The notes under the pieces: generated by a model
Database searches by the model: none
Seen by the model: the letters and a program-made list of their open reading frames with translations, nothing else
What the model was told of the DNA's origin: nothing
Position numbers and translations under genes: made by a program
Assembly: GCA_009391835.1 (NCBI GenBank)
Contig: QWJF01000003.1
Coordinates: 16,205 to 80,204, forward strand
DNA length: 64,000 nucleotides
Reading direction: 5' to 3'
From: Chloroflexota bacterium
GTDB lineage: Bacteria; Chloroflexota; Anaerolineae; Anaerolineales; UBA11579
Shown: one piece after another, positions 1-64,000 of the stretch
Layout of the letters: each line of letters starts with the position of its first letter
Numbering within the stretch: position 1 is the first letter of the stretch

Positions 1-1
1 A

Positions 2-583
2 CCAGATGGGCGGGTAAAAGTAACAGATTTCGGGATTGCCCGAGCCCTGGCCTCGATCAACCCGACTGAGGAATCAGACATCGTGTGGGGCTCCCCTCAA
101 TTTTTTTCTCCCGAACAGGCCTCCGGCGGAGCGCCCTCACCTTCGTCGGATGTCTATTCGCTGGGCGTGATCATGTACCGAATGTTCACGGGGCAACTGC
201 CTTTTCTGGGGGAATCGGCCGGTGAGTTGGCCAAGCAGCATCAAAAAGAAAAGCCACAAGCACCAATTGAACTTAACCCAGCGATTCCCCCGGCGCTTAA
301 CGAGATCATGCTCAAGGTGCTTTCCAAAGAGCCCTCAGCGCGATACCGTACGGCGGACCAACTGGGGCGCGTTTTGCTGACATTTACACGGGATGCTGAA
401 GCTGGAGACAGCGAACCGTTTACCCCCCCGCAAAACGGAGCCAAAAAAGAGGCTCAGGAAGAGACGTTAAGTGAGATTGATTGGCCGGCCGTGGGCTTGG
501 GTTTGATGGCGGCCCTGGCGGTTGGCGGGCTGCTGCCATTCTGGATGTGGGTGTATCTCGTTTTTAATCCACCCCTACGCTGA
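2..583 (+). CDS. Ser/Thr protein kinase, C-terminal part (5' end outside the window), tail-anchored by one TM helix
   Basis: The frame is open from the window edge. Translation of 2-82 gives PDGRVKVTDFGIARAL (DFG motif). It continues into GSPQFFSPEQ...SDVYSLGVIMYRMFTGQLPF (kinase subdomains VIII-IX). A hydrophobic helix WPAVGLGLMAALAVGGLLPFWMWVYLVF sits 5 aa before the stop. Confidence 0.85.
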   Translation, partial: PDGRVKVTDFGIARALASINPTEESDIVWGSPQFFSPEQASGGAPSPSSDVYSLGVIMYRMFTGQLPFLGESAGELAKQHQKEKPQAPIELNPAIPPALNEIMLKVLSKEPSARYRTADQLGRVLLTFTRDAEAGDSEPFTPPQNGAKKEAQEETLSEIDWPAVGLGLMAALAVGGLLPFWMWVYLVFNPPLR

Positions 584-610
584 AAACAGACGCTTTGTTA
601 TAATGACCGG

Positions 611-1288
611 ATGGCTTTTAAACCCCTAATCGCCCCCTCCATTCTCAGTGCAGACTTTGCCCATCTGGCCGACCAAATCGCCGAGGCCGAGCAATTTGGC
701 GCGGATTGGCTGCACATTGACGTTATGGACGGACATTTCGTTCCCAACCTGAGTATGGGGGCGCAGATAGTGGCGGCTTGCCGCCGAGTGAGCGAGCTCC
801 CTTTGGATGTGCACATGATGATTGAGAAACCCGAGAATTTTCTGGATGCGTTTGCCGAGGCGGGCGCGGATCACATCACCGTGCACGCAGAGGCCTGTGA
901 GGACCTGCCCCAGATACTGGACAGTATTCACAGCCTGGGCTGCAAAGCGGGGGTTTCGATCAAGCCGGCGACGCCTGCTGCAGCCCTGGAATCCGCGCTG
1001 GGCACAGCCGACATTTTGCTGGTGATGAGCGTGGAGCCTGGATTTAGCGGGCAAGCGTTCATGCCCGAGGTGCTGCCCAAAGTAGCCGCCTTGCGAGCCA
1101 GCCTGGACGCGCTGCAATCTAAGGCCCTTATTGAAATCGACGGCGGTATTGATGCACACACACTACCTCTGGCGCTCCAGGCAGGAGTGAACGTTTTTGT
1201 GGCTGGCAGCGCAATTTTCAAGCATCCAGAAGGCATCGCCGCTGGAATGGAAAGCCTCCAAGGGGCTATCATGGAAAAGCAGCAATGA
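611..1288 (+). CDS. rpe: ribulose-phosphate 3-epimerase
   Basis: 225 aa. IAPSILSADFAHLADQI...ADWLHIDVMDGHFVPNLSMG is the canonical Rpe N-terminal signature. It has a 4-nt ATGA overlap with the next gene. Confidence 0.95.
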   Translation: MAFKPLIAPSILSADFAHLADQIAEAEQFGADWLHIDVMDGHFVPNLSMGAQIVAACRRVSELPLDVHMMIEKPENFLDAFAEAGADHITVHAEACEDLPQILDSIHSLGCKAGVSIKPATPAAALESALGTADILLVMSVEPGFSGQAFMPEVLPKVAALRASLDALQSKALIEIDGGIDAHTLPLALQAGVNVFVAGSAIFKHPEGIAAGMESLQGAIMEKQQ

Positions 1289-1650
1289 GCGCAATAACGA
1301 ATGCACACGGTAGCATCATGGTCGCGCCGCGAGCCATCGCCACTATTGCCCATCGGGCAGCAATTGAGACGTACGGAGTCGTAGGCTTGGCTTCCAAGAA
1401 TCTGCTGAATGGAATCAGCCATTTCATCGTAAAGGACCCGACGCACGGGACTGAAATCAACTACGATGAGGGCAGAATCAGCATTGATCTTTATGTGATT
1501 GTCGAATACGGCGTCAACATAAAAAGCGTTGCAAGCAATGTTGCGCAGAGCGTACGTTTCAATGTGGAAAAAGCGCTGGGGGTGGCGATCGAGGCGGTAA
1601 ATGTTCATGTGCGGGGGATGCACATCAGCAACGGGGAGGAGTCGCGCTAG
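1285..1650 (+). CDS. Asp23/Gls24 (alkaline shock protein) family protein
   Basis: 121 aa. The pattern (GSIMVAPRAIATIAHRAAIETYGVVGL ... VNVHVRGM) is typical of the Asp23/YloU family. It sits directly upstream of a DAK2 protein, as yloU-yloV does in Firmicutes. Confidence 0.8.
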   Translation: MSAITNAHGSIMVAPRAIATIAHRAAIETYGVVGLASKNLLNGISHFIVKDPTHGTEINYDEGRISIDLYVIVEYGVNIKSVASNVAQSVRFNVEKALGVAIEAVNVHVRGMHISNGEESR

Positions 1651-1673
1651 CTGTTCCCCGCGGCTGAAAACGA

Positions 1674-3353
1674 ATGACTGAGGAGAAGATACAAGTGCGC
1701 GATACCCGCTTAGCGCTGCTGAACCAATACCCCTTTGATGGGCAGGCAGTCAAAAAAGCAGCTCAGGCCGGAGCGAGCTGGCTGGAGGCAAACAAACAAA
1801 CCGTCAACGCGTTGAATGTGTTTCCCGTCCCCGACGGGGATACCGGCACAAACATGTTGTTGACGATGAAATCCGCGCTGGACGAGATCGAAAATTCGGG
1901 TGAACAGCAAGCCGGAAAAATGCTCGATGCACTAGCCAAGGGGGCGCTGATGGGGGCGCGCGGCAATTCCGGCGTTATCCTCTCGCAACTCTGGCGGGGC
2001 TTTGCCAAAGCGCTTGAAGGCAAACACGTGATTGATGGGGCGGGAGCATCAGCCGGATTTGCGGCTGCACGCGATACCGCTTACAAGGGCGTCGGGAAAC
2101 CGGTGGAGGGCACGATCCTGACGGTGGCCAAGGATATTGCCGAAGCTGTGGCGGATATTCCCGCAGGAAGCTCGGATCCGATCACGGTGTTGCAGACGGC
2201 GGTGGATGCAGCGGCGGCATCAGTGGAACGCACGCCGGATCTATTGCCGATTTTGAAAGAGGCCGGGGTGGTCGATTCGGGGGGCAAGGGGCTCTTTTTT
2301 CTGCTTGAAGGCATGCTGCGTTGGGTCTACGGCCAACAAATTCGGACGGCGGAGAGCGTAGGTCAGCCCCTGGCGGCTTTGAACTTCGAGGCAACAATGG
2401 AGGCGGTAGAAGAGGGACAGGACTACGAGGTTGTGGTGGATTTCCGGCCCAGCAAGCCCCTGGACTTACAGAATTTTTACAAAGAGCTTGAAGGCATGGG
2501 CACCTCGATCCAGGTGGGCGAAGGGGATGGGATGTACAGGATGCACATCCACGTGCCAACCGAAAACCGCTATCTGCCGATTGATTACACGATGGGCCTT
2601 GGCACTGTGACCAATGTGGCGATTGAGAACTTGATGGCCCAGATGGATGAAATCGGGGAGCATGCCGGGGATCTGAACCTGGCGGTTGTAAAACCGGAGC
2701 ATATTGCCGTGGTAGCTATCGCGTCGGGAAAAGGGCTGGCGCGTCATTTTGCGGAATTGGGTGTGGCGGCCATTGTTGAAGGCGGGCAGACAATGAATCC
2801 GAGCACCAAGGATATTCTTTCGGCCTTTGAAAACCTGCCAGCTGAACGGATTATCATCCTGCCAAATAACAAAAATATTGTTTTGGCGGCGCAAGCCGCG
2901 GTGGATTTGACGGTTAAACAGGCTGCGGTGGTGCCAACAGTGAGTGCGCCTCAAGGACTGGCAGCCATGCTGCGTTACGTGCCGGATGGCGAGTTGGATG
3001 GAGTAATCAAAGACATGAACGAAGCGGTCAAACAAGTTGAGACGGGCGAGATTACCACGGCGACCCGCGATGTGGAGATTGACGGCGTTAAGGTGAAGGA
3101 AGGCCAAATCATCGGTTTGCATAACGGCAAATTGACCACCTCAGCCAGCACCCTGAACGACGCTTGCCTCCAACTCCTGGAAGGCATTGGAACCCAAAAC
3201 TACGAGGTGCTTACCCTTTTTAGCGGGGAGGGTGTTAGCGAGGATAAAACCATGGAAATTGCTGAGCTTGTGCAGACGCGTTACCCCGACCTGGAGGTGG
3301 ACGTGCAACAAGGTGGCCAACCCCACTACCAATTTATCTTTTCGATCGAATAA
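1674..3353 (+). CDS. DAK2-domain protein of the YloV/FakA type (fatty acid kinase catalytic subunit-like)
   Basis: 559 aa. It carries the DhaL/DAK2 motif PVPDGDTGTNM near the N-terminus. Length and architecture match YloV/FakA. A DegV gene follows after 5 nt. Confidence 0.85.
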   Translation: MTEEKIQVRDTRLALLNQYPFDGQAVKKAAQAGASWLEANKQTVNALNVFPVPDGDTGTNMLLTMKSALDEIENSGEQQAGKMLDALAKGALMGARGNSGVILSQLWRGFAKALEGKHVIDGAGASAGFAAARDTAYKGVGKPVEGTILTVAKDIAEAVADIPAGSSDPITVLQTAVDAAAASVERTPDLLPILKEAGVVDSGGKGLFFLLEGMLRWVYGQQIRTAESVGQPLAALNFEATMEAVEEGQDYEVVVDFRPSKPLDLQNFYKELEGMGTSIQVGEGDGMYRMHIHVPTENRYLPIDYTMGLGTVTNVAIENLMAQMDEIGEHAGDLNLAVVKPEHIAVVAIASGKGLARHFAELGVAAIVEGGQTMNPSTKDILSAFENLPAERIIILPNNKNIVLAAQAAVDLTVKQAAVVPTVSAPQGLAAMLRYVPDGELDGVIKDMNEAVKQVETGEITTATRDVEIDGVKVKEGQIIGLHNGKLTTSASTLNDACLQLLEGIGTQNYEVLTLFSGEGVSEDKTMEIAELVQTRYPDLEVDVQQGGQPHYQFIFSIE

Positions 3354-3358
3354 CCCCA

Positions 3359-4201
3359 ATGACCATTTGCATTCTTACTGACAGTGCAGTTCAATTTCCG
3401 AATCCGGTTTTTGAGGGCCGCAACCTGGTTAGCATTCTACCCACCCGTTGGAATAATCATGGCGAAATCGAGGATGGTCACGAGTTGAAAGCCGCCGACC
3501 TGCCCGAATCGATCCATCAGACTAGCGCACCCGAGTTGCAAACGCCAAGCTCCAGCGACATTGGCGAGGCCATTCGCGCGTTGGGCGGGCGCTGCTCTGG
3601 CGTGCTGGCGATCTTGCACTCAGCACAATTTAGCCACGCTTATGGACATACCATTGAGGCAGCCGAGGAACTGCAGGGCAATGTGCCCATTCGGGTGATT
3701 GACAGCCATACCACCTCATTGGGCCTTGGGATGTTGGTGGAGATCGCGGCGGATGCGGCCAAGCAGGGCCAGCCCCTGAACGACATAGAACTGCACATCC
3801 GCAGCCTGCTACCGCGTATTTACTCGTTGCTGTGCATCCCGGGCTTAAGCTATCTGCAAAGACGGGGATACTTAAACAGCGCCCAATCACGAGTGGGCGA
3901 GTATCTGGGCATGCTGCCGATCTTCACACTGGATAACGGCGAGCTGCTTCCTGGTGAAAAGGCGCGCAACACACGGCATCTCGTGGAACTTCTGCACGAA
4001 TTCCTGGCTGAGTTCAGCGACCTCGACCACGTCGCGATTATGCAGGGTGCGCCACCCTTCGACCAGGAGACGCGTGCTTTGCGCGAACGGTTGGCTGAAG
4101 ACCACAAGACGACGCCCGTATCGGAACAGATTATTGGCGCACCACTGGCCAGCCAGATCGGGCCGCGCAGCCTGGGCATATTTGCACTGCAAGGCAGTTA
4201 G
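3359..4201 (+). CDS. DegV family fatty-acid-binding protein (FakB-like)
   Basis: 280 aa. The N-terminus ICILTDSAVQFP and overall length are typical of DegV. It is adjacent to the DAK2 gene. Confidence 0.8.
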   Translation: MTICILTDSAVQFPNPVFEGRNLVSILPTRWNNHGEIEDGHELKAADLPESIHQTSAPELQTPSSSDIGEAIRALGGRCSGVLAILHSAQFSHAYGHTIEAAEELQGNVPIRVIDSHTTSLGLGMLVEIAADAAKQGQPLNDIELHIRSLLPRIYSLLCIPGLSYLQRRGYLNSAQSRVGEYLGMLPIFTLDNGELLPGEKARNTRHLVELLHEFLAEFSDLDHVAIMQGAPPFDQETRALRERLAEDHKTTPVSEQIIGAPLASQIGPRSLGIFALQGS

Positions 4202-4254
4202 CCCAAAGCAGGGGGGGGAAAGCGCAATTTTTCAAGCGCTGATAAAATGAGTTC

Positions 4255-6723
4255 ATGACAGCCTCCATCGAGAAATTGCGACGTTTTTTCTGGCTTGAAG
4301 CGGAACGCGATTACGACAATCGCGCCGTGGTTGGAGGGCTGGAGAATATGCTCGAGACTTGGGAAGCCGAGGCCCGCGCAGATGAGATTGACGAAAAACT
4401 GGTCAATGCGATCATAGCCCGGCTGCGCGATTATGGGCGGCTCTCTACGGACGGGCGAGCCGAGGCGCTCGAAGGGCTCTGGAAACGCATCCAACGCGAA
4501 CTCAATATTGAGGACGATAAGACGAATCCGCCTACCAAGCTAAGCAAAAAACCTCGAGTGGATAAACCCAAAAAAGCCGAAGATCATCAAACGGCCAAAC
4601 CAAGCAAAACCAAGCCGTCTCTGGAAATCCCCAAAGCACAACCGATAGACGGCCCCCCTGCTGCGCTTGAGGCGGCCGTGACGGTGTTGGACGGGGTGGG
4701 TCCTACCAATGCGGAGCGCCTGGAGAAATTGGGCATCCGCACGCTGCGCGACATGCTCTATCATTTTCCCAGACGACATGACGATTACACTCGCCTTCTG
4801 CCAATACACCGACTTCAATACGGCCAAGATGTGACTGTGATCGGGACGGTGCGCACTACAGGCGTTCGCTCGACACGCAACAAGGCCAAAATTGCTGAAG
4901 CTGTGGTGGATGATGGCACCGCGACCTTAAGGGTCAGTTGGTTCAACCAGCCCTGGGCCACCAAAGACCTCAACGAAGGCGACCAGGTGGTTCTTTCAGG
5001 AACCATCGACCAGTATTTAGGGCGACTGACGATGAGCAATCCGGAGTTAGAGATGCTGGAAGCCGAACATCTACATACCAACCGCATCGTGCCCATCTAT
5101 CCGCTCACAGCCAAGATCAGCCAGCGCTGGCTGCGCGGCATGATGAACAAGGTAGTAAATTATTGGGCGCCGCGCGTCCAGGAGACACTACCAGAGGGGC
5201 TGCGGGAGAAGGCCGAGCTATTCCCGTTATCCCACGCGCTGCTGCAAACGCATTTTCCCGATTCCTGGGAAAACCTGGAGGCAGCCCAGCAACGCCTGGC
5301 TTTCGACGAACTGTTCCTGATGCAACTCGCCGTTTTGCAGCAAAAGCAAGATTGGCAGGGGCAGGAAGCGCGGCGCTTCAACACGGATGCTGAATGGTTG
5401 AACGCACAACTGAGCGCCCTACCCTTTCAATTGACCAAAGCCCAGCAAGGGGCACTGGGAGATATTCAAGGCGATCTGGCTTCTGGGCGCCCGATGAATC
5501 GCCTTATTCAAGGCGATGTAGGTTCCGGGAAGACCGTGGTTGCAGGTCTCGCGTTGGCGATCATTGCGAATGCAGGGGCCCAGTCGGCGATCATGGCACC
5601 CACCAGCATCCTGGCGGAACAACACTTCCGGAACCTGCAAACGTTTTTAGCGGGCGAGGGCAAGCCGCTGAACGAAGCCGAAATCCAATTGATGATCGGC
5701 GCTACTCCAGAAGCCGAGAAAAAGCGTATCCGGCAAGGACTGCGAGATGGCGACATTAAGGTGGTGATTGGTACGCACACGTTGATTGAGGACCCGGTCG
5801 TGTTCTCGGAACTTGAGTTGGTGGTGATTGACGAACAACACCGATTTGGCGTGCAGCAGCGAGCGGCGTTGCGCGGCAAAGGAAGCAATCCGCATTTACT
5901 GGTGATGACGGCCACGCCAATCCCGCGCTCGCTGGCTTTGACCTTATATGGCGATCTTGACCTGAGCGTGATTGACGAGTTACCCCCCGGACGGCAGGAA
6001 GTGGGCACCTATATCCTTTTCCCACGCGAACGAGAGCGGGCTTATGGCCTGATCCGGAATGAACTTGAGGCAGGCCGGCAAGTTTTTCTTGTTTACCCGC
6101 TGGTGGAGGAAAACGAAAGCAGCCAGGCGAAGGCCGCAGTGGAAGAGCATGCCAAGTTGAAGCAAGACGTTTTTCCGAATTATGACGTTTTACTGCTGCA
6201 CGGACGCCTGACTCCCGGTGAAAAAGAAGATGTGATGGCGCGTTTCCGAGATGGCGAGGGGCAGGTGCTTGTATCTACGACGGTTGTAGAGGTGGGCGTA
6301 GATGTGGCCAATGCAAGCGTGATGTTGATTGAGGGCGCCAATCGCTTTGGTTTGGCGCAGCTCCACCAGTTGCGCGGACGCGTGGGCCGGGGAACCGACA
6401 AGGCTTACTGCATCCTGATCCCTGACCACGAGGACGCAGCCGAAAACGAGCGTCTGAAGGCGATGACCGAAACCAATGACGGCTTCCTGCTGGCGGAACG
6501 CGATCTTGAGCAACGCGGCCCTGGTGAATTTCTGGGCACGCGGCAATCCGGGTTTGACGATTTGCGCCTTGCCTCGCTGACCGATGCACGCATGATCGAT
6601 AAGGCCCGCCGCTTTGCGGCGGACGTTTTGGACGATGACCCACAACTATCCAATCCCGAGCACAAAGCGCTCCAGGTGGCTCTGGCGCGCTATTGGAGCA
6701 ACGGTACCGGAGATTTGAGTTAG
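4255..6723 (+). CDS. recG: ATP-dependent DNA helicase RecG (with a roughly 150-aa Lys-rich N-terminal extension)
   Basis: 822 aa. Walker A GDVGSGKT, DEAH-type box VIDEQHRFG, and the C-terminal QLHQLRGRVGRG motif are present. A wedge/OB region lies upstream of the helicase core. Confidence 0.95.
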   Translation: MTASIEKLRRFFWLEAERDYDNRAVVGGLENMLETWEAEARADEIDEKLVNAIIARLRDYGRLSTDGRAEALEGLWKRIQRELNIEDDKTNPPTKLSKKPRVDKPKKAEDHQTAKPSKTKPSLEIPKAQPIDGPPAALEAAVTVLDGVGPTNAERLEKLGIRTLRDMLYHFPRRHDDYTRLLPIHRLQYGQDVTVIGTVRTTGVRSTRNKAKIAEAVVDDGTATLRVSWFNQPWATKDLNEGDQVVLSGTIDQYLGRLTMSNPELEMLEAEHLHTNRIVPIYPLTAKISQRWLRGMMNKVVNYWAPRVQETLPEGLREKAELFPLSHALLQTHFPDSWENLEAAQQRLAFDELFLMQLAVLQQKQDWQGQEARRFNTDAEWLNAQLSALPFQLTKAQQGALGDIQGDLASGRPMNRLIQGDVGSGKTVVAGLALAIIANAGAQSAIMAPTSILAEQHFRNLQTFLAGEGKPLNEAEIQLMIGATPEAEKKRIRQGLRDGDIKVVIGTHTLIEDPVVFSELELVVIDEQHRFGVQQRAALRGKGSNPHLLVMTATPIPRSLALTLYGDLDLSVIDELPPGRQEVGTYILFPRERERAYGLIRNELEAGRQVFLVYPLVEENESSQAKAAVEEHAKLKQDVFPNYDVLLLHGRLTPGEKEDVMARFRDGEGQVLVSTTVVEVGVDVANASVMLIEGANRFGLAQLHQLRGRVGRGTDKAYCILIPDHEDAAENERLKAMTETNDGFLLAERDLEQRGPGEFLGTRQSGFDDLRLASLTDARMIDKARRFAADVLDDDPQLSNPEHKALQVALARYWSNGTGDLS

Positions 6724-6725
6724 CC

Positions 6726-7253
6726 ATGATCCGAGCTTTATTCCCTGCCACATTTGATCCAATCCATAACGGCCACATTGATATCGCGCTGCGAGCGGCC
6801 AAGCTTTTTGATGAAGTGGTGGTGGCTGTTTATGAGCTCCCACAAAAATCGCTGCTTTTCCCAACGCCGGAACGGGTTGAGCTGGTTACGCGGGCGCTCA
6901 AATCAGAACCCAAGATCAAAGTGAGCACCTACCATGAATTGACGGTGGATTACGCGAAACGCATCAAGGCACAGGTTGTGGTGCGTGGATTGCGCGTGTT
7001 TTCTGATTTCGAATATGAATTCCGCATGGCGTTAGCCAATCGACAGCTTGCGCCGGGTATTGAAACCGTGGCGCTGATCACCAGCAAAGAGCACTCTTTC
7101 ATCTCGTCCACCACAGTGCGTGAAGTTGCTTCGTTAAACGGGGACGTAGGCGGCATGGTGCCCGGCTTTGTCAAGAAAGCGCTCAAGCGGCGGCTTGAGG
7201 AGATGCGCACGAGTGGGGAAGGTGAGTATGAGGCCAGCCCCCTCCGGGACTAG
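6726..7253 (+). CDS. coaD: phosphopantetheine adenylyltransferase
   Basis: MIRALFPATFDPIHNGHIDI is the CoaD T/HxGH nucleotidyltransferase signature. I chose the ATG at 6726, 2 nt after the recG stop, rather than the ORF-track start at 6693, which lies inside recG. Confidence 0.92.
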   Translation: MIRALFPATFDPIHNGHIDIALRAAKLFDEVVVAVYELPQKSLLFPTPERVELVTRALKSEPKIKVSTYHELTVDYAKRIKAQVVVRGLRVFSDFEYEFRMALANRQLAPGIETVALITSKEHSFISSTTVREVASLNGDVGGMVPGFVKKALKRRLEEMRTSGEGEYEASPLRD

Positions 7254-7276
7254 CCCAAATCGCTGATTGCTGCGAG

Positions 7277-7305
7277 TTGACGCTGAACCTGTTTACGTGT
7301 AGGCT
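7277..7305 (+). promoter_or_regulatory. candidate sigma-70-type promoter for the 7361 gene
   Basis: TTGACG (7277-7282), a 17-nt spacer, then TAGGCT (7300-7305), read directly from the sequence. The -10 is only a TAnnnT match. Confidence 0.3.
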
Positions 7306-7360
7306 TTGGTCTGAATCTTGCACCAGACTGTATAGACTCGCTAATTAAACGCATAATACA

Positions 7361-7855
7361 ATGGATATTTTAAACCTAATTGATCGACTAGAAGAGCTCT
7401 TCAATGAGAGCCGCGCCATCCCCCTGACGAACAGCGTGGTGGTGGATGAAGACCGCATGCTGGACCTCATCGACCAGATGCGTGTGGCTATCCCCGAAGA
7501 GGTAAAAAAGTCGCAAAAGCTGCTTGCGGAGCGCGACCGAACCCTGGCGCAAGCTCAGGAAGAGGCCAAACGCACCCTTCAGATGGCGCGCGAGAAAAGC
7601 GACGGCATGGTGGATCGCGATGCGATCTTGTCGGCGGCCAAGGGGCGCGCTGAAGAGCTTTTGGCACAGGCGCGGCTGGATGCAGAGGCCACGCGCAAGG
7701 AAGCCGATGAATACGTGCTGGAAGCGCTGACCAACCTAGAGATGGAAATGGAGCGCTCGCTGAACCAGGTGCGAAATGGTATCCGGGCGCTCATGCAGCA
7801 GCAGGAAAACCAAACCGAGCCCAATGAGGCTCGTAAAGAAAGTCAACCCGACTAA
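7361..7855 (+). CDS. hypothetical coiled-coil protein (highly charged, Ala/Glu/Arg-rich)
   Basis: 164-aa ORF with heptad-like charged sequence (AQAQEEAKRTLQMAREKSD...ELLAQARLDAEATRKEADEY). A strong hairpin terminator follows. No Shine-Dalgarno is visible upstream. I cannot name a family with confidence. Confidence 0.6.
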   Translation: MDILNLIDRLEELFNESRAIPLTNSVVVDEDRMLDLIDQMRVAIPEEVKKSQKLLAERDRTLAQAQEEAKRTLQMAREKSDGMVDRDAILSAAKGRAEELLAQARLDAEATRKEADEYVLEALTNLEMEMERSLNQVRNGIRALMQQQENQTEPNEARKESQPD

Positions 7856-7880
7856 AAGCCGCTCTATAAGCGGCTTTTTT
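7856..7880. terminator. bidirectional rho-independent terminator
   Basis: AAGCCGCT (7856-7863), loop CTATA, AGCGGCTT (7869-7876), then TTTT. It lies between the convergent stops at 7855 (+) and 7886 (-). Confidence 0.8.
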
Positions 7881-7885
7881 CTTGC

Positions 7886-8686
7886 TTAGAGGCCTCGCTC
7901 GGGGCGGGTGAAGGTGCGCTCAATGATCCAATCGTTGAGCCAGGGAGCGAAGAAATCCAACCATGCACCCAAGCGGAGCACCCAGGGAATGATGACAGTT
8001 CGGCGCGGGCGCTGGCTTACGCTCCAGACTGTTTGCGCCACGTCCTCAGCGCTGAGCTGCAACGATTTCGGAGTAGTGATACCCGTTTTGCGCTTAGCCT
8101 CCGTGTGGCTGCCAAATTCGGTTTTTACGCCGCCGGGATAGATCGTGGACACTTTTATGCCCCAAACGCCAACTTCTCGGCGCAGGGCATCGGCAAAACC
8201 GCGCACGCCATGTTTGGTGGCAGCGTAGACGGTGTAGGTAGGGGTAGCGACAAAGCCAGCCATCGAGCCCATGTTGATGATGTGGCCCGCTTTGCGCTCA
8301 ATCATATGGGGCAAAAGCGCACGCGTCATCTGGATCACTGCATTGAGATTCACCTGGATTTGGAGGTTGATATCCTTTTGGGGATCCAACTCTTCCAGCC
8401 ACTTTGTGCGCCCGAAGCCAGCATTGTTCAGCAGCACATCAACTTGCCCGTATTCCTTGAGAGTCTTTTTTACCAAGGCTTGAATTTGATCCAGATCGTT
8501 GAGGTCGGTGTCTACAGAGAGCGCCTCTCCGCCGGCTTCCTCAATCTCCTGTTCCAATTCCTGGAGACGCTCCAAACGGCGGGCGGCCAGCACCACGCGA
8601 TAGCCCCTGAGGCCAAATAATTTAGCCGTGGCTGCGCCAATACCTGAGGAGGCGCCGGTGATCAAAATAACAGGGGCTTCACTCAT
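7886..8686 (-). CDS. short-chain dehydrogenase/reductase (classical SDR) family oxidoreductase
   Basis: 266 aa. It has the TGASSGIGAATA cofactor motif, NNAG, and a YAATK catalytic Tyr-x3-Lys. Confidence 0.9.
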   Translation of the reverse strand: MSEAPVILITGASSGIGAATAKLFGLRGYRVVLAARRLERLQELEQEIEEAGGEALSVDTDLNDLDQIQALVKKTLKEYGQVDVLLNNAGFGRTKWLEELDPQKDINLQIQVNLNAVIQMTRALLPHMIERKAGHIINMGSMAGFVATPTYTVYAATKHGVRGFADALRREVGVWGIKVSTIYPGGVKTEFGSHTEAKRKTGITTPKSLQLSAEDVAQTVWSVSQRPRRTVIIPWVLRLGAWLDFFAPWLNDWIIERTFTRPERGL

Positions 8687-8708
8687 CCTTGGCTCCTATC
8701 GGCATTGG

Positions 8709-9563
8709 TCAGGGGTTTAGCTGAAGCGCTACGCTGCTTACATGGATTAGGCCGCCATCGCGGGGCGATGCGGCATAGAGCACAAGGCGAGCCGGCGTGG
8801 TTGCGGTTACGGAGTAGGAAATCGTGGCAGAGAAGGGGCCGGGCTGACCAATATCAGGAGAATCAATGGTGATGGACCCTGATGCAAGCACATTATCCAC
8901 TGTGCCGCATAACAACTCTGCGGGGCCATTGCCGCCCCCACCACACAGCATCCAACCCAAATTGCTCTCGAAATAATATTCCGAATAGCCACTTACCTGG
9001 AACTGGCCTCCACTTTCCTGAGCGGCATTTTGGGGTGCACTTATCTGGATGCTCTCAAAGGTGGTTGTGGATTGGAAAAGCTGGGAGGAGCCGCCGGGAA
9101 GCAAAATCACTTCTGCGCTGGACAGGTGCACAATGCCGCCGTCCATGGCGCTGGTTGAATACACTGAGATGCGCCCCGGTTGCTGACTCGAAACGCTAAA
9201 GGGGAGCTGCGCACTAAAGGCACCGCGCTCACCAAGAGGCGATTGGATCGTGGTGGGCTGCAGGGCCAATTGCGCCCCATCTTCCCCGACTACCATAAGA
9301 ACCAGATTTTGCTCAAAGGTGGAATCCGCTTCGCCCTGCACAGTGGTTTGGAAAGTGATCTGGGAACCAGACGCGGGTTGCATGATGAGGATGGCTTCGA
9401 GCGGTTCGCTATTGGCCGGCGGAGAGGAGGGAGAAGTGCTTGGGGTGGCCGCCGCCGTGGCTGAGGGAATTGCGGGACTGGGCGTTGCCGCGGCAGGAAG
9501 ATTGCAAGCCACTAGCAATAGCAAAATAAGTGATGCAGCGTAAATTTTTATTTTGAAGGCCAT
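8709..9563 (-). CDS. secreted lipoprotein with two Gmad2-like immunoglobulin-like domains
   Basis: The signal peptide plus lipobox is MAFKIKIYAASLILLLLVAC. A Pro/Ser/Ala linker follows. Two similar beta-rich modules each end in ...DGGIVHLSSAEVILLP and ...DGGLIHVSSVALQLNP. Confidence 0.6.
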   Translation of the reverse strand: MAFKIKIYAASLILLLLVACNLPAAATPSPAIPSATAAATPSTSPSSPPANSEPLEAILIMQPASGSQITFQTTVQGEADSTFEQNLVLMVVGEDGAQLALQPTTIQSPLGERGAFSAQLPFSVSSQQPGRISVYSTSAMDGGIVHLSSAEVILLPGGSSQLFQSTTTFESIQISAPQNAAQESGGQFQVSGYSEYYFESNLGWMLCGGGGNGPAELLCGTVDNVLASGSITIDSPDIGQPGPFSATISYSVTATTPARLVLYAASPRDGGLIHVSSVALQLNP

Positions 9564-9568
9564 AAGAC

Positions 9569-9597
9569 ATTATGACATTAAGTTGAATTCCGGGCAA
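9569..9597 (-). promoter_or_regulatory. candidate promoter giving a leaderless or near-leaderless lipoprotein mRNA
   Basis: On the minus strand: TTGCCC (9592-9597), a 17-nt spacer, CATAAT (9569-9574), then only 5 nt (gtctt) before the ATG at 9563. No SD is present. Confidence 0.3.
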
Positions 9598-9610
9598 CGC
9601 AGAAAAATGC

Positions 9611-10924
9611 CTATCCGCGATGATCCCAAGATTCACGAAGTTGTTCAACGAGGAACACGCTGCCGAAGGCCAGCAGAAGAGTTCCTTTCGCGGAGACCTG
9701 CATGGCAATCTCAAAAGCGTCGGCGGGAACCCTAACTGGCTGCGCCTCCACACCGATTTCCCCGAGGCGTGTCGCCAGTTCTTCAGCCGGCATGGCGCGC
9801 GGGTGGCTTGATTGGGTGGCGATTACTGATCCCAAACGACCTTCAAGGGGCACAACTAAACCAGCTAAATCCTTATCGGCTGAGACACCGATCAGCACCA
9901 CCAGGGGATGATTGGGGAAAAGTTCGTCCAGCGTGTGGCGCAGCGCGATGGCCGCCGCGGGGGTGTGGGCCGCATCCAGCACGACGGGTGGATCGGGCTG
10001 AAGCAATTCAAAGCGGCCGGGCCAATTTGCATTGGCGAAGCCGGCGCGGATTGCTGGAAGGTCAAGAGCAAGGCCTGAGGCGGTTAAGGCAGCATAGGCT
10101 GTGGCCGCGTTTTGAGCCTGGTGGGCGCCGATGAGTTTTATCTCCAGATCAACTTTATTGTCGGGGTCGGCGGGCCTCCAAATGCCGAGACGTTGGCCCC
10201 CAACTCCAACATCCAAACGTTCATAAAGCACATCTTCGCCAACCTGAATGAATTGAGCCGCTTGGGCATTAGCGGTGGCCCGCAATACGCCCAGCACCTC
10301 TGGTGCCTGCGGGGCGCTGACCACAGGAACACCACGCTTGATAATGCCGGCTTTGTGGGCGGCAATCACCTCCAGATTTTTTCCAAGAATCGAGCGATGC
10401 TCAAGATCAATCGGGGTGATAACGGAAACCAGGGGGGTGATTACGTTGGTGGCATCCAGCCGCCCACCGAGGCCCACCTCAATGACCGCCACATCCACCT
10501 TGCTACGGGCAAAATATAAAAAGGCGAGGCCGGTAACCAACTCGAAGCGAGTTAGCCCGGGGATCTGTTGCGCGGCAATTTTTACTTCGATTATCAGGGC
10601 TGTGGCTTGGGCGGGCGAGATCGCTTGATTGTCAACGCTAATCCCATGCAAAGGCCCTGCCCCATGTGGAGAGGTGTAAAGGCCGACGCAATAGCCGCCG
10701 GCCTGCTGTGCTGCAGCGCATAGTACGCTGACGGATCCCTTGCCATTGGTGCCAGCGATATGGAAGCTGGGGAATTCTTGCTCGGGGTTTCCCAATATGG
10801 AAAGTAGTTTGACGATCTTATCCAGGGAAAACGAGCCGGCGCTTAGCGCTTGTTGAGGTTGGAGACTCAAATCAAGGTAAGCATCCAGAGCGTGATAAAC
10901 ATCGTCCCAATCAGAACTCTGCAT
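9611..10924 (-). CDS. folC: bifunctional folylpolyglutamate synthase / dihydrofolate synthase
   Basis: 437 aa. It has the Mur-ligase P-loop HIAGTNGKGSV and the FolC-type central and C-terminal domains. Confidence 0.9.
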   Translation of the reverse strand: MQSSDWDDVYHALDAYLDLSLQPQQALSAGSFSLDKIVKLLSILGNPEQEFPSFHIAGTNGKGSVSVLCAAAQQAGGYCVGLYTSPHGAGPLHGISVDNQAISPAQATALIIEVKIAAQQIPGLTRFELVTGLAFLYFARSKVDVAVIEVGLGGRLDATNVITPLVSVITPIDLEHRSILGKNLEVIAAHKAGIIKRGVPVVSAPQAPEVLGVLRATANAQAAQFIQVGEDVLYERLDVGVGGQRLGIWRPADPDNKVDLEIKLIGAHQAQNAATAYAALTASGLALDLPAIRAGFANANWPGRFELLQPDPPVVLDAAHTPAAAIALRHTLDELFPNHPLVVLIGVSADKDLAGLVVPLEGRLGSVIATQSSHPRAMPAEELATRLGEIGVEAQPVRVPADAFEIAMQVSAKGTLLLAFGSVFLVEQLRESWDHRG

Positions 10925-10926
10925 AA

Positions 10927-10974
10927 TAGGATTTTACTCTCCTGGACAACCGTGCTTAGGATTCTACTCGCCTG
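10927..10974. repeat. two 18-bp direct repeats (16/18 identical) with 30-bp periodicity in the divergent folC/phnD control region
   Basis: TAGGATTTTACTCTCCTG (10927-10944) and TAGGATTCTACTCGCCTG (10957-10974), read directly from the sequence. Confidence 0.6.
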
Positions 10975-11071
10975 TAAAACGGCACATGTGGGGGTATGGG
11001 ATTATTAAAAGGCCGCAGTATTCAGGTAATTTTTCCACGAAAAATTTAAGGTAAGCGAACGAAGCCATCCC

Positions 11072-11100
11072 TTGATGGCCCCTCTAAAGCGCGTTATGAT
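11072..11100 (+). promoter_or_regulatory. candidate promoter for phnD
   Basis: TTGATG (11072-11077), a 17-nt spacer, then TATGAT (11095-11100), about 50 nt upstream of the phnD ATG. Confidence 0.3.
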
Positions 11101-11152
11101 TGAGCCGTGGGCTTTGCCCATAAGAATCCATCTATTCAAGGAGAAGAAACAG

Positions 11153-12127
11153 ATGAAGAAACGACTTTACCTGCTCTTCGCTCTCCTGGCAATTTCGGCC
11201 CTGCTATTGGCCGCTTGCCAACCGAGCGTTGAGCCCGTGGCTGAGGAGCCGACTGAAGAACCTGTCGAAGAAGAGCATGACATGGACGCCATGGAAGAAG
11301 GGGACATGATGGACATCGGAACCGAGGACAATCCCATTATCTGGGCCCTGGTTCCTTCACAGGACACGGATGCCGTGATTGCCGGCGCTGAGCAGATTGC
11401 AGCTGCCATAGAAGAAGCCACTGGCTACGTGATTACTCCTGTGGTTACCACGGACTACACCGCGGCAGTTGAGGCGATGTGTAATGGCGAAGCTCACATG
11501 GGCGCGCTTAACACCTTCAACTACGTCCTCGCCAGCGCACGCGGCTGTGCCGACGTGCAACTGGCTTCCCAGCGCTTTGGTTCCACTTTCTATGCCGGGC
11601 AAATCATCACCCGCCCCGACACTGGCATTGAGAGCGTTGCCGACCTGGCTGGCCATACCTTCTGCCGCCCTGACCCCACCTCCACCTCTGGCTGGATTAT
11701 CCCCAGCATCGCTATGCAGGCTGAGGGCATCAACCCTGATACGGACCTGACCGAGATTGTGGACGCTGGCGGTCACGATGGCGTGGTTATCGCGGTATAC
11801 AACGGTGACTGCGACGCTGGTTCCACCTTTGTGGACGCCCGCGGCAACGTTGAAGAGGAATTCCCGGATGTACGCGAAGCCGTGATCGTCGTGGCCGAAT
11901 CGGCTCCGATTCCCAACGACACAATCAGCTTCTCCCCGGATCTTCCCGCCGACGTGGTTGAAGCAATCACAAACGCCCTTCTCGCGCTGAATGACACCGA
12001 GGACGGACAAGCGCTTCTCAATACGCTTTACAGTTGGGAAGCCCTGGTTGCCACAGACGACACTTTCTACGATGGCTTCCGTCAGCAGCTTGACGCTGCC
12101 GGCATGAGCATCGAGGATCTGCTCTAA
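11153..12127 (+). CDS. phnD: phosphonate/phosphite-type ABC transporter substrate-binding lipoprotein (PhnD family)
   Basis: I chose the ATG at 11153, which is preceded by AAGGAG. The signal peptide plus lipobox is MKKRLYLLFALLAISALLLAAC, followed by an acidic linker. PhnD-like core blocks are present (TDYTAAVEAMCNGEAHMGALNTFNYVLA, TSTSGWIIP). phnC and phnE follow. Confidence 0.8.
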   Translation: MKKRLYLLFALLAISALLLAACQPSVEPVAEEPTEEPVEEEHDMDAMEEGDMMDIGTEDNPIIWALVPSQDTDAVIAGAEQIAAAIEEATGYVITPVVTTDYTAAVEAMCNGEAHMGALNTFNYVLASARGCADVQLASQRFGSTFYAGQIITRPDTGIESVADLAGHTFCRPDPTSTSGWIIPSIAMQAEGINPDTDLTEIVDAGGHDGVVIAVYNGDCDAGSTFVDARGNVEEEFPDVREAVIVVAESAPIPNDTISFSPDLPADVVEAITNALLALNDTEDGQALLNTLYSWEALVATDDTFYDGFRQQLDAAGMSIEDLL

Positions 12128-12148
12128 GCGTTTTACGCTCTGAAGCAA

Positions 12149-12183
12149 CAAAGAAGGGAAGGGCGCTGCCCTTCCCTTCTTTG
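12149..12183 (+). terminator. strong hairpin (16-bp perfect stem) between phnD and phnC; an attenuator or partial terminator
   Basis: CAAAGAAGGGAAGGGC, loop GCT, GCCCTTCCCTTCTTTG. The downstream T-tract is weak (TATCTGTT), so it may stabilise or attenuate rather than fully terminate. Confidence 0.5.
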
Positions 12184-12233
12184 TATCTGTTGCTCTTCAG
12201 GCCCTGAATCTTTTTCTGATATCATAAACTGCC

Positions 12234-13001
12234 ATGCTCAAAGTTGAGAATCTCACGCATATTTATCCGGATGGCACCGTTGCCCTGCGTGATGTGAGTT
12301 TTGAAGTGCCCGACGGGGAGTTTCTTGGAATCATCGGGCTGAGCGGCTCCGGAAAATCCACTTTACTACGTTGCATCAACAGACTCCTGGACCCCACTGA
12401 GGGCAAGGTGATTTGGAATGGCGTTGACCTGACCGAGTTGGACCAGGCGGATCTACGCAAATCGCGCCGAGAAATCGGAATGATCTTCCAGCATTTCAAC
12501 CTCGTACGGCGCTCTTCGGTGATGACCAACGTGCTTTCTGGACGGCTCGGCTATACGGCGCCAAGCTGGAGCCTGATTAATCGGTTTAGCCGCAAAGACC
12601 GTGAAAAGGCGGTGGCTGTGCTGGAACGGATGGGAATCTCAAACAAGGCCTACAATCGAGCTGATGAGCTGAGCGGCGGCCAGCAGCAACGAGTGGGCAT
12701 TGCGCGTGCCCTGATGCAAGACCCCAAAATGATCTTGGCCGACGAACCGGTTGCCAGTCTGGACCCCGTGTTGGCGCATTCGATTCTGGGAGCCCTGGAG
12801 ACACTCAACAAAGAAGACAAGATAACCGTGCTTTGCAGCCTGCACTTCCTGGACCTAGTGCAACGCTACGCTACGCGCGTCGTTGGTTTGCGTGACGGGC
12901 GGCTGGTCTACTCAGGGAGCAAGGAAGATGTGGGAAAACTCAGTGATCAGCGCTTCAAGGATATCTACGGCGAGGAAGCCCAACGGCTGGATACAGACTG
13001 A
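12234..13001 (+). CDS. phnC: phosphonate-type ABC transporter ATP-binding protein
   Basis: 255 aa. Walker A GLSGSGKSTLLRCINRL, signature LSGGQQQRVGIARAL and Walker B ILADEP are present, with PhnC-like context. Confidence 0.9.
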   Translation: MLKVENLTHIYPDGTVALRDVSFEVPDGEFLGIIGLSGSGKSTLLRCINRLLDPTEGKVIWNGVDLTELDQADLRKSRREIGMIFQHFNLVRRSSVMTNVLSGRLGYTAPSWSLINRFSRKDREKAVAVLERMGISNKAYNRADELSGGQQQRVGIARALMQDPKMILADEPVASLDPVLAHSILGALETLNKEDKITVLCSLHFLDLVQRYATRVVGLRDGRLVYSGSKEDVGKLSDQRFKDIYGEEAQRLDTD

Positions 13002-13003
13002 GC

Positions 13004-15157
13004 ATGACTGAATCGAACCAATCTATGACAAAAACTTCTCCGCTCCAAGGCCTACTTTCCGCATTCATCCCCGGGCTTGGTCAATTCGTCGCCGGCCTAC
13101 GCGCGCGTGGGTTTTATATTTTTGCAACTGTTTTCACTATGGGCGGGCTGAGCGTGTGGACAATTGCCCAGCGCGCACGCTTCCCGGATTACGGATTAAG
13201 CCTAGGAATCTTCTTACGACTCAGTGTGCAGGCAGCCGCACTGCTGCTGTTTCTACTGGCAGCGCAAAGGCTCTTAACGCGTTTCATTCTGCATGATCCG
13301 GTTGCCCAAACGTTTAGCGGGTATGGCGTCGGCATACTTTATGTTTTAGCGGTCACATATTTGACCCAAAGTTTTCTTTCCCTTGCAGCGGCAGGTGTTG
13401 AAACTAACCAGTATCATGCCACCACGGCAGTATTCGCGGCCGCAGCAATGGCCGCCTTGTGGATCTGGCAAATCGGGGACGCGGCCCGTGTGGGAGGCTT
13501 ATCTTCCCAACAGCCCAAACCTTCTATCGGAAGCCTTATCTTTATTGCCTGCGTGATCATTTTTATTTTGGGTTACAACATCACCGGCATCAATCTGCCC
13601 AAAGCCATCAGTGAGTATCAAGACACAGCGATCCTGCTGCCGCGAATGTTCTGGCCTTGGCGGAACGCTTTTGAGTACACGCAGGAATTTGAAGAGGCAA
13701 CCCAGAAGATTCAAGCCCCCTGCCCAGCTGGCGATGAGGGCCCGCCAGCCAACTCTCCGGACCCCGACGTTGCCTGGGTAAGCGCGACGCCCACCTGCGG
13801 CGATCTCAGTGAGCGTCCCATCACGGGTGGTTTGATGCTAGGGACGGAGTTAACGATTACCGGCGGTAATTTTACGCCAGGCCAAGTAGTGGATATTTTA
13901 TGGAATAACCCGATTGGAAACGCTTTCCGGCCGCGCGGCATGGGCCCGACCGAGATCACGATTGACCTTGATGGGGGATTCAGCACGCAACTCAACATTC
14001 CAGATGCCGTAATTTCGGCAAGCACTGCGGTGGGCGCGCAAATCCACACGCTGGTGGTACGGCAATCCAGTGAGGAAGTGTTTACCGGAAGACTGAGCCA
14101 AGACATGATCCTGGCTCTGGAATTAATGCTGCAAACGATCATGATCGGCCTTATGGCCACATTCTTTGGCATCATCCTGGCTTTCCCGGTTTCCTTCCTG
14201 GCGGCGCGAAACTTAATGGCGCCAGTGGTCAGCCCGCTAAACCGGATCGTGGGAAGTGGCATTGGACTGATTGCCGGAGTTTGGGCAGGAGGCATTATCA
14301 CGGGCCAAATTGCCAACCGGCTGGGCGGACTGGCCGAAGCACCGATCCAAATTTTTCTTGCCGGCATTTTCGCAGTTGGCATGCTCGGATTGCTTGGCTT
14401 CCAATCGATCGGTACATTGTTTACCCGGTTAACGAACAGCTTAGGCGCTCAAGGCACTGGCAAGGTGCTTACGTCGCTTGTGCTGGCTGCCCTGGCAGCT
14501 GCACCGGGTTATCTGCTGGGTATCGGCTTCAGCCGCGGCATTCGCAGTATCGTGCTGGGTGACGAGGTAGCTGCACTCCAGGAAAGCACGTATGCAATCG
14601 CAGGCGCATTGCTGCTCGCGCTGGTCGCCGCGCTCTACGGTATGCTGCGCAGAAGTGGTGAAGGCGTCAAGATCGGTATGGCAATTTACACCGTCTCGCG
14701 CACGATCATGAATATTGTGCGCTCCATCGAACCGCTGATTTGGGCGATTGTGGCTTCGATCTGGGTAGGCCTGGGGCCCTTTGCGGGCACTATGGCATTG
14801 ACGGTGCATACGATTGCTGCCCTTGGCAAACTCTATTCGGAAGCTATTGAGAGCATTGATCAGGGGCCACTGGAGGCTTTGCAGGCAACCGGCGCAAATC
14901 GATTGCAGACAATTGTCTATGCAGTGGTTCCCCAAATTCTTCCACCCTTTATTTCGTTCACCATCTACCGCTGGGATATTAACGTGCGCCTTTCGACCAT
15001 CATTGGTTTGGTCGGGGGTGGCGGCATCGGTTTCGTCTTGATCCAGTGGATGCGCCTTTATCAGTATGAAAACGTGGGCATTGCAGTCTGGCTAATCACG
15101 ATCACTGTGGCCACCCTTGATTACGTAAGCTCCACCATCCGAGAGCGCTTCGTTTAG
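13004..15157 (+). CDS. phnE: PhnE-family ABC transporter permease with large lineage-specific additions
   Basis: 717 aa. The C-terminal block EALQATGANRLQTIVYAVVPQILPPFISFTIYRWDINVRLSTIIGLVGGGGIG is the PhnE signature. The canonical entry ALELMLQTIMIGLMATFFGIILAFPVSFLAARNL only appears at about residue 370. The stop-to-start gap from phnC is 2 nt. Confidence 0.85.
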   Translation: MTESNQSMTKTSPLQGLLSAFIPGLGQFVAGLRARGFYIFATVFTMGGLSVWTIAQRARFPDYGLSLGIFLRLSVQAAALLLFLLAAQRLLTRFILHDPVAQTFSGYGVGILYVLAVTYLTQSFLSLAAAGVETNQYHATTAVFAAAAMAALWIWQIGDAARVGGLSSQQPKPSIGSLIFIACVIIFILGYNITGINLPKAISEYQDTAILLPRMFWPWRNAFEYTQEFEEATQKIQAPCPAGDEGPPANSPDPDVAWVSATPTCGDLSERPITGGLMLGTELTITGGNFTPGQVVDILWNNPIGNAFRPRGMGPTEITIDLDGGFSTQLNIPDAVISASTAVGAQIHTLVVRQSSEEVFTGRLSQDMILALELMLQTIMIGLMATFFGIILAFPVSFLAARNLMAPVVSPLNRIVGSGIGLIAGVWAGGIITGQIANRLGGLAEAPIQIFLAGIFAVGMLGLLGFQSIGTLFTRLTNSLGAQGTGKVLTSLVLAALAAAPGYLLGIGFSRGIRSIVLGDEVAALQESTYAIAGALLLALVAALYGMLRRSGEGVKIGMAIYTVSRTIMNIVRSIEPLIWAIVASIWVGLGPFAGTMALTVHTIAALGKLYSEAIESIDQGPLEALQATGANRLQTIVYAVVPQILPPFISFTIYRWDINVRLSTIIGLVGGGGIGFVLIQWMRLYQYENVGIAVWLITITVATLDYVSSTIRERFV

Positions 15158-15171
15158 GTAACCCGCCAGCT

Positions 15172-15735
15172 ATGACCAGCCGAGAAGAAGCGCTCGCCAT
15201 TGTGCGCGAGCATGTGAAGAATGAAAGCCTAGTACGGCATATGCTGGCCGTGGAATCCGCAATGCGCAGCTACGCGGCGCATTTAAAAGGCGATGAGGAG
15301 TTGTGGGGGCTGGCCGGTTTGCTGCACGATTTTGACTGGGAGATCCACCCTTCCCTTGAGCAACATCCCCAAGACGGCGCGCCTATCCTGAGCGCACGCG
15401 GCGTGCCCGAAGAGATTGTGCGGGCGATTCTAAGCCATGCCAACCACACCGGCGTGCCACGCGAGACGAGCATGCAGAAAGCGCTGTACGCCTGTGACGA
15501 AATCACCGGTCTCATCACTGCTGTAGCGCTGGTGCGGCCTTCAAAATCCATCCACGATGTAAAGGTCAAATCGATCAAAAAGAAGTGGAAAGACAAATCT
15601 TTCGCGGCGGGCACTCGGCGGGACGAGATGGAAGAAGCGGCGTCAGAGTTTGGCGTGGAGCTTTGGAAACACGCGGAAAACGTGTTGGTGGCAATGCAGA
15701 GCATTGCACCAGCACTGGGATTGGAGGGAATCTAA
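15172..15735 (+). CDS. HD-domain metal-dependent phosphohydrolase family protein
   Basis: 187 aa. It has an HD dyad in GLLHDFDWE plus upstream and downstream His residues (VRHMLAV, SHANH). It starts 14 nt after phnE. Confidence 0.7.
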   Translation: MTSREEALAIVREHVKNESLVRHMLAVESAMRSYAAHLKGDEELWGLAGLLHDFDWEIHPSLEQHPQDGAPILSARGVPEEIVRAILSHANHTGVPRETSMQKALYACDEITGLITAVALVRPSKSIHDVKVKSIKKKWKDKSFAAGTRRDEMEEAASEFGVELWKHAENVLVAMQSIAPALGLEGI

Positions 15736-15863
15736 GGCTACTTAGGGGAAACAGGGGGTGATTGGCACAGATATTGCTACATCTGTTTTGATGAGTATCT
15801 ACAAGAAGGCAAAACTCAACTCTGGCCGAAGAGCGCTTGAGCGATTTATTCCGGGGGCGCAAC

Positions 15864-17903
15864 ATGCGATTCGCGCGGCTTAAACACGACAACCAGGTGC
15901 AGGTGCGCGAGCTGGATCGGGGCTACAACGGGAACTATCCCTATCCTGAAACGCGCCCATTGTTCTCCACGCCAGCTGGCCGCCGCAAGGACGATATCCC
16001 CTACACGTCCCGCATGCTGGAGCACCTGGTGAGCCTGCAGCACACCAAGACTCTGGCTTTGCGGTTAACGCAGATCGGGCAGGGACACTTTAATCGGGCG
16101 GGGAATACCATTTTTGTTGAAAATTTTAAGGGGCAAATTCCGATTTTTAATCTTGACGAACTACCCAAGAAGCCGTTGGCGGATCCAATCTCTTCGGGTG
16201 GCAACCTTGTTAACGTGCTGGAGGATGTGGGGCACGCTGTAAAAGTCGAGACGATCTATTACCGGGATCCGCTCTCCAAAATTGCTGGAATGAGCTGGCA
16301 CCGAGCCCCTTGGCTATTCACCAAGCACACTTCGGTGAATCCCAGCAACGGCGCTATCGGCTTGGTTTTCGGGGATGACGCCTATTTTCCCAATTATTCC
16401 AAATTGCGGGGCGGATTGTATGTCTCCGATGAATGGATTGAATATTTCCCCTCGCTGCCCAGACGGGTAACCGTTAAGGTGGCTAGCCGCTTAGTGCGAT
16501 CAACTCCGGATGAGTTAAAGTCCAATGTAGTGGGGGAAGTAAGCCGCGGGCAAGAGGTAACCATCCATGAATATGCCCCGCGGGGAAGCAACGTTTGGGG
16601 GCGGATTGACGAGGAACAATGGATCGAACTGCTTTACACACGCCCCGGAATCGTGACCGAAGGCGCATTTCTTTACACAACCAACTGGCGGATGGATACC
16701 CAACCGCCCTATGTCATCAGGGGGGAAGCTCCCAATATTGGAAAGGAGATTTCCATGTCTACACCAGAAGAACCTCCCACGGAAAGAACCAACACTGGCG
16801 CTGGAGTGCTGCAAGGCAAAGGCTTTTATCTCTGGCAGATTTCACGCGTGGAGAAAGGCAATCCAGACGCGATTGCGAACCTGGCGAAACAGGCCGGGCT
16901 AAGCCACGTGCTGATCAAAGTGGCCGATGGGCGCTATGACTACAACGTGAAGGATAGCGTTGACGCGGTGCCGCCATTAGTGACTGCGCTGCGGGCACGG
17001 GGGATCCAAGCCTGGGGTTGGCACTACATCTACGGCCATTACCCCACCATCGAGGCGGAGCGCTCTATTCGGCGCGTTAAGCAATTAAATCTGGATGGCT
17101 TCGTGGTCAATGCGGAAAAAGAGTTTAAAGTCAAGGGCATGGATACTGCGGCGCGCGAATACATGAGCAAACTGCGCAGCGGATTACCCAACACGCCGAT
17201 CGGATTCAGCAGCTACCGCTACCCCTCCTATCACCGACCTCTGCCCTTTGAGACTTTCCTTGAATACAGCGATATCAATATGCCCCAGGTGTATTGGGTG
17301 CAATCGACGAACCCTGGCGCACAATTGCTGAAATCACTGCGAGAGTATCAAAACCTGAATACGTGGCGGATCTACTTCCCAACCGGCGCAGCCTACAAGG
17401 AGCATGGTTGGACAGCCACACCCGAACAAGTGAGTGAATTCCTTCATGCAGTGCGAGAATACAATCTTCCGGGATGCAACTTCTGGGAGTGGTATTACGC
17501 CTGCATGTATGAAAAGAAGCTCTGGAATCCGGTGGCAGAGTTTCCCTGGTCGGTGGGCGAGGACTACGTACCTGAGATGAGCTATCGCTACGTGGATGCA
17601 CTGAACAGCGGAGATCCGGTCAAGGTGGCTGCGCTCTACAAGAAGCAGAGCGTGCATGTGACCAGCCAGCGAACGCTGCAAGGGCGAGATTCAATCCTGG
17701 GCTGGTACAACGAGCTACTCAAGATGAAGCTGCCCAGCGCACGCTTCCAGGTTACAGGCGCCAGCGTTAAGGACAATATGCGCACCGTCACATGGACAGC
17801 GGATTCAACGCAGGGGCGTGTGTTAGACGGCAAGGATTCGCTGGGTGTGAAAGATGACAAAATCGTCTACCACTACAGTTATTTCACCGTTCATCAGAAC
17901 TAA
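15864..17903 (+). CDS. multidomain hypothetical protein: unknown N-domain, SH3b-like domain, glycoside-hydrolase-like TIM barrel, NTF2/SnoaL-like C-domain
   Basis: The ORF is open from 15837 (TTG); the first ATG is at 15864.
- SH3-like stretch: VKVASRLVRSTPDELKSNVVGEVSRGQEVTIHEYAPRGSNVWGRIDEEQWIELLY (about 16461-16640).
- Region 16815-17500: alternating beta/alpha pattern with GFYLWQIS...SHVLIKVADG...GIQAWGWHYIYG...DGFVVNAEKEF...NMPQVYW...CNFWEW, resembling GH25/Rv2525c-like barrels.
- Region 17583-17900: NTF2-like (YVDALNSGD...IVYHYSYFTV).
- No signal peptide is visible. Confidence 0.6.
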   Translation: MRFARLKHDNQVQVRELDRGYNGNYPYPETRPLFSTPAGRRKDDIPYTSRMLEHLVSLQHTKTLALRLTQIGQGHFNRAGNTIFVENFKGQIPIFNLDELPKKPLADPISSGGNLVNVLEDVGHAVKVETIYYRDPLSKIAGMSWHRAPWLFTKHTSVNPSNGAIGLVFGDDAYFPNYSKLRGGLYVSDEWIEYFPSLPRRVTVKVASRLVRSTPDELKSNVVGEVSRGQEVTIHEYAPRGSNVWGRIDEEQWIELLYTRPGIVTEGAFLYTTNWRMDTQPPYVIRGEAPNIGKEISMSTPEEPPTERTNTGAGVLQGKGFYLWQISRVEKGNPDAIANLAKQAGLSHVLIKVADGRYDYNVKDSVDAVPPLVTALRARGIQAWGWHYIYGHYPTIEAERSIRRVKQLNLDGFVVNAEKEFKVKGMDTAAREYMSKLRSGLPNTPIGFSSYRYPSYHRPLPFETFLEYSDINMPQVYWVQSTNPGAQLLKSLREYQNLNTWRIYFPTGAAYKEHGWTATPEQVSEFLHAVREYNLPGCNFWEWYYACMYEKKLWNPVAEFPWSVGEDYVPEMSYRYVDALNSGDPVKVAALYKKQSVHVTSQRTLQGRDSILGWYNELLKMKLPSARFQVTGASVKDNMRTVTWTADSTQGRVLDGKDSLGVKDDKIVYHYSYFTVHQN

Positions 17904-17935
17904 GCACTGCTACTTAAGCGCCGGACAGTATAATT

Positions 17936-17966
17936 TTGTCTCCTGGCTGTGTTGGCCGGGAGACAA
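17936..17966 (+). other. 12-bp-stem hairpin between the 688-aa gene and the deacetylase gene
   Basis: TTGTCTCCTGGC (17936-17947), a 7-nt loop, then GCCGGGAGACAA (17955-17966) with one G-U pair. A TATAAT at 17929-17934 precedes it. It could be a terminator for the upstream gene or 5'-leader structure for the downstream one. Confidence 0.45.
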
Positions 17967-17986
17967 ATTCTGCTGATCGGTTTGCA

Positions 17987-19108
17987 TTGAGACACTCCAC
18001 CCCTACCCCGTTCGCCCAAACTGCTGCACTGGCCCTTTGCTTGCTCTGGGCTGGCGGCTGCGCTGAAACCCAGACCGTTGAAGCCACTCAGCGTTCGACA
18101 AATGGCGAAATCCTGGTGACTCATTCTGCGATTCCAGCCACGCCGATCTCGACAGCTACAGACTCACCCCAAGTCTCTATTCCCGACATATTCCAAAGCG
18201 ACCTGCTGCGCGAAGGCATTGAGGCCAGCTCCTACATCAATGACCGCTGCAGCTATCTAGCCATGCGCTGGGATCCGGACAACAGTCAGCCTGGCACCGT
18301 GATAGCGCCGATCATGTTCCATGCAATTTACCCCTACGGAGCTGATACAGAAGGCCAGCCCTCAGCGATCAACCAGGACACTTTTGACGCTATCATCCAA
18401 GTGGCGGAAAAATACGGCTTCGAAACGATCACGAGCGAAGACCTGGCTGCCTTTCTCACACGAAATGCTAAGATCCCGACGCGCGCTCTCATGCTGATCA
18501 TGGATGATCGCACTGTGGGTTCCGCAGAAGAATTTCTGCTGCCCGTGGCCAAGGCCAACAATTGGACTGCGACCCTGGCCTGGCCCATCGGGGATACCGA
18601 TATTCGCACCGGATTGTGGGGCCGCATTGAGACGCTGAACGAGACAGGATATTTCGATATCCAATCGCATGGGCTCAACCATATCTACATTAACGATTCA
18701 ATGGATGAGGAAATCGTGCGGGAGGAAATCTTTGGGTCCATTCCAATTCTGAAAGAGCACTTCGGCAAAGAGCCCATTGTCTACGTATGGCCGGGCGGGG
18801 ACTATACTGCGTTGGGTGTAGACCTCGCAGTTGAGGCAGGTTTCCAGTTGGGATTCACGGTGCAATCTCGGGGGCCAATACTTTTCAATTGGATACCCCA
18901 AGGGGAAAAGGAGCGGGCGATTGAAGCGCCACTAATGCTCTTGCCGCGTTTCTGGAGCTCGGCGGCCACACTGAATTTGACGCAAACTGTGGAGACGAGT
19001 GAGGCCGCGATTGCGTTTGCCAAAGAGAATTACGCCAGTGAAGCGGCATGGTACCTAGCAAACTGTGGGGGCACCTTGACTGCGCTAAACCTGATCTTGC
19101 CCGAATAG
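17987..19108 (+). CDS. polysaccharide deacetylase (CE4/NodB-homology) family lipoprotein
   Basis: The ORF is open from TTG 17936. I prefer TTG 17987, which gives the signal peptide (M)RHSTPTPFAQTAALALCLLWAGGC. NodB-like blocks are present: LMLIMDDRTVG (Asp-Asp motif region) and DIQSHGLNHIY (His-x-x-x-His-like). The start is uncertain because there is no in-frame ATG early in the ORF. Confidence 0.7.
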   Translation: MRHSTPTPFAQTAALALCLLWAGGCAETQTVEATQRSTNGEILVTHSAIPATPISTATDSPQVSIPDIFQSDLLREGIEASSYINDRCSYLAMRWDPDNSQPGTVIAPIMFHAIYPYGADTEGQPSAINQDTFDAIIQVAEKYGFETITSEDLAAFLTRNAKIPTRALMLIMDDRTVGSAEEFLLPVAKANNWTATLAWPIGDTDIRTGLWGRIETLNETGYFDIQSHGLNHIYINDSMDEEIVREEIFGSIPILKEHFGKEPIVYVWPGGDYTALGVDLAVEAGFQLGFTVQSRGPILFNWIPQGEKERAIEAPLMLLPRFWSSAATLNLTQTVETSEAAIAFAKENYASEAAWYLANCGGTLTALNLILPE

Positions 19109-19138
19109 GCAAAGAGTTATCGACAATTATTTTATACG

Positions 19139-19166
19139 AAAAGACGGCCCCTAAGGGCCGTCTTTT
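19139..19166. terminator. bidirectional rho-independent terminator
   Basis: AAAAGACGGCCC, loop CTAA, GGGCCGTCTTTT. The A-tract and T-tract are symmetric. It lies between the convergent stops at 19108 (+) and 19184 (-). Confidence 0.85.
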
Positions 19167-19183
19167 ATGGTTTGTTATCTCCG

Positions 19184-22100
19184 TTATTTGGCTGCGGCAG
19201 CTTCTGGTGCGGCTTCGGCCAATTCGGCAGGCGCATCCCCATTTTCGGAACCGCTCACGAGATCTTCAATTTCCTCGCGTGGCTCCGGCTCTGGGATGCG
19301 GCCCTGATTGGCCTCATGGCCCATTCCAGCTGGTACCAGCTTACCAAGGATCACATTCTCTTTCAAACCTGTGAGCGGGTCAGTAGTGCCGGCGATTGCG
19401 GCTCCAGCAAGCACTTTGATCGTGTGCTGGAAGGATGCGGCGGAAAGGAAGGATTCAGTGTTGAGGGAGGCTTTCGTAATGCCAAGCATCACTTCGATAA
19501 ACTTAGCAGGAGCCTTGCCTTCAGCCAAAAGCTTTTCGTTCTGCTTTGACATATCCAAGCGGTTAACGTAATCGCCTGGTAGGTATTTGGTATCTCCGGG
19601 GCGGGTGATCTGCACTTTAGACATCATCTTACGAATGATGACCTCAAAATGCTTATCGTGAATGTTCTGGCCCTGAGACCGATAGACTTCCTGAACTTCC
19701 GTGAGGAGGTACATATAGGCAGCCTGGCGACCCTGAATGCGAAGAATCGAATGCGGGTTAAGCGAGCCTTCCGTCATGGGTTGACCGGCCTCGACCTTGT
19801 CGCCGCTTTTCACATGCAGGCGGGTGGAGGTGGGCACATCGTATTCAATCTCTTCCTTTTGTTCGTACGAAACGAAAACGGTGCGATCCTCAATACGGAC
19901 CCTGCCCGGATTCTCAACATTGACTTCATTGCCCTTCAGGGCAGCAATCACATCGCCTTTTTCCAGCTTATCTCCATCTTTGACTTGCAGGCGATAACCT
20001 TTGGGCAACTCATATTCATCACTGACCATCTCGCTATGCTGAATGCGCAAAACGCGCAGATCGCTATAACGTTCAGATTGCGTTATTTCAATAGTGCCGC
20101 TCAGTTCAGCAACAATCGCTTCGCCCTTGGGCGCCTTACGGGCTTCAAACAACTCCTCCACACGGGGCAGACCTGTCGTGATATCGGATTCAGCAGCCAC
20201 ACCGCCGGTATGGAAGGTGCGCAGCGTTAGCTGAGTGCCGGGTTCACCGATAGACTGGGCAGCAACAATGCCAATCGCCGAGCCCATGCGAACGCTTTCG
20301 CCATGGCCCAAATCCATTCCATAGCATTTGATGCAGACACCCTGTGGGCTTTCGCAGGTCAGCGGGGAAAAAACATATACTTCCTCAACATTGGCCTTGA
20401 TTAGGGCACGCTGCTCATCATGGTCAATCAGCGTGCCTCTTTCGACGAGAATCTCACCCGTTTTGGGATCAGGCACGTTCCTGGCTGCTACCCGTCCAAA
20501 GATGCGGCTACCCAGCGCTTGATCGGCCACATCGTCGGTGCTGCGGAGCCAGATGCCTTCGTCGGTTTCACAGTCTTCAACGTTGGTGATTACATCCTGG
20601 GCCACATCCACCAAACGGCGGGTGAGGTAACCAGCATCGGCGGTGCGTAGTGCGGTATCCGCCAAACCTTTTCGAGAACCATGGGTGGAGATAAAGTATT
20701 CAAGCGTGGTAAGCCCCTCGCGGAAGTTAGACCGAATGGGCAACGGAATAATGCGCCCGGCCGGATCCGCCATCATGCCACGCATGCCTGCCAGCTGAGA
20801 AATTGAACTAAAGCCGCCTTTGGTAGCGCCGGAATTGGCCATTGTGGCCAGGTTTCCGAGGGGATCCATATATTCACGGACGGCTACAGCGACCTTGTTG
20901 GTGGTCTCTTGCCAAATCTCGATGACACGTTCATTCTGTTCCTGCTCGGTGAGCAAGCCGCGGCGGAAATCTTCTTCCACAGCCTGCTCTTCTTCCATGG
21001 CCGCGCCAACGATAGCACCCTTTTCAGTTGGGATCGTGATATCCGAAATAGCGATCGTGGTTCCGGACAGAGTGGCGAATTTGAAGCCAATATCCTTGAC
21101 GCGATCAGCCACATCGGTTGTCTTTTCTTCGTCGCCGGTAACTTCGAGCAGCTCTGCGATCAAGTCTTTGACTTCGCCCTTATCCATCACGCGATTTACA
21201 AACTGAATCTCAGGCGCCAGGATAAGATTCAAAAGCACCCGGCCAACCGTCGTTTCGACAAAGCGCAATTCGGATTCGGGCAGGCGATTGTAGTTCTCGT
21301 CATACCAAGTCGTGACGTTCAGGTTGACAGTAGTATGAACATTTACCTGGCCGAGATGATAGGCCATTTCAACTTCATCCATGCTGGAGAAGGAACGGCC
21401 GTTGAAATCCTTATCTGCGCCGTGGCCTTCCATTGTCAGATAGTAGACGCCCAGAACCATGTCTTTCGAAGGCCCAATGATCGGTTCACCATCTGCGGGC
21501 TTGAGCAGATTTCGGGTGGAGAGCATTAAATTACGCGCTTCCCAAACCGATTGGCGGGAAAGCGGAACATGAACAGCCATCTGGTCACCGTCAAAGTCGG
21601 CGTTGAACGCAGTCGTTACCAAAGGATGGAGCTGGATGGCACTGCCCTCAATGAGCACAGGCTCAAAAGCCTGGATGCCCAAGCGATGCAGAGTCGGGGC
21701 GCGGTTAAGGAGCACAGGACGCTCCTTGATTGCCTCTTCCAGCACTTCCCACACTTCAGGACGGTTACGGTCGATAAGGCGTTTAGCGCCCTTCACGTTG
21801 GCCGCATAGTTATTTTTGACCAAGCGAGAGATCACAAAGGGGCGGAACAATTCCAGCGCCATGCTCTTGGGAAGGCCACACTGGTAGAGCTTGAGTTTAG
21901 GGCCCACCACAATCACGGAGCGGCCAGAGTAATCAACACGTTTACCGAGCAGGTTACGCCGGAAGCGGCCCTTCTTGCCTTTGAGCAGATCACTCAAGGA
22001 TTTGAGCTCGCGGCGGCCGCGGCGGGAAAGCGCCTTGCCGCGTTGTGAGTTATCGATCAGCGAATCTACGGCCTCCTGGAGCATACGTTTTTCGTTGCGA

Positions 22101-23476
22101 ACGATGACATCCGGGGCGCCGAGTTCGAGCAGACGCTTGAGGCGGTTATTGCGATTAATTACGCGGCGGTAGAGATCATTAAGATCTGATGTGGCAAAGC
22201 GGCCGCCATCTAACTGCACCATAGGGCGCAATTCAGGGGGGATCACCGGAAGCACCGTAAGGATCATCCATTCGGGCCGGTTATTTGAGCGTCGGAAGGC
22301 CTCTACAACGCGCAGGCGATTGGTGGCCTTGCGGCGGCGCTGCTTGCTGCGGGAAGTGCGCAATTCATGCCAGAGTTCTTCAGATAAATTATCCAGATCA
22401 ATGCGTTCAAGAATATCGTAAAAGGCTTCTGCACCCATATCAGCGCGGAAGACCTGCCCAAGACGCGAGCGAAGTTCTCGATAGCGATTCTCGCCCATAA
22501 AAGACATGGGCTTGAGGCCTTCAAGTTCTTCGCGCAAGCGCTGCTTGTCTTCTACGGAGTCGTCGGATTTATCATCCAAATCCTCGCGCAGCTTGTTCAT
22601 GGCCAGATCGCTCTCGGCATTCACGCCAGCTTTTTCAACGGTGATGCGCTCAAGTTCGCCCTGTTTCTTTTTGGCGGTTTGCTTTTCGTGCTCCACCAAG
22701 AATTGCTTGACAACTTCCTGGACTTGGGAAATGTGATCGTTGGCTACTTCCTCGCCAGCTTTGACGACGACTGTGTCTGTCGCGGTGAAAACAACATCCT
22801 TACGAGGGGCTTTCCCTAAATCGTCCTGGAGCTTGCTTTCTAGGCGTTGGCCTTCTTTGATGATGGGATCAATTTCGGCTGCGAGTTCTTCATCGTAGCG
22901 AGTTTCAATTTCGACGACTTTGGCCTCAAGTTCGGCAAGTTTTTCATCGCGTCGCTGTTTAATCTCAAGAATTTGGGTATTAATGCCATCCGCGTGAGCC
23001 TTTTCGGCTTCAGCAATTTCCTCATCCAAGCGGACAAGAGCTTTCTCGCGAGCATCTTCATCCACATAGGTCACTACATATTGCGCGAAATAGAGGACGC
23101 GATCCAAATTGCGGCGGGAAATATCCAGCAGCAGGCCGAGATAAGAGGGCACGCGCCGTGTGTACCAGACGTGAGCAACGGGGGCGGCCAGGGAAATATG
23201 GCCCATGCGCTCGCGGCGCACCGAAGAGCGGGTTATCTCTACACCGCATTTATCGCAAACAATGCCCTTATAACGAATGTTTTTGTATTTGCCGCAGTAG
23301 CACTGCCAATCGCGCTCGGGACCGAAAATAGCCTCATCAAACAGACCATACTTTTCGGGGCGCAGGCGGCGATAGTTAATCGTTTCCGGCTTGAGCACTT
23401 CTCCATAAGACCAGCTGCGGATGGTTTCTGGTGATGCCAAGCTAATGCGAAGCGAGCGAAGTCCCTTCGTTTCCAT
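19184..23476 (-). CDS. rpoC: DNA-directed RNA polymerase subunit beta-prime
   Basis: 1430 aa. It has the zinc-binding [20 protein letters not shown], the catalytic [12 protein letters not shown], bridge-helix and trigger-loop blocks, and an AGGAGG SD 8 nt upstream of the ATG. Confidence 0.98.
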
Positions 23477-23674
23477 TTATTGGGCCTCCTGAGGGCGATA
23501 AATAAATCGATGCGATTCAAGCAATCTGAGATTGTTTTTCTACCCCGCTGAAGCATTCGTTGTTCGGGTTTTCGAACAAACGTGCTAACAACCAGACAAA
23601 CGAAAACAAGCGCCTGAATGTGGTTTCTTTCAAGCGCTCGCTTGCGCCAGACTACTTATTCGATTCACTGCAGA

Positions 23675-23702
23675 ATTATATCAAAGCGGGAAGGGTTGTC
23701 AA
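23675..23702 (-). promoter_or_regulatory. near-consensus sigma-70-type promoter for rpoC (extended -10)
   Basis: On the minus strand: TTGACA (23697-23702), a 16-nt spacer ending in TGA, then TATAAT (23675-23680). This gives perfect -35 and TGnTATAAT elements. It lies 28 nt downstream of the histidine kinase stop and about 190 nt upstream of the rpoC ATG. Confidence 0.65.
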
Positions 23703-23729
23703 GCAGGGATACAGGCAACTCATGCAAGG

Positions 23730-26700
23730 TTAAGCTGGTTGCTCAAGAGGGATTTTGCCAAAAAATGTGCTGCCCAGCCCCAATTCACTTTCCGCCCACA
23801 CACGGCCACCATGACGCTCAAAAATGGATTTGACAATCGCGAGACTCATTCCGCTATGCGTGTCTTCTTCCCCATTCCCGCGCCCAAGGCGCTCAAAGAC
23901 CTTGGCCAAATCCATCGGGGCTATTCCGGGGCCCTTATCTTTTACGGCGAAGGTCACGGAATCGCGGGAGATTGAGAGCCACATTTCAATCCTGGCAGCG
24001 CGGCCACTTTGGCGAATAGCGTTATCCAAGAGATTGTAGAGCGCGCGCTGAAGAAGAGTGCGGTCCGCCTCGATAGTGGGCATCGAATCACCTGGGAGCT
24101 GAAGATCAAGATCGAGTTGTTTCTGGGCGATGCGGGGCTTTATCTCGGCGATTACCTCATCAATCGTCTCGGGGAGGGAAAACCGCTCGAGCTGCAAGCC
24201 TTGAGCGCTTTCAATGCGTTCAAAATCCAAGAGGCTGGAAACCAAATGTGACATACCGTCCACGCTATGACGAATCTTGTCCATATATGCAACCTGCTTT
24301 TCGTTGAGCTCGCCCACCATATCCAGCATCGTGACATAGCCACCGATTAACTCAAGGGGATCGTGCAGCTCATGGCTAACAGTTGAAAGAAACTCAGCCC
24401 GCATGGCTTCGGCCTGCTTGAATTGGGTGACTTCGCGCAAAATACAGGCCCTCGCCGCAACTTCACCATCGGTTTCGATGGGCGATAGACTGACGTAAAA
24501 GATGCGGCCGTCATCGAGTTGCAATTCAGTGGAAGCTGCCTCTTCCATCGGGGAGTCGAAAAGAGTGAGCCAACCTTCTTTTTCGATGACTTCTTCGATT
24601 CGTTTGCCAAGAACTGCCTCAGACTGGCGCCCAAGAATGGACAACACGCCGGGATTCGCAAGCAAAATGCGGCCCAGGCGATCTACCAGGAGGATGGGAT
24701 CAGGTGTTGCTGCCAGCAAGGCTTCCATGCGCTTGCGGCCCACATCGGCGCTCAAGTAACGGCGCGCGTTTGCAGCCGCCTGGGCAGCCTGTTCCGCCAA
24801 GGTGGACAAGTAACGGACGGCCTCACGGCCAAACTGCTGAGGAGCATCGTAGGTGAGCCAAAGAGCACCGAGCGATTCGTCGTCATTTTTTAGGGCAAAG
24901 GCAGCCAGTGCTGCGGGGGCTGGTTTGACCGAATCAAAATCCAGGCGGGCGCGGGCCGGGTTGGTTAACAGCACACGTTGCTGCGTCTGGGTAAGGCCAA
25001 ACACCTGAGCATCCAAGGCAGCAAAGGCCTCGTGATTGGTGCCTTGCCCATAACCGACGAACTCGTGGCCTCCAAATTCTGATGATCTTTCTTCAAGGAA
25101 AACCAGGCGGGCCATACTGGCGCCATTAGCCAATGCAGCATTAAGAATGGGGTTAACCTGGGAAGCAACGTCTGGGCTGGAAGCCACTCCTTGAGTTACA
25201 GAGAGCAAGCGCTGGATTTCGCCCAGACGAGCTCGCAAGGTGCTGCGCATCTGTTCAAGCGCGGAGCCGAGGCGACCGATTTCATCCACCCCTTTGAAAG
25301 AAAGTGGGGCATCCAGGTCTCCGGCAGCAATACGTTGGCTTTCAACAACAAGATCCTGAAGGGATCCTGTAACGGTGCGTAAACCTGCGAGCAATAGCCA
25401 ATAGGCCAATAAAGCGAGCCCAAGCAAAAGAGCTAAAGCAGGCAAGGCAATGCTAAGCGCGTTTTCCTGTACTAAACCCAGCGGCAGTTGGGCCACGACG
25501 GCCCAATTGCTTCCCGTGGCGGGATGGTAGTAAACCAGGCGCCGAGCTCCTTCTGGCCCGATATCTTCATACTGGATCGATTCGCTCGAAACTTGGCCTG
25601 TATAGACAGTGAACAGCGAGCTACCCCCCGGCTGGTAGACGATGTTGCCCTGCCCGTCAAGAAGAAGCCCGCGGCCACCGATTTCAGTAAGGCCGGCAAG
25701 ACTTTGCAACACAGGCTGGGCAAAGGGATTACTCGCTAAGCGAGTGCGTCCCATCAAAACGCGCTGGACGCCCGCACCCGTATCGACTGCAGCAACGAAG
25801 ACAAGTTGAGCACTCTCGCTTTCGGTGTCTGCGGGAGCCACGCTAAAGAATTGAATGGGCACACCGCCAGCAGCACGGCCTACGGCCTCCAACTCACGGG
25901 GGCTGAGGCTCAAAGCGGGAAGTGCGGCGGCAGGGGCAACCGCAATGGGATTGCCGCTACTATCAAGAAAGACTACTTGCTCGAAATAAGGCACGGCATC
26001 CAGACGATCAGTCAAAAAGGACTGGACTGTATTTGTATCCGCTTGCCTTAGGACGGGATCGGAAGCCATTTGAAGCATCAAATTCTGCCCGGTTTCAAGC
26101 ATAAAGGGAACGCCCGCGGCCGCAACCTGACTACTACTTTGCATGCGATCCGTATGCATCCGGGTGGCAGCACGACCCGCCATGACCCAAACCACCAAGC
26201 CAAGGGCGATAAACAATACCGCGAGAATAGGGCCAAGAATGGCAACCAAGCGGCCGTGTAGGCTGCGCTCGCCAGGCGAAGGTTGGTTATTCGTTTCAAC
26301 CGCAGCAAGCAGAGGAGAACGAAAGCGCAGAACCTCAACAAGAACGGAAGCGATCACAAGTTGGCTGGCGAAGGCCAGGGCCACCAAGGCGACCCTCGAG
26401 AGTGCAAAATCCAAACTGGTGACAAAATTTTCAGCGACCCAGAAAAAGCTGGTGGCCACGTACAGCAATGGATAAAAAAGCGCCACGCTCAGTCCAGCCA
26501 GCCAGGTGCGGCGCAAAGCGCCAAAGAAGGGAGTGCGGTAACGTTGGCGGAGCAACTCCCCAAACAGGGCCGCCACCAAGGCAAACTCGAGCGGAGTGAA
26601 GGGGCTGCGTGTATCCCACAGGGCGAGAAAAAAGCCAGATAGTCCGGCCAGGATTGCCCCCGGGAGCGATCCAAAAAGCGCGCTCGCTATTATCCAGGGC

Positions 26701-26996
26701 AAAGCGCCGAACAAGGGTAACAGCGGCCCGAGTGCCGGGGCGGCTATCCCAGGGATAGGCAGCGCATCCGCGGCGGGAAGGCGAATGGTGAACACGATCA
26801 GGCTAAGGGGTGTGATTAGAGCCAGGGCAGCCAGCGCGATCCATTGCTGGCGATCCCAATCACGCCAGACAGGCGTACGACGAAAGATCAACCAGACAGT
26901 GAGGACAAGCAGGAAAACCCAAACAAGCCATGCTACTGGCCCATTGGGCGGCAGCATACGCAATACCACGGGTTGAAACAGCCAATTTATTGTCAT
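23730..26996 (-). CDS. sensor histidine kinase (multi-TM N-domain, Cache-like ectodomain, HAMP, GAF-like, PAS, HisKA, HATPase_c)
   Basis: 1088 aa.
- About 8 N-terminal TM helices.
- An extracytoplasmic stretch of about 250 aa, then a TM helix.
- HAMP (RIAAGDLDAPLSFKGVDEIGRLGSALEQM).
- H-box FLSTVSHELHDPL.
- N-box LYNLLDNAIRQS, G1 KDKGPGI, G2 GLGSTF. Confidence 0.9.
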   Translation of the reverse strand: MTINWLFQPVVLRMLPPNGPVAWLVWVFLLVLTVWLIFRRTPVWRDWDRQQWIALAALALITPLSLIVFTIRLPAADALPIPGIAAPALGPLLPLFGALPWIIASALFGSLPGAILAGLSGFFLALWDTRSPFTPLEFALVAALFGELLRQRYRTPFFGALRRTWLAGLSVALFYPLLYVATSFFWVAENFVTSLDFALSRVALVALAFASQLVIASVLVEVLRFRSPLLAAVETNNQPSPGERSLHGRLVAILGPILAVLFIALGLVVWVMAGRAATRMHTDRMQSSSQVAAAGVPFMLETGQNLMLQMASDPVLRQADTNTVQSFLTDRLDAVPYFEQVVFLDSSGNPIAVAPAAALPALSLSPRELEAVGRAAGGVPIQFFSVAPADTESESAQLVFVAAVDTGAGVQRVLMGRTRLASNPFAQPVLQSLAGLTEIGGRGLLLDGQGNIVYQPGGSSLFTVYTGQVSSESIQYEDIGPEGARRLVYYHPATGSNWAVVAQLPLGLVQENALSIALPALALLLGLALLAYWLLLAGLRTVTGSLQDLVVESQRIAAGDLDAPLSFKGVDEIGRLGSALEQMRSTLRARLGEIQRLLSVTQGVASSPDVASQVNPILNAALANGASMARLVFLEERSSEFGGHEFVGYGQGTNHEAFAALDAQVFGLTQTQQRVLLTNPARARLDFDSVKPAPAALAAFALKNDDESLGALWLTYDAPQQFGREAVRYLSTLAEQAAQAAANARRYLSADVGRKRMEALLAATPDPILLVDRLGRILLANPGVLSILGRQSEAVLGKRIEEVIEKEGWLTLFDSPMEEAASTELQLDDGRIFYVSLSPIETDGEVAARACILREVTQFKQAEAMRAEFLSTVSHELHDPLELIGGYVTMLDMVGELNEKQVAYMDKIRHSVDGMSHLVSSLLDFERIESAQGLQLERFSLPETIDEVIAEIKPRIAQKQLDLDLQLPGDSMPTIEADRTLLQRALYNLLDNAIRQSGRAARIEMWLSISRDSVTFAVKDKGPGIAPMDLAKVFERLGRGNGEEDTHSGMSLAIVKSIFERHGGRVWAESELGLGSTFFGKIPLEQPA

Positions 26997-27011
26997 AGCG
27001 CTGAGGCTAGT

Positions 27012-27707
27012 TTACCGATAGACGCCGCGATACGCCTCAGGAATCAATTCAGCAATTCTTTCCATCACCATATCGGCGTTACCCTGTCGGGCTTCGCGAC
27101 GTTGTTTACCCCGGCCAGCGATGGGTGGCGGCGAGAAGGGTTTTCCGATGTTCATTTGCAGCCTGGGCCGTTTCCCACGCAGGGCGCGCTTCAACAAGTC
27201 GTCGGTGGTGCCAATAATTCCCACCGGGACAACCGGCACATTTGCGCGATCAACCAGATAGGCGACGCCTGCGCGGGCACGGCGCAAGCCCGGAACGTGG
27301 GAGCGACCTCCCTCGGGCGCAATGAGGAGCGGACGGCCAACAGTCAGCACTTCCAGCATCGTGTCGATGACGAGGCGGTCGTATTCGCCGCGATGCACCG
27401 GGATGGCGCGGTAGGCGCGCACCATGATCTTTTGGCCGGGGCGTTCAAAAACATCTGCGCCGGCGATGGCTTCGGGGATCTCCGGCCAAAAGCTAAGGAC
27501 CAGGGGCGGTTCAAATAATGAAATATGATTGTGGGCAATTATGTAACTGGACCCTAACGGGACGTTTTCCAAACCGCTAATCTCAATGTGGCACAGGATA
27601 TGAAACACCCCACGAAACACGGCTCGCAGTGAGCCACGCCAAATCTGAAGCCATAATGGAAATTTAACGGGAAGTTTGTTGGGCCTTGAATCAGACGAAG
27701 AATTCAT
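27012..27707 (-). CDS. plsC: 1-acyl-sn-glycerol-3-phosphate acyltransferase family protein
   Basis: 231 aa. The acyltransferase block I variant is AHNHISLFEPP (HX4E rather than HX4D) and block III is IAPEGGRS. Confidence 0.75.
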   Translation of the reverse strand: MNSSSDSRPNKLPVKFPLWLQIWRGSLRAVFRGVFHILCHIEISGLENVPLGSSYIIAHNHISLFEPPLVLSFWPEIPEAIAGADVFERPGQKIMVRAYRAIPVHRGEYDRLVIDTMLEVLTVGRPLLIAPEGGRSHVPGLRRARAGVAYLVDRANVPVVPVGIIGTTDDLLKRALRGKRPRLQMNIGKPFSPPPIAGRGKQRREARQGNADMVMERIAELIPEAYRGVYR

Positions 27708-27724
27708 AATAACCAGGGCATTCG

Positions 27725-28420
27725 TTAGCTCAATTCCTCAATTTTTGCTTCCACCAACTTGATGGCTATCGCGAGCACATCCTTTGCCTGTTTGCCATCC
27801 GATTTAAGCACAATTGCATCATCGGCGGGGCGTAGCGGGGCAATGGCGCGATTGGCATCGATCTCGTCGCGAATGCGCATGGATTGCTCAACCTGAGCGT
27901 AATCTGCCTGCTGACCACGCGCCTCAAGCTCAGCGTGGCGGCGCAGAGCGCGCTCTTCCACCGAAGCATCCAGATAAATCTTGAGATCGGCTTCGGGGAG
28001 CACAACCGTTCCAATATCTCGACCGGCCATGACGACGCCACCGCGGCGACCAATGCGTTGCTGCTGATCTTTCAAGGCACTGCGGACACCAGGATAGGCA
28101 GAGACCTGAGACACATGAGCATCTACTTCGGCAGATCGTATTTCCCAGGTGCAATCCTTCTCATCAATCAACACATCATATTGCCGGCTATCCTGTTGCG
28201 TGGGCGGAACCAGATCGATCGAAACCTCTAGGGCCAGTTTGGTTACAGACTGTTCATCGTTGATTTCCACATTGCGCTGAAGGGCCGCTAAAGTGACGGC
28301 TCTGTAGAGAGCACCGGTGTCGAAATACAGGTATTCAAAGTGTTCAGCAAGGCTTTGAGCAAGGGTAGATTTGCCCGAGGCAGCGGGACCATCAATGGCA
28401 ATAGCCAGGGCTTTAGTCAT
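27725..28420 (-). CDS. cmk: cytidylate kinase
   Basis: 231 aa. It has the P-loop IAIDGPAASGKST plus YLYFDTGALYRAVT and GRDIGTVVLP blocks typical of Cmk. Confidence 0.93.
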   Translation of the reverse strand: MTKALAIAIDGPAASGKSTLAQSLAEHFEYLYFDTGALYRAVTLAALQRNVEINDEQSVTKLALEVSIDLVPPTQQDSRQYDVLIDEKDCTWEIRSAEVDAHVSQVSAYPGVRSALKDQQQRIGRRGGVVMAGRDIGTVVLPEADLKIYLDASVEERALRRHAELEARGQQADYAQVEQSMRIRDEIDANRAIAPLRPADDAIVLKSDGKQAKDVLAIAIKLVEAKIEELS

Positions 28421-28438
28421 TGCAAATTCCTGGCCTCT

Positions 28439-30196
28439 TCATTGGGTTGGTCCCTCATCTAGCACTTCGATCTCTGATTGATCAACGCCGGGAAAGAGAT
28501 CAGCGCGAGCCCACAATCCCAATTCGCTTTGCCCAACCGGGGCCTGGCGAAAGAGCAGCCATGCGATCAAATTGTCTGGCCAGTCCCCGGTCCAGCTTGG
28601 GCTTTGGGTCCAAACAAAATCCTGACCGCGATACGCAACCGGGAGCGCAGGCGGTTGATCCAATCCATCGGTGAGAATTATGGCTGGCTGCGCTCCCGAG
28701 GCCAGCACTCCGCCAGACGCAAAGAGGGGCCAATTGCGCAAAGCCCAGCGCAAAGAAAAGCTCCGGCTCTCGGAAAGGATTTCAAGTGTATTTGCCTGAC
28801 CGGTATTTTGGATAGACAGGTCGGTCAGCGTAGAAAGCAAAAGATCCGTTTGTCCAGCGGCCGTGCCTGGAGTGAGTAATGTGTTGTCAGGCGGAAAGCT
28901 CCGATTTTGAATACGAGAGCTAAAAGTAAACGCCAGAAAAAAGGCGAGAACGCCCAGCGTCCAGCGAGCACTTTGAGAGGCAGCAGAGCCTGACCACCCC
29001 AATGCAATCAACACCAAGGCCAGGGCTCCGACGAGCAGGGCGATGCCAGCAATGGCAAGGCGGCCCGTGAACGGCTCTGTGCCCGGTTCAAAACCAGCAG
29101 CCCCTGATAGTTGGATAATGACAATGACGCTGACGAGCAAAAATAGCAAAGATGCGCCAAAAACGGCTGGGCGATTCTCCACTGGCAAATACAAGGCGCT
29201 GGCAAGTTCACGGGCGACAAGCGTCCAGAGCGGCAGGCTTACCCAAAGCAAATGGTGAACTTGGCGACCGGGGTATAGAAAGATGACAATCAATCCAGCA
29301 ATGGCCCAAACAGCTAACACGCGGCCGACTCTATCGTTTTCCTTCCAAGCACGAAACGTAGCGATGCCGCCGAGAAATATCGCGGGCAAACTGTATCCAA
29401 GCAGACCAAGAAGTAGATAGCTGGCAGGAATCCTTGCCGGCTTAAACCAAGCAGTAACGAATCCAGCCAGACCACTGCCAATGCCGGAGAAGCCGCACGG
29501 AGTTGACAGAAAAACGGTAACGCCAAAGGCCAGGGTTGCGCCAAAAGCCATCCAGGCCGGGCCAGCATCCACTTTGCGGAAAAAATCGCGGATGCTCTCT
29601 GTGGCCCAGTGGTGCATTTCACCACTTCGATCCACAACGCGCAGCAACAACCAGGCCAACGCGAGGCTTAGTAAGCCTACAAACAATGTGGGTTCGGAAA
29701 GGAGGGCAAAGGCAGCTAGCACGCCGGCGAGCATCGTTGATCCGCGATGCCAGGCCAACAGGGCGAACAACGGCAGCACAATGCCGAGCATAATCCCGGA
29801 AGCAAATCGTGAGAGGGTGACAAATTCGGGGGCGACGGCCAAGGCCAGGGCGAGCAATAGGGCAGGAACGCGCCCCAGGTTTTCACGTAGCGCATAGGGC
29901 AGCAAAACAAACAGGCTGCCCAACACGGCCGGCCAGAAACGGGCAAGAAAATTCGTGCTGCCGCCGATCAAAGCAAAATTCAAGGCGGTGAGCAGGACAT
30001 ACGCCGGTTGGTCTCCCGTCGAAGCGACCACGCCAGTAGCTATATCATGAGCCTGGAGAGCCTGGTTAGCTTCCAACTCAGTAAGTGGTGCAGCACCCAG
30101 CGCGGCAAAGCGCATGACCAGGGCCAGGCCAAAAACGGCGGCAAATGCTGCAAAGCCGATGGTTCGGGGAGATTGAATTGTCATTGCGCCGACCAT
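28439..30196 (-). CDS. polytopic membrane protein, probable GT-C-fold glycosyltransferase-like protein with a C-terminal extracytoplasmic domain
   Basis: 585 aa with roughly 12 or more hydrophobic helices. An acidic first-loop motif follows TM1 (APLTELEANQALQA). The soluble C-terminal domain is about 140 aa. It is the last of four consecutive giant membrane proteins. The family call is tentative. Confidence 0.45.
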   Translation of the reverse strand: MVGAMTIQSPRTIGFAAFAAVFGLALVMRFAALGAAPLTELEANQALQAHDIATGVVASTGDQPAYVLLTALNFALIGGSTNFLARFWPAVLGSLFVLLPYALRENLGRVPALLLALALAVAPEFVTLSRFASGIMLGIVLPLFALLAWHRGSTMLAGVLAAFALLSEPTLFVGLLSLALAWLLLRVVDRSGEMHHWATESIRDFFRKVDAGPAWMAFGATLAFGVTVFLSTPCGFSGIGSGLAGFVTAWFKPARIPASYLLLGLLGYSLPAIFLGGIATFRAWKENDRVGRVLAVWAIAGLIVIFLYPGRQVHHLLWVSLPLWTLVARELASALYLPVENRPAVFGASLLFLLVSVIVIIQLSGAAGFEPGTEPFTGRLAIAGIALLVGALALVLIALGWSGSAASQSARWTLGVLAFFLAFTFSSRIQNRSFPPDNTLLTPGTAAGQTDLLLSTLTDLSIQNTGQANTLEILSESRSFSLRWALRNWPLFASGGVLASGAQPAIILTDGLDQPPALPVAYRGQDFVWTQSPSWTGDWPDNLIAWLLFRQAPVGQSELGLWARADLFPGVDQSEIEVLDEGPTQ

Positions 30197-30235
30197 TATA
30201 GTCGAGGCAGGTTGAAGGGGTCTGGCAGTGAAAGA

Positions 30236-32677
30236 TCAGGGAGCAAGATAAATTGTGATTGAGTCGTTCTGAAAACCGACTTCAAGATTTTCCTGGAACT
30301 TGCCCTCATCCAAGCCGTACGTGTTGCGTTCCAAAAACCCAATGACGATGTAGCGAACATCGTATTTTTCCAGAATAGCCTGGGCGACAAGCCATTCATT
30401 GGTGGTGTATAGAGTTTCAATCTCGGCAATGCGGGGGGCAAAATCCACACTGTCTCCGCGCCATTGGCCTTCATGGCCCGGCCAGCCCAGCACCGCCGTT
30501 TGACCCGAATGGACGGACATGCGGCCAGCGCCGGTGTAGCTGCCCCCAACAGCTTCGACTAGTGGGGCGAGGGGTTGGGCGCGCAACCAGTTGATGGCGG
30601 CTAGGTCATTGGCGGCTAATCGTTGCGCGCCATCCAATTCAAGGGCTTGATCATTGGCGCGGCGATAGCGATCCGGGAAGGCGAAGGCAGGATAGATGAG
30701 GCCAGCAGCCAGCAAAAAAATAGCAATGACGCCAGCAATCCAGCGCGAAAGCCCTCGCCACTCCCGAATCATTATGGACAGGGCAACCGCAGCAACAACC
30801 CCCCATATCAACCAGGCCTGCATGTAGAACTTAAATACCGTATTCATGCGGGTGCCAAATTGATCACGCAGGTAGATGAATTCGGGAGCGAGCACGAGAA
30901 GGGCGGCAAAGAGAGCCAGAATGAGATGGAAACGGCCGGCTGCGCGCTCTCGGGATTTTTTCTTTTCGGTTTTAGGCTGAGCGCCATTTGGCCAGAAGAG
31001 GCCAAACAACATCCCGAGCAACACAAGCAGGGAAAGCCAGCCGCCCGGATTGGCAATTCGACGCCGGATGGATTCGCCAAGCAGAGAAGCTAAATCAGGA
31101 GCGCCCAGGCGCGTAAGCGCATCGGCAGTGAGATTGCTGTCCGCAAAAAGGGTGGCATACATCCAGGGCAGAAACAGCGAGAGGACCCAAAGTCCGATAA
31201 TCAAAGCAAGGGCAAGAAAGAAACCACGCAGCAATCGACTGGGCTGCCAGTGAGCGTTCCAGGTTCCGATGAGATAGGCGACGATAGGCAGCAATAGTGT
31301 TCCGAACATGATCCAAAGATGCGCACCGCGGGTGGGATTGAGCACGTTGGGCAGCACGCCACCTGCCTGGGAGCTGAAGCCCAGGTAAAAGGGGAGATAG
31401 AGCAATAGTCCGCCCACCCCAAGCAACAGCAGCAGAGTCAGGAATTCGCTGATGCGCTGCATGCCCCAGCCATACTGTTCGGCCTGAAAGATTGCATAGG
31501 CGCCAGCAAACAAGACCAGATAAATGGGAAAATCCCAAATATTAATGAAGGCAAGGCCTCCCAGGATCACAGCGCTTAGGACAAGAAAATGAGATTGGAT
31601 GCGCAGACCGAGCCAACCTGCAGCGTCCGAGCGGGTTGCTCCACCCTGGTAGAGCTGAAAGGCCAGCGCGGCTGCCAGGTAAACAAAGGGCATAGAAAGC
31701 ACGTGGGGATGGAGATCGCCCAGCACAAAGGAGAAGGCGGGAATCTCGTCGATCACTTCCAGTTGACCCCCCGAAAAGCTCAGGTCGTTGATAACCCGCG
31801 AAGCGCGCCACCACCACCAGTTTTCAGTGCCGTAGAGGCGAGGCTGCCAAGCGGGCGCGGTGGTTGGGGCGAAGGCAAGATCCTTGACATCCAACCATGC
31901 CCAAAAGTCGGAGACCAAGCCGCCGCTTGAATCAAAGCTCCAAAACATATGCCGAGCGTGCAGGATTTCGAGGAGTCCTTCAACATTGCCAAGCACCAGC
32001 GTGAGCAAAGGCGCCAGAAGGGCGAGCCATGCATTTGAGCGGCGGGCATTTGGCGCGCGCAGGGCCAGCAGATTGTAGGCTAGCCCATAGGCGCCGAGCG
32101 CGGCCATTGCGAAGGTCATCGCGATGCCCAGACTGAAGGCAGCGCCGCCTGTAGCGGCCGTGATCTTGGCAAGCATCGCGACCATCAGGAAGCCAAAATA
32201 ATAATAGGAGATTGAGTAGCCGGACAACCAAGGATCGTGCGGGGGCATCACGGGTGAGCGAAGAATGGCGTTGATGAAGCCCAGTTCCATTGGTTTTTCT
32301 GTGGTGCCCAAATCCGGATTGGAGGCCCGTAAAAAGGCCATCGCCAGAAAGGCAATCAGGAACAGGGCTTCTACGCCAAGCACATAGCCACGATTGCTCT
32401 TAAACCAGGCCCGGATTTCTTTCTTATCCAGACCGCGCCAAGCCCAAATGCTGAGCCCGCCCAAAAACAAAAGGGCGGTGAGCAGGCTGCCTGTGTTGTT
32501 CTGCAGAAGGCCGTAGCTGCCAAGAATCCAGAAGAGGAAACTCCAAAGCAGCAGGCCAAGAGGCCGGATAAACGTATAGCCGCGATCGGGAAGTTTGCCA
32601 AGGAAACGGAAGGCGAGGGGTAGCGCCAGAAGGCCGAGCCCTACCAGGCTGAGATACCAGAGCAGAACGGTAATCAT
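30236..32677 (-). CDS. DUF2298 / Chlor_Arch_YYY-type polytopic membrane protein
   Basis: 813 aa and strongly hydrophobic throughout. The signature is NPDLGTTEKPMELGFINAILRSPVMPPHDPWLSGYSISYYYFGF (YYYxG motif at about 32197-32206). The C-terminal soluble domain ends YDVRYIVIGFLERNTYG. The family name is recalled from memory (TIGR03662 / Pfam DUF2298). Confidence 0.75.
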   Translation of the reverse strand: MITVLLWYLSLVGLGLLALPLAFRFLGKLPDRGYTFIRPLGLLLWSFLFWILGSYGLLQNNTGSLLTALLFLGGLSIWAWRGLDKKEIRAWFKSNRGYVLGVEALFLIAFLAMAFLRASNPDLGTTEKPMELGFINAILRSPVMPPHDPWLSGYSISYYYFGFLMVAMLAKITAATGGAAFSLGIAMTFAMAALGAYGLAYNLLALRAPNARRSNAWLALLAPLLTLVLGNVEGLLEILHARHMFWSFDSSGGLVSDFWAWLDVKDLAFAPTTAPAWQPRLYGTENWWWWRASRVINDLSFSGGQLEVIDEIPAFSFVLGDLHPHVLSMPFVYLAAALAFQLYQGGATRSDAAGWLGLRIQSHFLVLSAVILGGLAFINIWDFPIYLVLFAGAYAIFQAEQYGWGMQRISEFLTLLLLLGVGGLLLYLPFYLGFSSQAGGVLPNVLNPTRGAHLWIMFGTLLLPIVAYLIGTWNAHWQPSRLLRGFFLALALIIGLWVLSLFLPWMYATLFADSNLTADALTRLGAPDLASLLGESIRRRIANPGGWLSLLVLLGMLFGLFWPNGAQPKTEKKKSRERAAGRFHLILALFAALLVLAPEFIYLRDQFGTRMNTVFKFYMQAWLIWGVVAAVALSIMIREWRGLSRWIAGVIAIFLLAAGLIYPAFAFPDRYRRANDQALELDGAQRLAANDLAAINWLRAQPLAPLVEAVGGSYTGAGRMSVHSGQTAVLGWPGHEGQWRGDSVDFAPRIAEIETLYTTNEWLVAQAILEKYDVRYIVIGFLERNTYGLDEGKFQENLEVGFQNDSITIYLAP

Positions 32678-32680
32678 CTC

Positions 32681-35600
32681 TTAGTCCAGGGTGAGCGCGC
32701 TGGCGTTCGCGCGATAGATTACTGTGTCTTCAAAGCGGAAGACTTCTTCCCAGAGGCGCCCATCCTGGCGCTCAAATTTGCCAAGCCCACTGCCTGGATA
32801 ATAGGCGCGCTCCAATTGTCCTACGATGACGTATTCGACATCATAGGTTTGGAGAAAATCATTGACGAAAGCCAAATCACTGGTTTCATAAAATTGCTGT
32901 ACCGCGCCAACCCGGCCCCAAATATCGTTGCCAGGGACGAACTCGCGCTGTTGGCGTTGGTGCCAGTTCCAGCCGATGACAGCCGGCAATCCGGTGTTGA
33001 TTGCGTATCGAGAGCCCCAGCGGTATTCGCCAGTATGGGCTTCGACGATAACGGGCGATCCTTCGACGTTATCCTGCAACCAACGAATGGCAACATAATC
33101 CTGGTTGAGATCGAGCTCCTGATCGCGCTCGTAATACACGGATGTTTGCATATAGGCCAGGCCGTCGAGCGTGTGGGGCGCAGTCGCCGACATGCGATCC
33201 TTCATCTTGGCGGGCACTGCCAAAACCAGGAATAGCGCACCGCTGGCAATCAAGACTGCGCCGATTCCCACCCAGACGCGCTGCCAGGAGGGCAGCCACT
33301 GACGAACCTCGTTGAATGTCCAAGCCAGGGCCAGGGTCGCACTGAGGGCAAAGAGCGTCCAAACCTGCATGTAGAATTTGAAGACTGTGTTCATTCGAGA
33401 GATGTCGCCGCGCAGAACTACAACTTCGACCATAAGCGTGAGGAAAAGCCCAGTGCCAACCAGGAAAAGCACAAGGCGCTTGCTTTCCGGTTGCCCAGGC
33501 CGCAGGATGAGCAGACCCGCCCAAAGCATCAGCGGAAGAACGAACCAGGCAATATGCACGCCCAAGCCGGTGAGCGCCACAATGGCGGCCAATAAAACCA
33601 GAAGCCCTGCGTAAATCAGGAGCTGGTAAGGCTTGAGTTTTCGCAGAGAGGATAGGGGTGTACTTGCCAACCATTGGCGGGTTTCCCATAACATCCAAGC
33701 CAGGATAAAGAAGAGCATGATGCCCCAATGCAGGAGATAGACGCCAGAGGGCGTGTGGGAACCTGCCCAACGCTCCAGGCTGGTAAAACCCTGACGATAC
33801 CAATGGGCATAGGGTTGGTAGGCAAGGATCGAGGCGAAAGTAATTGCCGCAATGCCGCCAGCAGAATAGAGCCAGCGCGAAGCCGGCTGAATATCCCGTT
33901 TATCCGGGGGAAAATAATGCCCGATAGCATACGCTACGGCGAATGCGGCGATGACCAGATACGTGGGCAAGTCCCAGGTGTTGGTGGGGCGCAGGCTGCC
34001 AATGGCGATGCCGCCGAAGAGGAAGACCCAGAGAAGCTGAAGCGGGGCGCGCTGGCCGCGCCAGGCACGGCTCAAAACGACGGAGAGCGCCCAGGCCAGA
34101 GCAAGCAGTGTGAGAGGCAAAGCGATCATGTGGGCGTGTAGATCGGCGTACGTGAAGGTGAAGAGCGGGAATTCAGTAATCGGAGCGCTCTCACCGGGCG
34201 CTGGGATGATGCGGGTAGGGTTCCAGTACCAATCGCCGAGACCAAAAGGCAGCGGCTGACCAAGAATACGCAGCACAAGGCCACGAGCAGTCCAGACCAA
34301 ACCAGTGATCAAGCCTGCCTCGGTGCCATAAGCGCCATCGCTGCCCAGGCGCATGAAACCCTGGAAGATCATTTGCAGGGAACCCAGGTTGCCCGCCAAT
34401 ACCAAGGCGATGGCAGCCAGGATGCCTACACGATGGGATGCGTTATCTTCATCTTGTTCATCTTCAGTATCCGATTTCCAAGCGCGGTACAGGTTGCTGG
34501 CGAGTGAATAGGCGCCAAGGGCCAGCATGGCGAAGAGGCTGGGCAAAATCAGGTTGTAGGCCACGGAGGGGATAATGCCGAGCAACTTGGTGAGTGAGCC
34601 GACCAAGACAAAACCATAGTAATAGTAGTTAATGTAGCCACCCGCAAACCAGGGATCGTAGGCGGGGAAGCTGGTGCTTTTCAAAACGGCGTTGAAATAG
34701 GCGAAATCCATCGGTTTTTCGCCACCTTTGCCGGGATGCCACAAGTCGGGATTAAACCAGCGGATCAGCAGCATCAGAATGAAGAAGGCGAAGAAAAGCA
34801 CTTCTGTACGCATGAAGAGATGTCGTTTGCGTTCCCACAAGGCGCGCAATTCAACTCGCTGGCGATACGCGGCCCAGGCCCCGGCCAAGATGAGAAGCAG
34901 TGCTACGGCTGCTAACCAGCCGCGCGTAAAGCTCAGGCCGAGCGAGGCACCCAGCCAGGCAAAGTAGGAGAGCAGAAGCAGCCCAGCGAGGCGCGCCAAG
35001 GGATAGCCGTGATCCTGAAGGCCGGGCATGGCCCAGCGAACCATCGGGAAGGCTGCGAAACCGAGCACGGCTAAGGCCAGATACCAAATCAGTGCGCTTA
35101 CTCCGGACGAAGTATTAATCCAGTTATCCACGTCAAAGAGTTGCGACCAGGTGCCACCTGCACGTTGGCGCTCCCAATCCGGTTCGGGAAGCATCAGGTT
35201 GGGCGCCTGAGCGCCGGCGGCGTCCTCAAGGGTGAGCGGGACGGGACCCGTGGCTTGTTTGGGCGTAAGGTGGATCACATTATCCAGATTGACGGCGGAA
35301 AGAAGAGAGACGACTTCAGCCTGATCGTAATCTGCGCTCTTCTTGAAAATGAAAACCTTGGGGTGATCGTAGACCGTAAAGGCCTCTTCAGAGACCTGAT
35401 CGTTGATCACGAGGGAATTAAGCTGGGGTGAGGAATCGAAGATTTGGACAAGCTCGTAGCCCAGGCGACCTTCGAAATCGCCAAGCTGGGCCACATTGAA
35501 ACAAGACTCAATGGTTTGCCCCTCGGGGCATCCGAGCAACAAACGATAATATTCTGTGACCAGCGGGAAACGCTCAGGGATGCGGGGAAGGCTAGCCCAT

Positions 35601-37885
35601 TGTCGGCTGGAGGTAACAAAGAGATATTCGCCGCGATCCAGGATATCCAGGAAGCGATTGAGCTTGGTGGCATCTTCGTCCCAGTACATTTCAAAATTCA
35701 GCCCCCCCTGATAAACACCGCCGAAGGGGTCGTAGCCATCCAGGCGAAGGGGAATGCCATCATCCCAACTGCTCTCGCTGACCACCCCAGCGCCCAGGAG
35801 CGTGGCGGTGCCCGCAGTCTCCATATCAATCTGCATATAGAGCACCTGCTCGGGTTGAATTGAAACACTCTCGCTGAGGCGGAAGTTTGCAGGGGTCGTA
35901 AAGCCGCGGGCCGCGCTCTCGGGATGCAGGACGCCGTCGGCTTCAGCAACGATGCTGCCCATTTCCGGAGTGGTGCTTAGCGCGATATGCACGTCCAATG
36001 GAGCCAATTCAAAATTGGTAAGGGCAGTGAGATTGATCACTAACTGATCGACTGGGAAATCTGCAAAAATATCAAACGTCAGCGTGATGTGGTCGCCAAG
36101 AGACGCTTCTACGATCTCTTGAAGCACGGATTGGGGAACGACGGCTGGATCCTGGGTGTTCATTAAATCGGCTTGATCGAGACGCAACTGGCCCCCTCCC
36201 CCGGGTAAGTTTAGGGTGAGCTGATAAGGGCCGGGAAGACCAATCGGGATGGGAAAAAGAATCTGCTGAGTTGAGCCGGATACCAAGGACACCCAATCGA
36301 CAACATAGCCTTGAGACGAAACAAGTTGGGTTGTTTCGCCTTGGCCGGAGACCAAATCCAACTGGATAGGGGCAAGAACATGATAGAGGGATATTTCTTC
36401 AAGCGTGCCCGTATCCTGCATGCGGAAACTGGTGAAATAGGGTGTGTTTTGGGAAAAAACCTGATTTTGACGATATGGAACCTGCTGCTGTTTGGGGCCG
36501 GCGGCAGTCTCAATAGTCAGCGTGATCGGACCTGGCACATTTTCATAAATCCAGCGGCTGGCGGCAATACGGGTGACCGGTTGCTGGTAAATCCGCACAA
36601 ATGCAAAGGACCAGACCGCACTGCCCAAAAGAGCCACGGCAGCTAACAAAATAGCCACGGGACGGGCCCAGAAGCGCCAGCGGCTGCCATCGTCCCTAGC
36701 ATGGGCGCCTTCATCCCATAAGCGAAAGAGTGCCCAGGCGCCAAAAACGGCCAACACTGGATATACAGGCAGCAAATAGCGCATTGTGGGATTGAAGGCC
36801 ACCGATTGCCACACAAAATAAAGGGCACCCCAGGCCCAAAGCAATAGCTCCGGTTTATTCCAGCCGCGCTTGATAAGCACCCAAGCAGCCCAAAGGAAGC
36901 CGCCCCAGGCAACGATGGCAAGCGGAAGACCCATGCCCCAGCGAGCCATATTCTCAAAAGCAAACCAGATAGGCCGGCGTGCCCATTGCATGGAAGGCGG
37001 CCAATCAATATCTCCGGTGGCCTGACCACGCAGCTGGCTTAGGGTGTCCAGCCAGGCCGAATTCAAGCTGACATTAAAGAAGCTGGGGCCAGCAAATGCA
37101 TAGGGTTGGAAAATGCGAAAAATCAGAAAACTGACCGCGCCGGCCGCCGCGAGAAAAGCAAAACCCCGAGCATATATGGGTTTGCGTTGTTCGTTGGGGA
37201 GCTGCCAGAGGCGAAGAATGAGCGCCGCCGGGAGCATCAGTGCAAGTGGGGCGGCGCTGACCTTGGAGGCCATTGCCATGCCCAGGGCGATACCAAAGGC
37301 CACGAAATCGAAGAGGTTCAAGCTGGTTGCCGGATCCTCGCCTTCACTGGATTTTTCTGGGCCCGCAATACGGATCGCAAAATACAGCGCGAGGAAAATA
37401 AAGAAATTGAGAAAGTTGTCTACCGTGAAATAGTGGGATTGCTGAATTTGGACAACAGTGAAAGCGGAAAAGGCCGCGGCGAGTAGGCCGACGCGTTTAT
37501 CAAAAAGGCGGATGGCAATCAGATAGACAAGGAAGATAACCCCCAGATCGGCGACGGCAGAGAGCGCACGGCCCACGATATGCACCTGATCGTAACCGGT
37601 TTGCCCAAGCCACTCAGCCACGTAGCGGACCGCGATGATGGGCAAGGTGCCGTACACAAAGAAGGAAAAGCCCCGATTGTTGGGGTTGAGGGTCGAGGTG
37701 GCGGTGTTGAAATAATCGCCCAGCTTCTCCACCGGTATCAATGCAGATTCAACTTGGGCTAGAAATCGCTCGTCGGGATGGAGATGGTGCTCGGCGTCCC
37801 AGCGAATACCCGTCGTGCGCAAAAAGGCGGCCACTAAAATGAGGGCCAGAAAAATCAGATCGTAAATTCGGGAGCGTTTGATCAC
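32681..37885 (-). CDS. 1734-aa fusion protein: N-terminal PMT/ArnT-like GT-C module, large extracytoplasmic region, C-terminal DUF2298/YYY module
   Basis: The GTG start at 37885 overlaps the upstream stop (GTGA).
- N-terminal module: [23 protein letters not shown] and about 11 TM helices, down to about 36560.
- Beta-rich soluble region: about 35110-36555, ending ...[11 protein letters not shown].
- Second module: from about 35100 to 32681, paralogous to the 813-aa protein ([48 protein letters not shown]; C-terminal [18 protein letters not shown]). Confidence 0.75.
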   Translation of the reverse strand: [1734 protein letters not shown]

Positions 37886-40038
37886 TGGATTGTCCCTACA
37901 CGATAAACAAGGAAATCCTTGCCCACATATTCACTGGGTTGAAGCTGACTCTCGCCCTGGGGATACAAGTTTTGCAAAGTAGCCAAGCCATCCACATCCA
38001 GCACGTTGAGGACAAAAAGTTTGGGCTCGGGAACATCCAAAGTGGAGACGAGTTCCTCCGGCCATAGCCCGATTTCACGGCCGGGTTGGTCAGCATTGAA
38101 AGCCACCAAACGCGTGTCCACCCAGTGCGGGTAGGCCACCACCCAGGTGCTTTGATCCTTGCCAATGCGATCCGAGAATTCACGGATAACTGCACCCATC
38201 TCTGACGAATTCCACGACTGCTGGCGATATTGGGCATTGTATTGATTGAAAACAAGATCGTAATTAAGCCCCATAACGATCACGACCAACACCACCCCAG
38301 CGCCCCAGCCTATCCATTTGCCCTGCTTCTCGGCAAGGCGATCTTTAATCGCGTGCACAAAGGCCACCAGGGCAATCGCACAAATTATGAAGATTGGAAC
38401 TGCAGAGCCGCCGGCGCGGTTCATGGCGGGATTCTCCTCCGGGAATGCCAGCGAAAGTATTGAAGGCATCATTAGCAATGGAACCGCCAGCAGCAGGAAT
38501 AGATCCTGCCAGTTGCGCGCACGGAGATAGCGGAGCACCACCAGGGCCACGCCGAGCAGGAAGAGTGCGCCTGAAACAAGGTCGAGCGCAGGGCGATTCA
38601 ACAGACCCACCAACCAAATGCTGCCGCCCGAATAAATTGGCAAACCCAAGGCATCCAGTAGATTATCAAAGAAGATAGCTAAGACGGGGCCGGGGTAATT
38701 GATTTCCGCATCCCCCAGGCGGGAAAAGGCCCTGAAACTGAACTCCTGCCAATTTTCAATTGAGTAGCGAAGCAGGGGCGCAAAGACTACAAGGGAAACA
38801 AGCACAAGCACCGCGAAGGCAATCAGTGCGCGACGCTCTGCATAGCGATCCTTTTCATGCAGCCAATACATAACGAGCGCCACCACCATCACGACTGGCA
38901 CGATGCGAAACGAGGTGTAGCCATAGAGTCCAACGCCGAGGAAAAGCCCCGATAGCAGGAAATCATTGATGGTGCGGCGGCGCAACCCGCGCAACAGATA
39001 ATAAAGCGCTGGAGCAGTGAAGCTCGGAAATAGAATGAAGCGCAAGCCAGCACGAGCAAGGACATTCGGCCAATAAGCGACCCCCATGAGCAGCAGGGCG
39101 AGAATGCCCACCCAGCGGCCGCCGAGTTCTTTGCCAAGCAAATAGATATAGATGAGAGAAAACAATCCGAATAAGGCCATGCCGATCTTAAGGCTGAGGA
39201 AGGATAGGCCAGTACCAAACCAACTAGCGATGAGCGCGGTCACATAAAACTGGAGCGGCTCGCGGCCCGTGTTGCGGATAAAAAATATCGGGCTTTGGCC
39301 GTTTTGAATATCCAGGACGTCGAGGAGTTTTTCAGCATGATCACTCAACATTTCAGGGGGGACCGCGCTTAACTGGTAGAAACGGAAGAATGCGGCGATT
39401 CCAAAAGCGACCAGAATTGCCAACGTGTACCCAGAGACACGCTCCCGCCAAGCCTGTGGCTGAATCCATGCTTTATACTGCTCAATACGCGCGCTGACGT
39501 CCGCTCGACTGATCGGCAATCCCTGCCAAAAAGCCGCCATCGTGGCGAAGATGGCGATTATCCAAGTCGCGACGTTGTCGGGCGTAAATTGATTTCCACT
39601 AGTCTCCAACAAAGTGCGCGCAAAGAAAATCAGACCGATTATCAGCGGGAAACCACGAACACTCAAGACGGATTGGTCGGGCAGCCCCAGGGTAATTTCA
39701 GGCAACCGCCATTCACCAATTCTGGCAGACCATATGATGAGGCCAAGCGCGCCGAAGGCAAGCGGCGCGCCGGCAAGCCAGGTTCCATTGGGTGGCCGCC
39801 AGGCGATCTGGGCAAAAATCAGGAGGAGAAATGCCAGGGAAGTCCGCCAGGGAATCCCGGTCAGGTCAATTGGTGAAACAGCCGCTGGTTTGGCTGCCGG
39901 CTTTGGGCTGGATGTAGAGACGCGTGCCGATCGCTTGGCGCCTGGCTCAGGCAGGGGCGGGATTTCCGGAGCAGGGCCGCGCCAAGGCATGAGTTTGGCC
40001 TTGAGATAATCGAGAATGCTGGGTTCTTGTTCTTGCAT
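37882..40038 (-). CDS. glycosyltransferase family 39 (ArnT/PMT-like, GT-C fold) membrane protein
   Basis: About 718 aa. I chose the ATG at 40038, preceded by GAGGAAG; the ORF track starts at TTG 40041. A Pro-rich cytoplasmic N-terminus is followed by about 12 TM helices. The acidic loop is PEMLSDHAEKLLDVLD, and the C-terminal soluble domain is about 100 aa. Confidence 0.6.
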   Translation of the reverse strand: MQEQEPSILDYLKAKLMPWRGPAPEIPPLPEPGAKRSARVSTSSPKPAAKPAAVSPIDLTGIPWRTSLAFLLLIFAQIAWRPPNGTWLAGAPLAFGALGLIIWSARIGEWRLPEITLGLPDQSVLSVRGFPLIIGLIFFARTLLETSGNQFTPDNVATWIIAIFATMAAFWQGLPISRADVSARIEQYKAWIQPQAWRERVSGYTLAILVAFGIAAFFRFYQLSAVPPEMLSDHAEKLLDVLDIQNGQSPIFFIRNTGREPLQFYVTALIASWFGTGLSFLSLKIGMALFGLFSLIYIYLLGKELGGRWVGILALLLMGVAYWPNVLARAGLRFILFPSFTAPALYYLLRGLRRRTINDFLLSGLFLGVGLYGYTSFRIVPVVMVVALVMYWLHEKDRYAERRALIAFAVLVLVSLVVFAPLLRYSIENWQEFSFRAFSRLGDAEINYPGPVLAIFFDNLLDALGLPIYSGGSIWLVGLLNRPALDLVSGALFLLGVALVVLRYLRARNWQDLFLLLAVPLLMMPSILSLAFPEENPAMNRAGGSAVPIFIICAIALVAFVHAIKDRLAEKQGKWIGWGAGVVLVVIVMGLNYDLVFNQYNAQYRQQSWNSSEMGAVIREFSDRIGKDQSTWVVAYPHWVDTRLVAFNADQPGREIGLWPEELVSTLDVPEPKLFVLNVLDVDGLATLQNLYPQGESQLQPSEYVGKDFLVYRVGTIQ

Positions 40039-40062
40039 CAATGATTGCTTCCTCAGGCGCTC

Positions 40063-40090
40063 ATTTTATCGTAGGGGTCTTAGCCGTCAA
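40063..40090 (-). promoter_or_regulatory. candidate internal promoter ahead of the four GT-C/YYY genes
   Basis: On the minus strand: TTGACG (40085-40090), a 16-nt spacer, then TAAAAT (40063-40068). It lies in the largest gap (61 nt) of the gene train. Confidence 0.4.
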
Positions 40091-40102
40091 TGAGAAGGAA
40101 CG

Positions 40103-40846
40103 CTAAGCCCTCTGTTTATCGGCAATCATGATTAAGCTCTCGCCCCTACTTAAGGGCAGGAAGCTTCCACCCAGGATTGCCTGCAATCCGCCGGGCCAAC
40201 CGTACCAGAGGCGTTGGATGGCTTGGGGCACAAAGCGAACATAGGGTGGATCCCAAAAGCCGTCCGAAAAAACCTTGCGCTCTTTCAGTCCAGCCGCATT
40301 GAGCATCGCCAGCCATTCCGTAGGGCTGTGCAGGCTGATATGGGTGGGATCCTGGTAGCCAACCCAGGTTTTTCCTTTACGGGCGTGCATCGGCGAATCG
40401 GTGTTGGGCGTGCCCATCACAAAAATACCGCCTGGGGCAAGGACGCGGCCAATCTCCTGGATAGCTTTTTCGGGGTTGGGGAGGTGCTCGGTGACATGCT
40501 TGGCGATTACAATTTGGAAGGTCGAATCTTCATAAAGTGATAGGTCCTCCGCAGAACGCAATGCAAAGTGCCCTTGGGGAACATTGTTACGGGATTGCTC
40601 CAAGGCCCATTCATTCACATCCACGCCGTGAACTTCATATTGCCCAGTCAGGCGTTGCAGCAAATGGCCTAGGCCGCAACCCACTTCAAGAACTTTGCCA
40701 GAGGGCGGACCGTGCTTGGCGGCCAGCAAAGCGTAATAACGATTGGACCACCAGTATTGGCTATACCGCGCAAAGGATACGCGCGCATAACGGGCGGATT
40801 GAAAATATTCTTTGTCGAATGGATGATCCGAATTGTTTGCCATCAA
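40103..40846 (-). CDS. class I SAM-dependent methyltransferase
   Basis: 247 aa. Motif I is VLEVGCGLGHLL, the post-I acidic residue is VHGVD, and the motif II-like stretch is FQIVIAKHVTEH. Confidence 0.85.
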   Translation of the reverse strand: MMANNSDHPFDKEYFQSARYARVSFARYSQYWWSNRYYALLAAKHGPPSGKVLEVGCGLGHLLQRLTGQYEVHGVDVNEWALEQSRNNVPQGHFALRSAEDLSLYEDSTFQIVIAKHVTEHLPNPEKAIQEIGRVLAPGGIFVMGTPNTDSPMHARKGKTWVGYQDPTHISLHSPTEWLAMLNAAGLKERKVFSDGFWDPPYVRFVPQAIQRLWYGWPGGLQAILGGSFLPLSRGESLIMIADKQRA

Positions 40847-41641
40847 TCAAACCTTGCGGGAAACATAGAAAGTGAAAGCTCCCTGCTTGTGGTGATCCAA
40901 GGTGGCGTGTTCGCCGACCAGTTTGGCGGTCAAAGCCAGATTCCAATGGGCGGAGCTAAACAACCAACGGCGAGTGAGTATGCGGGGAAGAATGGTAGGC
41001 GCGCCGAAGTAATGGCCCCAATCCAGCGTGCGCATAGCAGCCGGCGAAAAATAATGCCACCAGCGATCCAATGTAAAACCAGCGCGCTTGAGGCGCGCTT
41101 CCCACTGCTCTGGATTTTCAGCGTGGTGCACGCGGGAAATGCGACGAAACCAGGCTTCGTAGGGCTCGCGCAGGAAGGGCAGCAAGCGGGGAACGCCCAG
41201 TTCCTTGAAATAGGTTGGATTAGGAACGCAGAATAGAAAGGGTGCCCCTTTTTTAAGCATGCGCCCCGTTTCTTTTAAGACATTGTCTAATTCAGGGATG
41301 TGCTCGAGCACGGAATTGCTGAGCGCGCTGCCAAAATGGGCAGAAGGAAATGGGGCGCGGGCGCCATCCGCCTGGACAAGGCCATCGTAGGCCGCCCAGC
41401 GTTTGGCCTCCCTCAAGGAGGGAAGATGAGGATCCAGGCCAACCTTCAATTTGCGCTGAAAGGCGATGCTGGCGAAATGGCCATCCCCACAACCTACGTC
41501 CAACACGGGACCGGGCAGTGCAAGATCCTGATAATAAGCGGCTTCAACTGCCCTCAGAATGGCCCGGAAATAGGGCAACGATTCTAGCATGGGCCAAAGG
41601 AAGGGGTTTTTGTTGTTTGGTGTGGGTTGTAGTGAGGTCAT
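40847..41641 (-). CDS. class I SAM-dependent methyltransferase
   Basis: 264 aa. Motif I is VLDVGCGDGHFA, with GLD and SNSVLEHIP blocks. The junction with the downstream methyltransferase gene has zero gap. Confidence 0.85.
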   Translation of the reverse strand: MTSLQPTPNNKNPFLWPMLESLPYFRAILRAVEAAYYQDLALPGPVLDVGCGDGHFASIAFQRKLKVGLDPHLPSLREAKRWAAYDGLVQADGARAPFPSAHFGSALSNSVLEHIPELDNVLKETGRMLKKGAPFLFCVPNPTYFKELGVPRLLPFLREPYEAWFRRISRVHHAENPEQWEARLKRAGFTLDRWWHYFSPAAMRTLDWGHYFGAPTILPRILTRRWLFSSAHWNLALTAKLVGEHATLDHHKQGAFTFYVSRKV

Positions 41642-41653
41642 GTGAGCAATTGG

Positions 41654-42823
41654 TCAGCGTTGCACAAGCTGGTTGGCAATCTCTTTAAACAGGGCTTCGT
41701 GGCGCTCAGCGCACATTGCGGGGCTGAATTGCTCCCGCAAGGCGTCGCTGTCCCCACGGAATTGGGCCGGGTTATCCAGAACGGCGAGCATGTTTTCGGC
41801 CAGCGCGGCAGCATTCCCGAGTGGCGTTACGCGGCCCATGCCGGTCATCGTTACCGGTTGGCGAACGCCCGGCAAATTTGAAGCAACGACGGGCTTGCCG
41901 TTCATCATGGCTTCGATCTGAACAAAGCCAAACGTTTCCGTGGAGTTGGTACTGGGAACCACCAGGAGATCAATATTGGGGTAGAAGTTAGCCATCTGCT
42001 GCATATCCAGGACTCCCAGGAACTTCCATTGACCCTGGGATTCGTATTGGCGAATTGTGGGCATTAAACGCTTGAGGTAAGCCTCTTCACCGAGAACATC
42101 CTTGTATTGGCCGGCAAACCAGACCATCGCATTGGGATGCTTCTCCAAAATGCTGGGAAGTGCCTGAATGAGCAACTCAACACCCTTTTCCGCCGCGAAG
42201 CGAGTGGCCATCGCGATCACGGGATGGCGCTGCTCAGGATTATTTTCCTGCGCAAAAGCCCGGATGTCCTCTTTCGGCGTCTGGGGCAACTCCACTGCAG
42301 GCGGAATGACGCGAACTTTCTCAGGATAGCTGCTGAGATATGGCGAATAGCTGGCAAAATCTTCGGTATAGGCAGAGATTCGATGGGTGAAGATTGCCGA
42401 GAGATGGTTCATGCTATTGATGACCAGATTCACCAGGCGGTTGAACAGCCCCGGAGGCAACGTAAGGTCTGAATGGTAGATGATGACAGTCGGTTTCTTC
42501 ATTAGGCGGCCACGCAAGGCCAAGCCGGCGGCATCGAACTGGGGAAGATGGAGTAGGACAGCATCGTGTTTGCGAATTTCCTGCGTAGACACAATCCCAA
42601 AGGAGGGAATGAGAACTCCCTTACTGATCCGAGTGAGGATGGGGAGACGACGAATACGGACGCCATCCCGGATTTCCTCCAAGGGAAGATCGGCTTCAAA
42701 TTGGGAGGTAAGCACAGTAACTTCATGCCCACGCTGAACCAATGCTTTGGCCAAACGCTCAGCATAAATCGTCAGCCCGCTTGTATGCGGCCGATAATAG
42801 GTCAGCACAGTCAAAATTCGCAC
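41654..42823 (-). CDS. glycosyltransferase family 4 (GT-B, retaining) protein
   Basis: 389 aa. The N-terminus is MRILTVLTYYRPHTSGLTIY. The C-terminal donor-binding block is PSTNSTETFGFVQIEAMMNGKPVVASNLPG (EX7E-type). Confidence 0.85.
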   Translation of the reverse strand: MRILTVLTYYRPHTSGLTIYAERLAKALVQRGHEVTVLTSQFEADLPLEEIRDGVRIRRLPILTRISKGVLIPSFGIVSTQEIRKHDAVLLHLPQFDAAGLALRGRLMKKPTVIIYHSDLTLPPGLFNRLVNLVINSMNHLSAIFTHRISAYTEDFASYSPYLSSYPEKVRVIPPAVELPQTPKEDIRAFAQENNPEQRHPVIAMATRFAAEKGVELLIQALPSILEKHPNAMVWFAGQYKDVLGEEAYLKRLMPTIRQYESQGQWKFLGVLDMQQMANFYPNIDLLVVPSTNSTETFGFVQIEAMMNGKPVVASNLPGVRQPVTMTGMGRVTPLGNAAALAENMLAVLDNPAQFRGDSDALREQFSPAMCAERHEALFKEIANQLVQR

Positions 42824-42842
42824 AAACGAAGTTTAGTACAAA

Positions 42843-43871
42843 CTAAGCGAAGAGATTGTGATTCGCTCGCACCCAATTGACCAGGTGCTCGACTCCGTCA
42901 TTGATAGGCACTTGGGGCGTCCAGGCGAGTTCGCGCTTGGCCTTACGGATGTCGCTGATATAGACTTTTTGATCGCCGGGGCGAGGTTCCATCCAGGAGA
43001 CGGGTATTTTGCGGCCAAGCAGTTGCTCCAACATGGGGCCACATTCCAACCAAATGGATAACGTGTGCTTGGGGCCGCCGCCGATGTTGAAGACCTGGCC
43101 GGCCACAGCCGCCCGGTTTTCGACCGCTGAATCGTAGGCACGCACCAAATCGCGCACATCAAGCATATCGCGCACCTGCTTGCCATCACCAAAAATGGTG
43201 ATGGGGTGTTCGAGCACGGCTGCAATGACAAACCAAGCCAGCCAACCTTGATCTTCGACCCCAAATTGGCGTTGCCCATAGATGCAGCTTTGGCGCATCA
43301 CCACACTCGGGATGTCATAAATGCGCGCGTAATCATGAACGTATTGCTCAGCAGCCCCCTTCGAACAACCGTAGGGGGAATGAAAATCAAGCTGTTGGGT
43401 TTCCGGCACTCCATGAGGCAGCTTGGCGTATTCATAGCGCTTGGCCCTCTCGACCACCGGATGGTCTTCCATCTCACCATACACCTTGTTGGTGGACGAG
43501 TAGATGATAAATGGGTGCCGGTCTGAAGCGCGAGCTGCCTCCAGCAAATTGAGTGTCCCAAGCGCATTAATCTCAAAATCTGTGCGCGGATCAAGAACCG
43601 AGGTGGTGACGGCTACCTGCGCGGCCAGATGAACGATGACATCCGCATCGCTCGTGGCATCCTTAATCGAATCCGGATCGCGCAGATCACCGACGACAAG
43701 ATTGAACGAATCTGCGCCATGCGATTGGCGCAACCAGGCCAAATTGCGATCAGCGCCGCGGCGAGAGAGGTTGTCAAAAATGGTGACCTGGCGGCCCTGC
43801 GTCAGCAAGTGATCCACGTAATTGCTGCCGATAAACCCAGCGCCGCCTGTCACTACGTAATAATCAGCCAA
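42843..43871 (-). CDS. NAD-dependent NDP-sugar epimerase (extended SDR, CDP-paratose 2-epimerase-like)
   Basis: 342 aa. It has the Rossmann motif VTGGAGFIGSNYV, the catalytic YGCSK, and the block RQSCIYGQRQFGVEDQGWLAWF, which resembles the CDP-tyvelose/paratose 2-epimerase subfamily. The substrate is not determinable from sequence. Confidence 0.8.
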   Translation of the reverse strand: MADYYVVTGGAGFIGSNYVDHLLTQGRQVTIFDNLSRRGADRNLAWLRQSHGADSFNLVVGDLRDPDSIKDATSDADVIVHLAAQVAVTTSVLDPRTDFEINALGTLNLLEAARASDRHPFIIYSSTNKVYGEMEDHPVVERAKRYEYAKLPHGVPETQQLDFHSPYGCSKGAAEQYVHDYARIYDIPSVVMRQSCIYGQRQFGVEDQGWLAWFVIAAVLEHPITIFGDGKQVRDMLDVRDLVRAYDSAVENRAAVAGQVFNIGGGPKHTLSIWLECGPMLEQLLGRKIPVSWMEPRPGDQKVYISDIRKAKRELAWTPQVPINDGVEHLVNWVRANHNLFA

Positions 43872-44894
43872 TTAGCCTTCTCCTTGCGTCATCGAGGAGC
43901 GGGTGAGCAGTTGCCGGTATACATGTCCAAGCGATTCACCTTGTCCGGCAAAGCCGATCGCGCCCCCCACGCCCGTCATCACAAAATATAGCGCGTGGGC
44001 GGCAATCGCGTAGGCCAGGGCAAGCGAGGGTTCGATGCCGAATAGTGAAAGCCCAGCGACAACTGCGCCTTCCAACACTCCGATGTAGCCAGGGGACGAA
44101 GGCAAAGCCACGCCCAGCGAGCCAAGGGCGACTGCCACAACGGTCCAAATGAACTGTGGCTCGGGGAAAAAAGCAAACATCAGGGCGAAATACCAGGCAA
44201 GATTGAAAGCCCAGGCCAGGGCCATCCAGAAAGAAACCGTGAGGAAACGCAGCCCGCTTTTCAAGGCTGCGAGCCCCTCAGTAAAAGCAGCCAGCTTTTT
44301 TCCGACCCAGGATTGCAGCCTCGGCCAGGGTCGGGTGAGAGCCGAGATCAATCGAAGAAAGGCAACAGGATTAGCTGCTAAAGCAAACAGCAGCCCAAAG
44401 CCCATCACTACAAGCGCACCAGCAAAGAAAGCCGCTGAACGAATCCAGCTCAAGTCAACAAAAAGAGGCAGGCTGACCAGTAATAGTCCGGCAGCGAAAC
44501 CCACGTCAAAAATGCGCTCGACGACGATGGTGGAGAACACACGCCAAAAACCGAGGCCGCTCCGCTGGCCCAAAAGCAGGGCGCGGCCCAATTCACCGAG
44601 GCGAAAGGGAAGCACATTGTTGAGCAGGTAGCCTTGATTCAATGCAAGAAAACTATCTTTGAATGAGACCTGTTCTTCAAGCAGAGTGCGCCAGGCTTTG
44701 GCCCTAATTGCGACCGCGCCCAAAAACAGAAGTGCGGCTACAGGGACCCATGAAAAATTTGCCTGAGAAAAAGCGGCAGCCACTTGATTGATATCAATGA
44801 AAAAGAACAAAATAACTAGGGCCAAGGCGCTTATCAAGATGCCGGGCAGCATACGGGCAAAGAGCCTGGGGGAGGATTCGCCGGGTTTAGTCAT
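43872..44894 (-). CDS. UPF0104 / lysylphosphatidylglycerol-synthase-TM-region-like (flippase-like) membrane protein
   Basis: About 340 aa with roughly 8 TM helices. The family-typical block is RAKAWRTLL...[24 protein letters not shown]. The start is uncertain (ATG 44894 or 44852). The ORF-track start at 44948 would overlap lepA by 62 nt. Confidence 0.65.
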
Positions 44895-46689
44895 CGTCGA
44901 GGCGTAAGACGGCGAGGAAAGCCTCCTGAGGGATTTCCACACTTCCAACCATCTTCATGCGCTTCTTGCCCTTTTTCTGCTTTTCGAGCAACTTGCGTTT
45001 GCGGGTCACATCGCCACCGTAGCATTTTGCCAAAACATCTTTGCGAAGCGCTTTAACGTTGGCACGCGATATTACGCGCCCCCCTGAGATCGCCTGGATG
45101 GGGACGACGAAAAGCTGCTGAGGAATCAGATCTTTCAGTTTGGAGATCAGAGCTTGGCCGCGATGGTAGGCCTTGTCTTTATGGACGATGGAAGCCAGTG
45201 CGTCCACGGGTTCAAGATTAACGAGAATGTCCAGTTTAACCAAATCCTCGGGGCGGTATTCCTTGAATTGATAATCCATCGAAGCATAGCCACGGGTAGC
45301 GGATTTGAGTTGGTCGAAAAAATCGACGATCAATTCAGCGAGGGGAATCTCAAAATTGAGTTGAACGCGATCCGGTGAAGGATACTCCTCGCCAATGTAG
45401 GTAGCACGACGCTTCGTGGCCACGTCCATAACTGGGCCATAGTACTCGGTGGGGGTAAAGATTTGAACATCCATCCAGGGTTCACGGATTTCTTCAAGCT
45501 CGTCTTCCTCGGGCAAACCAGCCGGGGAATCAATGCGGATTGTCTCGCCGTTTTTGAGTAGCACCTGGTAAGCCACGGATGGCGCGGTGACAATAATATC
45601 CAAATCGTATTCACGCTCAAGGCGTTCCTGGATGATCTCCATATGAAACATACCCAGAAAGCCGCAACGAAACCCATAGTTGAGGGCCTGAGAAACTTCC
45701 TGCTCATAAACCAGTGAGGCATCATTGAGTTGAAGCTTTTCAAGCGCGTCTTTCAGATCATCGTAATCTTCACCCTCGATAGGATAAATGCCCGCGAAGA
45801 CCATCGGCTTTACCTGGCGATAGCCGGGCAAAGGCTCAGGAGCGGGATTCGATTTGGTGGTAAGGGTATCCCCCACTCTGCATTCCGATACCGATTTCAA
45901 GCCGGTAGCCACATAGCCCACTTCCCCGGATTCCAACACATTTGTGGCGCGCATGGCAGGCGCAAAGATACCCACCTCGATGGGCCTCATGGAAACACCT
46001 GTAGCGATGAGATGCAAGCTTTGCTCTCCCTCGATGCGGCCATCCACCACGCGAATATAGGCCACTACACCCTTGTAGGAATCGTAATGCGTATCGAAGA
46101 TGAGCGCCCGCAAGGGAGCATCAGCATTGCCCTTCGGCTGCGGCACCCGCTGAACTATGGCTTCGAGAACCAGCTCAACATTCTCGCCTCTTTTGGCTGA
46201 AATTTGCAAAATATCTTCACTGGGGGTGCCAATCAGTTGGCTTATTTCGGCGGCAACCTCCTCAGGGCGAGCAGAAGGCATATCGATCTTGTTGATCACC
46301 GGGATGATCTCCAAATCAGCTTCAAGGGCCAAATAGAGATTAGCTAGCGTTTGGGCCTGAACGCCCTGGGTGGCATCCACGACGAGAACGGCTCCTTCGC
46401 AGGCATTGAGCGCGCGGCTCACTTCGTAACCAAAATCAACGTGTCCGGGGGTGTCAATAAGATTCAACTCGTATTCGTTTTTGTCAGCAGATTTGTAACG
46501 CATACGCACCGCAGAGGCTTTGATGGTGACGCCTTTTTCGCGTTCGAGATCCATCGTATCCAGTACCTGGTCGGTCATTTCTCGCGCGGAAACCGTCTCC
46601 GTGAGTTGGAGCATACGGTCAGCTAGCGTGGATTTGCCGTGGTCAATATGAGCTATGATGCAGAAATTACGGATGCGTTGGGTTGTCAT
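44887..46689 (-). CDS. lepA: translation elongation factor 4 (LepA)
   Basis: The start is at [25 protein letters not shown] (G1 motif), with DTPGH (G3) and NKID (G4). The LepA-specific C-terminal domain ends ...[22 protein letters not shown]. Confidence 0.97.
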
Positions 46690-46850
46690 GAGCCGTGGAA
46701 GTATAACCGACCGGGTCAGCAGGATGAACGGCACAAAAACGCACTTGACCGAGAAAAACGTACGTATTTTCCAGCCTGATTACTCAGAAAACCTGCTACT
46801 ATCCTGGGAATCTCAAGGGAGAAAGCGAGCAAAAATGCCAAGGAGCGATT

Positions 46851-48452
46851 ATGTCTGTTGAGTGGGGTTACGCCTCAACCCTGATTGTTGCCAGCCTGAT
46901 GTCTATTGGAGTAGCCAACACCGCCTGGCGGCGACGCAGTTCGCCGGGGAGCACTCCGCTTGCGGCGTTAATGATTAGCCTGGCATTCTGGTCGTTTACG
47001 TATTCGTTGCATTGGCTGCGAGTGCCTGAACCAAGGGATTTATTTTGGGTTGATCTCACCTATCTGGCAGTGGTACTCGTTCCAGTTGCCTTCCTGGGAT
47101 TTACTTTCCAAGTTACTAATCGGGGTCATCTGCTCAAAAAGCGCAACATTTTGGCGCTGAGCATCATTCCGGCACTCACGCTTGTTTTGCTTTGGACGGA
47201 TTCTTCTCACAGGCTATTTTTTGGCGACGTCGTACGCAGCGTAGACCAGGCCGCGATTTTCGAAGGTGGCCCCTGGTTCTATATTCACGTAGCCTATTCA
47301 TACAGTTTGATCCTGGTGACTTTAGGATTGCTTATCCAAGCTTTCACACGCGCCAAAGGCCTTTATCGGCAACAAATGAGCGCCATCCTTACTGGAATCT
47401 CCTTTCCTTTAGCGGTGAATATCATTGGTTTGATGGGTAATCCGCCATTTCCTAGACTAGATCTTACGCCATTGGCCTTCACACTTACCGGAATTTTCTT
47501 TGCGATTGCCCTGTATAGGCTTGGATTTCTCGAGATTTTGCCGATTGCCCGAGATTCAGTCGTTGAAGTCATGAGCGACGGCGTGTTGGTGCTCGACAAT
47601 CAAAACCGGGTCGTGGATATAAATCCCGCCGCGAGGCAGCTGATTGGCCTTAATCGAGAAATTGCTGTGGGTAGGCCGGCCGCCGAACTGCTATCGGCGT
47701 GGCCCAAACTGGTTGAGCGTTTTCGCGACACTCAGGATATTAAGGAGGAAATCCGGTTGCCCGGCAAGACAGTGCGCACTATCGACTTGCGCATTAACGC
47801 CCTGCACGACTGGGGCCAGGTTCCGCGGGGGCGGTTGATCATCCTGCGAGACATTTCAGAACGGGTGAAGATCGAAGAGGAGTTGCGCAAATTAAACCAA
47901 CGGTTGCAGAGCCAACTCGACGAAAACAAAGCGCTCCAGCTCAAGCTGCGTGAGCAGGCGATTCGAGACCCATTGACCCGATTGTTTAACCGGCGCTATT
48001 TAAAAGAATCATTGGGGCAGGAACTGGCCCAAATGGAACGCATGGATCAGCCTTTATGCGTCGCGATGCTGGATATCGATGCTTTTAAGACATTCAACGA
48101 CGATCATGGCCACGCCGTGGGCGACCAAATGCTGCAAAGCCTGGCACATATCCTCACTGAAAGCACGCGCGCCGGGGATATTGTTTGCCGTTATGGTGGT
48201 GAGGAGTTTGTGGTGGTGATGCCTGGGGCAGCCAAAGGAACGGCCTTGCTGCGCGTTGATTACATCAGGCAAGCCTTTGAACAATCAGTTCTTGAGCATG
48301 AGGGACATGAGCTTTCTTCCACACTTTCGGCTGGCGTAGCCAGTTATCCTGAGGACGGAAAAATATCAGAAACGTTGCTGGAACTAGCTGACCAGGCCAT
48401 GTACAAGGCCAAGGAACGGGGACGCAACCTAGTAGTTGCCCTAAACGATTAG
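46851..48452 (+). CDS. diguanylate cyclase with N-terminal 7TM sensor module and PAS domain
   Basis: 533 aa with seven hydrophobic helices in residues 1-230. It has a PAS-like segment, a coiled-coil linker, and a GGDEF domain with an active GGEEF (RYGGEEF) and an RxxD I-site (RAGD) five residues upstream. AAGGAG sits 5 nt before the ATG. Confidence 0.9.
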   Translation: MSVEWGYASTLIVASLMSIGVANTAWRRRSSPGSTPLAALMISLAFWSFTYSLHWLRVPEPRDLFWVDLTYLAVVLVPVAFLGFTFQVTNRGHLLKKRNILALSIIPALTLVLLWTDSSHRLFFGDVVRSVDQAAIFEGGPWFYIHVAYSYSLILVTLGLLIQAFTRAKGLYRQQMSAILTGISFPLAVNIIGLMGNPPFPRLDLTPLAFTLTGIFFAIALYRLGFLEILPIARDSVVEVMSDGVLVLDNQNRVVDINPAARQLIGLNREIAVGRPAAELLSAWPKLVERFRDTQDIKEEIRLPGKTVRTIDLRINALHDWGQVPRGRLIILRDISERVKIEEELRKLNQRLQSQLDENKALQLKLREQAIRDPLTRLFNRRYLKESLGQELAQMERMDQPLCVAMLDIDAFKTFNDDHGHAVGDQMLQSLAHILTESTRAGDIVCRYGGEEFVVVMPGAAKGTALLRVDYIRQAFEQSVLEHEGHELSSTLSAGVASYPEDGKISETLLELADQAMYKAKERGRNLVVALND

Positions 48453-48892
48453 GGGCTTTTATCCTTTACTGGCTCCAAGATGATGATCGGGATGAGCCGG
48501 TCCGTTTTCTTTTCATAGCGTTGGTAGGCGGCTTCCATGTTTTTAAAATCTTCCCATAGGCGACGTCGCTCGTCGCCCTTTTCCTCACGAGCCAGCACAG
48601 ACAACATTATCTTGCCGATTTGTATTTGGGCATGAGGCTCAGCTAGTAAATTGAAGCGCCAACCCGGATGTACATCAGCACCACCATTGGAGGCAGCAAT
48701 CACGAAATTGACGCCATCCCTTCTGTAACTAATCGCGTTAACGCGCCGTCTCTGCGTACGGCGGCCAACTGTATACAACAATAGCACCGGCATGTCCAAC
48801 AAACGCGCCCCCAGCCGCCCCCCACTCCACATATAAATCCACAGGTGAAGTTTCCAGATAAAACGAATCAACAAATTGTCTTTGGGCGGCAT
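48449..48892 (-). CDS. deazaflavin-dependent nitroreductase (DDN/DUF385) family protein
   Basis: 147 aa. LLLYTVGRRTQRRRVNAISYRRDGVNFVIAASNGGADVHPGWRFNL matches the split-barrel DDN family pattern (GRKSG...P..Y..DG....VAS.GG....P.W..NL). Confidence 0.75.
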   Translation of the reverse strand: MPPKDNLLIRFIWKLHLWIYMWSGGRLGARLLDMPVLLLYTVGRRTQRRRVNAISYRRDGVNFVIAASNGGADVHPGWRFNLLAEPHAQIQIGKIMLSVLAREEKGDERRRLWEDFKNMEAAYQRYEKKTDRLIPIIILEPVKDKSP

Positions 48893-49695
48893 CAGGCGCT
48901 TTCCTCGGCAGCAACAACTTGATCCATTGCGTACTCAATCAAAGCACTGTCCTCAATTTTTGGTGATTTTCCTGGATTGAATTGCACTAAAAATTCCACA
49001 TTGCCCTTAGGGCCCCGAATCGGGGATGTGATCAGTTTCTGGGGAGCGAGGCCCATCTGGGCTCCGGATTCAAGAATATCGGCGAGCACCTGACGATGAA
49101 TTTCGGGATCCCTGATTACCCCCTTGCCGCGGCTAACCTGAGCCCGACCCGCTTCGAACTGGGGCTTGATCAAGGCAATGATCACCCCATGATCCGAAAG
49201 CCAATTAATTACTACCGGAAGCAAAATTTTGAGAGAAATAAACGAAGTGTCCACGGTTGCAAGCTCGATAAGTTCAGGGAGCGCAGCCAGATGTCGGGCG
49301 TTTTGCTTCTCCATCACAATGACGCGTGGATCTTGACGCAGCTTCCAATGCAGTTGGCCGCGCCCCACATCAATTGCATACACTTTGGCTGCACCATGCT
49401 GGATCAGGCAATCGGTGAAGCCGCCGGTCGAGGCGCCCACATCCGCGCAAATCAAATTCTTTACGGAGAAAGGAAAGGCGTTGAGGGCTGAATCCAGTTT
49501 TTCGCCGCCGCGCGAAACATAGCGGGGTGGTTTTGCAAGATCCAGGGCCACATCTTGATCCAGCATGGATGCGGGTTTGGGAACCAATTGGCCGGCAGCC
49601 CGCACCTGCCCGGCCATAACCAGGCGCTGTGCGAGAGCGCGGCTTTCGGCCAAGCCGCGTTCAACCAGCAACTGATCCGCGCGCTTTTTAGCCAT
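48892..49695 (-). CDS. tlyA: TlyA family rRNA (cytidine-2'-O)-methyltransferase
   Basis: 267 aa. It has an N-terminal S4-like RADQLLVERGLAESRALAQRLVMAGQV, then YVSRGGEKL and the SAM motif ADVGASTGGFTD. Confidence 0.9.
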   Translation of the reverse strand: MAKKRADQLLVERGLAESRALAQRLVMAGQVRAAGQLVPKPASMLDQDVALDLAKPPRYVSRGGEKLDSALNAFPFSVKNLICADVGASTGGFTDCLIQHGAAKVYAIDVGRGQLHWKLRQDPRVIVMEKQNARHLAALPELIELATVDTSFISLKILLPVVINWLSDHGVIIALIKPQFEAGRAQVSRGKGVIRDPEIHRQVLADILESGAQMGLAPQKLITSPIRGPKGNVEFLVQFNPGKSPKIEDSALIEYAMDQVVAAEESA

Positions 49696-49759
49696 TGCGG
49701 CATTCTATCACCCGCCTTTCGCGTTGTTCTCTCCCCTAAAGGATGCTATTATCTTCACC

Positions 49760-50629
49760 ATGTTTTCAGCCCTAATCAAAAACATGCGCCTAAAGCAATG
49801 GGCTAAGAATGGATTGCTGTTTGCCGGTCTGATTTTCGACCGGCAACTCACCAATTGGCCTTCGGTGCTTATTACGCTTGAGGGGTTTTTGCTGTTTGGT
49901 TTGCTTTCCTCAGGCGTGTATCTGCTCAACGATTTAATCGATCTGGAAGCCGACCGGCGACATCCGCGCAAGCGTTCCCGCCCGATTGCCTCAGGCAAGT
50001 TGGCGATCCCTGTCGCGGTGGGGGCGGCTATCTTGTTTTTCGCTTCAGCTTTTTTCTTTGGCTACCGGCTTTCGCCCGCTTTTGCCCTCGTTGCCTTGAT
50101 TTCTCTACTGCTCAATCTCAGTTATTCGTTGTGGCTGAAGCACATCCCCATTCTCGATGTAATCGTACTGGCCAGTTTTTATGTGCTACGTGTGGCCGCC
50201 GGTGTCACGCTGGTTGATGTCCAGCGCTTTTCTCCCTGGCTCTACGTGTTCACCACCTTTATGGCACTGTTTCTCGGGGTGGCAAAACGACGAGCCGAGC
50301 TGGCCCTGGTCGAAGGCGGCAGATCTCAGACGCGGCGGGTACTGGCAGGGTACACAGCACCCTTCCTTGATCAGATGCTGCAAACAGTTCTGACCCTAGC
50401 AATCCTGACCTACAGTCTATACACGTTTTCGGCGCCCAACTTGCCAGAAAACCATGCCATGATGTTGACGATTCCCTTCGTGATCTATGGCGCATTTCGC
50501 TATCTTTACTTGGTGCAGGTCATGAACAGTGGGGAAGCCCCAGAAGAAATCTTATTCAGCGATAGGCCGATACAGGCAACCGTGTTGCTCTGGGGCCTGA
50601 CCGTTCTCTACATTTTCTACACTTATTAG
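49760..50629 (+). CDS. UbiA-superfamily polyprenyl-phosphate phosphoribosyltransferase (decaprenyl-phosphate 5-phosphoribosyltransferase-like)
   Basis: About 289 aa starting from ATG 49760. The blocks RLKQWAKN, YLLNDLIDLEADRRHPRKRSRPIASG, VAKRRAEL and GEAPEEILFSDRPIQ align by eye with the Rv3806c-type motifs RPRQWVKN, YLVNDVRDVEADREHPTKRFRPIAAG, GKRYAEL and GEPEDIALRDRVLQ. Confidence 0.8.
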   Translation: MFSALIKNMRLKQWAKNGLLFAGLIFDRQLTNWPSVLITLEGFLLFGLLSSGVYLLNDLIDLEADRRHPRKRSRPIASGKLAIPVAVGAAILFFASAFFFGYRLSPAFALVALISLLLNLSYSLWLKHIPILDVIVLASFYVLRVAAGVTLVDVQRFSPWLYVFTTFMALFLGVAKRRAELALVEGGRSQTRRVLAGYTAPFLDQMLQTVLTLAILTYSLYTFSAPNLPENHAMMLTIPFVIYGAFRYLYLVQVMNSGEAPEEILFSDRPIQATVLLWGLTVLYIFYTY

Positions 50630-50634
50630 CCCCC

Positions 50635-51576
50635 ATGCCTGCTAGCATTGCATCAGCCCCAGGCAAGGTGATCTTGTTTGGCGAACACGCGGTTGTATAT
50701 GGTCAGCCGGCAATCGCCGTCCCGGTGGCAGACGTGCAGGCAAAAGCAATCGTGCAACCAGATATAGGTGCGCCGAGTGGGCAGGTGCATATCCATTCCG
50801 AGGCCACTCAACTGGATGGATTGCTGCAGGATTTCGGGGAGAACGAACCGGTCGCCGCCGCGCTGCGACTAACCTTGCGTAAATTCGGGATTGACACCCC
50901 GCCCGCCTTTAAACTTCGCATTCAGTCCAGCATTCCCGTGGCCGCCGGACTGGGCTCGGGGGCTGCGGTTTCCGTAGCGATTATCCGGGCTGTATCCGAC
51001 TTTCTGGGACACCCGCTTCCAGACGAAGCCGTCTCCGCGCTGGCCTATGAGGTAGAAAAACTGCATCATGGCACACCATCAGGGATTGATAATGCAGTGG
51101 TAACCTTTGCAAAACCTGTGTATTTCGTACGCGATCAAACGCTTGAGGCCTTTCAGGTAGGCGCGCCATTTACCCTGGTGATCGGCGACACGGGCGTAGC
51201 TAGCCCCACGCGCGCAGCCGTCGAAGACGTGCGGACCGCTTGGCGAGCGGACCAGAATCGATATGAGGCCTTGTTTGGCGAGATTGGCGCACTCAGCAAT
51301 TTAGCCCGCAAAAAGATTGAACAGGGTGAGATCGAATCAGTCGGCCCCCTCATGGACGCCAACCAAAAGCTCCTCCACGCGATTGGGGTCTCAACATCTG
51401 AACTTGATACACTCATTCAGGCTGCGCGGCAGGCTGGCGCAAGCGGGGCTAAGCTTTCCGGTGGCGGGCGAGGTGGAAACATGATTGCCTTGGCCCCCGA
51501 GGGAAGCGCCCAGGCAATTAGCGAAGCGTTGTTTGAGGCAGGCGCAACGAACACCATAGTGACAACAGTGCAATGA
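50635..51576 (+). CDS. mvk: mevalonate kinase
   Basis: 313 aa. The N-terminus is ASAPGKVILFGEHAVVYG, the GHMP ATP motif is PVAAGLGSGAAVSVA, and the C-terminus has GAKLSGGGRGG. Confidence 0.85.
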   Translation: MPASIASAPGKVILFGEHAVVYGQPAIAVPVADVQAKAIVQPDIGAPSGQVHIHSEATQLDGLLQDFGENEPVAAALRLTLRKFGIDTPPAFKLRIQSSIPVAAGLGSGAAVSVAIIRAVSDFLGHPLPDEAVSALAYEVEKLHHGTPSGIDNAVVTFAKPVYFVRDQTLEAFQVGAPFTLVIGDTGVASPTRAAVEDVRTAWRADQNRYEALFGEIGALSNLARKKIEQGEIESVGPLMDANQKLLHAIGVSTSELDTLIQAARQAGASGAKLSGGGRGGNMIALAPEGSAQAISEALFEAGATNTIVTTVQ

Positions 51577-52382
51577 AAAAAGAAATCATTTTTCTCAAAT
51601 TGGGCGGGTCGCTGATCACCGATAAGGCGAAGCCGTCCACTGCGCGCGAAGGCCGAATTCAGCAACTCGCCGAGGAAATCGCTCAATTTCTGAATGAAAA
51701 TCCGGAAATTCGCTTGCTCTTGGGCCACGGCTCGGGATCCTTCGGGCATGTCGCCGCCAAAAAACACGGCACGCGTCAAGGTGTAGATGGGGAGGCCGGA
51801 TGGCGTGGGTTTGCTGAGGTGTGGGCCCAGGCCGCCAACTTAAACCAACTTGTCGTCCGCGCGCTGCAAAAGGCAAGTTTGCCGGTGCTTGTTTTTCCGC
51901 CATCGGCTTCTGCGTGGGCAAAAGATGGGGCCATCTCGAATTGGGATCTGCGGCCTGTTGAAAAAGCGTTGGCTGCAGGCCTGCTGCCCCTTGTGTATGG
52001 CGATGTCGCGTTTGATCAGGAGAGGGGCGGCACAGTCCTCTCCACCGAGGATTTATTCGTTTATTTGGCCGACAAGCTCAGGCCTCAAAGTATATTATTG
52101 GCCGCGGACGAACCCGTCTATGCGGAATATCCCGCGCGGGACAAAATTATTCCCGAGGTCACCCCTCGGACATTCGCCGGATTAAGCGCAAGTATGGGCG
52201 CAGCCGGGAACAAGGATGTAACCGGTGGAATGAAGAGCAAAGTTCAACGCATGCTCGATGTAGTGGAAACCAATCCGGACTGCGAAGTACGAATTTTTGA
52301 CGCCAAGAGAAAGGGCGAACTATTAAGTGCATTACGGGGGGAGGAATCCCCAGGGACCAGGATCAAAAGCGATAAAGCCTAG
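51573..52382 (+). CDS. isopentenyl phosphate kinase (amino-acid-kinase fold)
   Basis: 269 aa. IIFLKLGGSLITDK...LLLGHGSGSFGH closely parallels the archaeal IPK N-terminus (ILKLGGSILSDK...ILVHGGGAFGH). It has a 4-nt ATGA overlap with mvk. Confidence 0.85.
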   Translation: MKKEIIFLKLGGSLITDKAKPSTAREGRIQQLAEEIAQFLNENPEIRLLLGHGSGSFGHVAAKKHGTRQGVDGEAGWRGFAEVWAQAANLNQLVVRALQKASLPVLVFPPSASAWAKDGAISNWDLRPVEKALAAGLLPLVYGDVAFDQERGGTVLSTEDLFVYLADKLRPQSILLAADEPVYAEYPARDKIIPEVTPRTFAGLSASMGAAGNKDVTGGMKSKVQRMLDVVETNPDCEVRIFDAKRKGELLSALRGEESPGTRIKSDKA

Positions 52383-52403
52383 TTTGGGCAACATGACCCT
52401 ACG

Positions 52404-52432
52404 TTGACAGTGGCTTCTGGGGCCATTAAACT
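52404..52432 (+). promoter_or_regulatory. candidate promoter for dgt-greA
   Basis: TTGACA (52404-52409), a 17-nt spacer, then TAAACT (52427-52432), 25 nt upstream of the dgt ATG. Confidence 0.4.
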
Positions 52433-52456
52433 TACTTTTCGCCAAAGCGAGACAAA

Positions 52457-53608
52457 ATGAGTTATACACGAGAAAAACTGGAAGAACTTGAAGATCAGGC
52501 GCTTGCACCCTATGGGATGCGCAGCCGCAACTCAAAGGGGCGCGCCCATCCGGACAAGGAGCCGAATTACCGCACCAGTTATCAGCGGGATCGCGACCGC
52601 ATCCTGCATACCACCGCGTTCCGGCGTCTGGAATACAAAACGCAAGTCTTCATCAATTTTGAAGGGGACTATTTCCGCACCCGTTTAACGCACACGCTGG
52701 AAGTGGCCCAGGTGGGACGCACGATTGCGCGTGCCTTAGGGGCGAATGAAGATCTGATTGAGACAATCTGCCTGGCCCACGATTTAGGGCATGCAGCCTT
52801 CGGCCATTCCGGCGAACGCGTGCTTAACAAGCTCCTCGCAGAGCAGGGTGGCTTCGACCACAATAAGCAATCCTTGCGAATCGTCACCAAATTGGAAGAA
52901 CGCTATCCAAACTTCCCGGGACTCAACCTGACCTGGGAAGTGCTTGAAGGTATCGTAAAACACGAAACACAATACGACATTTCAGATGCATCCGATTACG
53001 ATCCCGAATTGCGCGGAAATCTCGAGGCGCAAATTGCCAACGTAGCCGACGAACTGGCCTACACTACCCATGATCTTGACGATGGTCTGCGATCTGGCAT
53101 GCTGACACCGGACATGCTTTCCGGGCTGCAGATGTGGGACATGCTGGTCAAGAACGTAGGTTGGAGCGGAAGCGCACTCACGGATCTAGACAGACACCGC
53201 CTCATTCGCCGGCTGATCGGTATTCTGGTCAGCGACGTGATAGAAGCCACCTCCGAAAGAATTGAAAAGAGCAAGGCAAACAGCCCATTGGATCTTCAAA
53301 AGCTGGACCATAATGTGATCGGCTACTCAGACAAGATGCAGCCGCTGAACGACGAGATCAAAGCCTTTCTTTATGCAAACCTCTACCAGCATCACCGGGT
53401 GGTGCGAATGGCCTACAAGGCAGAACACGTGTTAAAGAAAATCTTTGTGGCCTATAAAGAAAACCATCGGATGCTTCCCCCTGAGTCTGCTGCGTTGACT
53501 GAAAAACGAGGGCTCGAACGCACGATTGGAGATTATCTGGCTGGAATGACCGACCGCTATGCAATTCAAGAGTATGAGCGCCTTTTCGATCCTAGCGAGA
53601 GAGCTTAA
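52457..53608 (+). CDS. dgt: dGTPase-like deoxyguanosinetriphosphate triphosphohydrolase family protein
   Basis: 383 aa. It has SYQRDRDRILHTTAFRRLEYKTQVF, RLTHTLEV, the HD motif LAHDLGHAAFGH, and a C-terminal DYLAGMTDRYA. Confidence 0.92.
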   Translation: MSYTREKLEELEDQALAPYGMRSRNSKGRAHPDKEPNYRTSYQRDRDRILHTTAFRRLEYKTQVFINFEGDYFRTRLTHTLEVAQVGRTIARALGANEDLIETICLAHDLGHAAFGHSGERVLNKLLAEQGGFDHNKQSLRIVTKLEERYPNFPGLNLTWEVLEGIVKHETQYDISDASDYDPELRGNLEAQIANVADELAYTTHDLDDGLRSGMLTPDMLSGLQMWDMLVKNVGWSGSALTDLDRHRLIRRLIGILVSDVIEATSERIEKSKANSPLDLQKLDHNVIGYSDKMQPLNDEIKAFLYANLYQHHRVVRMAYKAEHVLKKIFVAYKENHRMLPPESAALTEKRGLERTIGDYLAGMTDRYAIQEYERLFDPSERA

Positions 53609-53609
53609 G

Positions 53610-54083
53610 ATGGCAAATCCGAAAGAATATTACTTAACGGCTGAGGGCGCAGAGAAGCTGGGCCTGGAACTTGAGAACCTAAAAGGGCCACAACGAATTG
53701 AACTCGCCAAGCGCCTGCGGACTGCTATTCAACAGGGCGATCTTTCCGAAAACGCGGATTACTCAAAGGCCAAAGAAGACCAGGGTTTTCTTGAAGGCCG
53801 CATCCAGGAAATTGAGGTCATACTGGGCAGTGCAGTGATCATTTCCGACAAAGGTTCCGCGGATGGCCTGATCGCGTTGGGATCAACGATTACTATCAAG
53901 GAAGAAGGGCGCGATCCGATCCAGTATTTCATGGTTGGCGCCAAAGAAGCCGACCCGCGCAACGGAAAAATATCAAATGAATCACCAATCGGGCAGGCGC
54001 TGCTCGGCCACCGTGCTGGGGAAAAGGTGAACGTTACCACCCCGGCTGGCACCATCGCATTTGAGATCAAGGATGTAAAGTAA
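53610..54083 (+). CDS. greA: transcription elongation factor GreA
   Basis: The start is at MANPKEYYLTAEGAEKL, 1 nt after the dgt stop. The coiled-coil tip has DLSENADYSKAKEDQ and the C-terminal globular domain has ISNESPIGQALLGHRAGEKV. Confidence 0.93.
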   Translation: MANPKEYYLTAEGAEKLGLELENLKGPQRIELAKRLRTAIQQGDLSENADYSKAKEDQGFLEGRIQEIEVILGSAVIISDKGSADGLIALGSTITIKEEGRDPIQYFMVGAKEADPRNGKISNESPIGQALLGHRAGEKVNVTTPAGTIAFEIKDVK

Positions 54084-54115
54084 AACCCCGGCAGTATCGG
54101 ACAAGCGCAGAACAT

Positions 54116-54143
54116 AAAAGCGCCCGCAACTGCGGGCGCTTTT
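54116..54143. terminator. bidirectional rho-independent terminator
   Basis: AAAAGCGCCCGC, loop AACT, GCGGGCGCTTTT. It lies between the convergent stops at 54083 (+) and 54162 (-). Confidence 0.85.
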
Positions 54144-54161
54144 GATCACTTTTGTCGAAAT

Positions 54162-55244
54162 TTAGATTTTGGACCAGACGGCCAGTTCGAGCGTGACACG
54201 CTCAAAGAAGCTCTCTTCGGGCAGAGCTCCTTCCCCGTAATCCATATCCACCACTCGCGCCACAAGCTGAAGCGTCTCAGTTTCAAGGACGGTTTCAGCG
54301 CCTGCCGAAGCCAGCAACGGTTCGCCCTTGGCAGAGAGTCGATCGCGGGCCGTATCATCACGGAATGTGTGGCTGCTCATCAAAACTTTGGTGACAGTTT
54401 GAATATCGTTTTTATCGAAAAGCCAAAGTTCAAAGGCACTCACCCGCTTGGGGTCGCCCACGCCAATCGTTTCTGCAATCCCCACTCCGCATTCGCCCAT
54501 GAATTCGCCATTGGGTGAATCAATGCTGAAGGAGTCATCAAAAAGGTCGTCTCCCAGTAGATAGGTAGTCATCCATTGAGATAATGGGGGCGACTCATTG
54601 GTTGTAGCAAAATCGGTTTGCTCTGCGCCACGCGTGTATTCCTGGGCGCGCAGCACGGCGGGTAAGTCGCCCTTGCTGCTCTGGCGTCGCCGTACGTAAT
54701 AAAGCACACCGAGGGCCGCACCAAGAACGGCAGTAATGGAACACATGGTGAGCAACAATGAGCCGGTGCCGAGAAGGGCTCCGTCGTTTGAATCCGAATC
54801 GGAGGGGGTGGCGTCAAATATGTCCGCGCTGGGTTCAGCCGACCCGCGAACTCCCAGCATGTCCTGAAACGCAGCAATCGAATCGTCGTTTTGATCGCCT
54901 GGCACAGCCGCCACGGCGGCTAGAGCGGGTTCTGCGCCTTCGCCGAGGTCATCAAGGCGGCGTTCGGCAGTATTCTCATCCCCGACCAGGGTATACGAAT
55001 CAATTGCCATGCGCATGTAATCTTGCTGGGCTGCCGCGTTCAAATCCTGCGCCGAGGCATCTGTCCATTCAACGGGCCAGAGCCACCAACCCAGCAGCCA
55101 CCAACCGACCAAAACACCTACCGCAAAGGCGGCAGCGGCCAGTGTACGCGGCTCTCGCAAGGCCTCGAGATTGAAGCGACGCACGCTTTTAGGCTGCGGG
55201 CTGCTATCCATGTCCATATTCATGCTCCTCATTGGCAGACTCAA
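54162..55244 (-). CDS. hypothetical two-TM membrane protein (no family recognised)
   Basis: 360 aa.
- TM1: LAAAAFAVGVLVGWWLLGWWLW.
- An acidic segment of about 130 aa between the helices.
- TM2: LLLTMCSITAVLGAALGVLYYV, followed by RRRQ.
- A soluble C-terminal domain of about 170 aa.
Coding potential is supported only by ORF length, codon regularity and operon position downstream of topA. Confidence 0.55.
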   Translation of the reverse strand: MSLPMRSMNMDMDSSPQPKSVRRFNLEALREPRTLAAAAFAVGVLVGWWLLGWWLWPVEWTDASAQDLNAAAQQDYMRMAIDSYTLVGDENTAERRLDDLGEGAEPALAAVAAVPGDQNDDSIAAFQDMLGVRGSAEPSADIFDATPSDSDSNDGALLGTGSLLLTMCSITAVLGAALGVLYYVRRRQSSKGDLPAVLRAQEYTRGAEQTDFATTNESPPLSQWMTTYLLGDDLFDDSFSIDSPNGEFMGECGVGIAETIGVGDPKRVSAFELWLFDKNDIQTVTKVLMSSHTFRDDTARDRLSAKGEPLLASAGAETVLETETLQLVARVVDMDYGEGALPEESFFERVTLELAVWSKI

Positions 55245-55311
55245 GCTGCATTGCGGATTGTAGATGAGGGCGACAAAACGCGCAACTCGGCTGCACTATA
55301 AGGTGCAAGCT

Positions 55312-57639
55312 TCATACCGACTCTTCGATAGCTTCTTCTGTTTCGAAATTCGTAAGTCGATATTGGGTTTCACAATCCAGGCATTGGGCAAAATTCTTAT
55401 TGGCGATCACCAGCGTGCCGGAACAATTGGGGCAGGGGTTGGGCAAAGGTTTCTTCCACGAGGTAAATTCACACTCGGGATAGTTAGCGCAGCCATAGAA
55501 TGTGCGGCCTTTGCGGGTGCGGCGCTCCACAAGATCTCCGCCATCCAGCGGACAGGTAACGCCAATCTTTTCCAGCCAGGGCTCCGTATGGCGGCAATCC
55601 GGAAAATTCGCGCAGCCGATAAACTTGCCATAGCGCCCCCATTTGATCAGCAACTGTCCCTCTTCGCAGGTAGGGCAGATACGCCCGATATATTCCGGCT
55701 CCGACTTAGTTTCCGGCATTTCTACCTTGGCACGCTCCACTTCCTCTGAAAAGGGAGTGTAGAATTCGCGCACCACATCCACCCATTCCTCTTCACCCGA
55801 GGCGATCTTATCCAAATCGGCTTCCATCTCAGCGGTAAAGTTGATATCCACAATGCCGGGGAAATGCTCAACAAGCAAATCATTGACCAGCATGGCCGTC
55901 TCGGTGGGGAAAAGTCGGCGGCCTTCACGATAGACATAGCCACGCTGTTGCAATGTGTTGATTGTCGGGGCATACGTGGAAGGGCGGCCAATGCCATATT
56001 CTTCCAGGCTTTTCACTAATGTGGCTTCGCTGAATCGCGGCGGAGGCTGCGTGAAATGCTGCTCTGGCAGAAGCTGGAGTAATTCCTGGCGTTGGCCTTC
56101 TTCCAGAGTGTCCGGGATAGCCGCATTCTTCTCGTCGTCTTCTCCGCTCTCTTGCTCGGATTCCGTATAAACCACAAGATACCCTGGGAATTTGAGAACT
56201 GATCCGGAGGCTCGCAAACCGTAAAGGTGTGCCTGACCCTGGGCGTTGACCCGTACTGAAACGGTATCGTAGAGCGCAGGCAGCATCTGGGATGCCACGA
56301 AGCGCTGCCAAATCAATTGGTACAAGCGATACTGATCGCGGCTGAGATGTTCCTTGAGCTGTTTCGGAGTCCGACGCACAGACGTGGGGCGCACAGCTTC
56401 GTGGGCTTCCTGCGCAGCTTTGGCGCGCGCGCTGTAAACAGGGGGCTCCTCTGGCAAAAAGGATTGGCCGTGAACTTCTTTTACGTAATCACGGACTTCC
56501 TGCTGCGCCAAAGATGAAACGTTGGTGGAATCGGTACGCATATAAGTGATTAGACCCATGCTCTCCCCTTCGCCGAGGTCAATGCCTTCATATAATTGCT
56601 GCGCCACGGACATAGCTTTGCGGGCCGTAAAATTCAACTTGCGCGAAGACTCCTGCTGCATGGTGCTCGTGGTAAAAGGGGCGCGCGGTTTGCGGCGGCG
56701 TTGGCCGCGTTTGATCTCGTCGATAACATAGGCAGCGGATTGCAAGTCTTCGACCAACGGCAACACCACGCTCTCACTACCAAGCTCTGGCTGTTCGCCA
56801 TCCACTTCGGCCAGCTTCGCCACGAAGGTGCCTTCTCCCCTCTCTGGTTTCAGTTCAGCTTCAATGGACCAATATTCTTCCGGCATGAAATCATCAATTT
56901 CGCGCTCGCGTTCAACAACCAAGCGCATTGCGACGGATTGAACTCGGCCGGCTGAAAGCCGATTACGCACCTTGTCCCAGAGGATGGGGCTGAGGGTGTA
57001 GCCCACTAGCCGATCCAGAATACGGCGCGCCTGTTGAGCATCCACGAGATCCATATTGATCTCGCGCGGATGGGAAAAAGCCTCTTCAATCGCCGGTTTG
57101 GTGATCTCATGGAACACAACCCGGCGGGTCAGTGCGGGGTCAATCTCGGCAGCTTCAATCAGGTGCCAGGCGATCGCCTCGCCTTCGCGATCGGGGTCAG
57201 TCGCGAGATAAATTTGCTCAGCCTTTAGTGCCTGCTTCTTGAGTTCCTTGACCACTAAGCGCTTTTCGTTCGGCACGCGGTATTTAGGCGCAAAGCCATC
57301 CTCCACATCTACCGACAGTTGGGAACGCAGCAAATCGCGAACATGCCCAACAGACGCTTCCACCGTGTAGCCATCTCCCAGGTAACGTCCGACCGTTCGG
57401 GCCTTCGCAGGTGATTCCACGATAACGAGCTTGCCTGAGCGAACCACATCTTTCTTCTTACGCGCCGGGCGCTCTGGGGGCACCATGCCATCATGCGCGG
57501 GAGTGTTTCCCATCCGGAACATGGTTGTGCCGCAGACCGGGCAAGTGCCACGCGTGCCTGGGGTACCCGTAGACGTGAATTCCGCCTGAGGCTCCAACAT
57601 CTCGCGCTTCGTTTTACATTTCACACAATAAGCTTCCAA
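55312..57639 (-). CDS. topA: DNA topoisomerase I with an extra N-terminal zinc ribbon
   Basis: 775 aa. It has the Toprim LVIVESPAKARTVGRYLG, the active-site region ITYMRTDS, and three C-terminal Cys4 fingers (CPTCEEG...CANFPDC; CPLDGG...CANYPEC; CPNCSG...CLDC). Residues 1-45, MEAYCVKCKTKREM...GTCPVCGTTMFRMG, form an additional CxxC...CxxC ribbon. Confidence 0.95.
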   Translation of the reverse strand: MEAYCVKCKTKREMLEPQAEFTSTGTPGTRGTCPVCGTTMFRMGNTPAHDGMVPPERPARKKKDVVRSGKLVIVESPAKARTVGRYLGDGYTVEASVGHVRDLLRSQLSVDVEDGFAPKYRVPNEKRLVVKELKKQALKAEQIYLATDPDREGEAIAWHLIEAAEIDPALTRRVVFHEITKPAIEEAFSHPREINMDLVDAQQARRILDRLVGYTLSPILWDKVRNRLSAGRVQSVAMRLVVEREREIDDFMPEEYWSIEAELKPERGEGTFVAKLAEVDGEQPELGSESVVLPLVEDLQSAAYVIDEIKRGQRRRKPRAPFTTSTMQQESSRKLNFTARKAMSVAQQLYEGIDLGEGESMGLITYMRTDSTNVSSLAQQEVRDYVKEVHGQSFLPEEPPVYSARAKAAQEAHEAVRPTSVRRTPKQLKEHLSRDQYRLYQLIWQRFVASQMLPALYDTVSVRVNAQGQAHLYGLRASGSVLKFPGYLVVYTESEQESGEDDEKNAAIPDTLEEGQRQELLQLLPEQHFTQPPPRFSEATLVKSLEEYGIGRPSTYAPTINTLQQRGYVYREGRRLFPTETAMLVNDLLVEHFPGIVDINFTAEMEADLDKIASGEEEWVDVVREFYTPFSEEVERAKVEMPETKSEPEYIGRICPTCEEGQLLIKWGRYGKFIGCANFPDCRHTEPWLEKIGVTCPLDGGDLVERRTRKGRTFYGCANYPECEFTSWKKPLPNPCPNCSGTLVIANKNFAQCLDCETQYRLTNFETEEAIEESV

Positions 57640-57663
57640 AATTAAGCCTCCAACAATCCCTTG

Positions 57664-58767
57664 CTACAAATACTCATTCATATTATTTCGTTTTAACTGC
57701 TCAATTACCTGGCGCACTTCCTGAGCACGCGCTTTGGAGCAAATCAGTAACACATCGCCAGTATCTACAACCACAAGATCTTCCACGCCAATGGTGACCA
57801 CCAACCGCTCCTTGTCATTCCGATGTTCAGTGGCATGGATCAACGAATTATGTGAGTCAAAGTCCAAATGCTTATCGGCCAGCACAACATTGCCCTTTGC
57901 ATCCGGGGCAAGCACGTCAAAAAGTGAATTCCAACTGCCCACATCGTTCCAGCCCATATTCTTAACGGGGATAACAGCCAACTGTTGCGCGTGTTCCATG
58001 ATCCCGTAGTCAATGGTCTGGTTAGAGATAGCGGCCCAATGCCGAGCCAGGGTCTTATCCTGTGTCGGGCCATCTCCCTCTTCTTCCACAGCCACCAATG
58101 CACGATGCAATTCCGGCATCTGGCGTTCAAATTCGGCGCGGATCCGGGAAACCTGCCAAACGAACATGCCTGAATTCCAGGAATGTCCGCCGGTCGAGAG
58201 CATGGCTTCGGCCTCGCTTGCATCCGGCTTTTCTTTGAAACGCTTGACTTCAAAGGCCTCAAGGGGCTCCAAATCCGATAATGCCGCGCCCTGCTGGATG
58301 TAGCCATACTGGGTAGCCGCAAAAGTGGGGTCAATGCCCAATGTCACTAGATAGCCTTGCAAAGCAATTTCTTTCGCCTCTTGCAAATACTTAATAAATT
58401 GATCCGTCTCACTGATGTAATGGTCGGCCGTCAAAACGGCCATCACAGCATGTGGATCACGCTGATGCAGATGCAGAGCCGCCAGGGCAATGGCAGGCGC
58501 CGTACCACGCGGCTCAGGTTCGAGCAGGAAGTTGGCTACATTGAGCTCCTCACATTGTTGGCGCAGTTCTTCGCTTTGCGCCTGGTTGGTGACGACCAAA
58601 ATGCGTTCCGGCGGAAAAAGAGCGCTCAAACGGCGAACGGCCATTTGAAACAGCGTAGATTCGTCAATCAGCGAGAGCATCTGCTTGGGTTTGGCCTGGC
58701 GCGACAATGGCCAAAGCCGGGTGCCGCCGCCGCCAGCCATGATGACTGCATAGTAATTTTCGTTCAT
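57664..58767 (-). CDS. manC: mannose-1-phosphate guanylyltransferase
   Basis: 367 aa. The N-terminal nucleotidyltransferase motif is AVIMAGGGGTRLWPLSR. It also has FKEKPD, WNSGMFVW and IDYGIME blocks. There is no C-terminal cupin isomerase domain. Confidence 0.88.
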   Translation of the reverse strand: MNENYYAVIMAGGGGTRLWPLSRQAKPKQMLSLIDESTLFQMAVRRLSALFPPERILVVTNQAQSEELRQQCEELNVANFLLEPEPRGTAPAIALAALHLHQRDPHAVMAVLTADHYISETDQFIKYLQEAKEIALQGYLVTLGIDPTFAATQYGYIQQGAALSDLEPLEAFEVKRFKEKPDASEAEAMLSTGGHSWNSGMFVWQVSRIRAEFERQMPELHRALVAVEEEGDGPTQDKTLARHWAAISNQTIDYGIMEHAQQLAVIPVKNMGWNDVGSWNSLFDVLAPDAKGNVVLADKHLDFDSHNSLIHATEHRNDKERLVVTIGVEDLVVVDTGDVLLICSKARAQEVRQVIEQLKRNNMNEYL

Positions 58768-58780
58768 TCTTTAGACCAGT

Positions 58781-59902
58781 CTACCCTTCAGTGCCTGCGT
58801 GATAGGCAGCGTTTGCTTCGCGCACAGCTACATAATTCATGCCCCCAACCAGACGAACCATACCTTTGAGTTCCATCAAAGCCAGCGTAGAGGATACCTG
58901 CTCAATCGGCAAATCAGTTTCAGCACGAATTTCGTCCACATGCAGCGGTTCACGACCGAGAACTTCGAAGAGTTTGGCTTCCGTAGCATCGGCCGGAAGC
59001 ACGACCCGGGCTGATTTGTGGTGGGTCATGTATTCCAAATCGAGGGTTTGCAAAAGCTGCTCAAAATCCAGGAGCGGATAAGCACCATCTCGGATTAATT
59101 GGTTGGTGCCCTTGCTCTGCACGGCGTGGATGGGGCCGGGAACTGCAAACACATCGCGCCCTTGCTCGGCCGCAAATTCAGCCGTTATCTTTGCGCCGCT
59201 CTTTTTGCCCGCCTCAATCACCACCACAGCGATCGAGAGCCCGGAAATGATGCGATTACGCGGCGGAAAGTTGGCGCTTTCAGGCGGGACGCCAATGGCA
59301 TAATCGCTAATCAATGCACCCTGGTCGAGCATCTTTTGCGCGAGACCACGATGCTCCGCCGGATAGATACGATCCAGGCCGTGGGCCAGGACGGCGATCG
59401 AACGACCACCAGCATCAAGAGCCGCGCGCTGCACTGTGGCATCCACTCCGCGCGCCAATCCGCTCACAACTGTAATGCCCTGCTGGGCGAGAAAGATGCC
59501 CAGTTCCTCCGAAATCTGACGTCCATACTTCGTAATACTGCGAGTACCGACCACTGCAACTGCCCATTCGTCTTCGGGTGCAATCTGGCCCCGCAGATAA
59601 ATGACTGGAGGAGATTGGCCAATATCCTTCAGGCGACGGGGGTACTCCGCATCTTCCCACGTGAGGACGCGCACATCATGCGCCTTTAGCTCATCTTGTA
59701 ATCGTTTAAATTCCAAGGTCTTACGAAGTCGGATGAGGCCCTCAATTTGATCCGCGGGTAATCCAACGGCGCGCAATTGAGTAGGGCTAGCCTTCCAGGC
59801 CTTCGCGACATCGCCAAATGCATCCAGCAAAATCTTAAAGCGAACCGGACCGATTCCCGGCACCTTGCTCAACGCAATCCAATACAAATGTTGTTCGTTC
59901 AT
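58781..59902 (-). CDS. dprA: DNA-processing protein DprA
   Basis: 373 aa. It has an N-terminal SAM/HhH-like LSKVPGIGPVRFKILL, a Rossmann-like core VVSGLARGVDATVQRAAL...VVIEAGKKSGAKITA, and a C-terminal winged helix. Confidence 0.9.
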   Translation of the reverse strand: MNEQHLYWIALSKVPGIGPVRFKILLDAFGDVAKAWKASPTQLRAVGLPADQIEGLIRLRKTLEFKRLQDELKAHDVRVLTWEDAEYPRRLKDIGQSPPVIYLRGQIAPEDEWAVAVVGTRSITKYGRQISEELGIFLAQQGITVVSGLARGVDATVQRAALDAGGRSIAVLAHGLDRIYPAEHRGLAQKMLDQGALISDYAIGVPPESANFPPRNRIISGLSIAVVVIEAGKKSGAKITAEFAAEQGRDVFAVPGPIHAVQSKGTNQLIRDGAYPLLDFEQLLQTLDLEYMTHHKSARVVLPADATEAKLFEVLGREPLHVDEIRAETDLPIEQVSSTLALMELKGMVRLVGGMNYVAVREANAAYHAGTEG

Positions 59903-59981
59903 CAGCAGCCCCCTAAGCCCTCATAACGCAAAAAGAGGGCACAGAATACCATAGCAGTTTTTTGGCTGTCAAGGAGTCAGT

Positions 59982-60551
59982 TTATTCGGTCAAACCGGGC
60001 AAGAGATGGGCCTCAAGCCGCTTTTTCTCAAGATCAATGCCCAAAATCACTTCTGAGGTAGCGGGCAACAAAACTTCATTGCCCACTTCTGAGCGAACCA
60101 CATAGACATCGTTCGCGCCGGTTTCGATAATTTCAGAGAGTTTACCCAGCAATTGGCCCTCAGCCCAAACATCGAGGCCGATCAGTTGATGATGATAATA
60201 CTCCTGGTTATCGAGTTTGGGCAGGTCTTCGATACGAATATAGAGCACCTGATTCCGGAACGCATCCAGTTGCTCGCGCGCAGAATATTGTTCAAAAGCA
60301 ATAAGCAAGCCATCATTATGATGGCGCCGGCTTCGGATCGTTACCGGAAGATACTCTTCACCCAGAAGGATCTCTGCCCCGGGCTGAAGGCGTTCAGGGA
60401 AATCGCTAAGGATGTGCACGAGCACTTCACCGCGCAAACCATGTGGTCTGCGTACTTTGCCCACTGCTAGAAAGACAGGCTCGCTATCGTTCAGCGAGCC
60501 TGTTGTTTGATCTCTTCGTCGGGCGGCAATGCGTTGCCGGTTTGTGCTCAC
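59982..60551 (-). CDS. rimM: 16S rRNA processing protein RimM
   Basis: 189 aa. It has VGKVRRPHGLRGEV (N-terminal barrel) and a PRC-barrel C-domain. It is in the conserved rpsP-KH-rimM order. Confidence 0.9.
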   Translation of the reverse strand: MSTNRQRIAARRRDQTTGSLNDSEPVFLAVGKVRRPHGLRGEVLVHILSDFPERLQPGAEILLGEEYLPVTIRSRRHHNDGLLIAFEQYSAREQLDAFRNQVLYIRIEDLPKLDNQEYYHHQLIGLDVWAEGQLLGKLSEIIETGANDVYVVRSEVGNEVLLPATSEVILGIDLEKKRLEAHLLPGLTE

Positions 60552-60784
60552 TCGGGTTCCGAAATATTCAAAAAGGCGCGCTGATCATCCCGGGCCGCAG
60601 CTACCTGCACCAAGACCCGCATAGCATTGGCCACGCGGCCCTGGCGGCCGATCACGCGGCCCATATCCTCTTTGGCTACCTGAAGCGAAAAATCGGTCCT
60701 GGAGCCGTTTTGGCGTTCCTGCACGTCAACCTGAGTGGGGTCATCCACCAGGGAGCGTGCAATGTACTCAATGAGTGCTTTCAT
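60548..60784 (-). CDS. khpA: KH-domain RNA-binding protein (YlqC/KhpA family)
   Basis: 78 aa. It has a GxxG KH loop (MGRVIGRQGRVANAMR) and a 4-nt overlap with rimM. Confidence 0.85.
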   Translation of the reverse strand: MKALIEYIARSLVDDPTQVDVQERQNGSRTDFSLQVAKEDMGRVIGRQGRVANAMRVLVQVAAARDDQRAFLNISEPE

Positions 60785-60802
60785 CGATGAGAATTCGCTA
60801 GA

Positions 60803-61525
60803 CTACTCGTCTGCTTCTTGATCGCCGCTATCGTCTTTGGCTTCTTCAGCCTCAGGCGCTTCTGTAGCCTCAGGCTCTTCCGCGGATTCGGTATCGGCCG
60901 GAGCAGCTTCTTCCGCTTCCTCGGTCTCTTTGGCTTCTTCAGCAGCCTCGGGCTCTTCGGCGGATTCAGTATTGGCAGGAGCAGCCTCTTCTGCTGATCC
61001 TTCCTGAACCGTGTCTTCAGCCTCCGGGGCCTCTTCAGCGGGTTGTTCTGTCTTGGGCTCGTCCTTCATTTCGGGCTGCGCCTCAGTTACTGGCTCAAGC
61101 GCAACGTCCGCCTGCTCTTCAGCCTTGGGGGGTTCTGCCTGAGCAGCTTCTTCTTTCTTCTTGCCAGGTTTGCCCACCGGCGGCTCGTGGCGCGTTTTAA
61201 CACTGATATTCCGCGCCAGCTCAGCAGCGCCAGCTTCTTCCATCAGCTTTTCAATCTTTTCACCGGCTTTGAAACGTTCGTAGCGCTCGGCCAGGCCGGC
61301 GGTCTGGAAAATTTGCGCCGCAGAATCGCTGGGTTGCGCGCCGTTACCAATCCATTGGTAGATACGATCTTCTTTTAGCCGAATCGTGGATGGCTCTGTG
61401 CGCGGATTATAGAAGCCTAAAATTTCAATAAAGCGCCCGTCTCGCGGGCTTTCTTTGTCTGCCGCAACAATACGGAAACTGGGCTGGTTTTTTCCGCCCA
61501 TACGACGAAGTCGAATACGAACCAT
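60803..61525 (-). CDS. rpsP: 30S ribosomal protein S16 with a roughly 150-aa acidic repetitive C-terminal extension
   Basis: I chose the start at MVRIRLRRMGGKNQPSFRIVAADKESPRDGRFIEILGFYNP (ATG 61525, GAGGAG SD upstream). The ORF track runs on to 61921, but that stretch is non-S16 sequence overlapping the divergent degV. The tail is E/A/P/T-rich. Confidence 0.92.
   Translation of the reverse strand: MVRIRLRRMGGKNQPSFRIVAADKESPRDGRFIEILGFYNPRTEPSTIRLKEDRIYQWIGNGAQPSDSAAQIFQTAGLAERYERFKAGEKIEKLMEEAGAAELARNISVKTRHEPPVGKPGKKKEEAAQAEPPKAEEQADVALEPVTEAQPEMKDEPKTEQPAEEAPEAEDTVQEGSAEEAAPANTESAEEPEAAEEAKETEEAEEAAPADTESAEEPEATEAPEAEEAKDDSGDQEADE
60836..60990 (-). repeat. imperfect tandem duplication inside the S16 tail coding region
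   Basis: On the plus strand, TTTGGCTTCTTCAGC...GCCTCAGGCTCTTCCGCGGATTCGGTATCGGCCGGAGCAGCTTCTTC starts at 60836. It recurs from 60929 as TTTGGCTTCTTCAGCAGCCTCGGGCTCTTCGGCGGATTCAGTATTGGCAGGAGCAGCCTCTTC, a 93-bp offset. At protein level the copies are EEAAPANTESAEEPEAAEEAKE and EEAAPADTESAEEPEATEAPEAEEAKD. Confidence 0.8.
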
Positions 61526-61573
61526 ATAATTCTTCGCTCCTCTAAAGCAGGATATATACTGTATTATACTTGG

Positions 61574-61599
61574 CTGGTAGGGATAAGAATCCCTACCAG
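61574..61599. promoter_or_regulatory. perfect 11-bp-arm palindrome (operator-like) over the -35/spacer of the putative rpsP promoter
   Basis: CTGGTAGGGAT, AAGA, ATCCCTACCAG. The rpsP -10 (TATAAT on the minus strand) is at 61563-61568. A related element, CTGGTAGTTGGATTTTATCCCT, occurs at 61667-61688. Confidence 0.5.
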
Positions 61600-61729
61600 G
61601 GCAGCGGGTGATTGTAGCTTGTATGCTGAACTCGGTCAAGAGGCAGTGAGGTATGGCAACTGCCCCCTGGTAGTTGGATTTTATCCCTGAAACGCCCCTA
61701 CCCAAGTTGCCGATGAGGAGAGAGAACTT

Positions 61730-62584
61730 ATGTCTGAAGTTGCCTTTATCACCGACAGCACCACCAACATTCCTAAAGAATTGTTGGGAAAAACAAAACT
61801 GCATGTTGTGCCCTCCGTAGTAATTTGGGGGAATGAGGAGTTGCGCGATGGTGTGGATATTCAGCCCGGCGAATTCTACAAGCGTCTTTCCACGGCTGCA
61901 GAAATGCCCACCACTTCCCAACCCACGCCGAACGACTTCAAAGCCAAGTACGAAGAATTAATCGCCAATGGACAAAAAGATATCGTAGTTATGACGGTTT
62001 CCGCCAAGCTTTCTGGAACGTTAAGCTCTGCAGAGCAGGCCAGGGAAATGAGCAAGGGGGGCAATATTGAAGTGATCGACGGTTATTCTGCATCGCTTGG
62101 CACGGGCTGGCCGCTGCTTCAAGGCATCAAAGCCGCGGAAAATGGTAAATCGTTCAAAGAGGTAGTCAACGCCATCAAAAATGCGCGCGATAAATCAGGC
62201 GTGTTGCTTATGGTCGACACGCTTGAATTTCTGCATCGCGGTGGACGCATTGGCGGCGCTTCGCGTTTCCTGGGCACAGCCTTGAGCCTAAAGCCGATCC
62301 TGGAATTACAAGACGGTCGGCTCGAAGCGCTGGAACGCGTACGCACCAAAAGCAAGGCTATTGCGCGCTTAATTGACTTGATCGAAGAACGCACGGCGGG
62401 CCAGAAACCCCTACGCGTGGCCTCACTGCACGCAAACGCCGAAGCGGATGCCCAAGCGATCCTGGACGAAGTTAAAAAGCGGATGAACCCCATTCAGGCG
62501 GTGTTAACTGAGGTTAGCCCGGCAGTGGGAACGCACACGGGACCGGGCACCTTGGGCCTGTGTTATCTAGCTGGAATAGACTAA
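61730..62584 (+). CDS. DegV family fatty-acid-binding protein (second FakB-like paralogue)
   Basis: 284 aa. It has VAFITDSTTNIPKEL, TSQPTP and LHRGGRIGGA blocks typical of DegV. GAGGAG lies upstream. Confidence 0.88.
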   Translation: MSEVAFITDSTTNIPKELLGKTKLHVVPSVVIWGNEELRDGVDIQPGEFYKRLSTAAEMPTTSQPTPNDFKAKYEELIANGQKDIVVMTVSAKLSGTLSSAEQAREMSKGGNIEVIDGYSASLGTGWPLLQGIKAAENGKSFKEVVNAIKNARDKSGVLLMVDTLEFLHRGGRIGGASRFLGTALSLKPILELQDGRLEALERVRTKSKAIARLIDLIEERTAGQKPLRVASLHANAEADAQAILDEVKKRMNPIQAVLTEVSPAVGTHTGPGTLGLCYLAGID

Positions 62585-62586
62585 TG

Positions 62587-62616
62587 AAAAAAGCCCCGCA
62601 AATGCGGGGCTTTTTT
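62587..62616. terminator. bidirectional rho-independent terminator
   Basis: AAAAAA, GCCCCGC, loop AAAT, GCGGGGC, TTTTTT. It lies between the degV stop (62584) and the convergent phosphorylase stop (62616). Confidence 0.9.
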
Positions 62617-63920
62617 CATTTCACAATGCCGTAAAAGAGCGGAAGCGGCTCCACCGGACTATCGCTCCAGGTGTGAGCTGAGAGCAAATGCTCTCTGGCC
62701 TGTTCCAGTTTGGCGCGATCGTTGGCGTGAATCGTGAAAAGGGGTTGGCCTTCCTCTAATTTATCTCCCACGTTGTGGTGCACAATTACCCCAACAGCTA
62801 AATCAATCTCGTCTCCCTTCTTCTCGCGGCCCGCACCCAGTGCTACCGAAGTTTCGCCGACAATTTTTGCGTTTATCTCCCTAAGATAACCGGATTGCGG
62901 GGCAGGTACTTCTTCTACAATGCCGGCCTTTGGCAATTTCTCAGGATCATCCACATAGGCGAGATCACCACCCTGAGCCTCAACAAGCTGGCGAAAGCGT
63001 TCTAGCGCGCGGCCACTCTCCAGCGCCTCAGTTGCCAACTCGCGGGCTTTCTTTTCGTCTGGGGCTGCCTCACCCAATAAAACCAGCTGGCTGGCAACTT
63101 CCAGCGCATGTTCGCGAAAATCCGCTGGGCCGCCACCGTTTAGCGTTTCAATGGCTTCCTTCACCTCGAGGGCATTTCCAACCGCCTGGCCCAAAGGTTG
63201 GTTCATATCCGAAAGCAAGGCAACCGCCTGTCGATCCGCTAATTTTGCAATGTTCACCATGCTTTCGGCCAGTGCGCGGGCTGATTCAAGATCTGGCATA
63301 AAAGCGCCTAGCCCCAGCTTAACGTCCAACACAATGCGCTGAGCGCCAGCAGCAATCTTCTTGCTCATAATCGACGAAGCAATCAAGGGCAAGGAAGGAA
63401 CTGTTCCTGTCACGTCGCGTAGCGCATAGAGCTTGCCATCCGCCGGCGCCAGGTCGCCCGTTTGCCCAGTGAGTACGACGCCAATCGTCTTAAGCTGCTT
63501 GAGAAATTCTTCCTTGGTGAGATCGGTGCGGTAGCCGGGGATCGACTCCATTTTATCCAAAGTCCCACCGCTGAAGCCCAATCCGCGGCCAGACATTTTC
63601 CCTACGGGCAGTCCGCAGGCGGCAACGATGGGCTCGACCACAAGCGTGGTCTTATCCCCCACTCCGCCGGTTGAGTGCTTGTCCAGCACGATATCCACCA
63701 CCCCGGATAAATCGAGGGCATCCCCGGAGTGCGCCATCGCAAGAGTGAGGTCTGCGGTTTCCTGAGACGTCATTCCGTTGAGCACGATCGCCATTGCCCA
63801 GGCGGCTGCCTGATAATCCGGAATGCTGCCATCAGTATAGCCCCGAACAAAGAATTCAATTTCATCTTTGCTCAAAGCTACACGGTCCCGCTTTTTTTCG
63901 ATAATATCTACTGCACGCAT
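62616..63920 (-). CDS. pdp: pyrimidine-nucleoside (thymidine) phosphorylase
   Basis: 434 aa. It has MRAVDIIEKKRD, DKHSTGGVGDKTTL, GRGLGFSGGTLDK and a C-terminal alpha/beta domain. Confidence 0.93.
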   Translation of the reverse strand: MRAVDIIEKKRDRVALSKDEIEFFVRGYTDGSIPDYQAAAWAMAIVLNGMTSQETADLTLAMAHSGDALDLSGVVDIVLDKHSTGGVGDKTTLVVEPIVAACGLPVGKMSGRGLGFSGGTLDKMESIPGYRTDLTKEEFLKQLKTIGVVLTGQTGDLAPADGKLYALRDVTGTVPSLPLIASSIMSKKIAAGAQRIVLDVKLGLGAFMPDLESARALAESMVNIAKLADRQAVALLSDMNQPLGQAVGNALEVKEAIETLNGGGPADFREHALEVASQLVLLGEAAPDEKKARELATEALESGRALERFRQLVEAQGGDLAYVDDPEKLPKAGIVEEVPAPQSGYLREINAKIVGETSVALGAGREKKGDEIDLAVGVIVHHNVGDKLEEGQPLFTIHANDRAKLEQAREHLLSAHTWSDSPVEPLPLFYGIVK

Positions 63921-64000
63921 AAATCACTGCCTGGATTGTGGGGCTGAAATTATAATATAGCCCCACGCTGGCCCGGATCGGTTCCACTCAAACGTAACCG

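Follow-up and report, generated by a model that had tools for sequence, protein, structure and literature searches.

A reverse-strand reading frame of 1734 codons plus stop (32681..37885) lies in the window, the whole 64-kb stretch of DNA analysed here, and joins a membrane module resembling PMT/ArnT enzymes to a second membrane module of the YYY family (DUF2298). This raises the question of what the two modules do and whether they work together. The frame starts with a GTG that shares bases with the TGA ending the 719-aa ORF upstream, and the GTGA overlap reported in a preliminary description of this DNA is indeed seen in the start context (...atccaGTGAtc...). The upstream gene (37882..40041, reverse strand), which encodes a GT-C protein matching Pfam PMT_2 (E = 3.9e-11), overlaps the fusion gene by 4 nt and is predicted to be translationally coupled to it. 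Further upstream on the same strand (40103..44948), Pfam searches assigned genes for an LPG_synthase_TM-family protein, an NAD-dependent epimerase/dehydratase, a GT4 protein, and two SAM methyltransferases, with intergenic gaps of 0 to 61 nt. Downstream, again on the reverse strand, are located a standalone 813-aa YYY protein (30236..32677) matching Pfam DUF2298 and TIGR03662 and, ending the run of GT-C genes in this operon, a 585-aa Agl23-like membrane protein (28439..30196) with weak similarity to TIGR03663 that remains below the cut-off (NCBIfam, E = 1.2e-7). The surrounding operon is conserved from lepA to cmk: among 54 loci, GT4 was found upstream in all 54, LPG_synthase_TM in 49, a relative of the 719-aa PMT_2 protein on the same strand in 45, and a relative of the 585-aa protein downstream in 43. 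No gene for a GT2-type polyprenyl-phosphate sugar synthase was found within the 64-kb window, so the donor pathway is incomplete there.

The N-terminal module and the middle region

GT-C enzymes use sugar donors linked to a polyisoprenyl phosphate and follow an inverting mechanism. They are defined as multi-spanning proteins with 7 to 13 transmembrane (TM) helices and an acidic motif of the DxD, DD, or DE type soon after TM1 (PMC6801728). The N-terminal module (residues 1 to 435; 36581..37885, reverse strand) gave matches above cut-off to Pfam PMT (E = 1.8e-12, 47.8 bits, cut-off 22.7) and PMT_2 (E = 1.3e-9, 38.9 bits, cut-off 26.1), both confined to residues 105 to 247 of the fusion protein. 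Its AF2 model (pLDDT 89.6) contains about 11 helices, a number within the GT-C range and consistent with the positive-inside rule, and the N-terminus is predicted to be cytoplasmic. All 33 Foldseek matches of this module with E < 1e-3 were GT-C enzymes, including AglB (E = 7e-8), Pmt4, Pmt1/2, ArnT, STT3, Emb, and ALG9/12. The HPDER sequence at residues 36 to 40 (37766..37780, reverse strand) is placed in the first external loop immediately past TM1, and H36, P37, D38, and E39 show no variation among 51 homologues; HPDE thus matches the acidic motif that defines GT-C enzymes (PMC6801728). Domain search and predicted fold therefore agree with the earlier proposal of an N-terminal GT-C-like module with HPDER behind TM1 and do not point to a protein unrelated to GT-C enzymes. 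By sequence and model, the module belongs to the GT-C fold and is PMT/ArnT-like (Pfam PMT/PMT_2; CAZy GT39/GT83), the resemblance extending from the Pfam matches, the fold, and the approximately 11 helices to the D-E pair after TM1 and a predicted topology that runs from a cytoplasmic N-terminus to an external C-terminus.

Bona fide GT39 PMTs carry a luminal MIR domain and catalyze protein Ser/Thr mannosylation. Pfam searches with the whole fusion protein and separately with its soluble regions revealed no MIR domain, and the soluble part, located behind the last TM helix, is composed of a beta-sandwich and an unclassified alpha/beta domain, a different fold. For these reasons module 1 was not classified as a protein O-mannosyltransferase. 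It was also rejected as a paralogue of its neighbors, since BLASTP against the 719-aa PMT_2 and 585-aa Agl23-like proteins gave only E > 0.3, and as a member of the Agl23 family, since the fusion protein gave no match to TIGR03663 at E ≤ 0.01 and BLASTP detected no similarity to the 585-aa neighbor.

The region between the two membrane modules had been described as soluble, beta-rich, and presumably extracytoplasmic. The topology model likewise places it outside the membrane, but beta structure predominates only in residues 454 to 703 (35777..36526, reverse strand), where the AF2 model shows a beta-sandwich, and is followed by an alpha/beta domain (residues 704 to 890; 35216..35776, reverse strand) and a linker. 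The beta-sandwich is variable, being absent in 15 of the 150 best N-module representatives at 50% identity, and gave weak Foldseek matches to PA14/Flo-like domains (probability 0.4 to 0.85). The alpha/beta domain is highly conserved, with E704, W707, D708, R761, Q762, W763, and R772 among its invariant residues, and Pfam searches run separately with the beta region, the alpha/beta domain, and the C-terminal tail yielded nothing meaningful. The only two cysteines of the protein, C786 and C795 (C-x8-C; 35501..35530, reverse strand), are located nine residues apart in this domain, are invariant, and probably form a disulfide. The linker of about 40 residues (residues 891 to 928; 35102..35215, reverse strand) was modeled with a pLDDT of 42 to 52 and ends in a conserved QRAGGTWS..F sequence, in which Q907, G911, and W913 are invariant.

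The topology model was derived from DSSP helices and charge bias (positive-inside) in place of a dedicated predictor. In 34 homologues, K+R per residue amounted to 0.21 in predicted inner loops versus 0.08 in short outer loops. The middle region contains 29 K+R versus 63 D+E, and the C-terminal tail 15 K+R versus 26 D+E. Because of the positive-inside statistics and the invariant cysteine pair, both soluble regions are predicted to face outward rather than toward the cytoplasm.

The YYY/DUF2298 module

DUF2298/TIGR03662 is a large and widespread family of membrane proteins of Chloroflexota and archaea. The searchable literature contained no functional study of DUF2298, of the TIGR03662/YYY domain, or of GT-C proteins in Anaerolineae, and no biochemical or genetic data on any DUF2298 protein; publications on the "Y_Y_Y domain" were discarded, as they concern an unrelated domain. 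The membrane part of the second module (residues 929 to 1558; 33212..35101, reverse strand) matches Pfam DUF2298 at residues 971 to 1512 (E = 9e-121, 404.6 bits, cut-off 27.8), and the match to TIGR03662 (Chlor_Arch_YYY; E = 4e-163, 544.9 bits, cut-off 300.25) spans residues 931 to 1726 and covers model positions 5 to 726 of 727. Both module 2 and the 813-aa neighbor match their family models end to end, including the YYYxG motif, the peculiarity of module 2 being its attachment behind a PMT-like module. The two proteins share 31 to 32% identity in the membrane part as well as in the tail, which identifies the neighbor as a distant paralogue and confirms the earlier view of a complete second membrane module related to it.

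The AF2 model of module 2 (pLDDT 90, pTM 0.93) shows three extra N-terminal helices followed by a core of approximately 13 TM helices, with the N-terminus predicted to be outside. The top Foldseek matches were DPY19 (E = 9e-5), a C-mannosyltransferase and the best whole-chain match, and AftA (E = 2.4e-4), both with probability 1.0; all others had E > 0.1 and, except for two chains of the AglB C-terminal domain, probabilities below 0.15. EmbA-EmbB, EmbC, AftA, and AftD were among the Foldseek matches of both modules. A K/R-rich loop (residues 1008 to 1022) and a TM helix (residues 1023 to 1043) precede the first large external loop (residues 1045 to 1091; 34613..34753, reverse strand), which reads NPDLWHPGKGGEKPMDF...YYYYG and contains the invariant or nearly invariant sequence NPD..E1056-K-P-M-D1060, with E1056 and D1060 as candidate catalytic acids. 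Module 2 thereby displays a GT-C hallmark: a TM helix that is predicted to enter from the cytoplasm leads into the first large external loop, and this loop bears a conserved acidic motif. E1056, M1059, D/E1060, and Y1087 to Y1089 are retained in standalone YYY copies as well, as is the entire YYYxG motif (Y1087-Y1088-Y1089-Y-G1091). Two further external motifs occur in fused and standalone copies: ITEFPxFTFxYADLHAH (residues 1236 to 1252; 34130..34180, reverse strand), with E1238, D1248, H1250, and H1252 and a possible role in metal or substrate binding, and RMNTVFKFY in a short loop (residues 1497 to 1505; 33371..33397, reverse strand). Altogether 51 positions are conserved across fused and standalone YYY proteins, including E1056, D/E1060, R1225, E1238, D1248, H1250, H1252, N1302, D1305, E1487, and R1497, and judged by these residues neither copy is degenerate.

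The C-terminal extracytoplasmic alpha/beta domain (residues 1559 to 1734; 32684..33211, reverse strand) lies within the TIGR03662 match and is the only soluble domain at the C-terminus, where two had been described. Foldseek matched it to the C-terminal globular domain of AglB-S2 (3vu0; probability 1.0, target-normalized TM-score 0.55). Profile comparison with AglB C-terminal domains was marginal (3vu0, E = 0.017; 3vgp, E = 0.48), the hits standing among chance matches to triosephosphate isomerases, and the link to AglB is one of modeled domain fold only. No WWDYG motif was found in this domain; the sequence GWNWHQRQQR was rejected as an equivalent, its resemblance being visual and the profile matches vanishing once the shared YIIVGxxER sequence was trimmed. 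In its modeled core and in the conserved acids of its first external loop, a large one, module 2 resembles the 13-TM GT-C enzymes STT3/AglB/PglB and DPY19, and it resembles AglB also in the modeled external C-terminal globular domain, whereas it differs from this group in the missing alignable WWDYG, the three extra N-terminal helices, and the lack of detectable sequence homology. A whole-protein profile searched against PDB sequences likewise gave no relevant GT-C match. An internal duplication was considered and dismissed, as hhalign assigned probabilities of 3% to the N- versus C-terminal membrane profiles and 0.1% to the middle alpha/beta domain versus the tail; the two modules have no detectable homology, and a duplication is thus not recent.

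On the basis of the model, the YYY module, too, looks GT-C-like, which shifts the picture from a glycosyltransferase with an unknown partner to a tandem of GT-C modules. Most likely, the protein is such a tandem with approximately 27 TM helices, and with somewhat better than even confidence we propose that this one polypeptide covalently joins two lipid-carrier-dependent glycosyltransferases of the GT-C fold.

Alternative roles of the modules and integrity of the fusion

A different division of labor, in which only module 1 transfers sugars and YYY is a GT-C-shaped translocator of lipid-linked sugars, a scramblase, or a substrate-delivery part coupling donor flipping to transfer, is unlikely in our view. 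In its favor, genes of the TIGR03663 and TIGR03662 families reportedly co-occur, according to the TIGRFAMs notes, and transferase activity of a DUF2298 protein is not reported in the searchable literature. Agl23 of Haloarcula hispanica, from the related TIGR03663 family, is a putative hexose-P-dolichol flippase whose purified form translocates M5GN2-PP-Dol in liposomes (PMC11182771). Agl23 is comparable to module 1 as a GT-C-like membrane protein genetically linked to YYY genes, but it is reported as a flippase and not as a transferase (PMC11182771), and module 1 gave no TIGR03663 match. Against a translocator, certain acidic, His, and Arg residues are invariant in the external loops of YYY, and an external globular domain is conserved as well, a pattern suggestive of a GT-C active site and not of a passive scramblase. 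Moreover, the operon already contains two flippase candidates, the LPG_synthase_TM-family and Agl23-like genes, and loci with two or three copies of YYY suit serial transfer better than redundant flipping.

A tandem in which one module lacks catalytic activity and provides the other with a scaffold or with acceptor binding, a pseudo-enzyme heterodimer having become covalent, seems improbable. GT-C enzymes are often dimeric, as exemplified by Pmt1-Pmt2 and EmbA-EmbB among the Foldseek matches, and obligate PMT dimers have been described (PMC12705809). However, candidate catalytic acids are invariant in both modules (D38/E39 and E1056/D1060), and the standalone YYY protein, which must work alone, conserves the same residues.

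The idea that faulty assembly or sequencing merged two adjacent genes into the long ORF is for practical purposes already refuted: one related genome has separate genes and another relative (P0121, locus L004) has an in-frame stop inside the linker, but the L004 contig has a coverage of just 2x, the linker contains invariant residues, an identical 1734-aa protein is encoded in an ENA scaffold and in a Logan assembly, more than 120 full-length clusters at 90% identity are known, and a single stop-free frame crosses all parts in 78 of the 80 loci from the most similar species-representative genomes, with complete chromosomes and the cultured Bellilinea caldifistulae GOMI-1 among the carriers. 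In the window itself, translation of 32681..37885 gave no internal stop across the 1734 codons. The suspicion of a frameshift or assembly join at the junctions is thereby all but removed, and the 1734-residue gene is real.

The preliminary description held that the two families are usually encoded by separate neighboring genes. This was not confirmed for the present N-module family, as about 70% of its 150 best representatives at 50% identity are fused, and among the 80 closest species genomes the fused form is found in 78, in a census that leans to close relatives (scan patterns within the C module, loci ranked by similarity); in Anaerolineae, the fusion is the norm. The pairing meant there was presumably that of TIGR03663 with TIGR03662 in the TIGRFAMs notes, and a pair of this type occurs here as the separate 585-aa and 813-aa genes. 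A search for split forms revealed one related genome (P0133) in which the orthologous locus contains a 928-aa N-module gene, a DUF952 gene, and an 850-aa DUF2298 gene; seen at the protein level, it is a convincing case of a real unfused arrangement. P0121 was not accepted as a second one, because its split consists of a single in-frame stop in the linker, on the contig with 2x coverage, and the tblastn alignment continues across that stop. Standalone N-like genes of more distant relationship were likewise found near DUF2298 genes. Longer fusions were found too, with the upstream PMT_2 protein added in P0212 (PMT_2-N-YYY) and the downstream YYY as second copy in P0226 and P0260 (N-YYY-YYY); the latter two resemble a class, said to be mentioned in the TIGRFAMs note, that has two copies of YYY and an additional region at the N-terminus. 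In 69 of 80 loci, a standalone YYY gene comes after the fusion. The unfused locus, the longer fusions, this standalone YYY, and the tight, conserved operon argue for functional coupling of the modules, and a Rosetta-stone reading is thus supported even though the fusion is the lineage norm. The exact 1734-aa protein is already present in NCBI under automatic names; databases thus contained the fusion before, though unstudied, and it is a useful clue to function more than a surprise.

A proposed tandem glycosyltransferase and its significance

In the tandem reading that we favor, module 1 (residues 1 to 435) would be an 11-TM PMT/ArnT-like enzyme with D38-E39 as catalytic residues and residues 454 to 890 as its own external domains, and module 2 (residues 929 to 1734) a YYY enzyme with an AglB-like external C-terminal domain and E1056 and D1060 as likely catalytic acids. 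Both predicted active sites would open to the outer face of the cytoplasmic membrane. We infer that both modules are catalytically competent, that their donors would be polyprenyl-phosphate-linked sugars, and that they may act in sequence on one shared target, either a growing envelope glycan or a glycoprotein or glycolipid acceptor. Their partners would be the PMT_2 enzyme encoded upstream and, from the downstream side, the standalone YYY paralogue and the Agl23-like protein; the epimerase, GT4, and methyltransferases of the same conserved operon could provide the cytoplasmic steps, and its LPG_synthase_TM-family protein is a candidate flippase.

By analogy, the fusion may be the covalent counterpart of the non-covalent GT-C dimers Pmt1-Pmt2 and EmbA-EmbB. 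As in Pmt1-Pmt2, two GT-C units would stand side by side, but the partner is covalently attached and stems from another family. The mycobacterial Emb and Aft proteins are large GT-C enzymes with sizeable extracytoplasmic domains of carbohydrate-binding type, which act as hetero- or homodimers on envelope polysaccharide with polyprenyl-phosphate sugars. The fusion protein differs from Emb, whose partners are separate chains of one family, in that two unrelated GT-C families are combined in one chain, and from Emb and Aft in its lineage (Chloroflexota) and envelope.

More tentatively, DUF2298/YYY could be a GT-C family not described before, whose 13-TM core would resemble STT3/DPY19 and whose external domain would resemble that of AglB, and PMT_2, N-YYY, YYY, and the Agl23-like protein could be a covalently and genetically linked assembly line of several GT-C proteins, a proposal that we consider possible but rather less probable than the tandem alone. 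If it is true, a lineage-specific, essential envelope glycan would be built, or surface proteins would be glycosylated, outside the membrane, and the way in which the enzymes are physically ordered within the complex would be reflected in the series N|YYY, N-YYY, PMT_2-N-YYY, and N-YYY-YYY.

The significance of the fusion is limited: the architecture is widespread within the lineage, databases already contain it, and as a variation on known GT-C dimers it could have been foreseen. As a natural single-chain GT-C pair, it would be a handy structural target for studying GT-C cooperation. For the orphan family DUF2298/TIGR03662, which is fused to and flanked by GT-C enzymes, this context and the fold evidence suggest a concrete function that can be tested, namely that of a glycosyltransferase which depends on a lipid carrier and works on the extracytoplasmic side. 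To our knowledge, the chemistry of the cell envelope of Anaerolineae is poorly characterized, and the conserved operon marks an envelope-glycan pathway in these bacteria that is probably important.

Gene structure and family assignment

The preliminary description had proposed that a single ORF unites a PMT/ArnT-like module with a YYY (DUF2298) module. The frame at 32681..37885 on the minus strand indeed comprises 1734 codons with zero internal stops, and its GTG start overlaps the upstream stop as described, with the last two bases of GTG and the following A forming the TGA of the 719-aa ORF. The HPDER motif is present at residues 36-40, and both modules are supported by curated profiles: PMT and PMT_2 (Pfam) matched residues 105-247 with scores above the gathering scores, DUF2298 (Pfam) matched residues 971-1512 (E 9e-121), and TIGR03662 (Chlor_Arch_YYY) matched residues 931-1726 (E 4e-163). 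Module 1 is a member of the GT-C superfamily matching PMT/PMT_2; because it lacks a MIR domain, we avoid the name protein O-mannosyltransferase for it. Module 2 is clearly a member of TIGR03662/DUF2298, a family whose TIGRFAMs note speaks of members with an additional N-terminal region. The 813-aa protein encoded by the next gene, previously regarded as a paralogue of module 2, belongs to the same YYY family and shares 31-32% identity with the fused copy, in the membrane part and the tail alike. Homology between modules 1 and 2 was not detectable when the two were compared, and comparison ruled out module 1 as a paralogue of either nearby GT-C-like gene (719-aa PMT_2 or 585-aa protein). The soluble parts of the fusion matched no Pfam family.

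The fusion is not an artefact. NCBI already lists an identical 1734-aa protein under automatic names, and the same protein is encoded both on an 82-kb ENA scaffold and in a Logan assembly, a separate one, of run SRR2027830. Searching 5.8 billion proteins brought up full-length relatives (1,600-1,835 aa, 45-63% identity) in more than 120 clusters, mostly labelled Anaerolineales, and at least 596 relatives were detected when species-representative genomes were scanned. The best 80 of these loci are nearly all from Anaerolineae, including the cultured Bellilinea caldifistulae GOMI-1. An ORF-plus-HMM census of these 80 loci, which leans towards close relatives because the scan patterns came from the C module and similarity set the ranking of loci, found all five parts in one stop-free frame in 78; in the remaining two the frame was interrupted by contig ends. 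As in the window, a standalone YYY gene directly follows the fusion in 69 of the 80. The architecture is abundant and already in databases, yet a literature search brought up no publication on tandem GT-C fusions or on what DUF2298 does.

Domain anatomy, folds and predicted topology

AlphaFold2 models built on 51-sequence alignments were obtained for residues 1-928 (pLDDT 89.6, pTM 0.88) and 900-1734 (pLDDT 90.0, pTM 0.93). In the first, about 11 membrane helices lie within residues 1-435; they are followed by a beta-sandwich region (454-703), an alpha/beta domain of very high conservation (704-890) and a low-confidence linker (891-928). In the second, the long, helical membrane module of YYY type (929-1558) is followed by a tail of alpha/beta structure (1559-1734).

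Two features define GT-C enzymes: several TM helices, and a DxD/DE motif that lies in the first luminal loop, immediately behind TM1 (PMC6801728). In Foldseek searches against the PDB, the first model gave 33 matches at E<1e-3, every one a GT-C enzyme (AglB, Pmt4, ArnT, STT3, EmbA/B/C, ALG9/12/3, PglB and AftA). The YYY model gave two at this threshold, DPY19 (9e-5) and AftA (2.4e-4), both GT-C with probability 1.0. Its tail resembled the C-terminal globular domain of AglB-S2 (3vu0; probability 1.0, TM-score 0.55 normalised to the target), and the other matches had E>0.1 and probability <0.15, except for the second chain of the 3vu0 AglB domain. The first large external loop of the YYY module carries NPDLWHPGKGGE(1056)KPMD(1060)F...YYYYG, and further external-loop motifs are ITE(1238)FPxFTFxYAD(1248)LH(1250)AH(1252) and R(1497)MNTVFKFY. 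Since the motif residues are kept in fused and standalone copies alike, neither copy looks dead. These features agree with the GT-C assignment, and module 2 probably belongs to GT-C. Membership of the STT3 family is unsupported, as no equivalent of WWDYG could be aligned.

In the majority of GT-C members the N-terminus is cytoplasmic and the C-terminus faces the lumen (PMC6801728). A 27-helix topology model derived from DSSP helices and checked on 34 homologues predicts for module 1 a path from an N-terminus inside to a C-terminus outside, with the middle region outside. The YYY module would start outside, reach a K/R-rich cytoplasmic loop (1008-1022) after three membrane crossings, and continue through a core of about 13 helices to end outside. 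Across the 34 homologues, K+R per residue was 0.21 in predicted cytoplasmic loops versus 0.08 in short external loops. Both the middle region (63 D+E versus 29 K+R) and the tail (26 D+E versus 15 K+R) are acidic. The only cysteines of the whole protein, C786 and C795, are invariant and, within the alpha/beta domain of the middle region, nine positions apart; they show the pattern expected of a putative extracytoplasmic disulfide. This topology may also explain how a YYY module can be joined to another YYY module, or to an enzyme with 11 TM helices, with no need for additional helices.

Fused, split and longer forms and their gene neighbourhood

A full HMMER scan with residues 1-928 against 1.84 billion representatives yielded 4,604 relatives, of which 1,249 reached E<=1e-30. 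When the best 150 of the 4,604 were sorted by module HMMs, 61 were complete five-part fusions, 15 were fusions lacking the beta-sandwich, 27 were fusions lacking the tail (mostly truncated), 44 consisted of the N module alone (many of them fragments) and three were longer. These three metagenomic representatives are super-fusions of 2,315-2,445 aa: P0226 and P0260 have the order N-YYY-YYY, and P0212 is an N-YYY protein with an additional PMT_2 module ahead. Each gene adjoining the fusion in the window is thus covalently joined to it elsewhere.

A genuine unfused state also exists. On a 121-kb contig and a second contig, the synteny is the same as in the window (FtsJ, LepA, LPG_synthase_TM, GT4, methyltransferase and PMT_2), but the N module is encoded by a separate 928-aa gene; after it come DUF952, a single 850-aa DUF2298 gene, a 596-aa gene, cmk and plsC. 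More distant standalone N-like genes (710 and 714 aa) also lie within a few kb of DUF2298 genes or of a PMT_2-DUF2298 fusion. The apparent split P0121 was left out of the count of split forms, as its break is only an in-frame stop on a 2x-coverage contig. This lone stop (~4620-4640 of locus L004) falls exactly in the inter-module linker, the downstream frame running on into the YYY module; it may reflect an error in sequencing or else a nonsense or split variant that occurs naturally. At 15797-21026 of locus L003 (CP070764.1, a complete Chloroflexota genome), a 96-aa ORF comes next to the fusion and, behind it, a 1743-aa ORF with no Pfam match on record takes the position of the standalone YYY gene of the window; the product of this 1743-aa ORF could be another giant unannotated envelope protein.

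The minus-strand operon of the fusion is tight (gaps -62 to +61 nt) and has the order lepA, LPG_synthase_TM-family protein, epimerase/dehydratase, GT4, two methyltransferases, PMT_2 (719 aa), fusion, YYY (813 aa), Agl23-like protein (585 aa), cmk and plsC. Synteny, scored on the same strand and same side in 54 species loci with sufficient flank, was complete for GT4 and cmk (54/54 each), followed by LPG_synthase_TM (49/54), lepA (47/54), the Agl23-like gene downstream of the YYY pair (43/54) and the first methyltransferase (41/54). PMT_2 was on the same strand in 45 of the 54 loci and was scored as wholly upstream in 40. The LPG_synthase_TM-family gene (43872-44948, minus strand; MprF flippase-domain-like) starts the glycan operon, and its product is a candidate translocator of a lipid-linked intermediate. 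The 585-aa membrane protein (28439-30196, minus strand) has no Pfam family and matched TIGR03663 (Agl23, flippase-associated) below threshold (E 1.2e-7). No GT2-type polyprenyl-phosphate sugar synthase was found within the 64-kb window. Consecutive genes for a UbiA-family prenyltransferase, a GHMP kinase and an amino-acid-kinase-family protein (49724-52382, plus strand) look like an isoprenoid (mevalonate-type) set and may be relevant to lipid-carrier supply. Between 26000 and 40000, the plus strand has an AT skew of +0.19 to +0.24 versus ~0 to 0.1 elsewhere; the series of membrane-protein genes on the minus strand occupies this same stretch, and the skew likely stems from T-rich hydrophobic codons on the coding strand.

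Elsewhere in the window, a 372-aa ORF (60803-61921, minus strand) has Ribosomal_S16 as its sole Pfam match (residues 140-198); translation probably begins well downstream of the ORF start, and S16 here seems to have a long C-terminal extension. The topoisomerase I gene (55312-57639, minus strand) encodes a DUF5679 domain N-terminal to the Toprim domain. In a 688-aa ORF (15837-17903, plus strand), SnoaL_2 alone was matched, C-terminally (residues 584-679), the first ~580 residues being unannotated. A 717-aa ABC permease (13004-15157, plus strand), with its BPD_transp_1 match confined to residues 556-714, adjoins a phosphonate-binding protein and an ABC ATPase and is probably a duplicated or fused permease.

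Proposed function

We favour, with moderate confidence, the view that the fusion unites two outward-facing GT-C glycosyltransferases in a single chain. Both modules would use lipid-phosphate-linked sugar donors and, jointly with the GT-C-like proteins encoded on either side, act in series on the same envelope glycan or glycoconjugate. The main rival assigns the YYY module a role in flipping or delivery and draws on the flippase activity reported for the related Agl23 (PMC11182771); we consider it unlikely. As a pair of glycosyltransferases, the fusion would correspond, in covalent form, to the Pmt1-Pmt2 and EmbA-EmbB dimers. Though no surprise, it provides a solid functional lead for the orphan family DUF2298.

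Follow-up and report, generated by a model that had tools for sequence, protein, structure and literature searches.

To our knowledge, the lipid-linked ribose made by the polyprenyl-phosphate 5-phosphoribosyltransferase (PPPRS, or DPPRS) family is the entry to all known extracytoplasmic pentofuranose glycosylation. Such glycosylation is seen in mycobacterial arabinan, in the arabinosylation of Pseudomonas pilin and in the side chains of enterobacterial O-antigens. The residues of the M. tuberculosis enzyme Rv3806c (PDB 8j8j, 8j8k) that bind Mg2+, ribose, pyrophosphate, the 5-phosphate and decaprenyl-P have been mapped by experiment, and true UbiA enzymes do not conserve the phosphoribose and K/R-cluster residues (Gao et al. 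2024, PMC10994848). The systems of Citrobacter youngae (ORF15) and Pseudomonas aeruginosa PA7 are compact, accessory and serotype-specific. They are three-component systems in which the phosphatase is fused or adjacent, the flippase is of the MATE or SMR type and a GT-C is encoded as well, and the expected order of action is PPPRS, phosphatase, flippase and GT-C. In vitro, C. youngae ORF15 takes farnesyl-P, which shows that the family can tolerate different chain lengths (Kelly et al. 2024, PMC11127046).

Here we describe a family member encoded in 64,000 nucleotides of a Chloroflexota genome (Anaerolineae); this whole stretch is referred to as the window. The Chloroflexota concerned are abundant and poorly cultured, and occur in wastewater, sediments and the subsurface. 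The mevalonate kinase (MVK), phosphomevalonate decarboxylase and isopentenyl-phosphate kinase (IPK) of Chloroflexota reportedly constitute an alternative mevalonate pathway. The features discussed below are as follows:

28439..44948, minus strand: envelope-glycosylation cluster, candidate user of the product (contents by domain searches)
48892..49695, minus strand: TlyA-like rRNA 2'-O-methyltransferase (S4 + FtsJ; Pfam FtsJ, 2.9e-38, and S4)
49696..49759, no strand assigned: divergent TlyA/UbiA intergenic region, 64 bp, with presumed promoters
49760..50629, plus strand: polyprenyl-phosphate 5-phosphoribosyltransferase (PPPRS/DPPRS family, UbiA fold), 289 aa (NCBIfam, match to 8j8j, AF2 fold), termed the UbiA gene below
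50635..51576, plus strand: MVK, starting 5 nt past the UbiA stop codon (TIGR00549, 268 bits, cut-off 163)
51573..52382, plus strand: IPK of the alternative mevalonate pathway, overlapping MVK by 4 nt (NF040647, 161 bits, cut-off 120)
52457..54083, plus strand: dGTPase-like HD protein (52457-53608) and GreA (53610-54083), by Pfam; possibly co-transcribed
54115..54144, plus strand: the strongest intrinsic-terminator-like hairpin, with a 13-bp stem, closing the plus-strand unit after GreA

The UbiA ORF ends at 50629 on the plus strand and could start at 49724 (TTG) or 49760 (ATG). The ATG is the start in an identical public protein (P0001, 289 aa) and agrees with the N-termini of 59 homologues; a TATTAT hexamer lies 5–10 nt upstream of it. 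To separate DPPRS from other UbiA enzymes, HMM scores, a profile search against the PDB and a fold comparison were used. The protein matches Pfam UbiA (E 1e-23) and passes the curated equivalog cut-offs of two NCBIfam models for decaprenyl-phosphate phosphoribosyltransferase, each by a narrow margin (NF008977, 241.5 bits vs a cut-off of 234; NF008978, 207.6 bits vs 207). A third model, NF008976, was not reached (157 vs 474), and the HAD-UbiA fusion model NF006088 gave 187 bits. Scores with the other prenyltransferase families of NCBIfam did not exceed 58 bits against cut-offs of 180–419, sub-cut-off values including heme O synthase (39/210), UbiA (24/275), ChlG (26/313) and the GGGP type (27/296). 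Searched as a single sequence, the protein matched Rv3806c (8j8j) with E 8.6e-36 and 33.6% identity, in a full-length, collinear alignment (query residues 3–282 vs 15–295); PPPRS activity has been proven by experiment for homologues at similar identity, ~31–34% (Kelly et al. 2024, PMC11127046). With a profile of 59 homologues, 8j8j scored 199 bits and AfUbiA, UbiA, DGGGPS and ChlG at most 43 bits, a gap of ~150 bits favouring 8j8j. The protein is a genuine member of the Rv3806c family. Since NCBI annotation already gives the identical protein the same enzyme name, the enzyme call in itself is ordinary.

Of 13 defined contact residues for PRPP, Mg2+ and polyprenyl-P, 11 are identical to those of Rv3806c (R22, K28, Y70, N73, D77, K87, R90, Y138, K143, Y157 and K191) and two are conservatively replaced (Q135 by N and K208 by R), both at positions that vary across 144 diverse family representatives. 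The 11 shared residues are invariant in 59 close homologues, and 10 of them are at least 96% conserved in the 144 representatives; the position of Y157 is occupied by F in 121 and by Y in 23. The contacts are distributed over the site as follows: 1) The loop-II motif NDxxDxxxD, which binds Mg2+ and ribose (N73, D74, D77 and D81 in Rv3806c), is present as N57, D58, D61 and D65, with 99–100% conservation in the representatives. 2) The pyrophosphate K/R cluster R22, K87, R90, K143 and Y138 corresponds to R10, K71, R74, K127 and Y122, all identical. 3) The contacts to the 5-phosphate and polyprenyl-phosphate, K28, Y70, Y157 and K191, correspond to K16, Y54, Y141 and K176, again all identical. 4) Unlike in Rv3806c, the ribose O3 contact (Q135) is an asparagine, Asn119; this position holds N in 63, T in 23, Q in 18 and M in 16 of the 144 representatives and is therefore not family-defining.

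As in Rv3806c, the fold consists of nine long helices (AF2 model, pLDDT 87.8), and Foldseek returned 8j8j_A as the best PDB match (TM 0.86), followed by AfUbiA (0.70) and others at 0.70 or lower. The active site, as read from the aligned contact residues, is intact, with the same Mg2+, pyrophosphate, 5-phosphate and lipid-phosphate contacts as Rv3806c; the NDxxDxxxD motif is also shared with the family members of C. youngae and PA7. A sequence-only reading of this DNA had claimed a "block for block" match to the Rv3806c motifs, and the collinear alignment to 8j8j, together with the presence of NDxxDxxxD and the K/R cluster, bears this out. Its assignment to the DPPR-synthase type, and not to the quinone, heme or chlorophyll prenyltransferases, holds as well, as HMM cut-offs, PDB profile, TM values and contact residues agree. 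The predicted product of this enzyme is almost certainly a lipid-linked ribose-phosphate made from PRPP.

The gene order around the UbiA gene was surveyed in 80 related loci, with 10 kb taken on each side of each match. Among the related Chloroflexota loci, all 73 that extend far enough have MVK as the next gene on the UbiA strand, and 44 of 68 have IPK after it. TlyA and UbiA are divergent neighbours in 51/56 loci, and the dGTPase-like HD protein and GreA are present in 28–30 of 46. In one relative (L089, 45% identical), an MVD-like mevalonate decarboxylase gene is divergent from UbiA-MVK-IPK; in a Caldilineaceae relative, the UbiA-family gene occurs without MVK and is adjoined by a TlyA fragment. 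UbiA-MVK-(IPK) is a conserved synteny in Anaerolineae-type Chloroflexota. With at least 594 matching stretches in GTDB species genomes, the gene is probably a core (housekeeping) gene of these bacteria, as Rv3806c is in mycobacteria. A promoter-like site (TTGACA-17-TAAACT) is present at 52404–52432, from which the dGTPase-like and GreA genes may form a separate transcription unit. No Rfam match at the gathering threshold was obtained in the 64-kb window.

The UbiA gene is thus physically part of the alternative mevalonate cluster of Chloroflexota, with MVK and IPK next to it; that isoprenoid-precursor genes are its neighbours had been noted earlier, and TIGR00549 and NF040647 confirm both. Unlike the mevalonate enzymes, its product is a UbiA-fold protein without a known catalytic role in IPP synthesis, and would consume polyprenyl phosphate, a downstream product. 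The strict linkage to MVK is without precedent among characterised PPPRS enzymes and could hint at a role outside glycan synthesis; a literature search for an Anaerolineae UbiA gene with MVK returned nothing. The invariant UbiA-MVK pair is the strongest signal of the analysis, and had been under-weighted in the sequence-only reading.

The locus also differs from those of the described systems in what surrounds the gene. Unlike the Rv3806c locus, it has no adjoining PAP2 phosphatase (the equivalent of Rv3807c), and DprE1/DprE2, Emb or Aft-type GT-C genes are not found nearby; a mevalonate operon is present instead. In contrast to the C. youngae and PA7 genes, it stands alone and is probably core throughout the class, with no PRP domain and no adjacent flippase or GT-C. 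That DPPR phosphatase and DprE1/DprE2 are missing from the window had been stated before, and no PAP2/HAD, DprE1-type FAD oxidase or DprE2-type match was found there. No fused or adjacent phosphatase (HAD PRP domain or PAP2) was detected, the 289-aa protein having no extra domain. Unbiased clustering of the ORFs of the 80 related loci yielded no recurrent phosphatase, oxidase, epimerase or dedicated small flippase; the minor clusters, judged by their sequences alone, resembled zinc-ribbon, HD-GYP, response regulator, CDF transporter, rhomboid, CPBP protease, CoxM-like and guanylate kinase proteins.

Two short-chain dehydrogenase (SDR) genes of the window were considered as epimerases. The one at 7886–8686 was rejected as DprE2, matching generic SDR and FabG-like models only. 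The other, at 42843–43871, was considered as a single-enzyme C2 epimerase converting polyprenyl-P-ribose to polyprenyl-P-arabinose. It is TyvE-like, which disfavours this role: its identity to TaTyvE, a CDP-glucose/mannose 2-epimerase, is ~50%, and the T-N-K segment, the catalytic Tyr/Lys pair and the residues that contact the pyrophosphate (K126, R237, R299) are all retained, so an NDP-sugar substrate fits. The literature searches found nothing linking Chloroflexota to DPPRS or DprE1, and no pentofuranose-containing glycan of Anaerolineae is reported in the searchable literature.

In other phyla, family members are found beside GT-C genes. In Patescibacteria, a relative is clustered with genes for PRPP synthetase, RpiB, an SMR-type transporter and a DUF2142 GT-C-like protein, and in Zixibacteria a relative overlaps a YfhO GT-C gene. 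By analogy, this context supports PRPP use and a GT-C partner, and a GT-C user would therefore be expected here. Taken overall, the best explanation, which we consider likely, is that the UbiA gene encodes an Rv3806c-type phosphoribosyltransferase which is first in the UbiA-MVK-(IPK) unit and would feed an envelope GT-C. Against it count the narrow NCBIfam margins, the asparagine in place of Q135, the failure to find a phosphatase, epimerase or small flippase beside the gene or recurring in the 80 loci, the absence of pentofuranose glycans from the searchable Anaerolineae literature and the linkage to MVK. As the gene is the first of this packed unit, the cell would express the consumer of the polyprenyl-phosphate carrier together with the enzymes that supply isoprenoid precursors.

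According to this explanation, the enzyme would act at the cytoplasmic face of the membrane, moving 5-phosphoribose from PRPP onto polyprenyl monophosphate to give polyprenyl-P-beta-D-5-phosphoribofuranose. N57, D58, D61 and D65 of the NDxxDxxxD loop would grip one Mg2+ and the ribose, R10, K71, R74, Y122 and K127 would hold the leaving pyrophosphate, and K16, Y54, Y141 and K176 would hold the 5-phosphate and the lipid phosphate. We infer the lipid chain length, the later steps and the acceptor glycan: i) an unlinked phosphatase would take off the 5-phosphate, ii) the polyprenyl-P-pentofuranose would then be flipped across the membrane, and iii) one or more GT-C glycosyltransferases would decorate an envelope glycoconjugate with the pentose. 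Without an epimerase encoded elsewhere in the genome, the pentose would stay ribofuranose.

Whether the GT-C user is encoded in the same window bears on a narrower alternative, in which the enzyme would be dedicated to making the donor for the DUF2298 ("YYY") and PMT_2 GT-Cs nearby, in a dispersed pentofuranose or lipoarabinomannan-like pathway. The cluster at 28439–44948 contains genes for an Agl23-like membrane protein, a DUF2298/Chlor_Arch_YYY protein, a PMT+DUF2298 fusion and PMT_2, as well as two methyltransferases, a GT4, a TyvE-like NDP-sugar 2-epimerase and a TIGR00374 flippase-like protein. The four GT-C-like proteins reported earlier were found at 28439–30196, 30236–32677, 32681–37885 and 37882–40041. 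The distance of 5 kb given for this cluster is correct for the flippase-like gene only (43872–44948), which is 4.8 kb from the UbiA gene, on the opposite strand and behind LepA and TlyA; among the GT-C genes, the closest one stops at 40041, which leaves 9.7 kb. For DUF2298 the distances are ~12 kb, to the end of the fusion gene (32681–37885), and ~17 kb, to the end of the stand-alone gene (at 32677). No GT2 polyprenyl-P-hexose synthase was found in the 64-kb window by domain and profile searches, so the PPPRS is the only lipid-sugar synthase in sight beside the four GT-C-like and flippase-like genes, and this argues for a donor role, as do the family members adjoining GT-C genes in Zixibacteria and Patescibacteria. 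The order GT-C...GT4, epimerase, flippase-like, LepA, TlyA|UbiA, MVK also recurs in 26/56 loci, at 54–69% identity.

However, flippase-like or GT-C genes are near the UbiA gene in only 26–33 of 56 relatives, and the GT cluster lies within 10 kb of it in 26 of the 56, LepA being kept in 25 of these 26; cluster proximity therefore tracks general conservation of gene order (LepA and TopA synteny), and the cluster is no better kept than the housekeeping neighbours. In the 30 loci without a cluster within 10 kb, the large neighbouring ORFs, inspected as alternative GT-Cs, proved to encode alpha-2-macroglobulin, P-type ATPases, NACHT, WD40 and GH2 proteins. In the window, the cluster is on the strand opposite the UbiA gene, with LepA, TlyA, GGDEF and F420-reductase-like genes in between. 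The NDP-hexose 2-epimerase similar to TaTyvE and a GDP-mannose-type NTP-transferase (GMP/ManC-type) gene in the window indicate hexose (mannose-type) chemistry, and the product of 28439–30196 is a weak match to the archaeal TIGR03663 (Agl23), a family linked to hexose-P-dolichol. Furthermore, the GT-C families coupled to PPPRS elsewhere are YfhO and DUF2142, not DUF2298 or PMT_2. Sequence searches of the PDB with the PMT_2 and DUF2298 proteins, made for a clue to donor type, found no homologue, and nothing relevant was found in the literature on DUF2298. That the UbiA enzyme feeds these particular neighbours is neither supported nor refuted by these data, and as a complete account the dedicated donor synthase appears doubtful.

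Considerably less probable is a phosphoribosyltransferase-type enzyme serving isoprenoid or lipid metabolism, which would act on a short prenyl monophosphate from the IPK pool or form a ribosylated lipid end product. This role would explain the place of the gene inside the mevalonate operon, and it fits the linkage to MVK in 73/73 loci, the frequent presence of IPK, the mevalonate decarboxylase gene of one relative, the lack of adjoining glycan genes on the strand of the UbiA gene and the acceptance of farnesyl-P by C. youngae ORF15. Nevertheless, the K28, Y157 and K191 contacts and the nine-helix cavity match those of Rv3806c, which binds decaprenyl-P, the family members characterised so far all supply GT-C enzymes with a polyprenyl-P-ribose donor, relatives in other phyla lie beside GT-C genes, and the Caldilineaceae relative retains the gene without MVK. 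A conventional UbiA prenyltransferase (MenA, UbiA, heme O synthase, chlorophyll synthase or DGGGP synthase) misnamed by homology is exceedingly improbable: although Pfam UbiA membership, the isoprenoid gene neighbours and the JGI auto-annotation of many homologues as "4-hydroxybenzoate polyprenyltransferase" favour it, all NCBIfam models of such enzymes fall far below cut-off, the profile gap to 8j8j in the PDB is ~150 bits, and the protein has the full set of phosphoribose and K/R-cluster residues whose conservation does not extend to true UbiA enzymes.

A more far-reaching idea, to which we attach little probability, is that polyprenyl-P pentofuranose would be a core envelope precursor of Anaerolineae-type Chloroflexota, expressed along with the mevalonate pathway, and that the DUF2298 and PMT_2 proteins would be its transferases, building a lipoglycan resembling lipomannan/lipoarabinomannan. 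The analogy is with the DPR/DPA route, which is essential in mycobacteria; GT4, a flippase-like protein and an NDP-mannose-forming epimerase would be the helpers. If true, DUF2298 would gain a function for the first time, and the phylum, from which no pentofuranose glycoconjugate is known, would have one.

For the preferred explanation, in which the Rv3806c-type enzyme would feed an envelope GT-C, the gene call is already in public annotation and the gain is therefore contextual, not fundamental. The locus is the first case found of the PPPRS family inside an isoprenoid-precursor operon, and a single small gene whose product can be assayed with PRPP offers a concrete handle. The presence of the family gene in several hundred Chloroflexota species genomes, tied to MVK, predicts that these bacteria may carry an undescribed envelope glycoconjugate of the ribofuranose or arabinofuranose type.

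The UbiA-superfamily ORF lies on the plus strand of an 82-kb metagenome scaffold, the source contig of the window, and starts at 49724 (TTG) or 49760 (ATG), ending at 50629. An identical public protein of 289 aa (P0001), named 'MAG: decaprenyl-phosphate phosphoribosyltransferase [Chloroflexi bacterium]' at NCBI, begins with the ATG at 49760, a start that agrees with the N-termini of 59 homologues. The ORF stands as the sequence-only reading had drawn it. The protein matches Pfam UbiA (PF01040, E 1e-23), and its top two NCBIfam models are decaprenyl-phosphate phosphoribosyltransferase equivalogs, both with cut-offs narrowly exceeded (NF008977, 241.5 vs 234; NF008978, 207.6 vs 207). The HAD-UbiA fusion model NF006088 gives 187 bits, and models for heme O synthase, UbiA, ChlG, GGGP-type and other prenyltransferases give at most 58 bits vs cut-offs of 180–419. 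In a single-sequence search of the PDB, Mycobacterium tuberculosis Rv3806c (8j8j) was aligned end to end (query 3–282 with 15–295, E 8.6e-36), the next family scoring no better than 1.4e-4. This gap was larger with a profile of the 59 homologues: 199 bits for 8j8j vs 43 for AfUbiA, 34 for ApUbiA, 29 for DGGGPS and 26 for chlorophyll synthase. The AlphaFold2 model (pLDDT 87.8, pTM 0.82) has nine long helices and retrieved 8j8j_A as top structural match (TM 0.86, E 1.8e-12), followed by AfUbiA (0.70) and others at 0.67 or below. Since HMM scores, PDB profile and fold all favour the Rv3806c type over a quinone or heme prenyltransferase clade, the earlier assignment to the Rv3806c-type polyprenyl-phosphate 5-phosphoribosyltransferases (DPPRS/PPPRS) is upheld.

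The contacts of Rv3806c have been mapped by cryo-EM and mutagenesis (Gao et al. 2024, PMC10994848): N73 and D77 for Mg2+ and ribose; R22, K87, R90, Y138 and K143 for pyrophosphate; K28, Y70 and Y157 for the 5-phosphate; K28, Y157 and K191 for decaprenyl phosphate; and, additionally, Q135 (ribose O3) and K208. When these were transferred by HMMER alignment, 11 of the 13 were found to be identical (R10, K16, Y54, N57, D61, K71, R74, Y122, K127, Y141 and K176), the other two being N119 (for Q135) and R193 (for K208). All 11 are invariant in the 59 close homologues. Across 144 diverse representatives (36–49% identity), conservation is 96% or higher for 10 of them, the exception being Y157, where 121 sequences have F and 23 have Y; other variation across the family is confined to the Q135 and K208 positions. 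The loop-IV pair R192/E195, whose counterpart in ORF15 is R366/E369 (Kelly et al., PMC11127046), is present as R177/E180. As the phosphoribose contacts are unconserved in true UbiA prenyltransferases (Gao et al., PMC10994848) but kept here, they argue specifically for PRPP chemistry. Apart from the Q135 position, the protein conforms to DPPRS/PPPRS in each sequence and structure feature that could be tested.

The best-supported model is that of a PRPP:polyprenyl-phosphate 5-phosphoribosyltransferase acting like Rv3806c, in which i) Mg2+ would be bound by N57 and D61, ii) the leaving pyrophosphate by R10, K71, R74, Y122 and K127, iii) the lipid phosphate and 5-phosphate by K16, Y54, Y141 and K176, and iv) inverting transfer would yield polyprenyl-P-beta-D-5-phosphoribose. 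By mycobacterial and enterobacterial analogy, dephosphorylation, flipping and GT-C transfer would follow, from genes unlinked here. Ribofuranose would be the default sugar, because no epimerase is in sight.

The genes on either side are as follows; those from 28439 to 44948 form a minus-strand envelope-glycosylation block (the GT cluster).

Features around the UbiA gene
28439-30196, minus strand: membrane protein, weakly Agl23-like, beside the GT-C genes
30236-32677, minus strand: stand-alone DUF2298 (Chlor_Arch_YYY) protein (TIGR03662, 490 bits), beside the fusion
32681-37885, minus strand: fusion of 1734 aa, PMT/PMT_2 GT-C domain N-terminal, DUF2298 (Chlor_Arch_YYY) C-terminal
37882-40041, minus strand: PMT_2 protein, beside the fusion
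GT cluster, minus strand: GT4 and two methyltransferases
42843-43871, minus strand: TyvE-like extended SDR, ~50% identical to Thermodesulfatator atlanticus CDP-tyvelose 2-epimerase
GT cluster, minus strand: flippase-like protein (TIGR00374)
64 bp upstream of the UbiA gene, divergent: TlyA-like rRNA methyltransferase
50635-51576, same strand, 5 nt after the UbiA gene: mevalonate kinase (MVK; TIGR00549, 268 bits)
51573-52382, same strand, overlapping MVK by 4 nt: isopentenyl-phosphate kinase (IPK; NF040647, 161 bits)

The isoprenoid-precursor neighbours noticed earlier are thus real. Beyond IPK, the plus strand continues with a dGTPase-like HD protein and GreA; a good promoter-like site lies ahead of the HD gene (52404-52432), and the sole strong terminator-like hairpin is 3' of GreA (54115-54144). 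Farther out on the minus strand are an F420H2-reductase-like gene and LepA, with a plus-strand GGDEF gene among them, and past LepA the GT cluster. No PAP2 or HAD phosphatase, DprE1-type FAD oxidase, DprE2-specific SDR or GT2 polyprenyl-P-hexose synthase was found within the 64-kb window, in agreement with the earlier remark that the phosphatase and DprE1/DprE2 are missing there.

The remainder of the window carries housekeeping genes. A conserved hypothetical protein of ~350 aa (54162-55244, minus strand), without Pfam or NCBIfam match, is kept between GreA and TopA in 30/46 related loci. Topoisomerase I (55312-57639, minus strand) carries DUF5679 at its N-terminus plus Toprim, Topoisom_bac and zinc-ribbon domains. 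The 372-aa ORF at 60803-61921 (minus strand) has ribosomal protein S16 (residues 140–198) as its sole domain match; probably its listed TTG start is too far upstream, or it is an S16 with extensions.

In GTDB species genomes, at least 594 stretches match the UbiA gene. The window's proteins were compared by tblastn with the best 80 of these loci, all from Anaerolineae-type Chloroflexota (54–69% identity), counting loci with enough flanking sequence. MVK is immediately 3' on the same strand in 73/73 loci, IPK is present in 44/68, and TlyA is upstream and divergent in 51/56. The other upstream genes are LepA (34/56), flippase-like (33/56), SDR epimerase (29/56), GT4 (26/56), PMT_2 (20/56) and PMT+DUF2298 (21/56, a count bounded by flank length); downstream are TopA (30/46) and DprA (26/46). 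The core common to all gene-order strings is '<TlyA UBIA> MVK>'. Unbiased clustering of all ORFs of the loci revealed no further recurrent neighbour, phosphatase, oxidase and epimerase included. The tight UbiA-MVK(-IPK) unit suggests that genes for consuming the carrier lipid and for supplying isoprenoid precursors are expressed together; neither the searchable literature nor the characterised members of the family offered a precedent for such an arrangement.

It had been suggested as plausible that the UbiA product serves as donor source for the neighbouring DUF2298/PMT_2 GT-C proteins. The partial synteny with the GT cluster (26/56 loci), the lack of a GT2 donor synthase in the window, the flippase-like gene inside the cluster and the GT-C partners of the PPPRS family in other phyla speak for this, but we consider this specific link unlikely. 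The cluster and the UbiA gene are on opposite strands with housekeeping genes between them, and over half of the relatives lack the cluster near the UbiA gene. Its presence tracks general synteny: it is accompanied by LepA in 25 of its 26 loci and by TopA in 16/19 loci having both flanks, so that its nearness is conserved no better than that of unrelated housekeeping genes. One large syntenic class contains the cluster. Other classes lack it (e.g. '<Rhom <Gmk <TlyA UBIA> MVK> CPBP>'), and the large ORFs of such loci include no GT-C, encoding instead alpha-2-macroglobulin, P-type ATPases, NACHT, WD40 and GH2 proteins. The chemistry of the cluster also points elsewhere, as its SDR resembles the T. 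atlanticus enzyme (9RL0), which interconverts CDP-glucose and CDP-mannose (E 2.4e-92, 313 bits; GalE ~130 bits), and retains the T-N-K segment, the Tyr/Lys pair and the pyrophosphate contacts K126, R237 and R299; in addition, a GMP/ManC-type gene is close by, and 28439-30196 weakly matches Agl23, an archaeal family linked with hexose-P-dolichol. The notion that this SDR replaces DprE1/E2 on a lipid-linked pentose was rejected because its NDP contacts are retained.

While the catalytic and pyrophosphate-binding residues of the SDR are kept, the cytosine-covering Tyr203 is replaced by Glu, and its nucleotide specificity may therefore differ from that of 9RL0. No PDB sequence homologues were found for the fusion, the stand-alone DUF2298 protein, the PMT_2 protein or the Agl23-like protein. 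AT skew on the plus strand is strongly positive (+0.19 to +0.24) across the GT-C block (26000-40000), probably owing to T-rich codons of very hydrophobic minus-strand membrane proteins. Within 43872-46734 (minus strand), LepA and the flippase-like gene share a few bases at the start of the latter, and most relatives have LepA immediately at the head of the flippase-epimerase-GT4-GT-C block; this translation factor may thus be co-transcribed with the envelope-glycosylation operon.

The family comprises 2004 clusters (50% identity) at E 1e-30 or better, with members at 39–46% identity from Caldilineaceae, Zixibacteria and Patescibacteria. Four relatives are worth noting: 1) In GCA_022843385.1 (45% identity; L089:8206-12627), an MVD-like decarboxylase gene is divergent from UbiA-MVK-IPK, placing the PPPRS-like gene within a complete lower mevalonate cluster. 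2) The Caldilineaceae relative retains a TlyA fragment and lacks MVK. 3) The Zixibacteria locus (L090:457-4449) has overlapping genes in the order YfhO(GT-C)-UbiA-GT2-GT2, possibly a new partnership between PPPRS and a GT-C of the YfhO family. 4) The Patescibacteria locus (L088:8339-12054) reads UbiA-DUF362-SMR-like-PRPP synthetase-RpiB, and upstream of it are genes for a DUF2142 GT-C-like protein and a UDP-glucose dehydrogenase; this may be a compact pentofuranose-donor module of a CPR bacterium. The latter two contexts independently support a PRPP substrate and a downstream GT-C user in the family.

The protein shares 11 of 13 contacts and the nine-helix fold with Rv3806c, whereas the locus differs from both the three-component pentofuranose system and the mycobacterial DPA pathway, since phosphatase, flippase, GT-C and epimerase genes are not adjacent to the UbiA gene. 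It is therefore a further DPPRS/PPPRS enzyme, already named correctly in the public annotation, in an unusual genomic setting. What is modestly new is that the gene is apparently a conserved, core one in Anaerolineae-type Chloroflexota, that its pairing with MVK is invariant, and that an undescribed pentofuranose glycoconjugate is implied in these bacteria.
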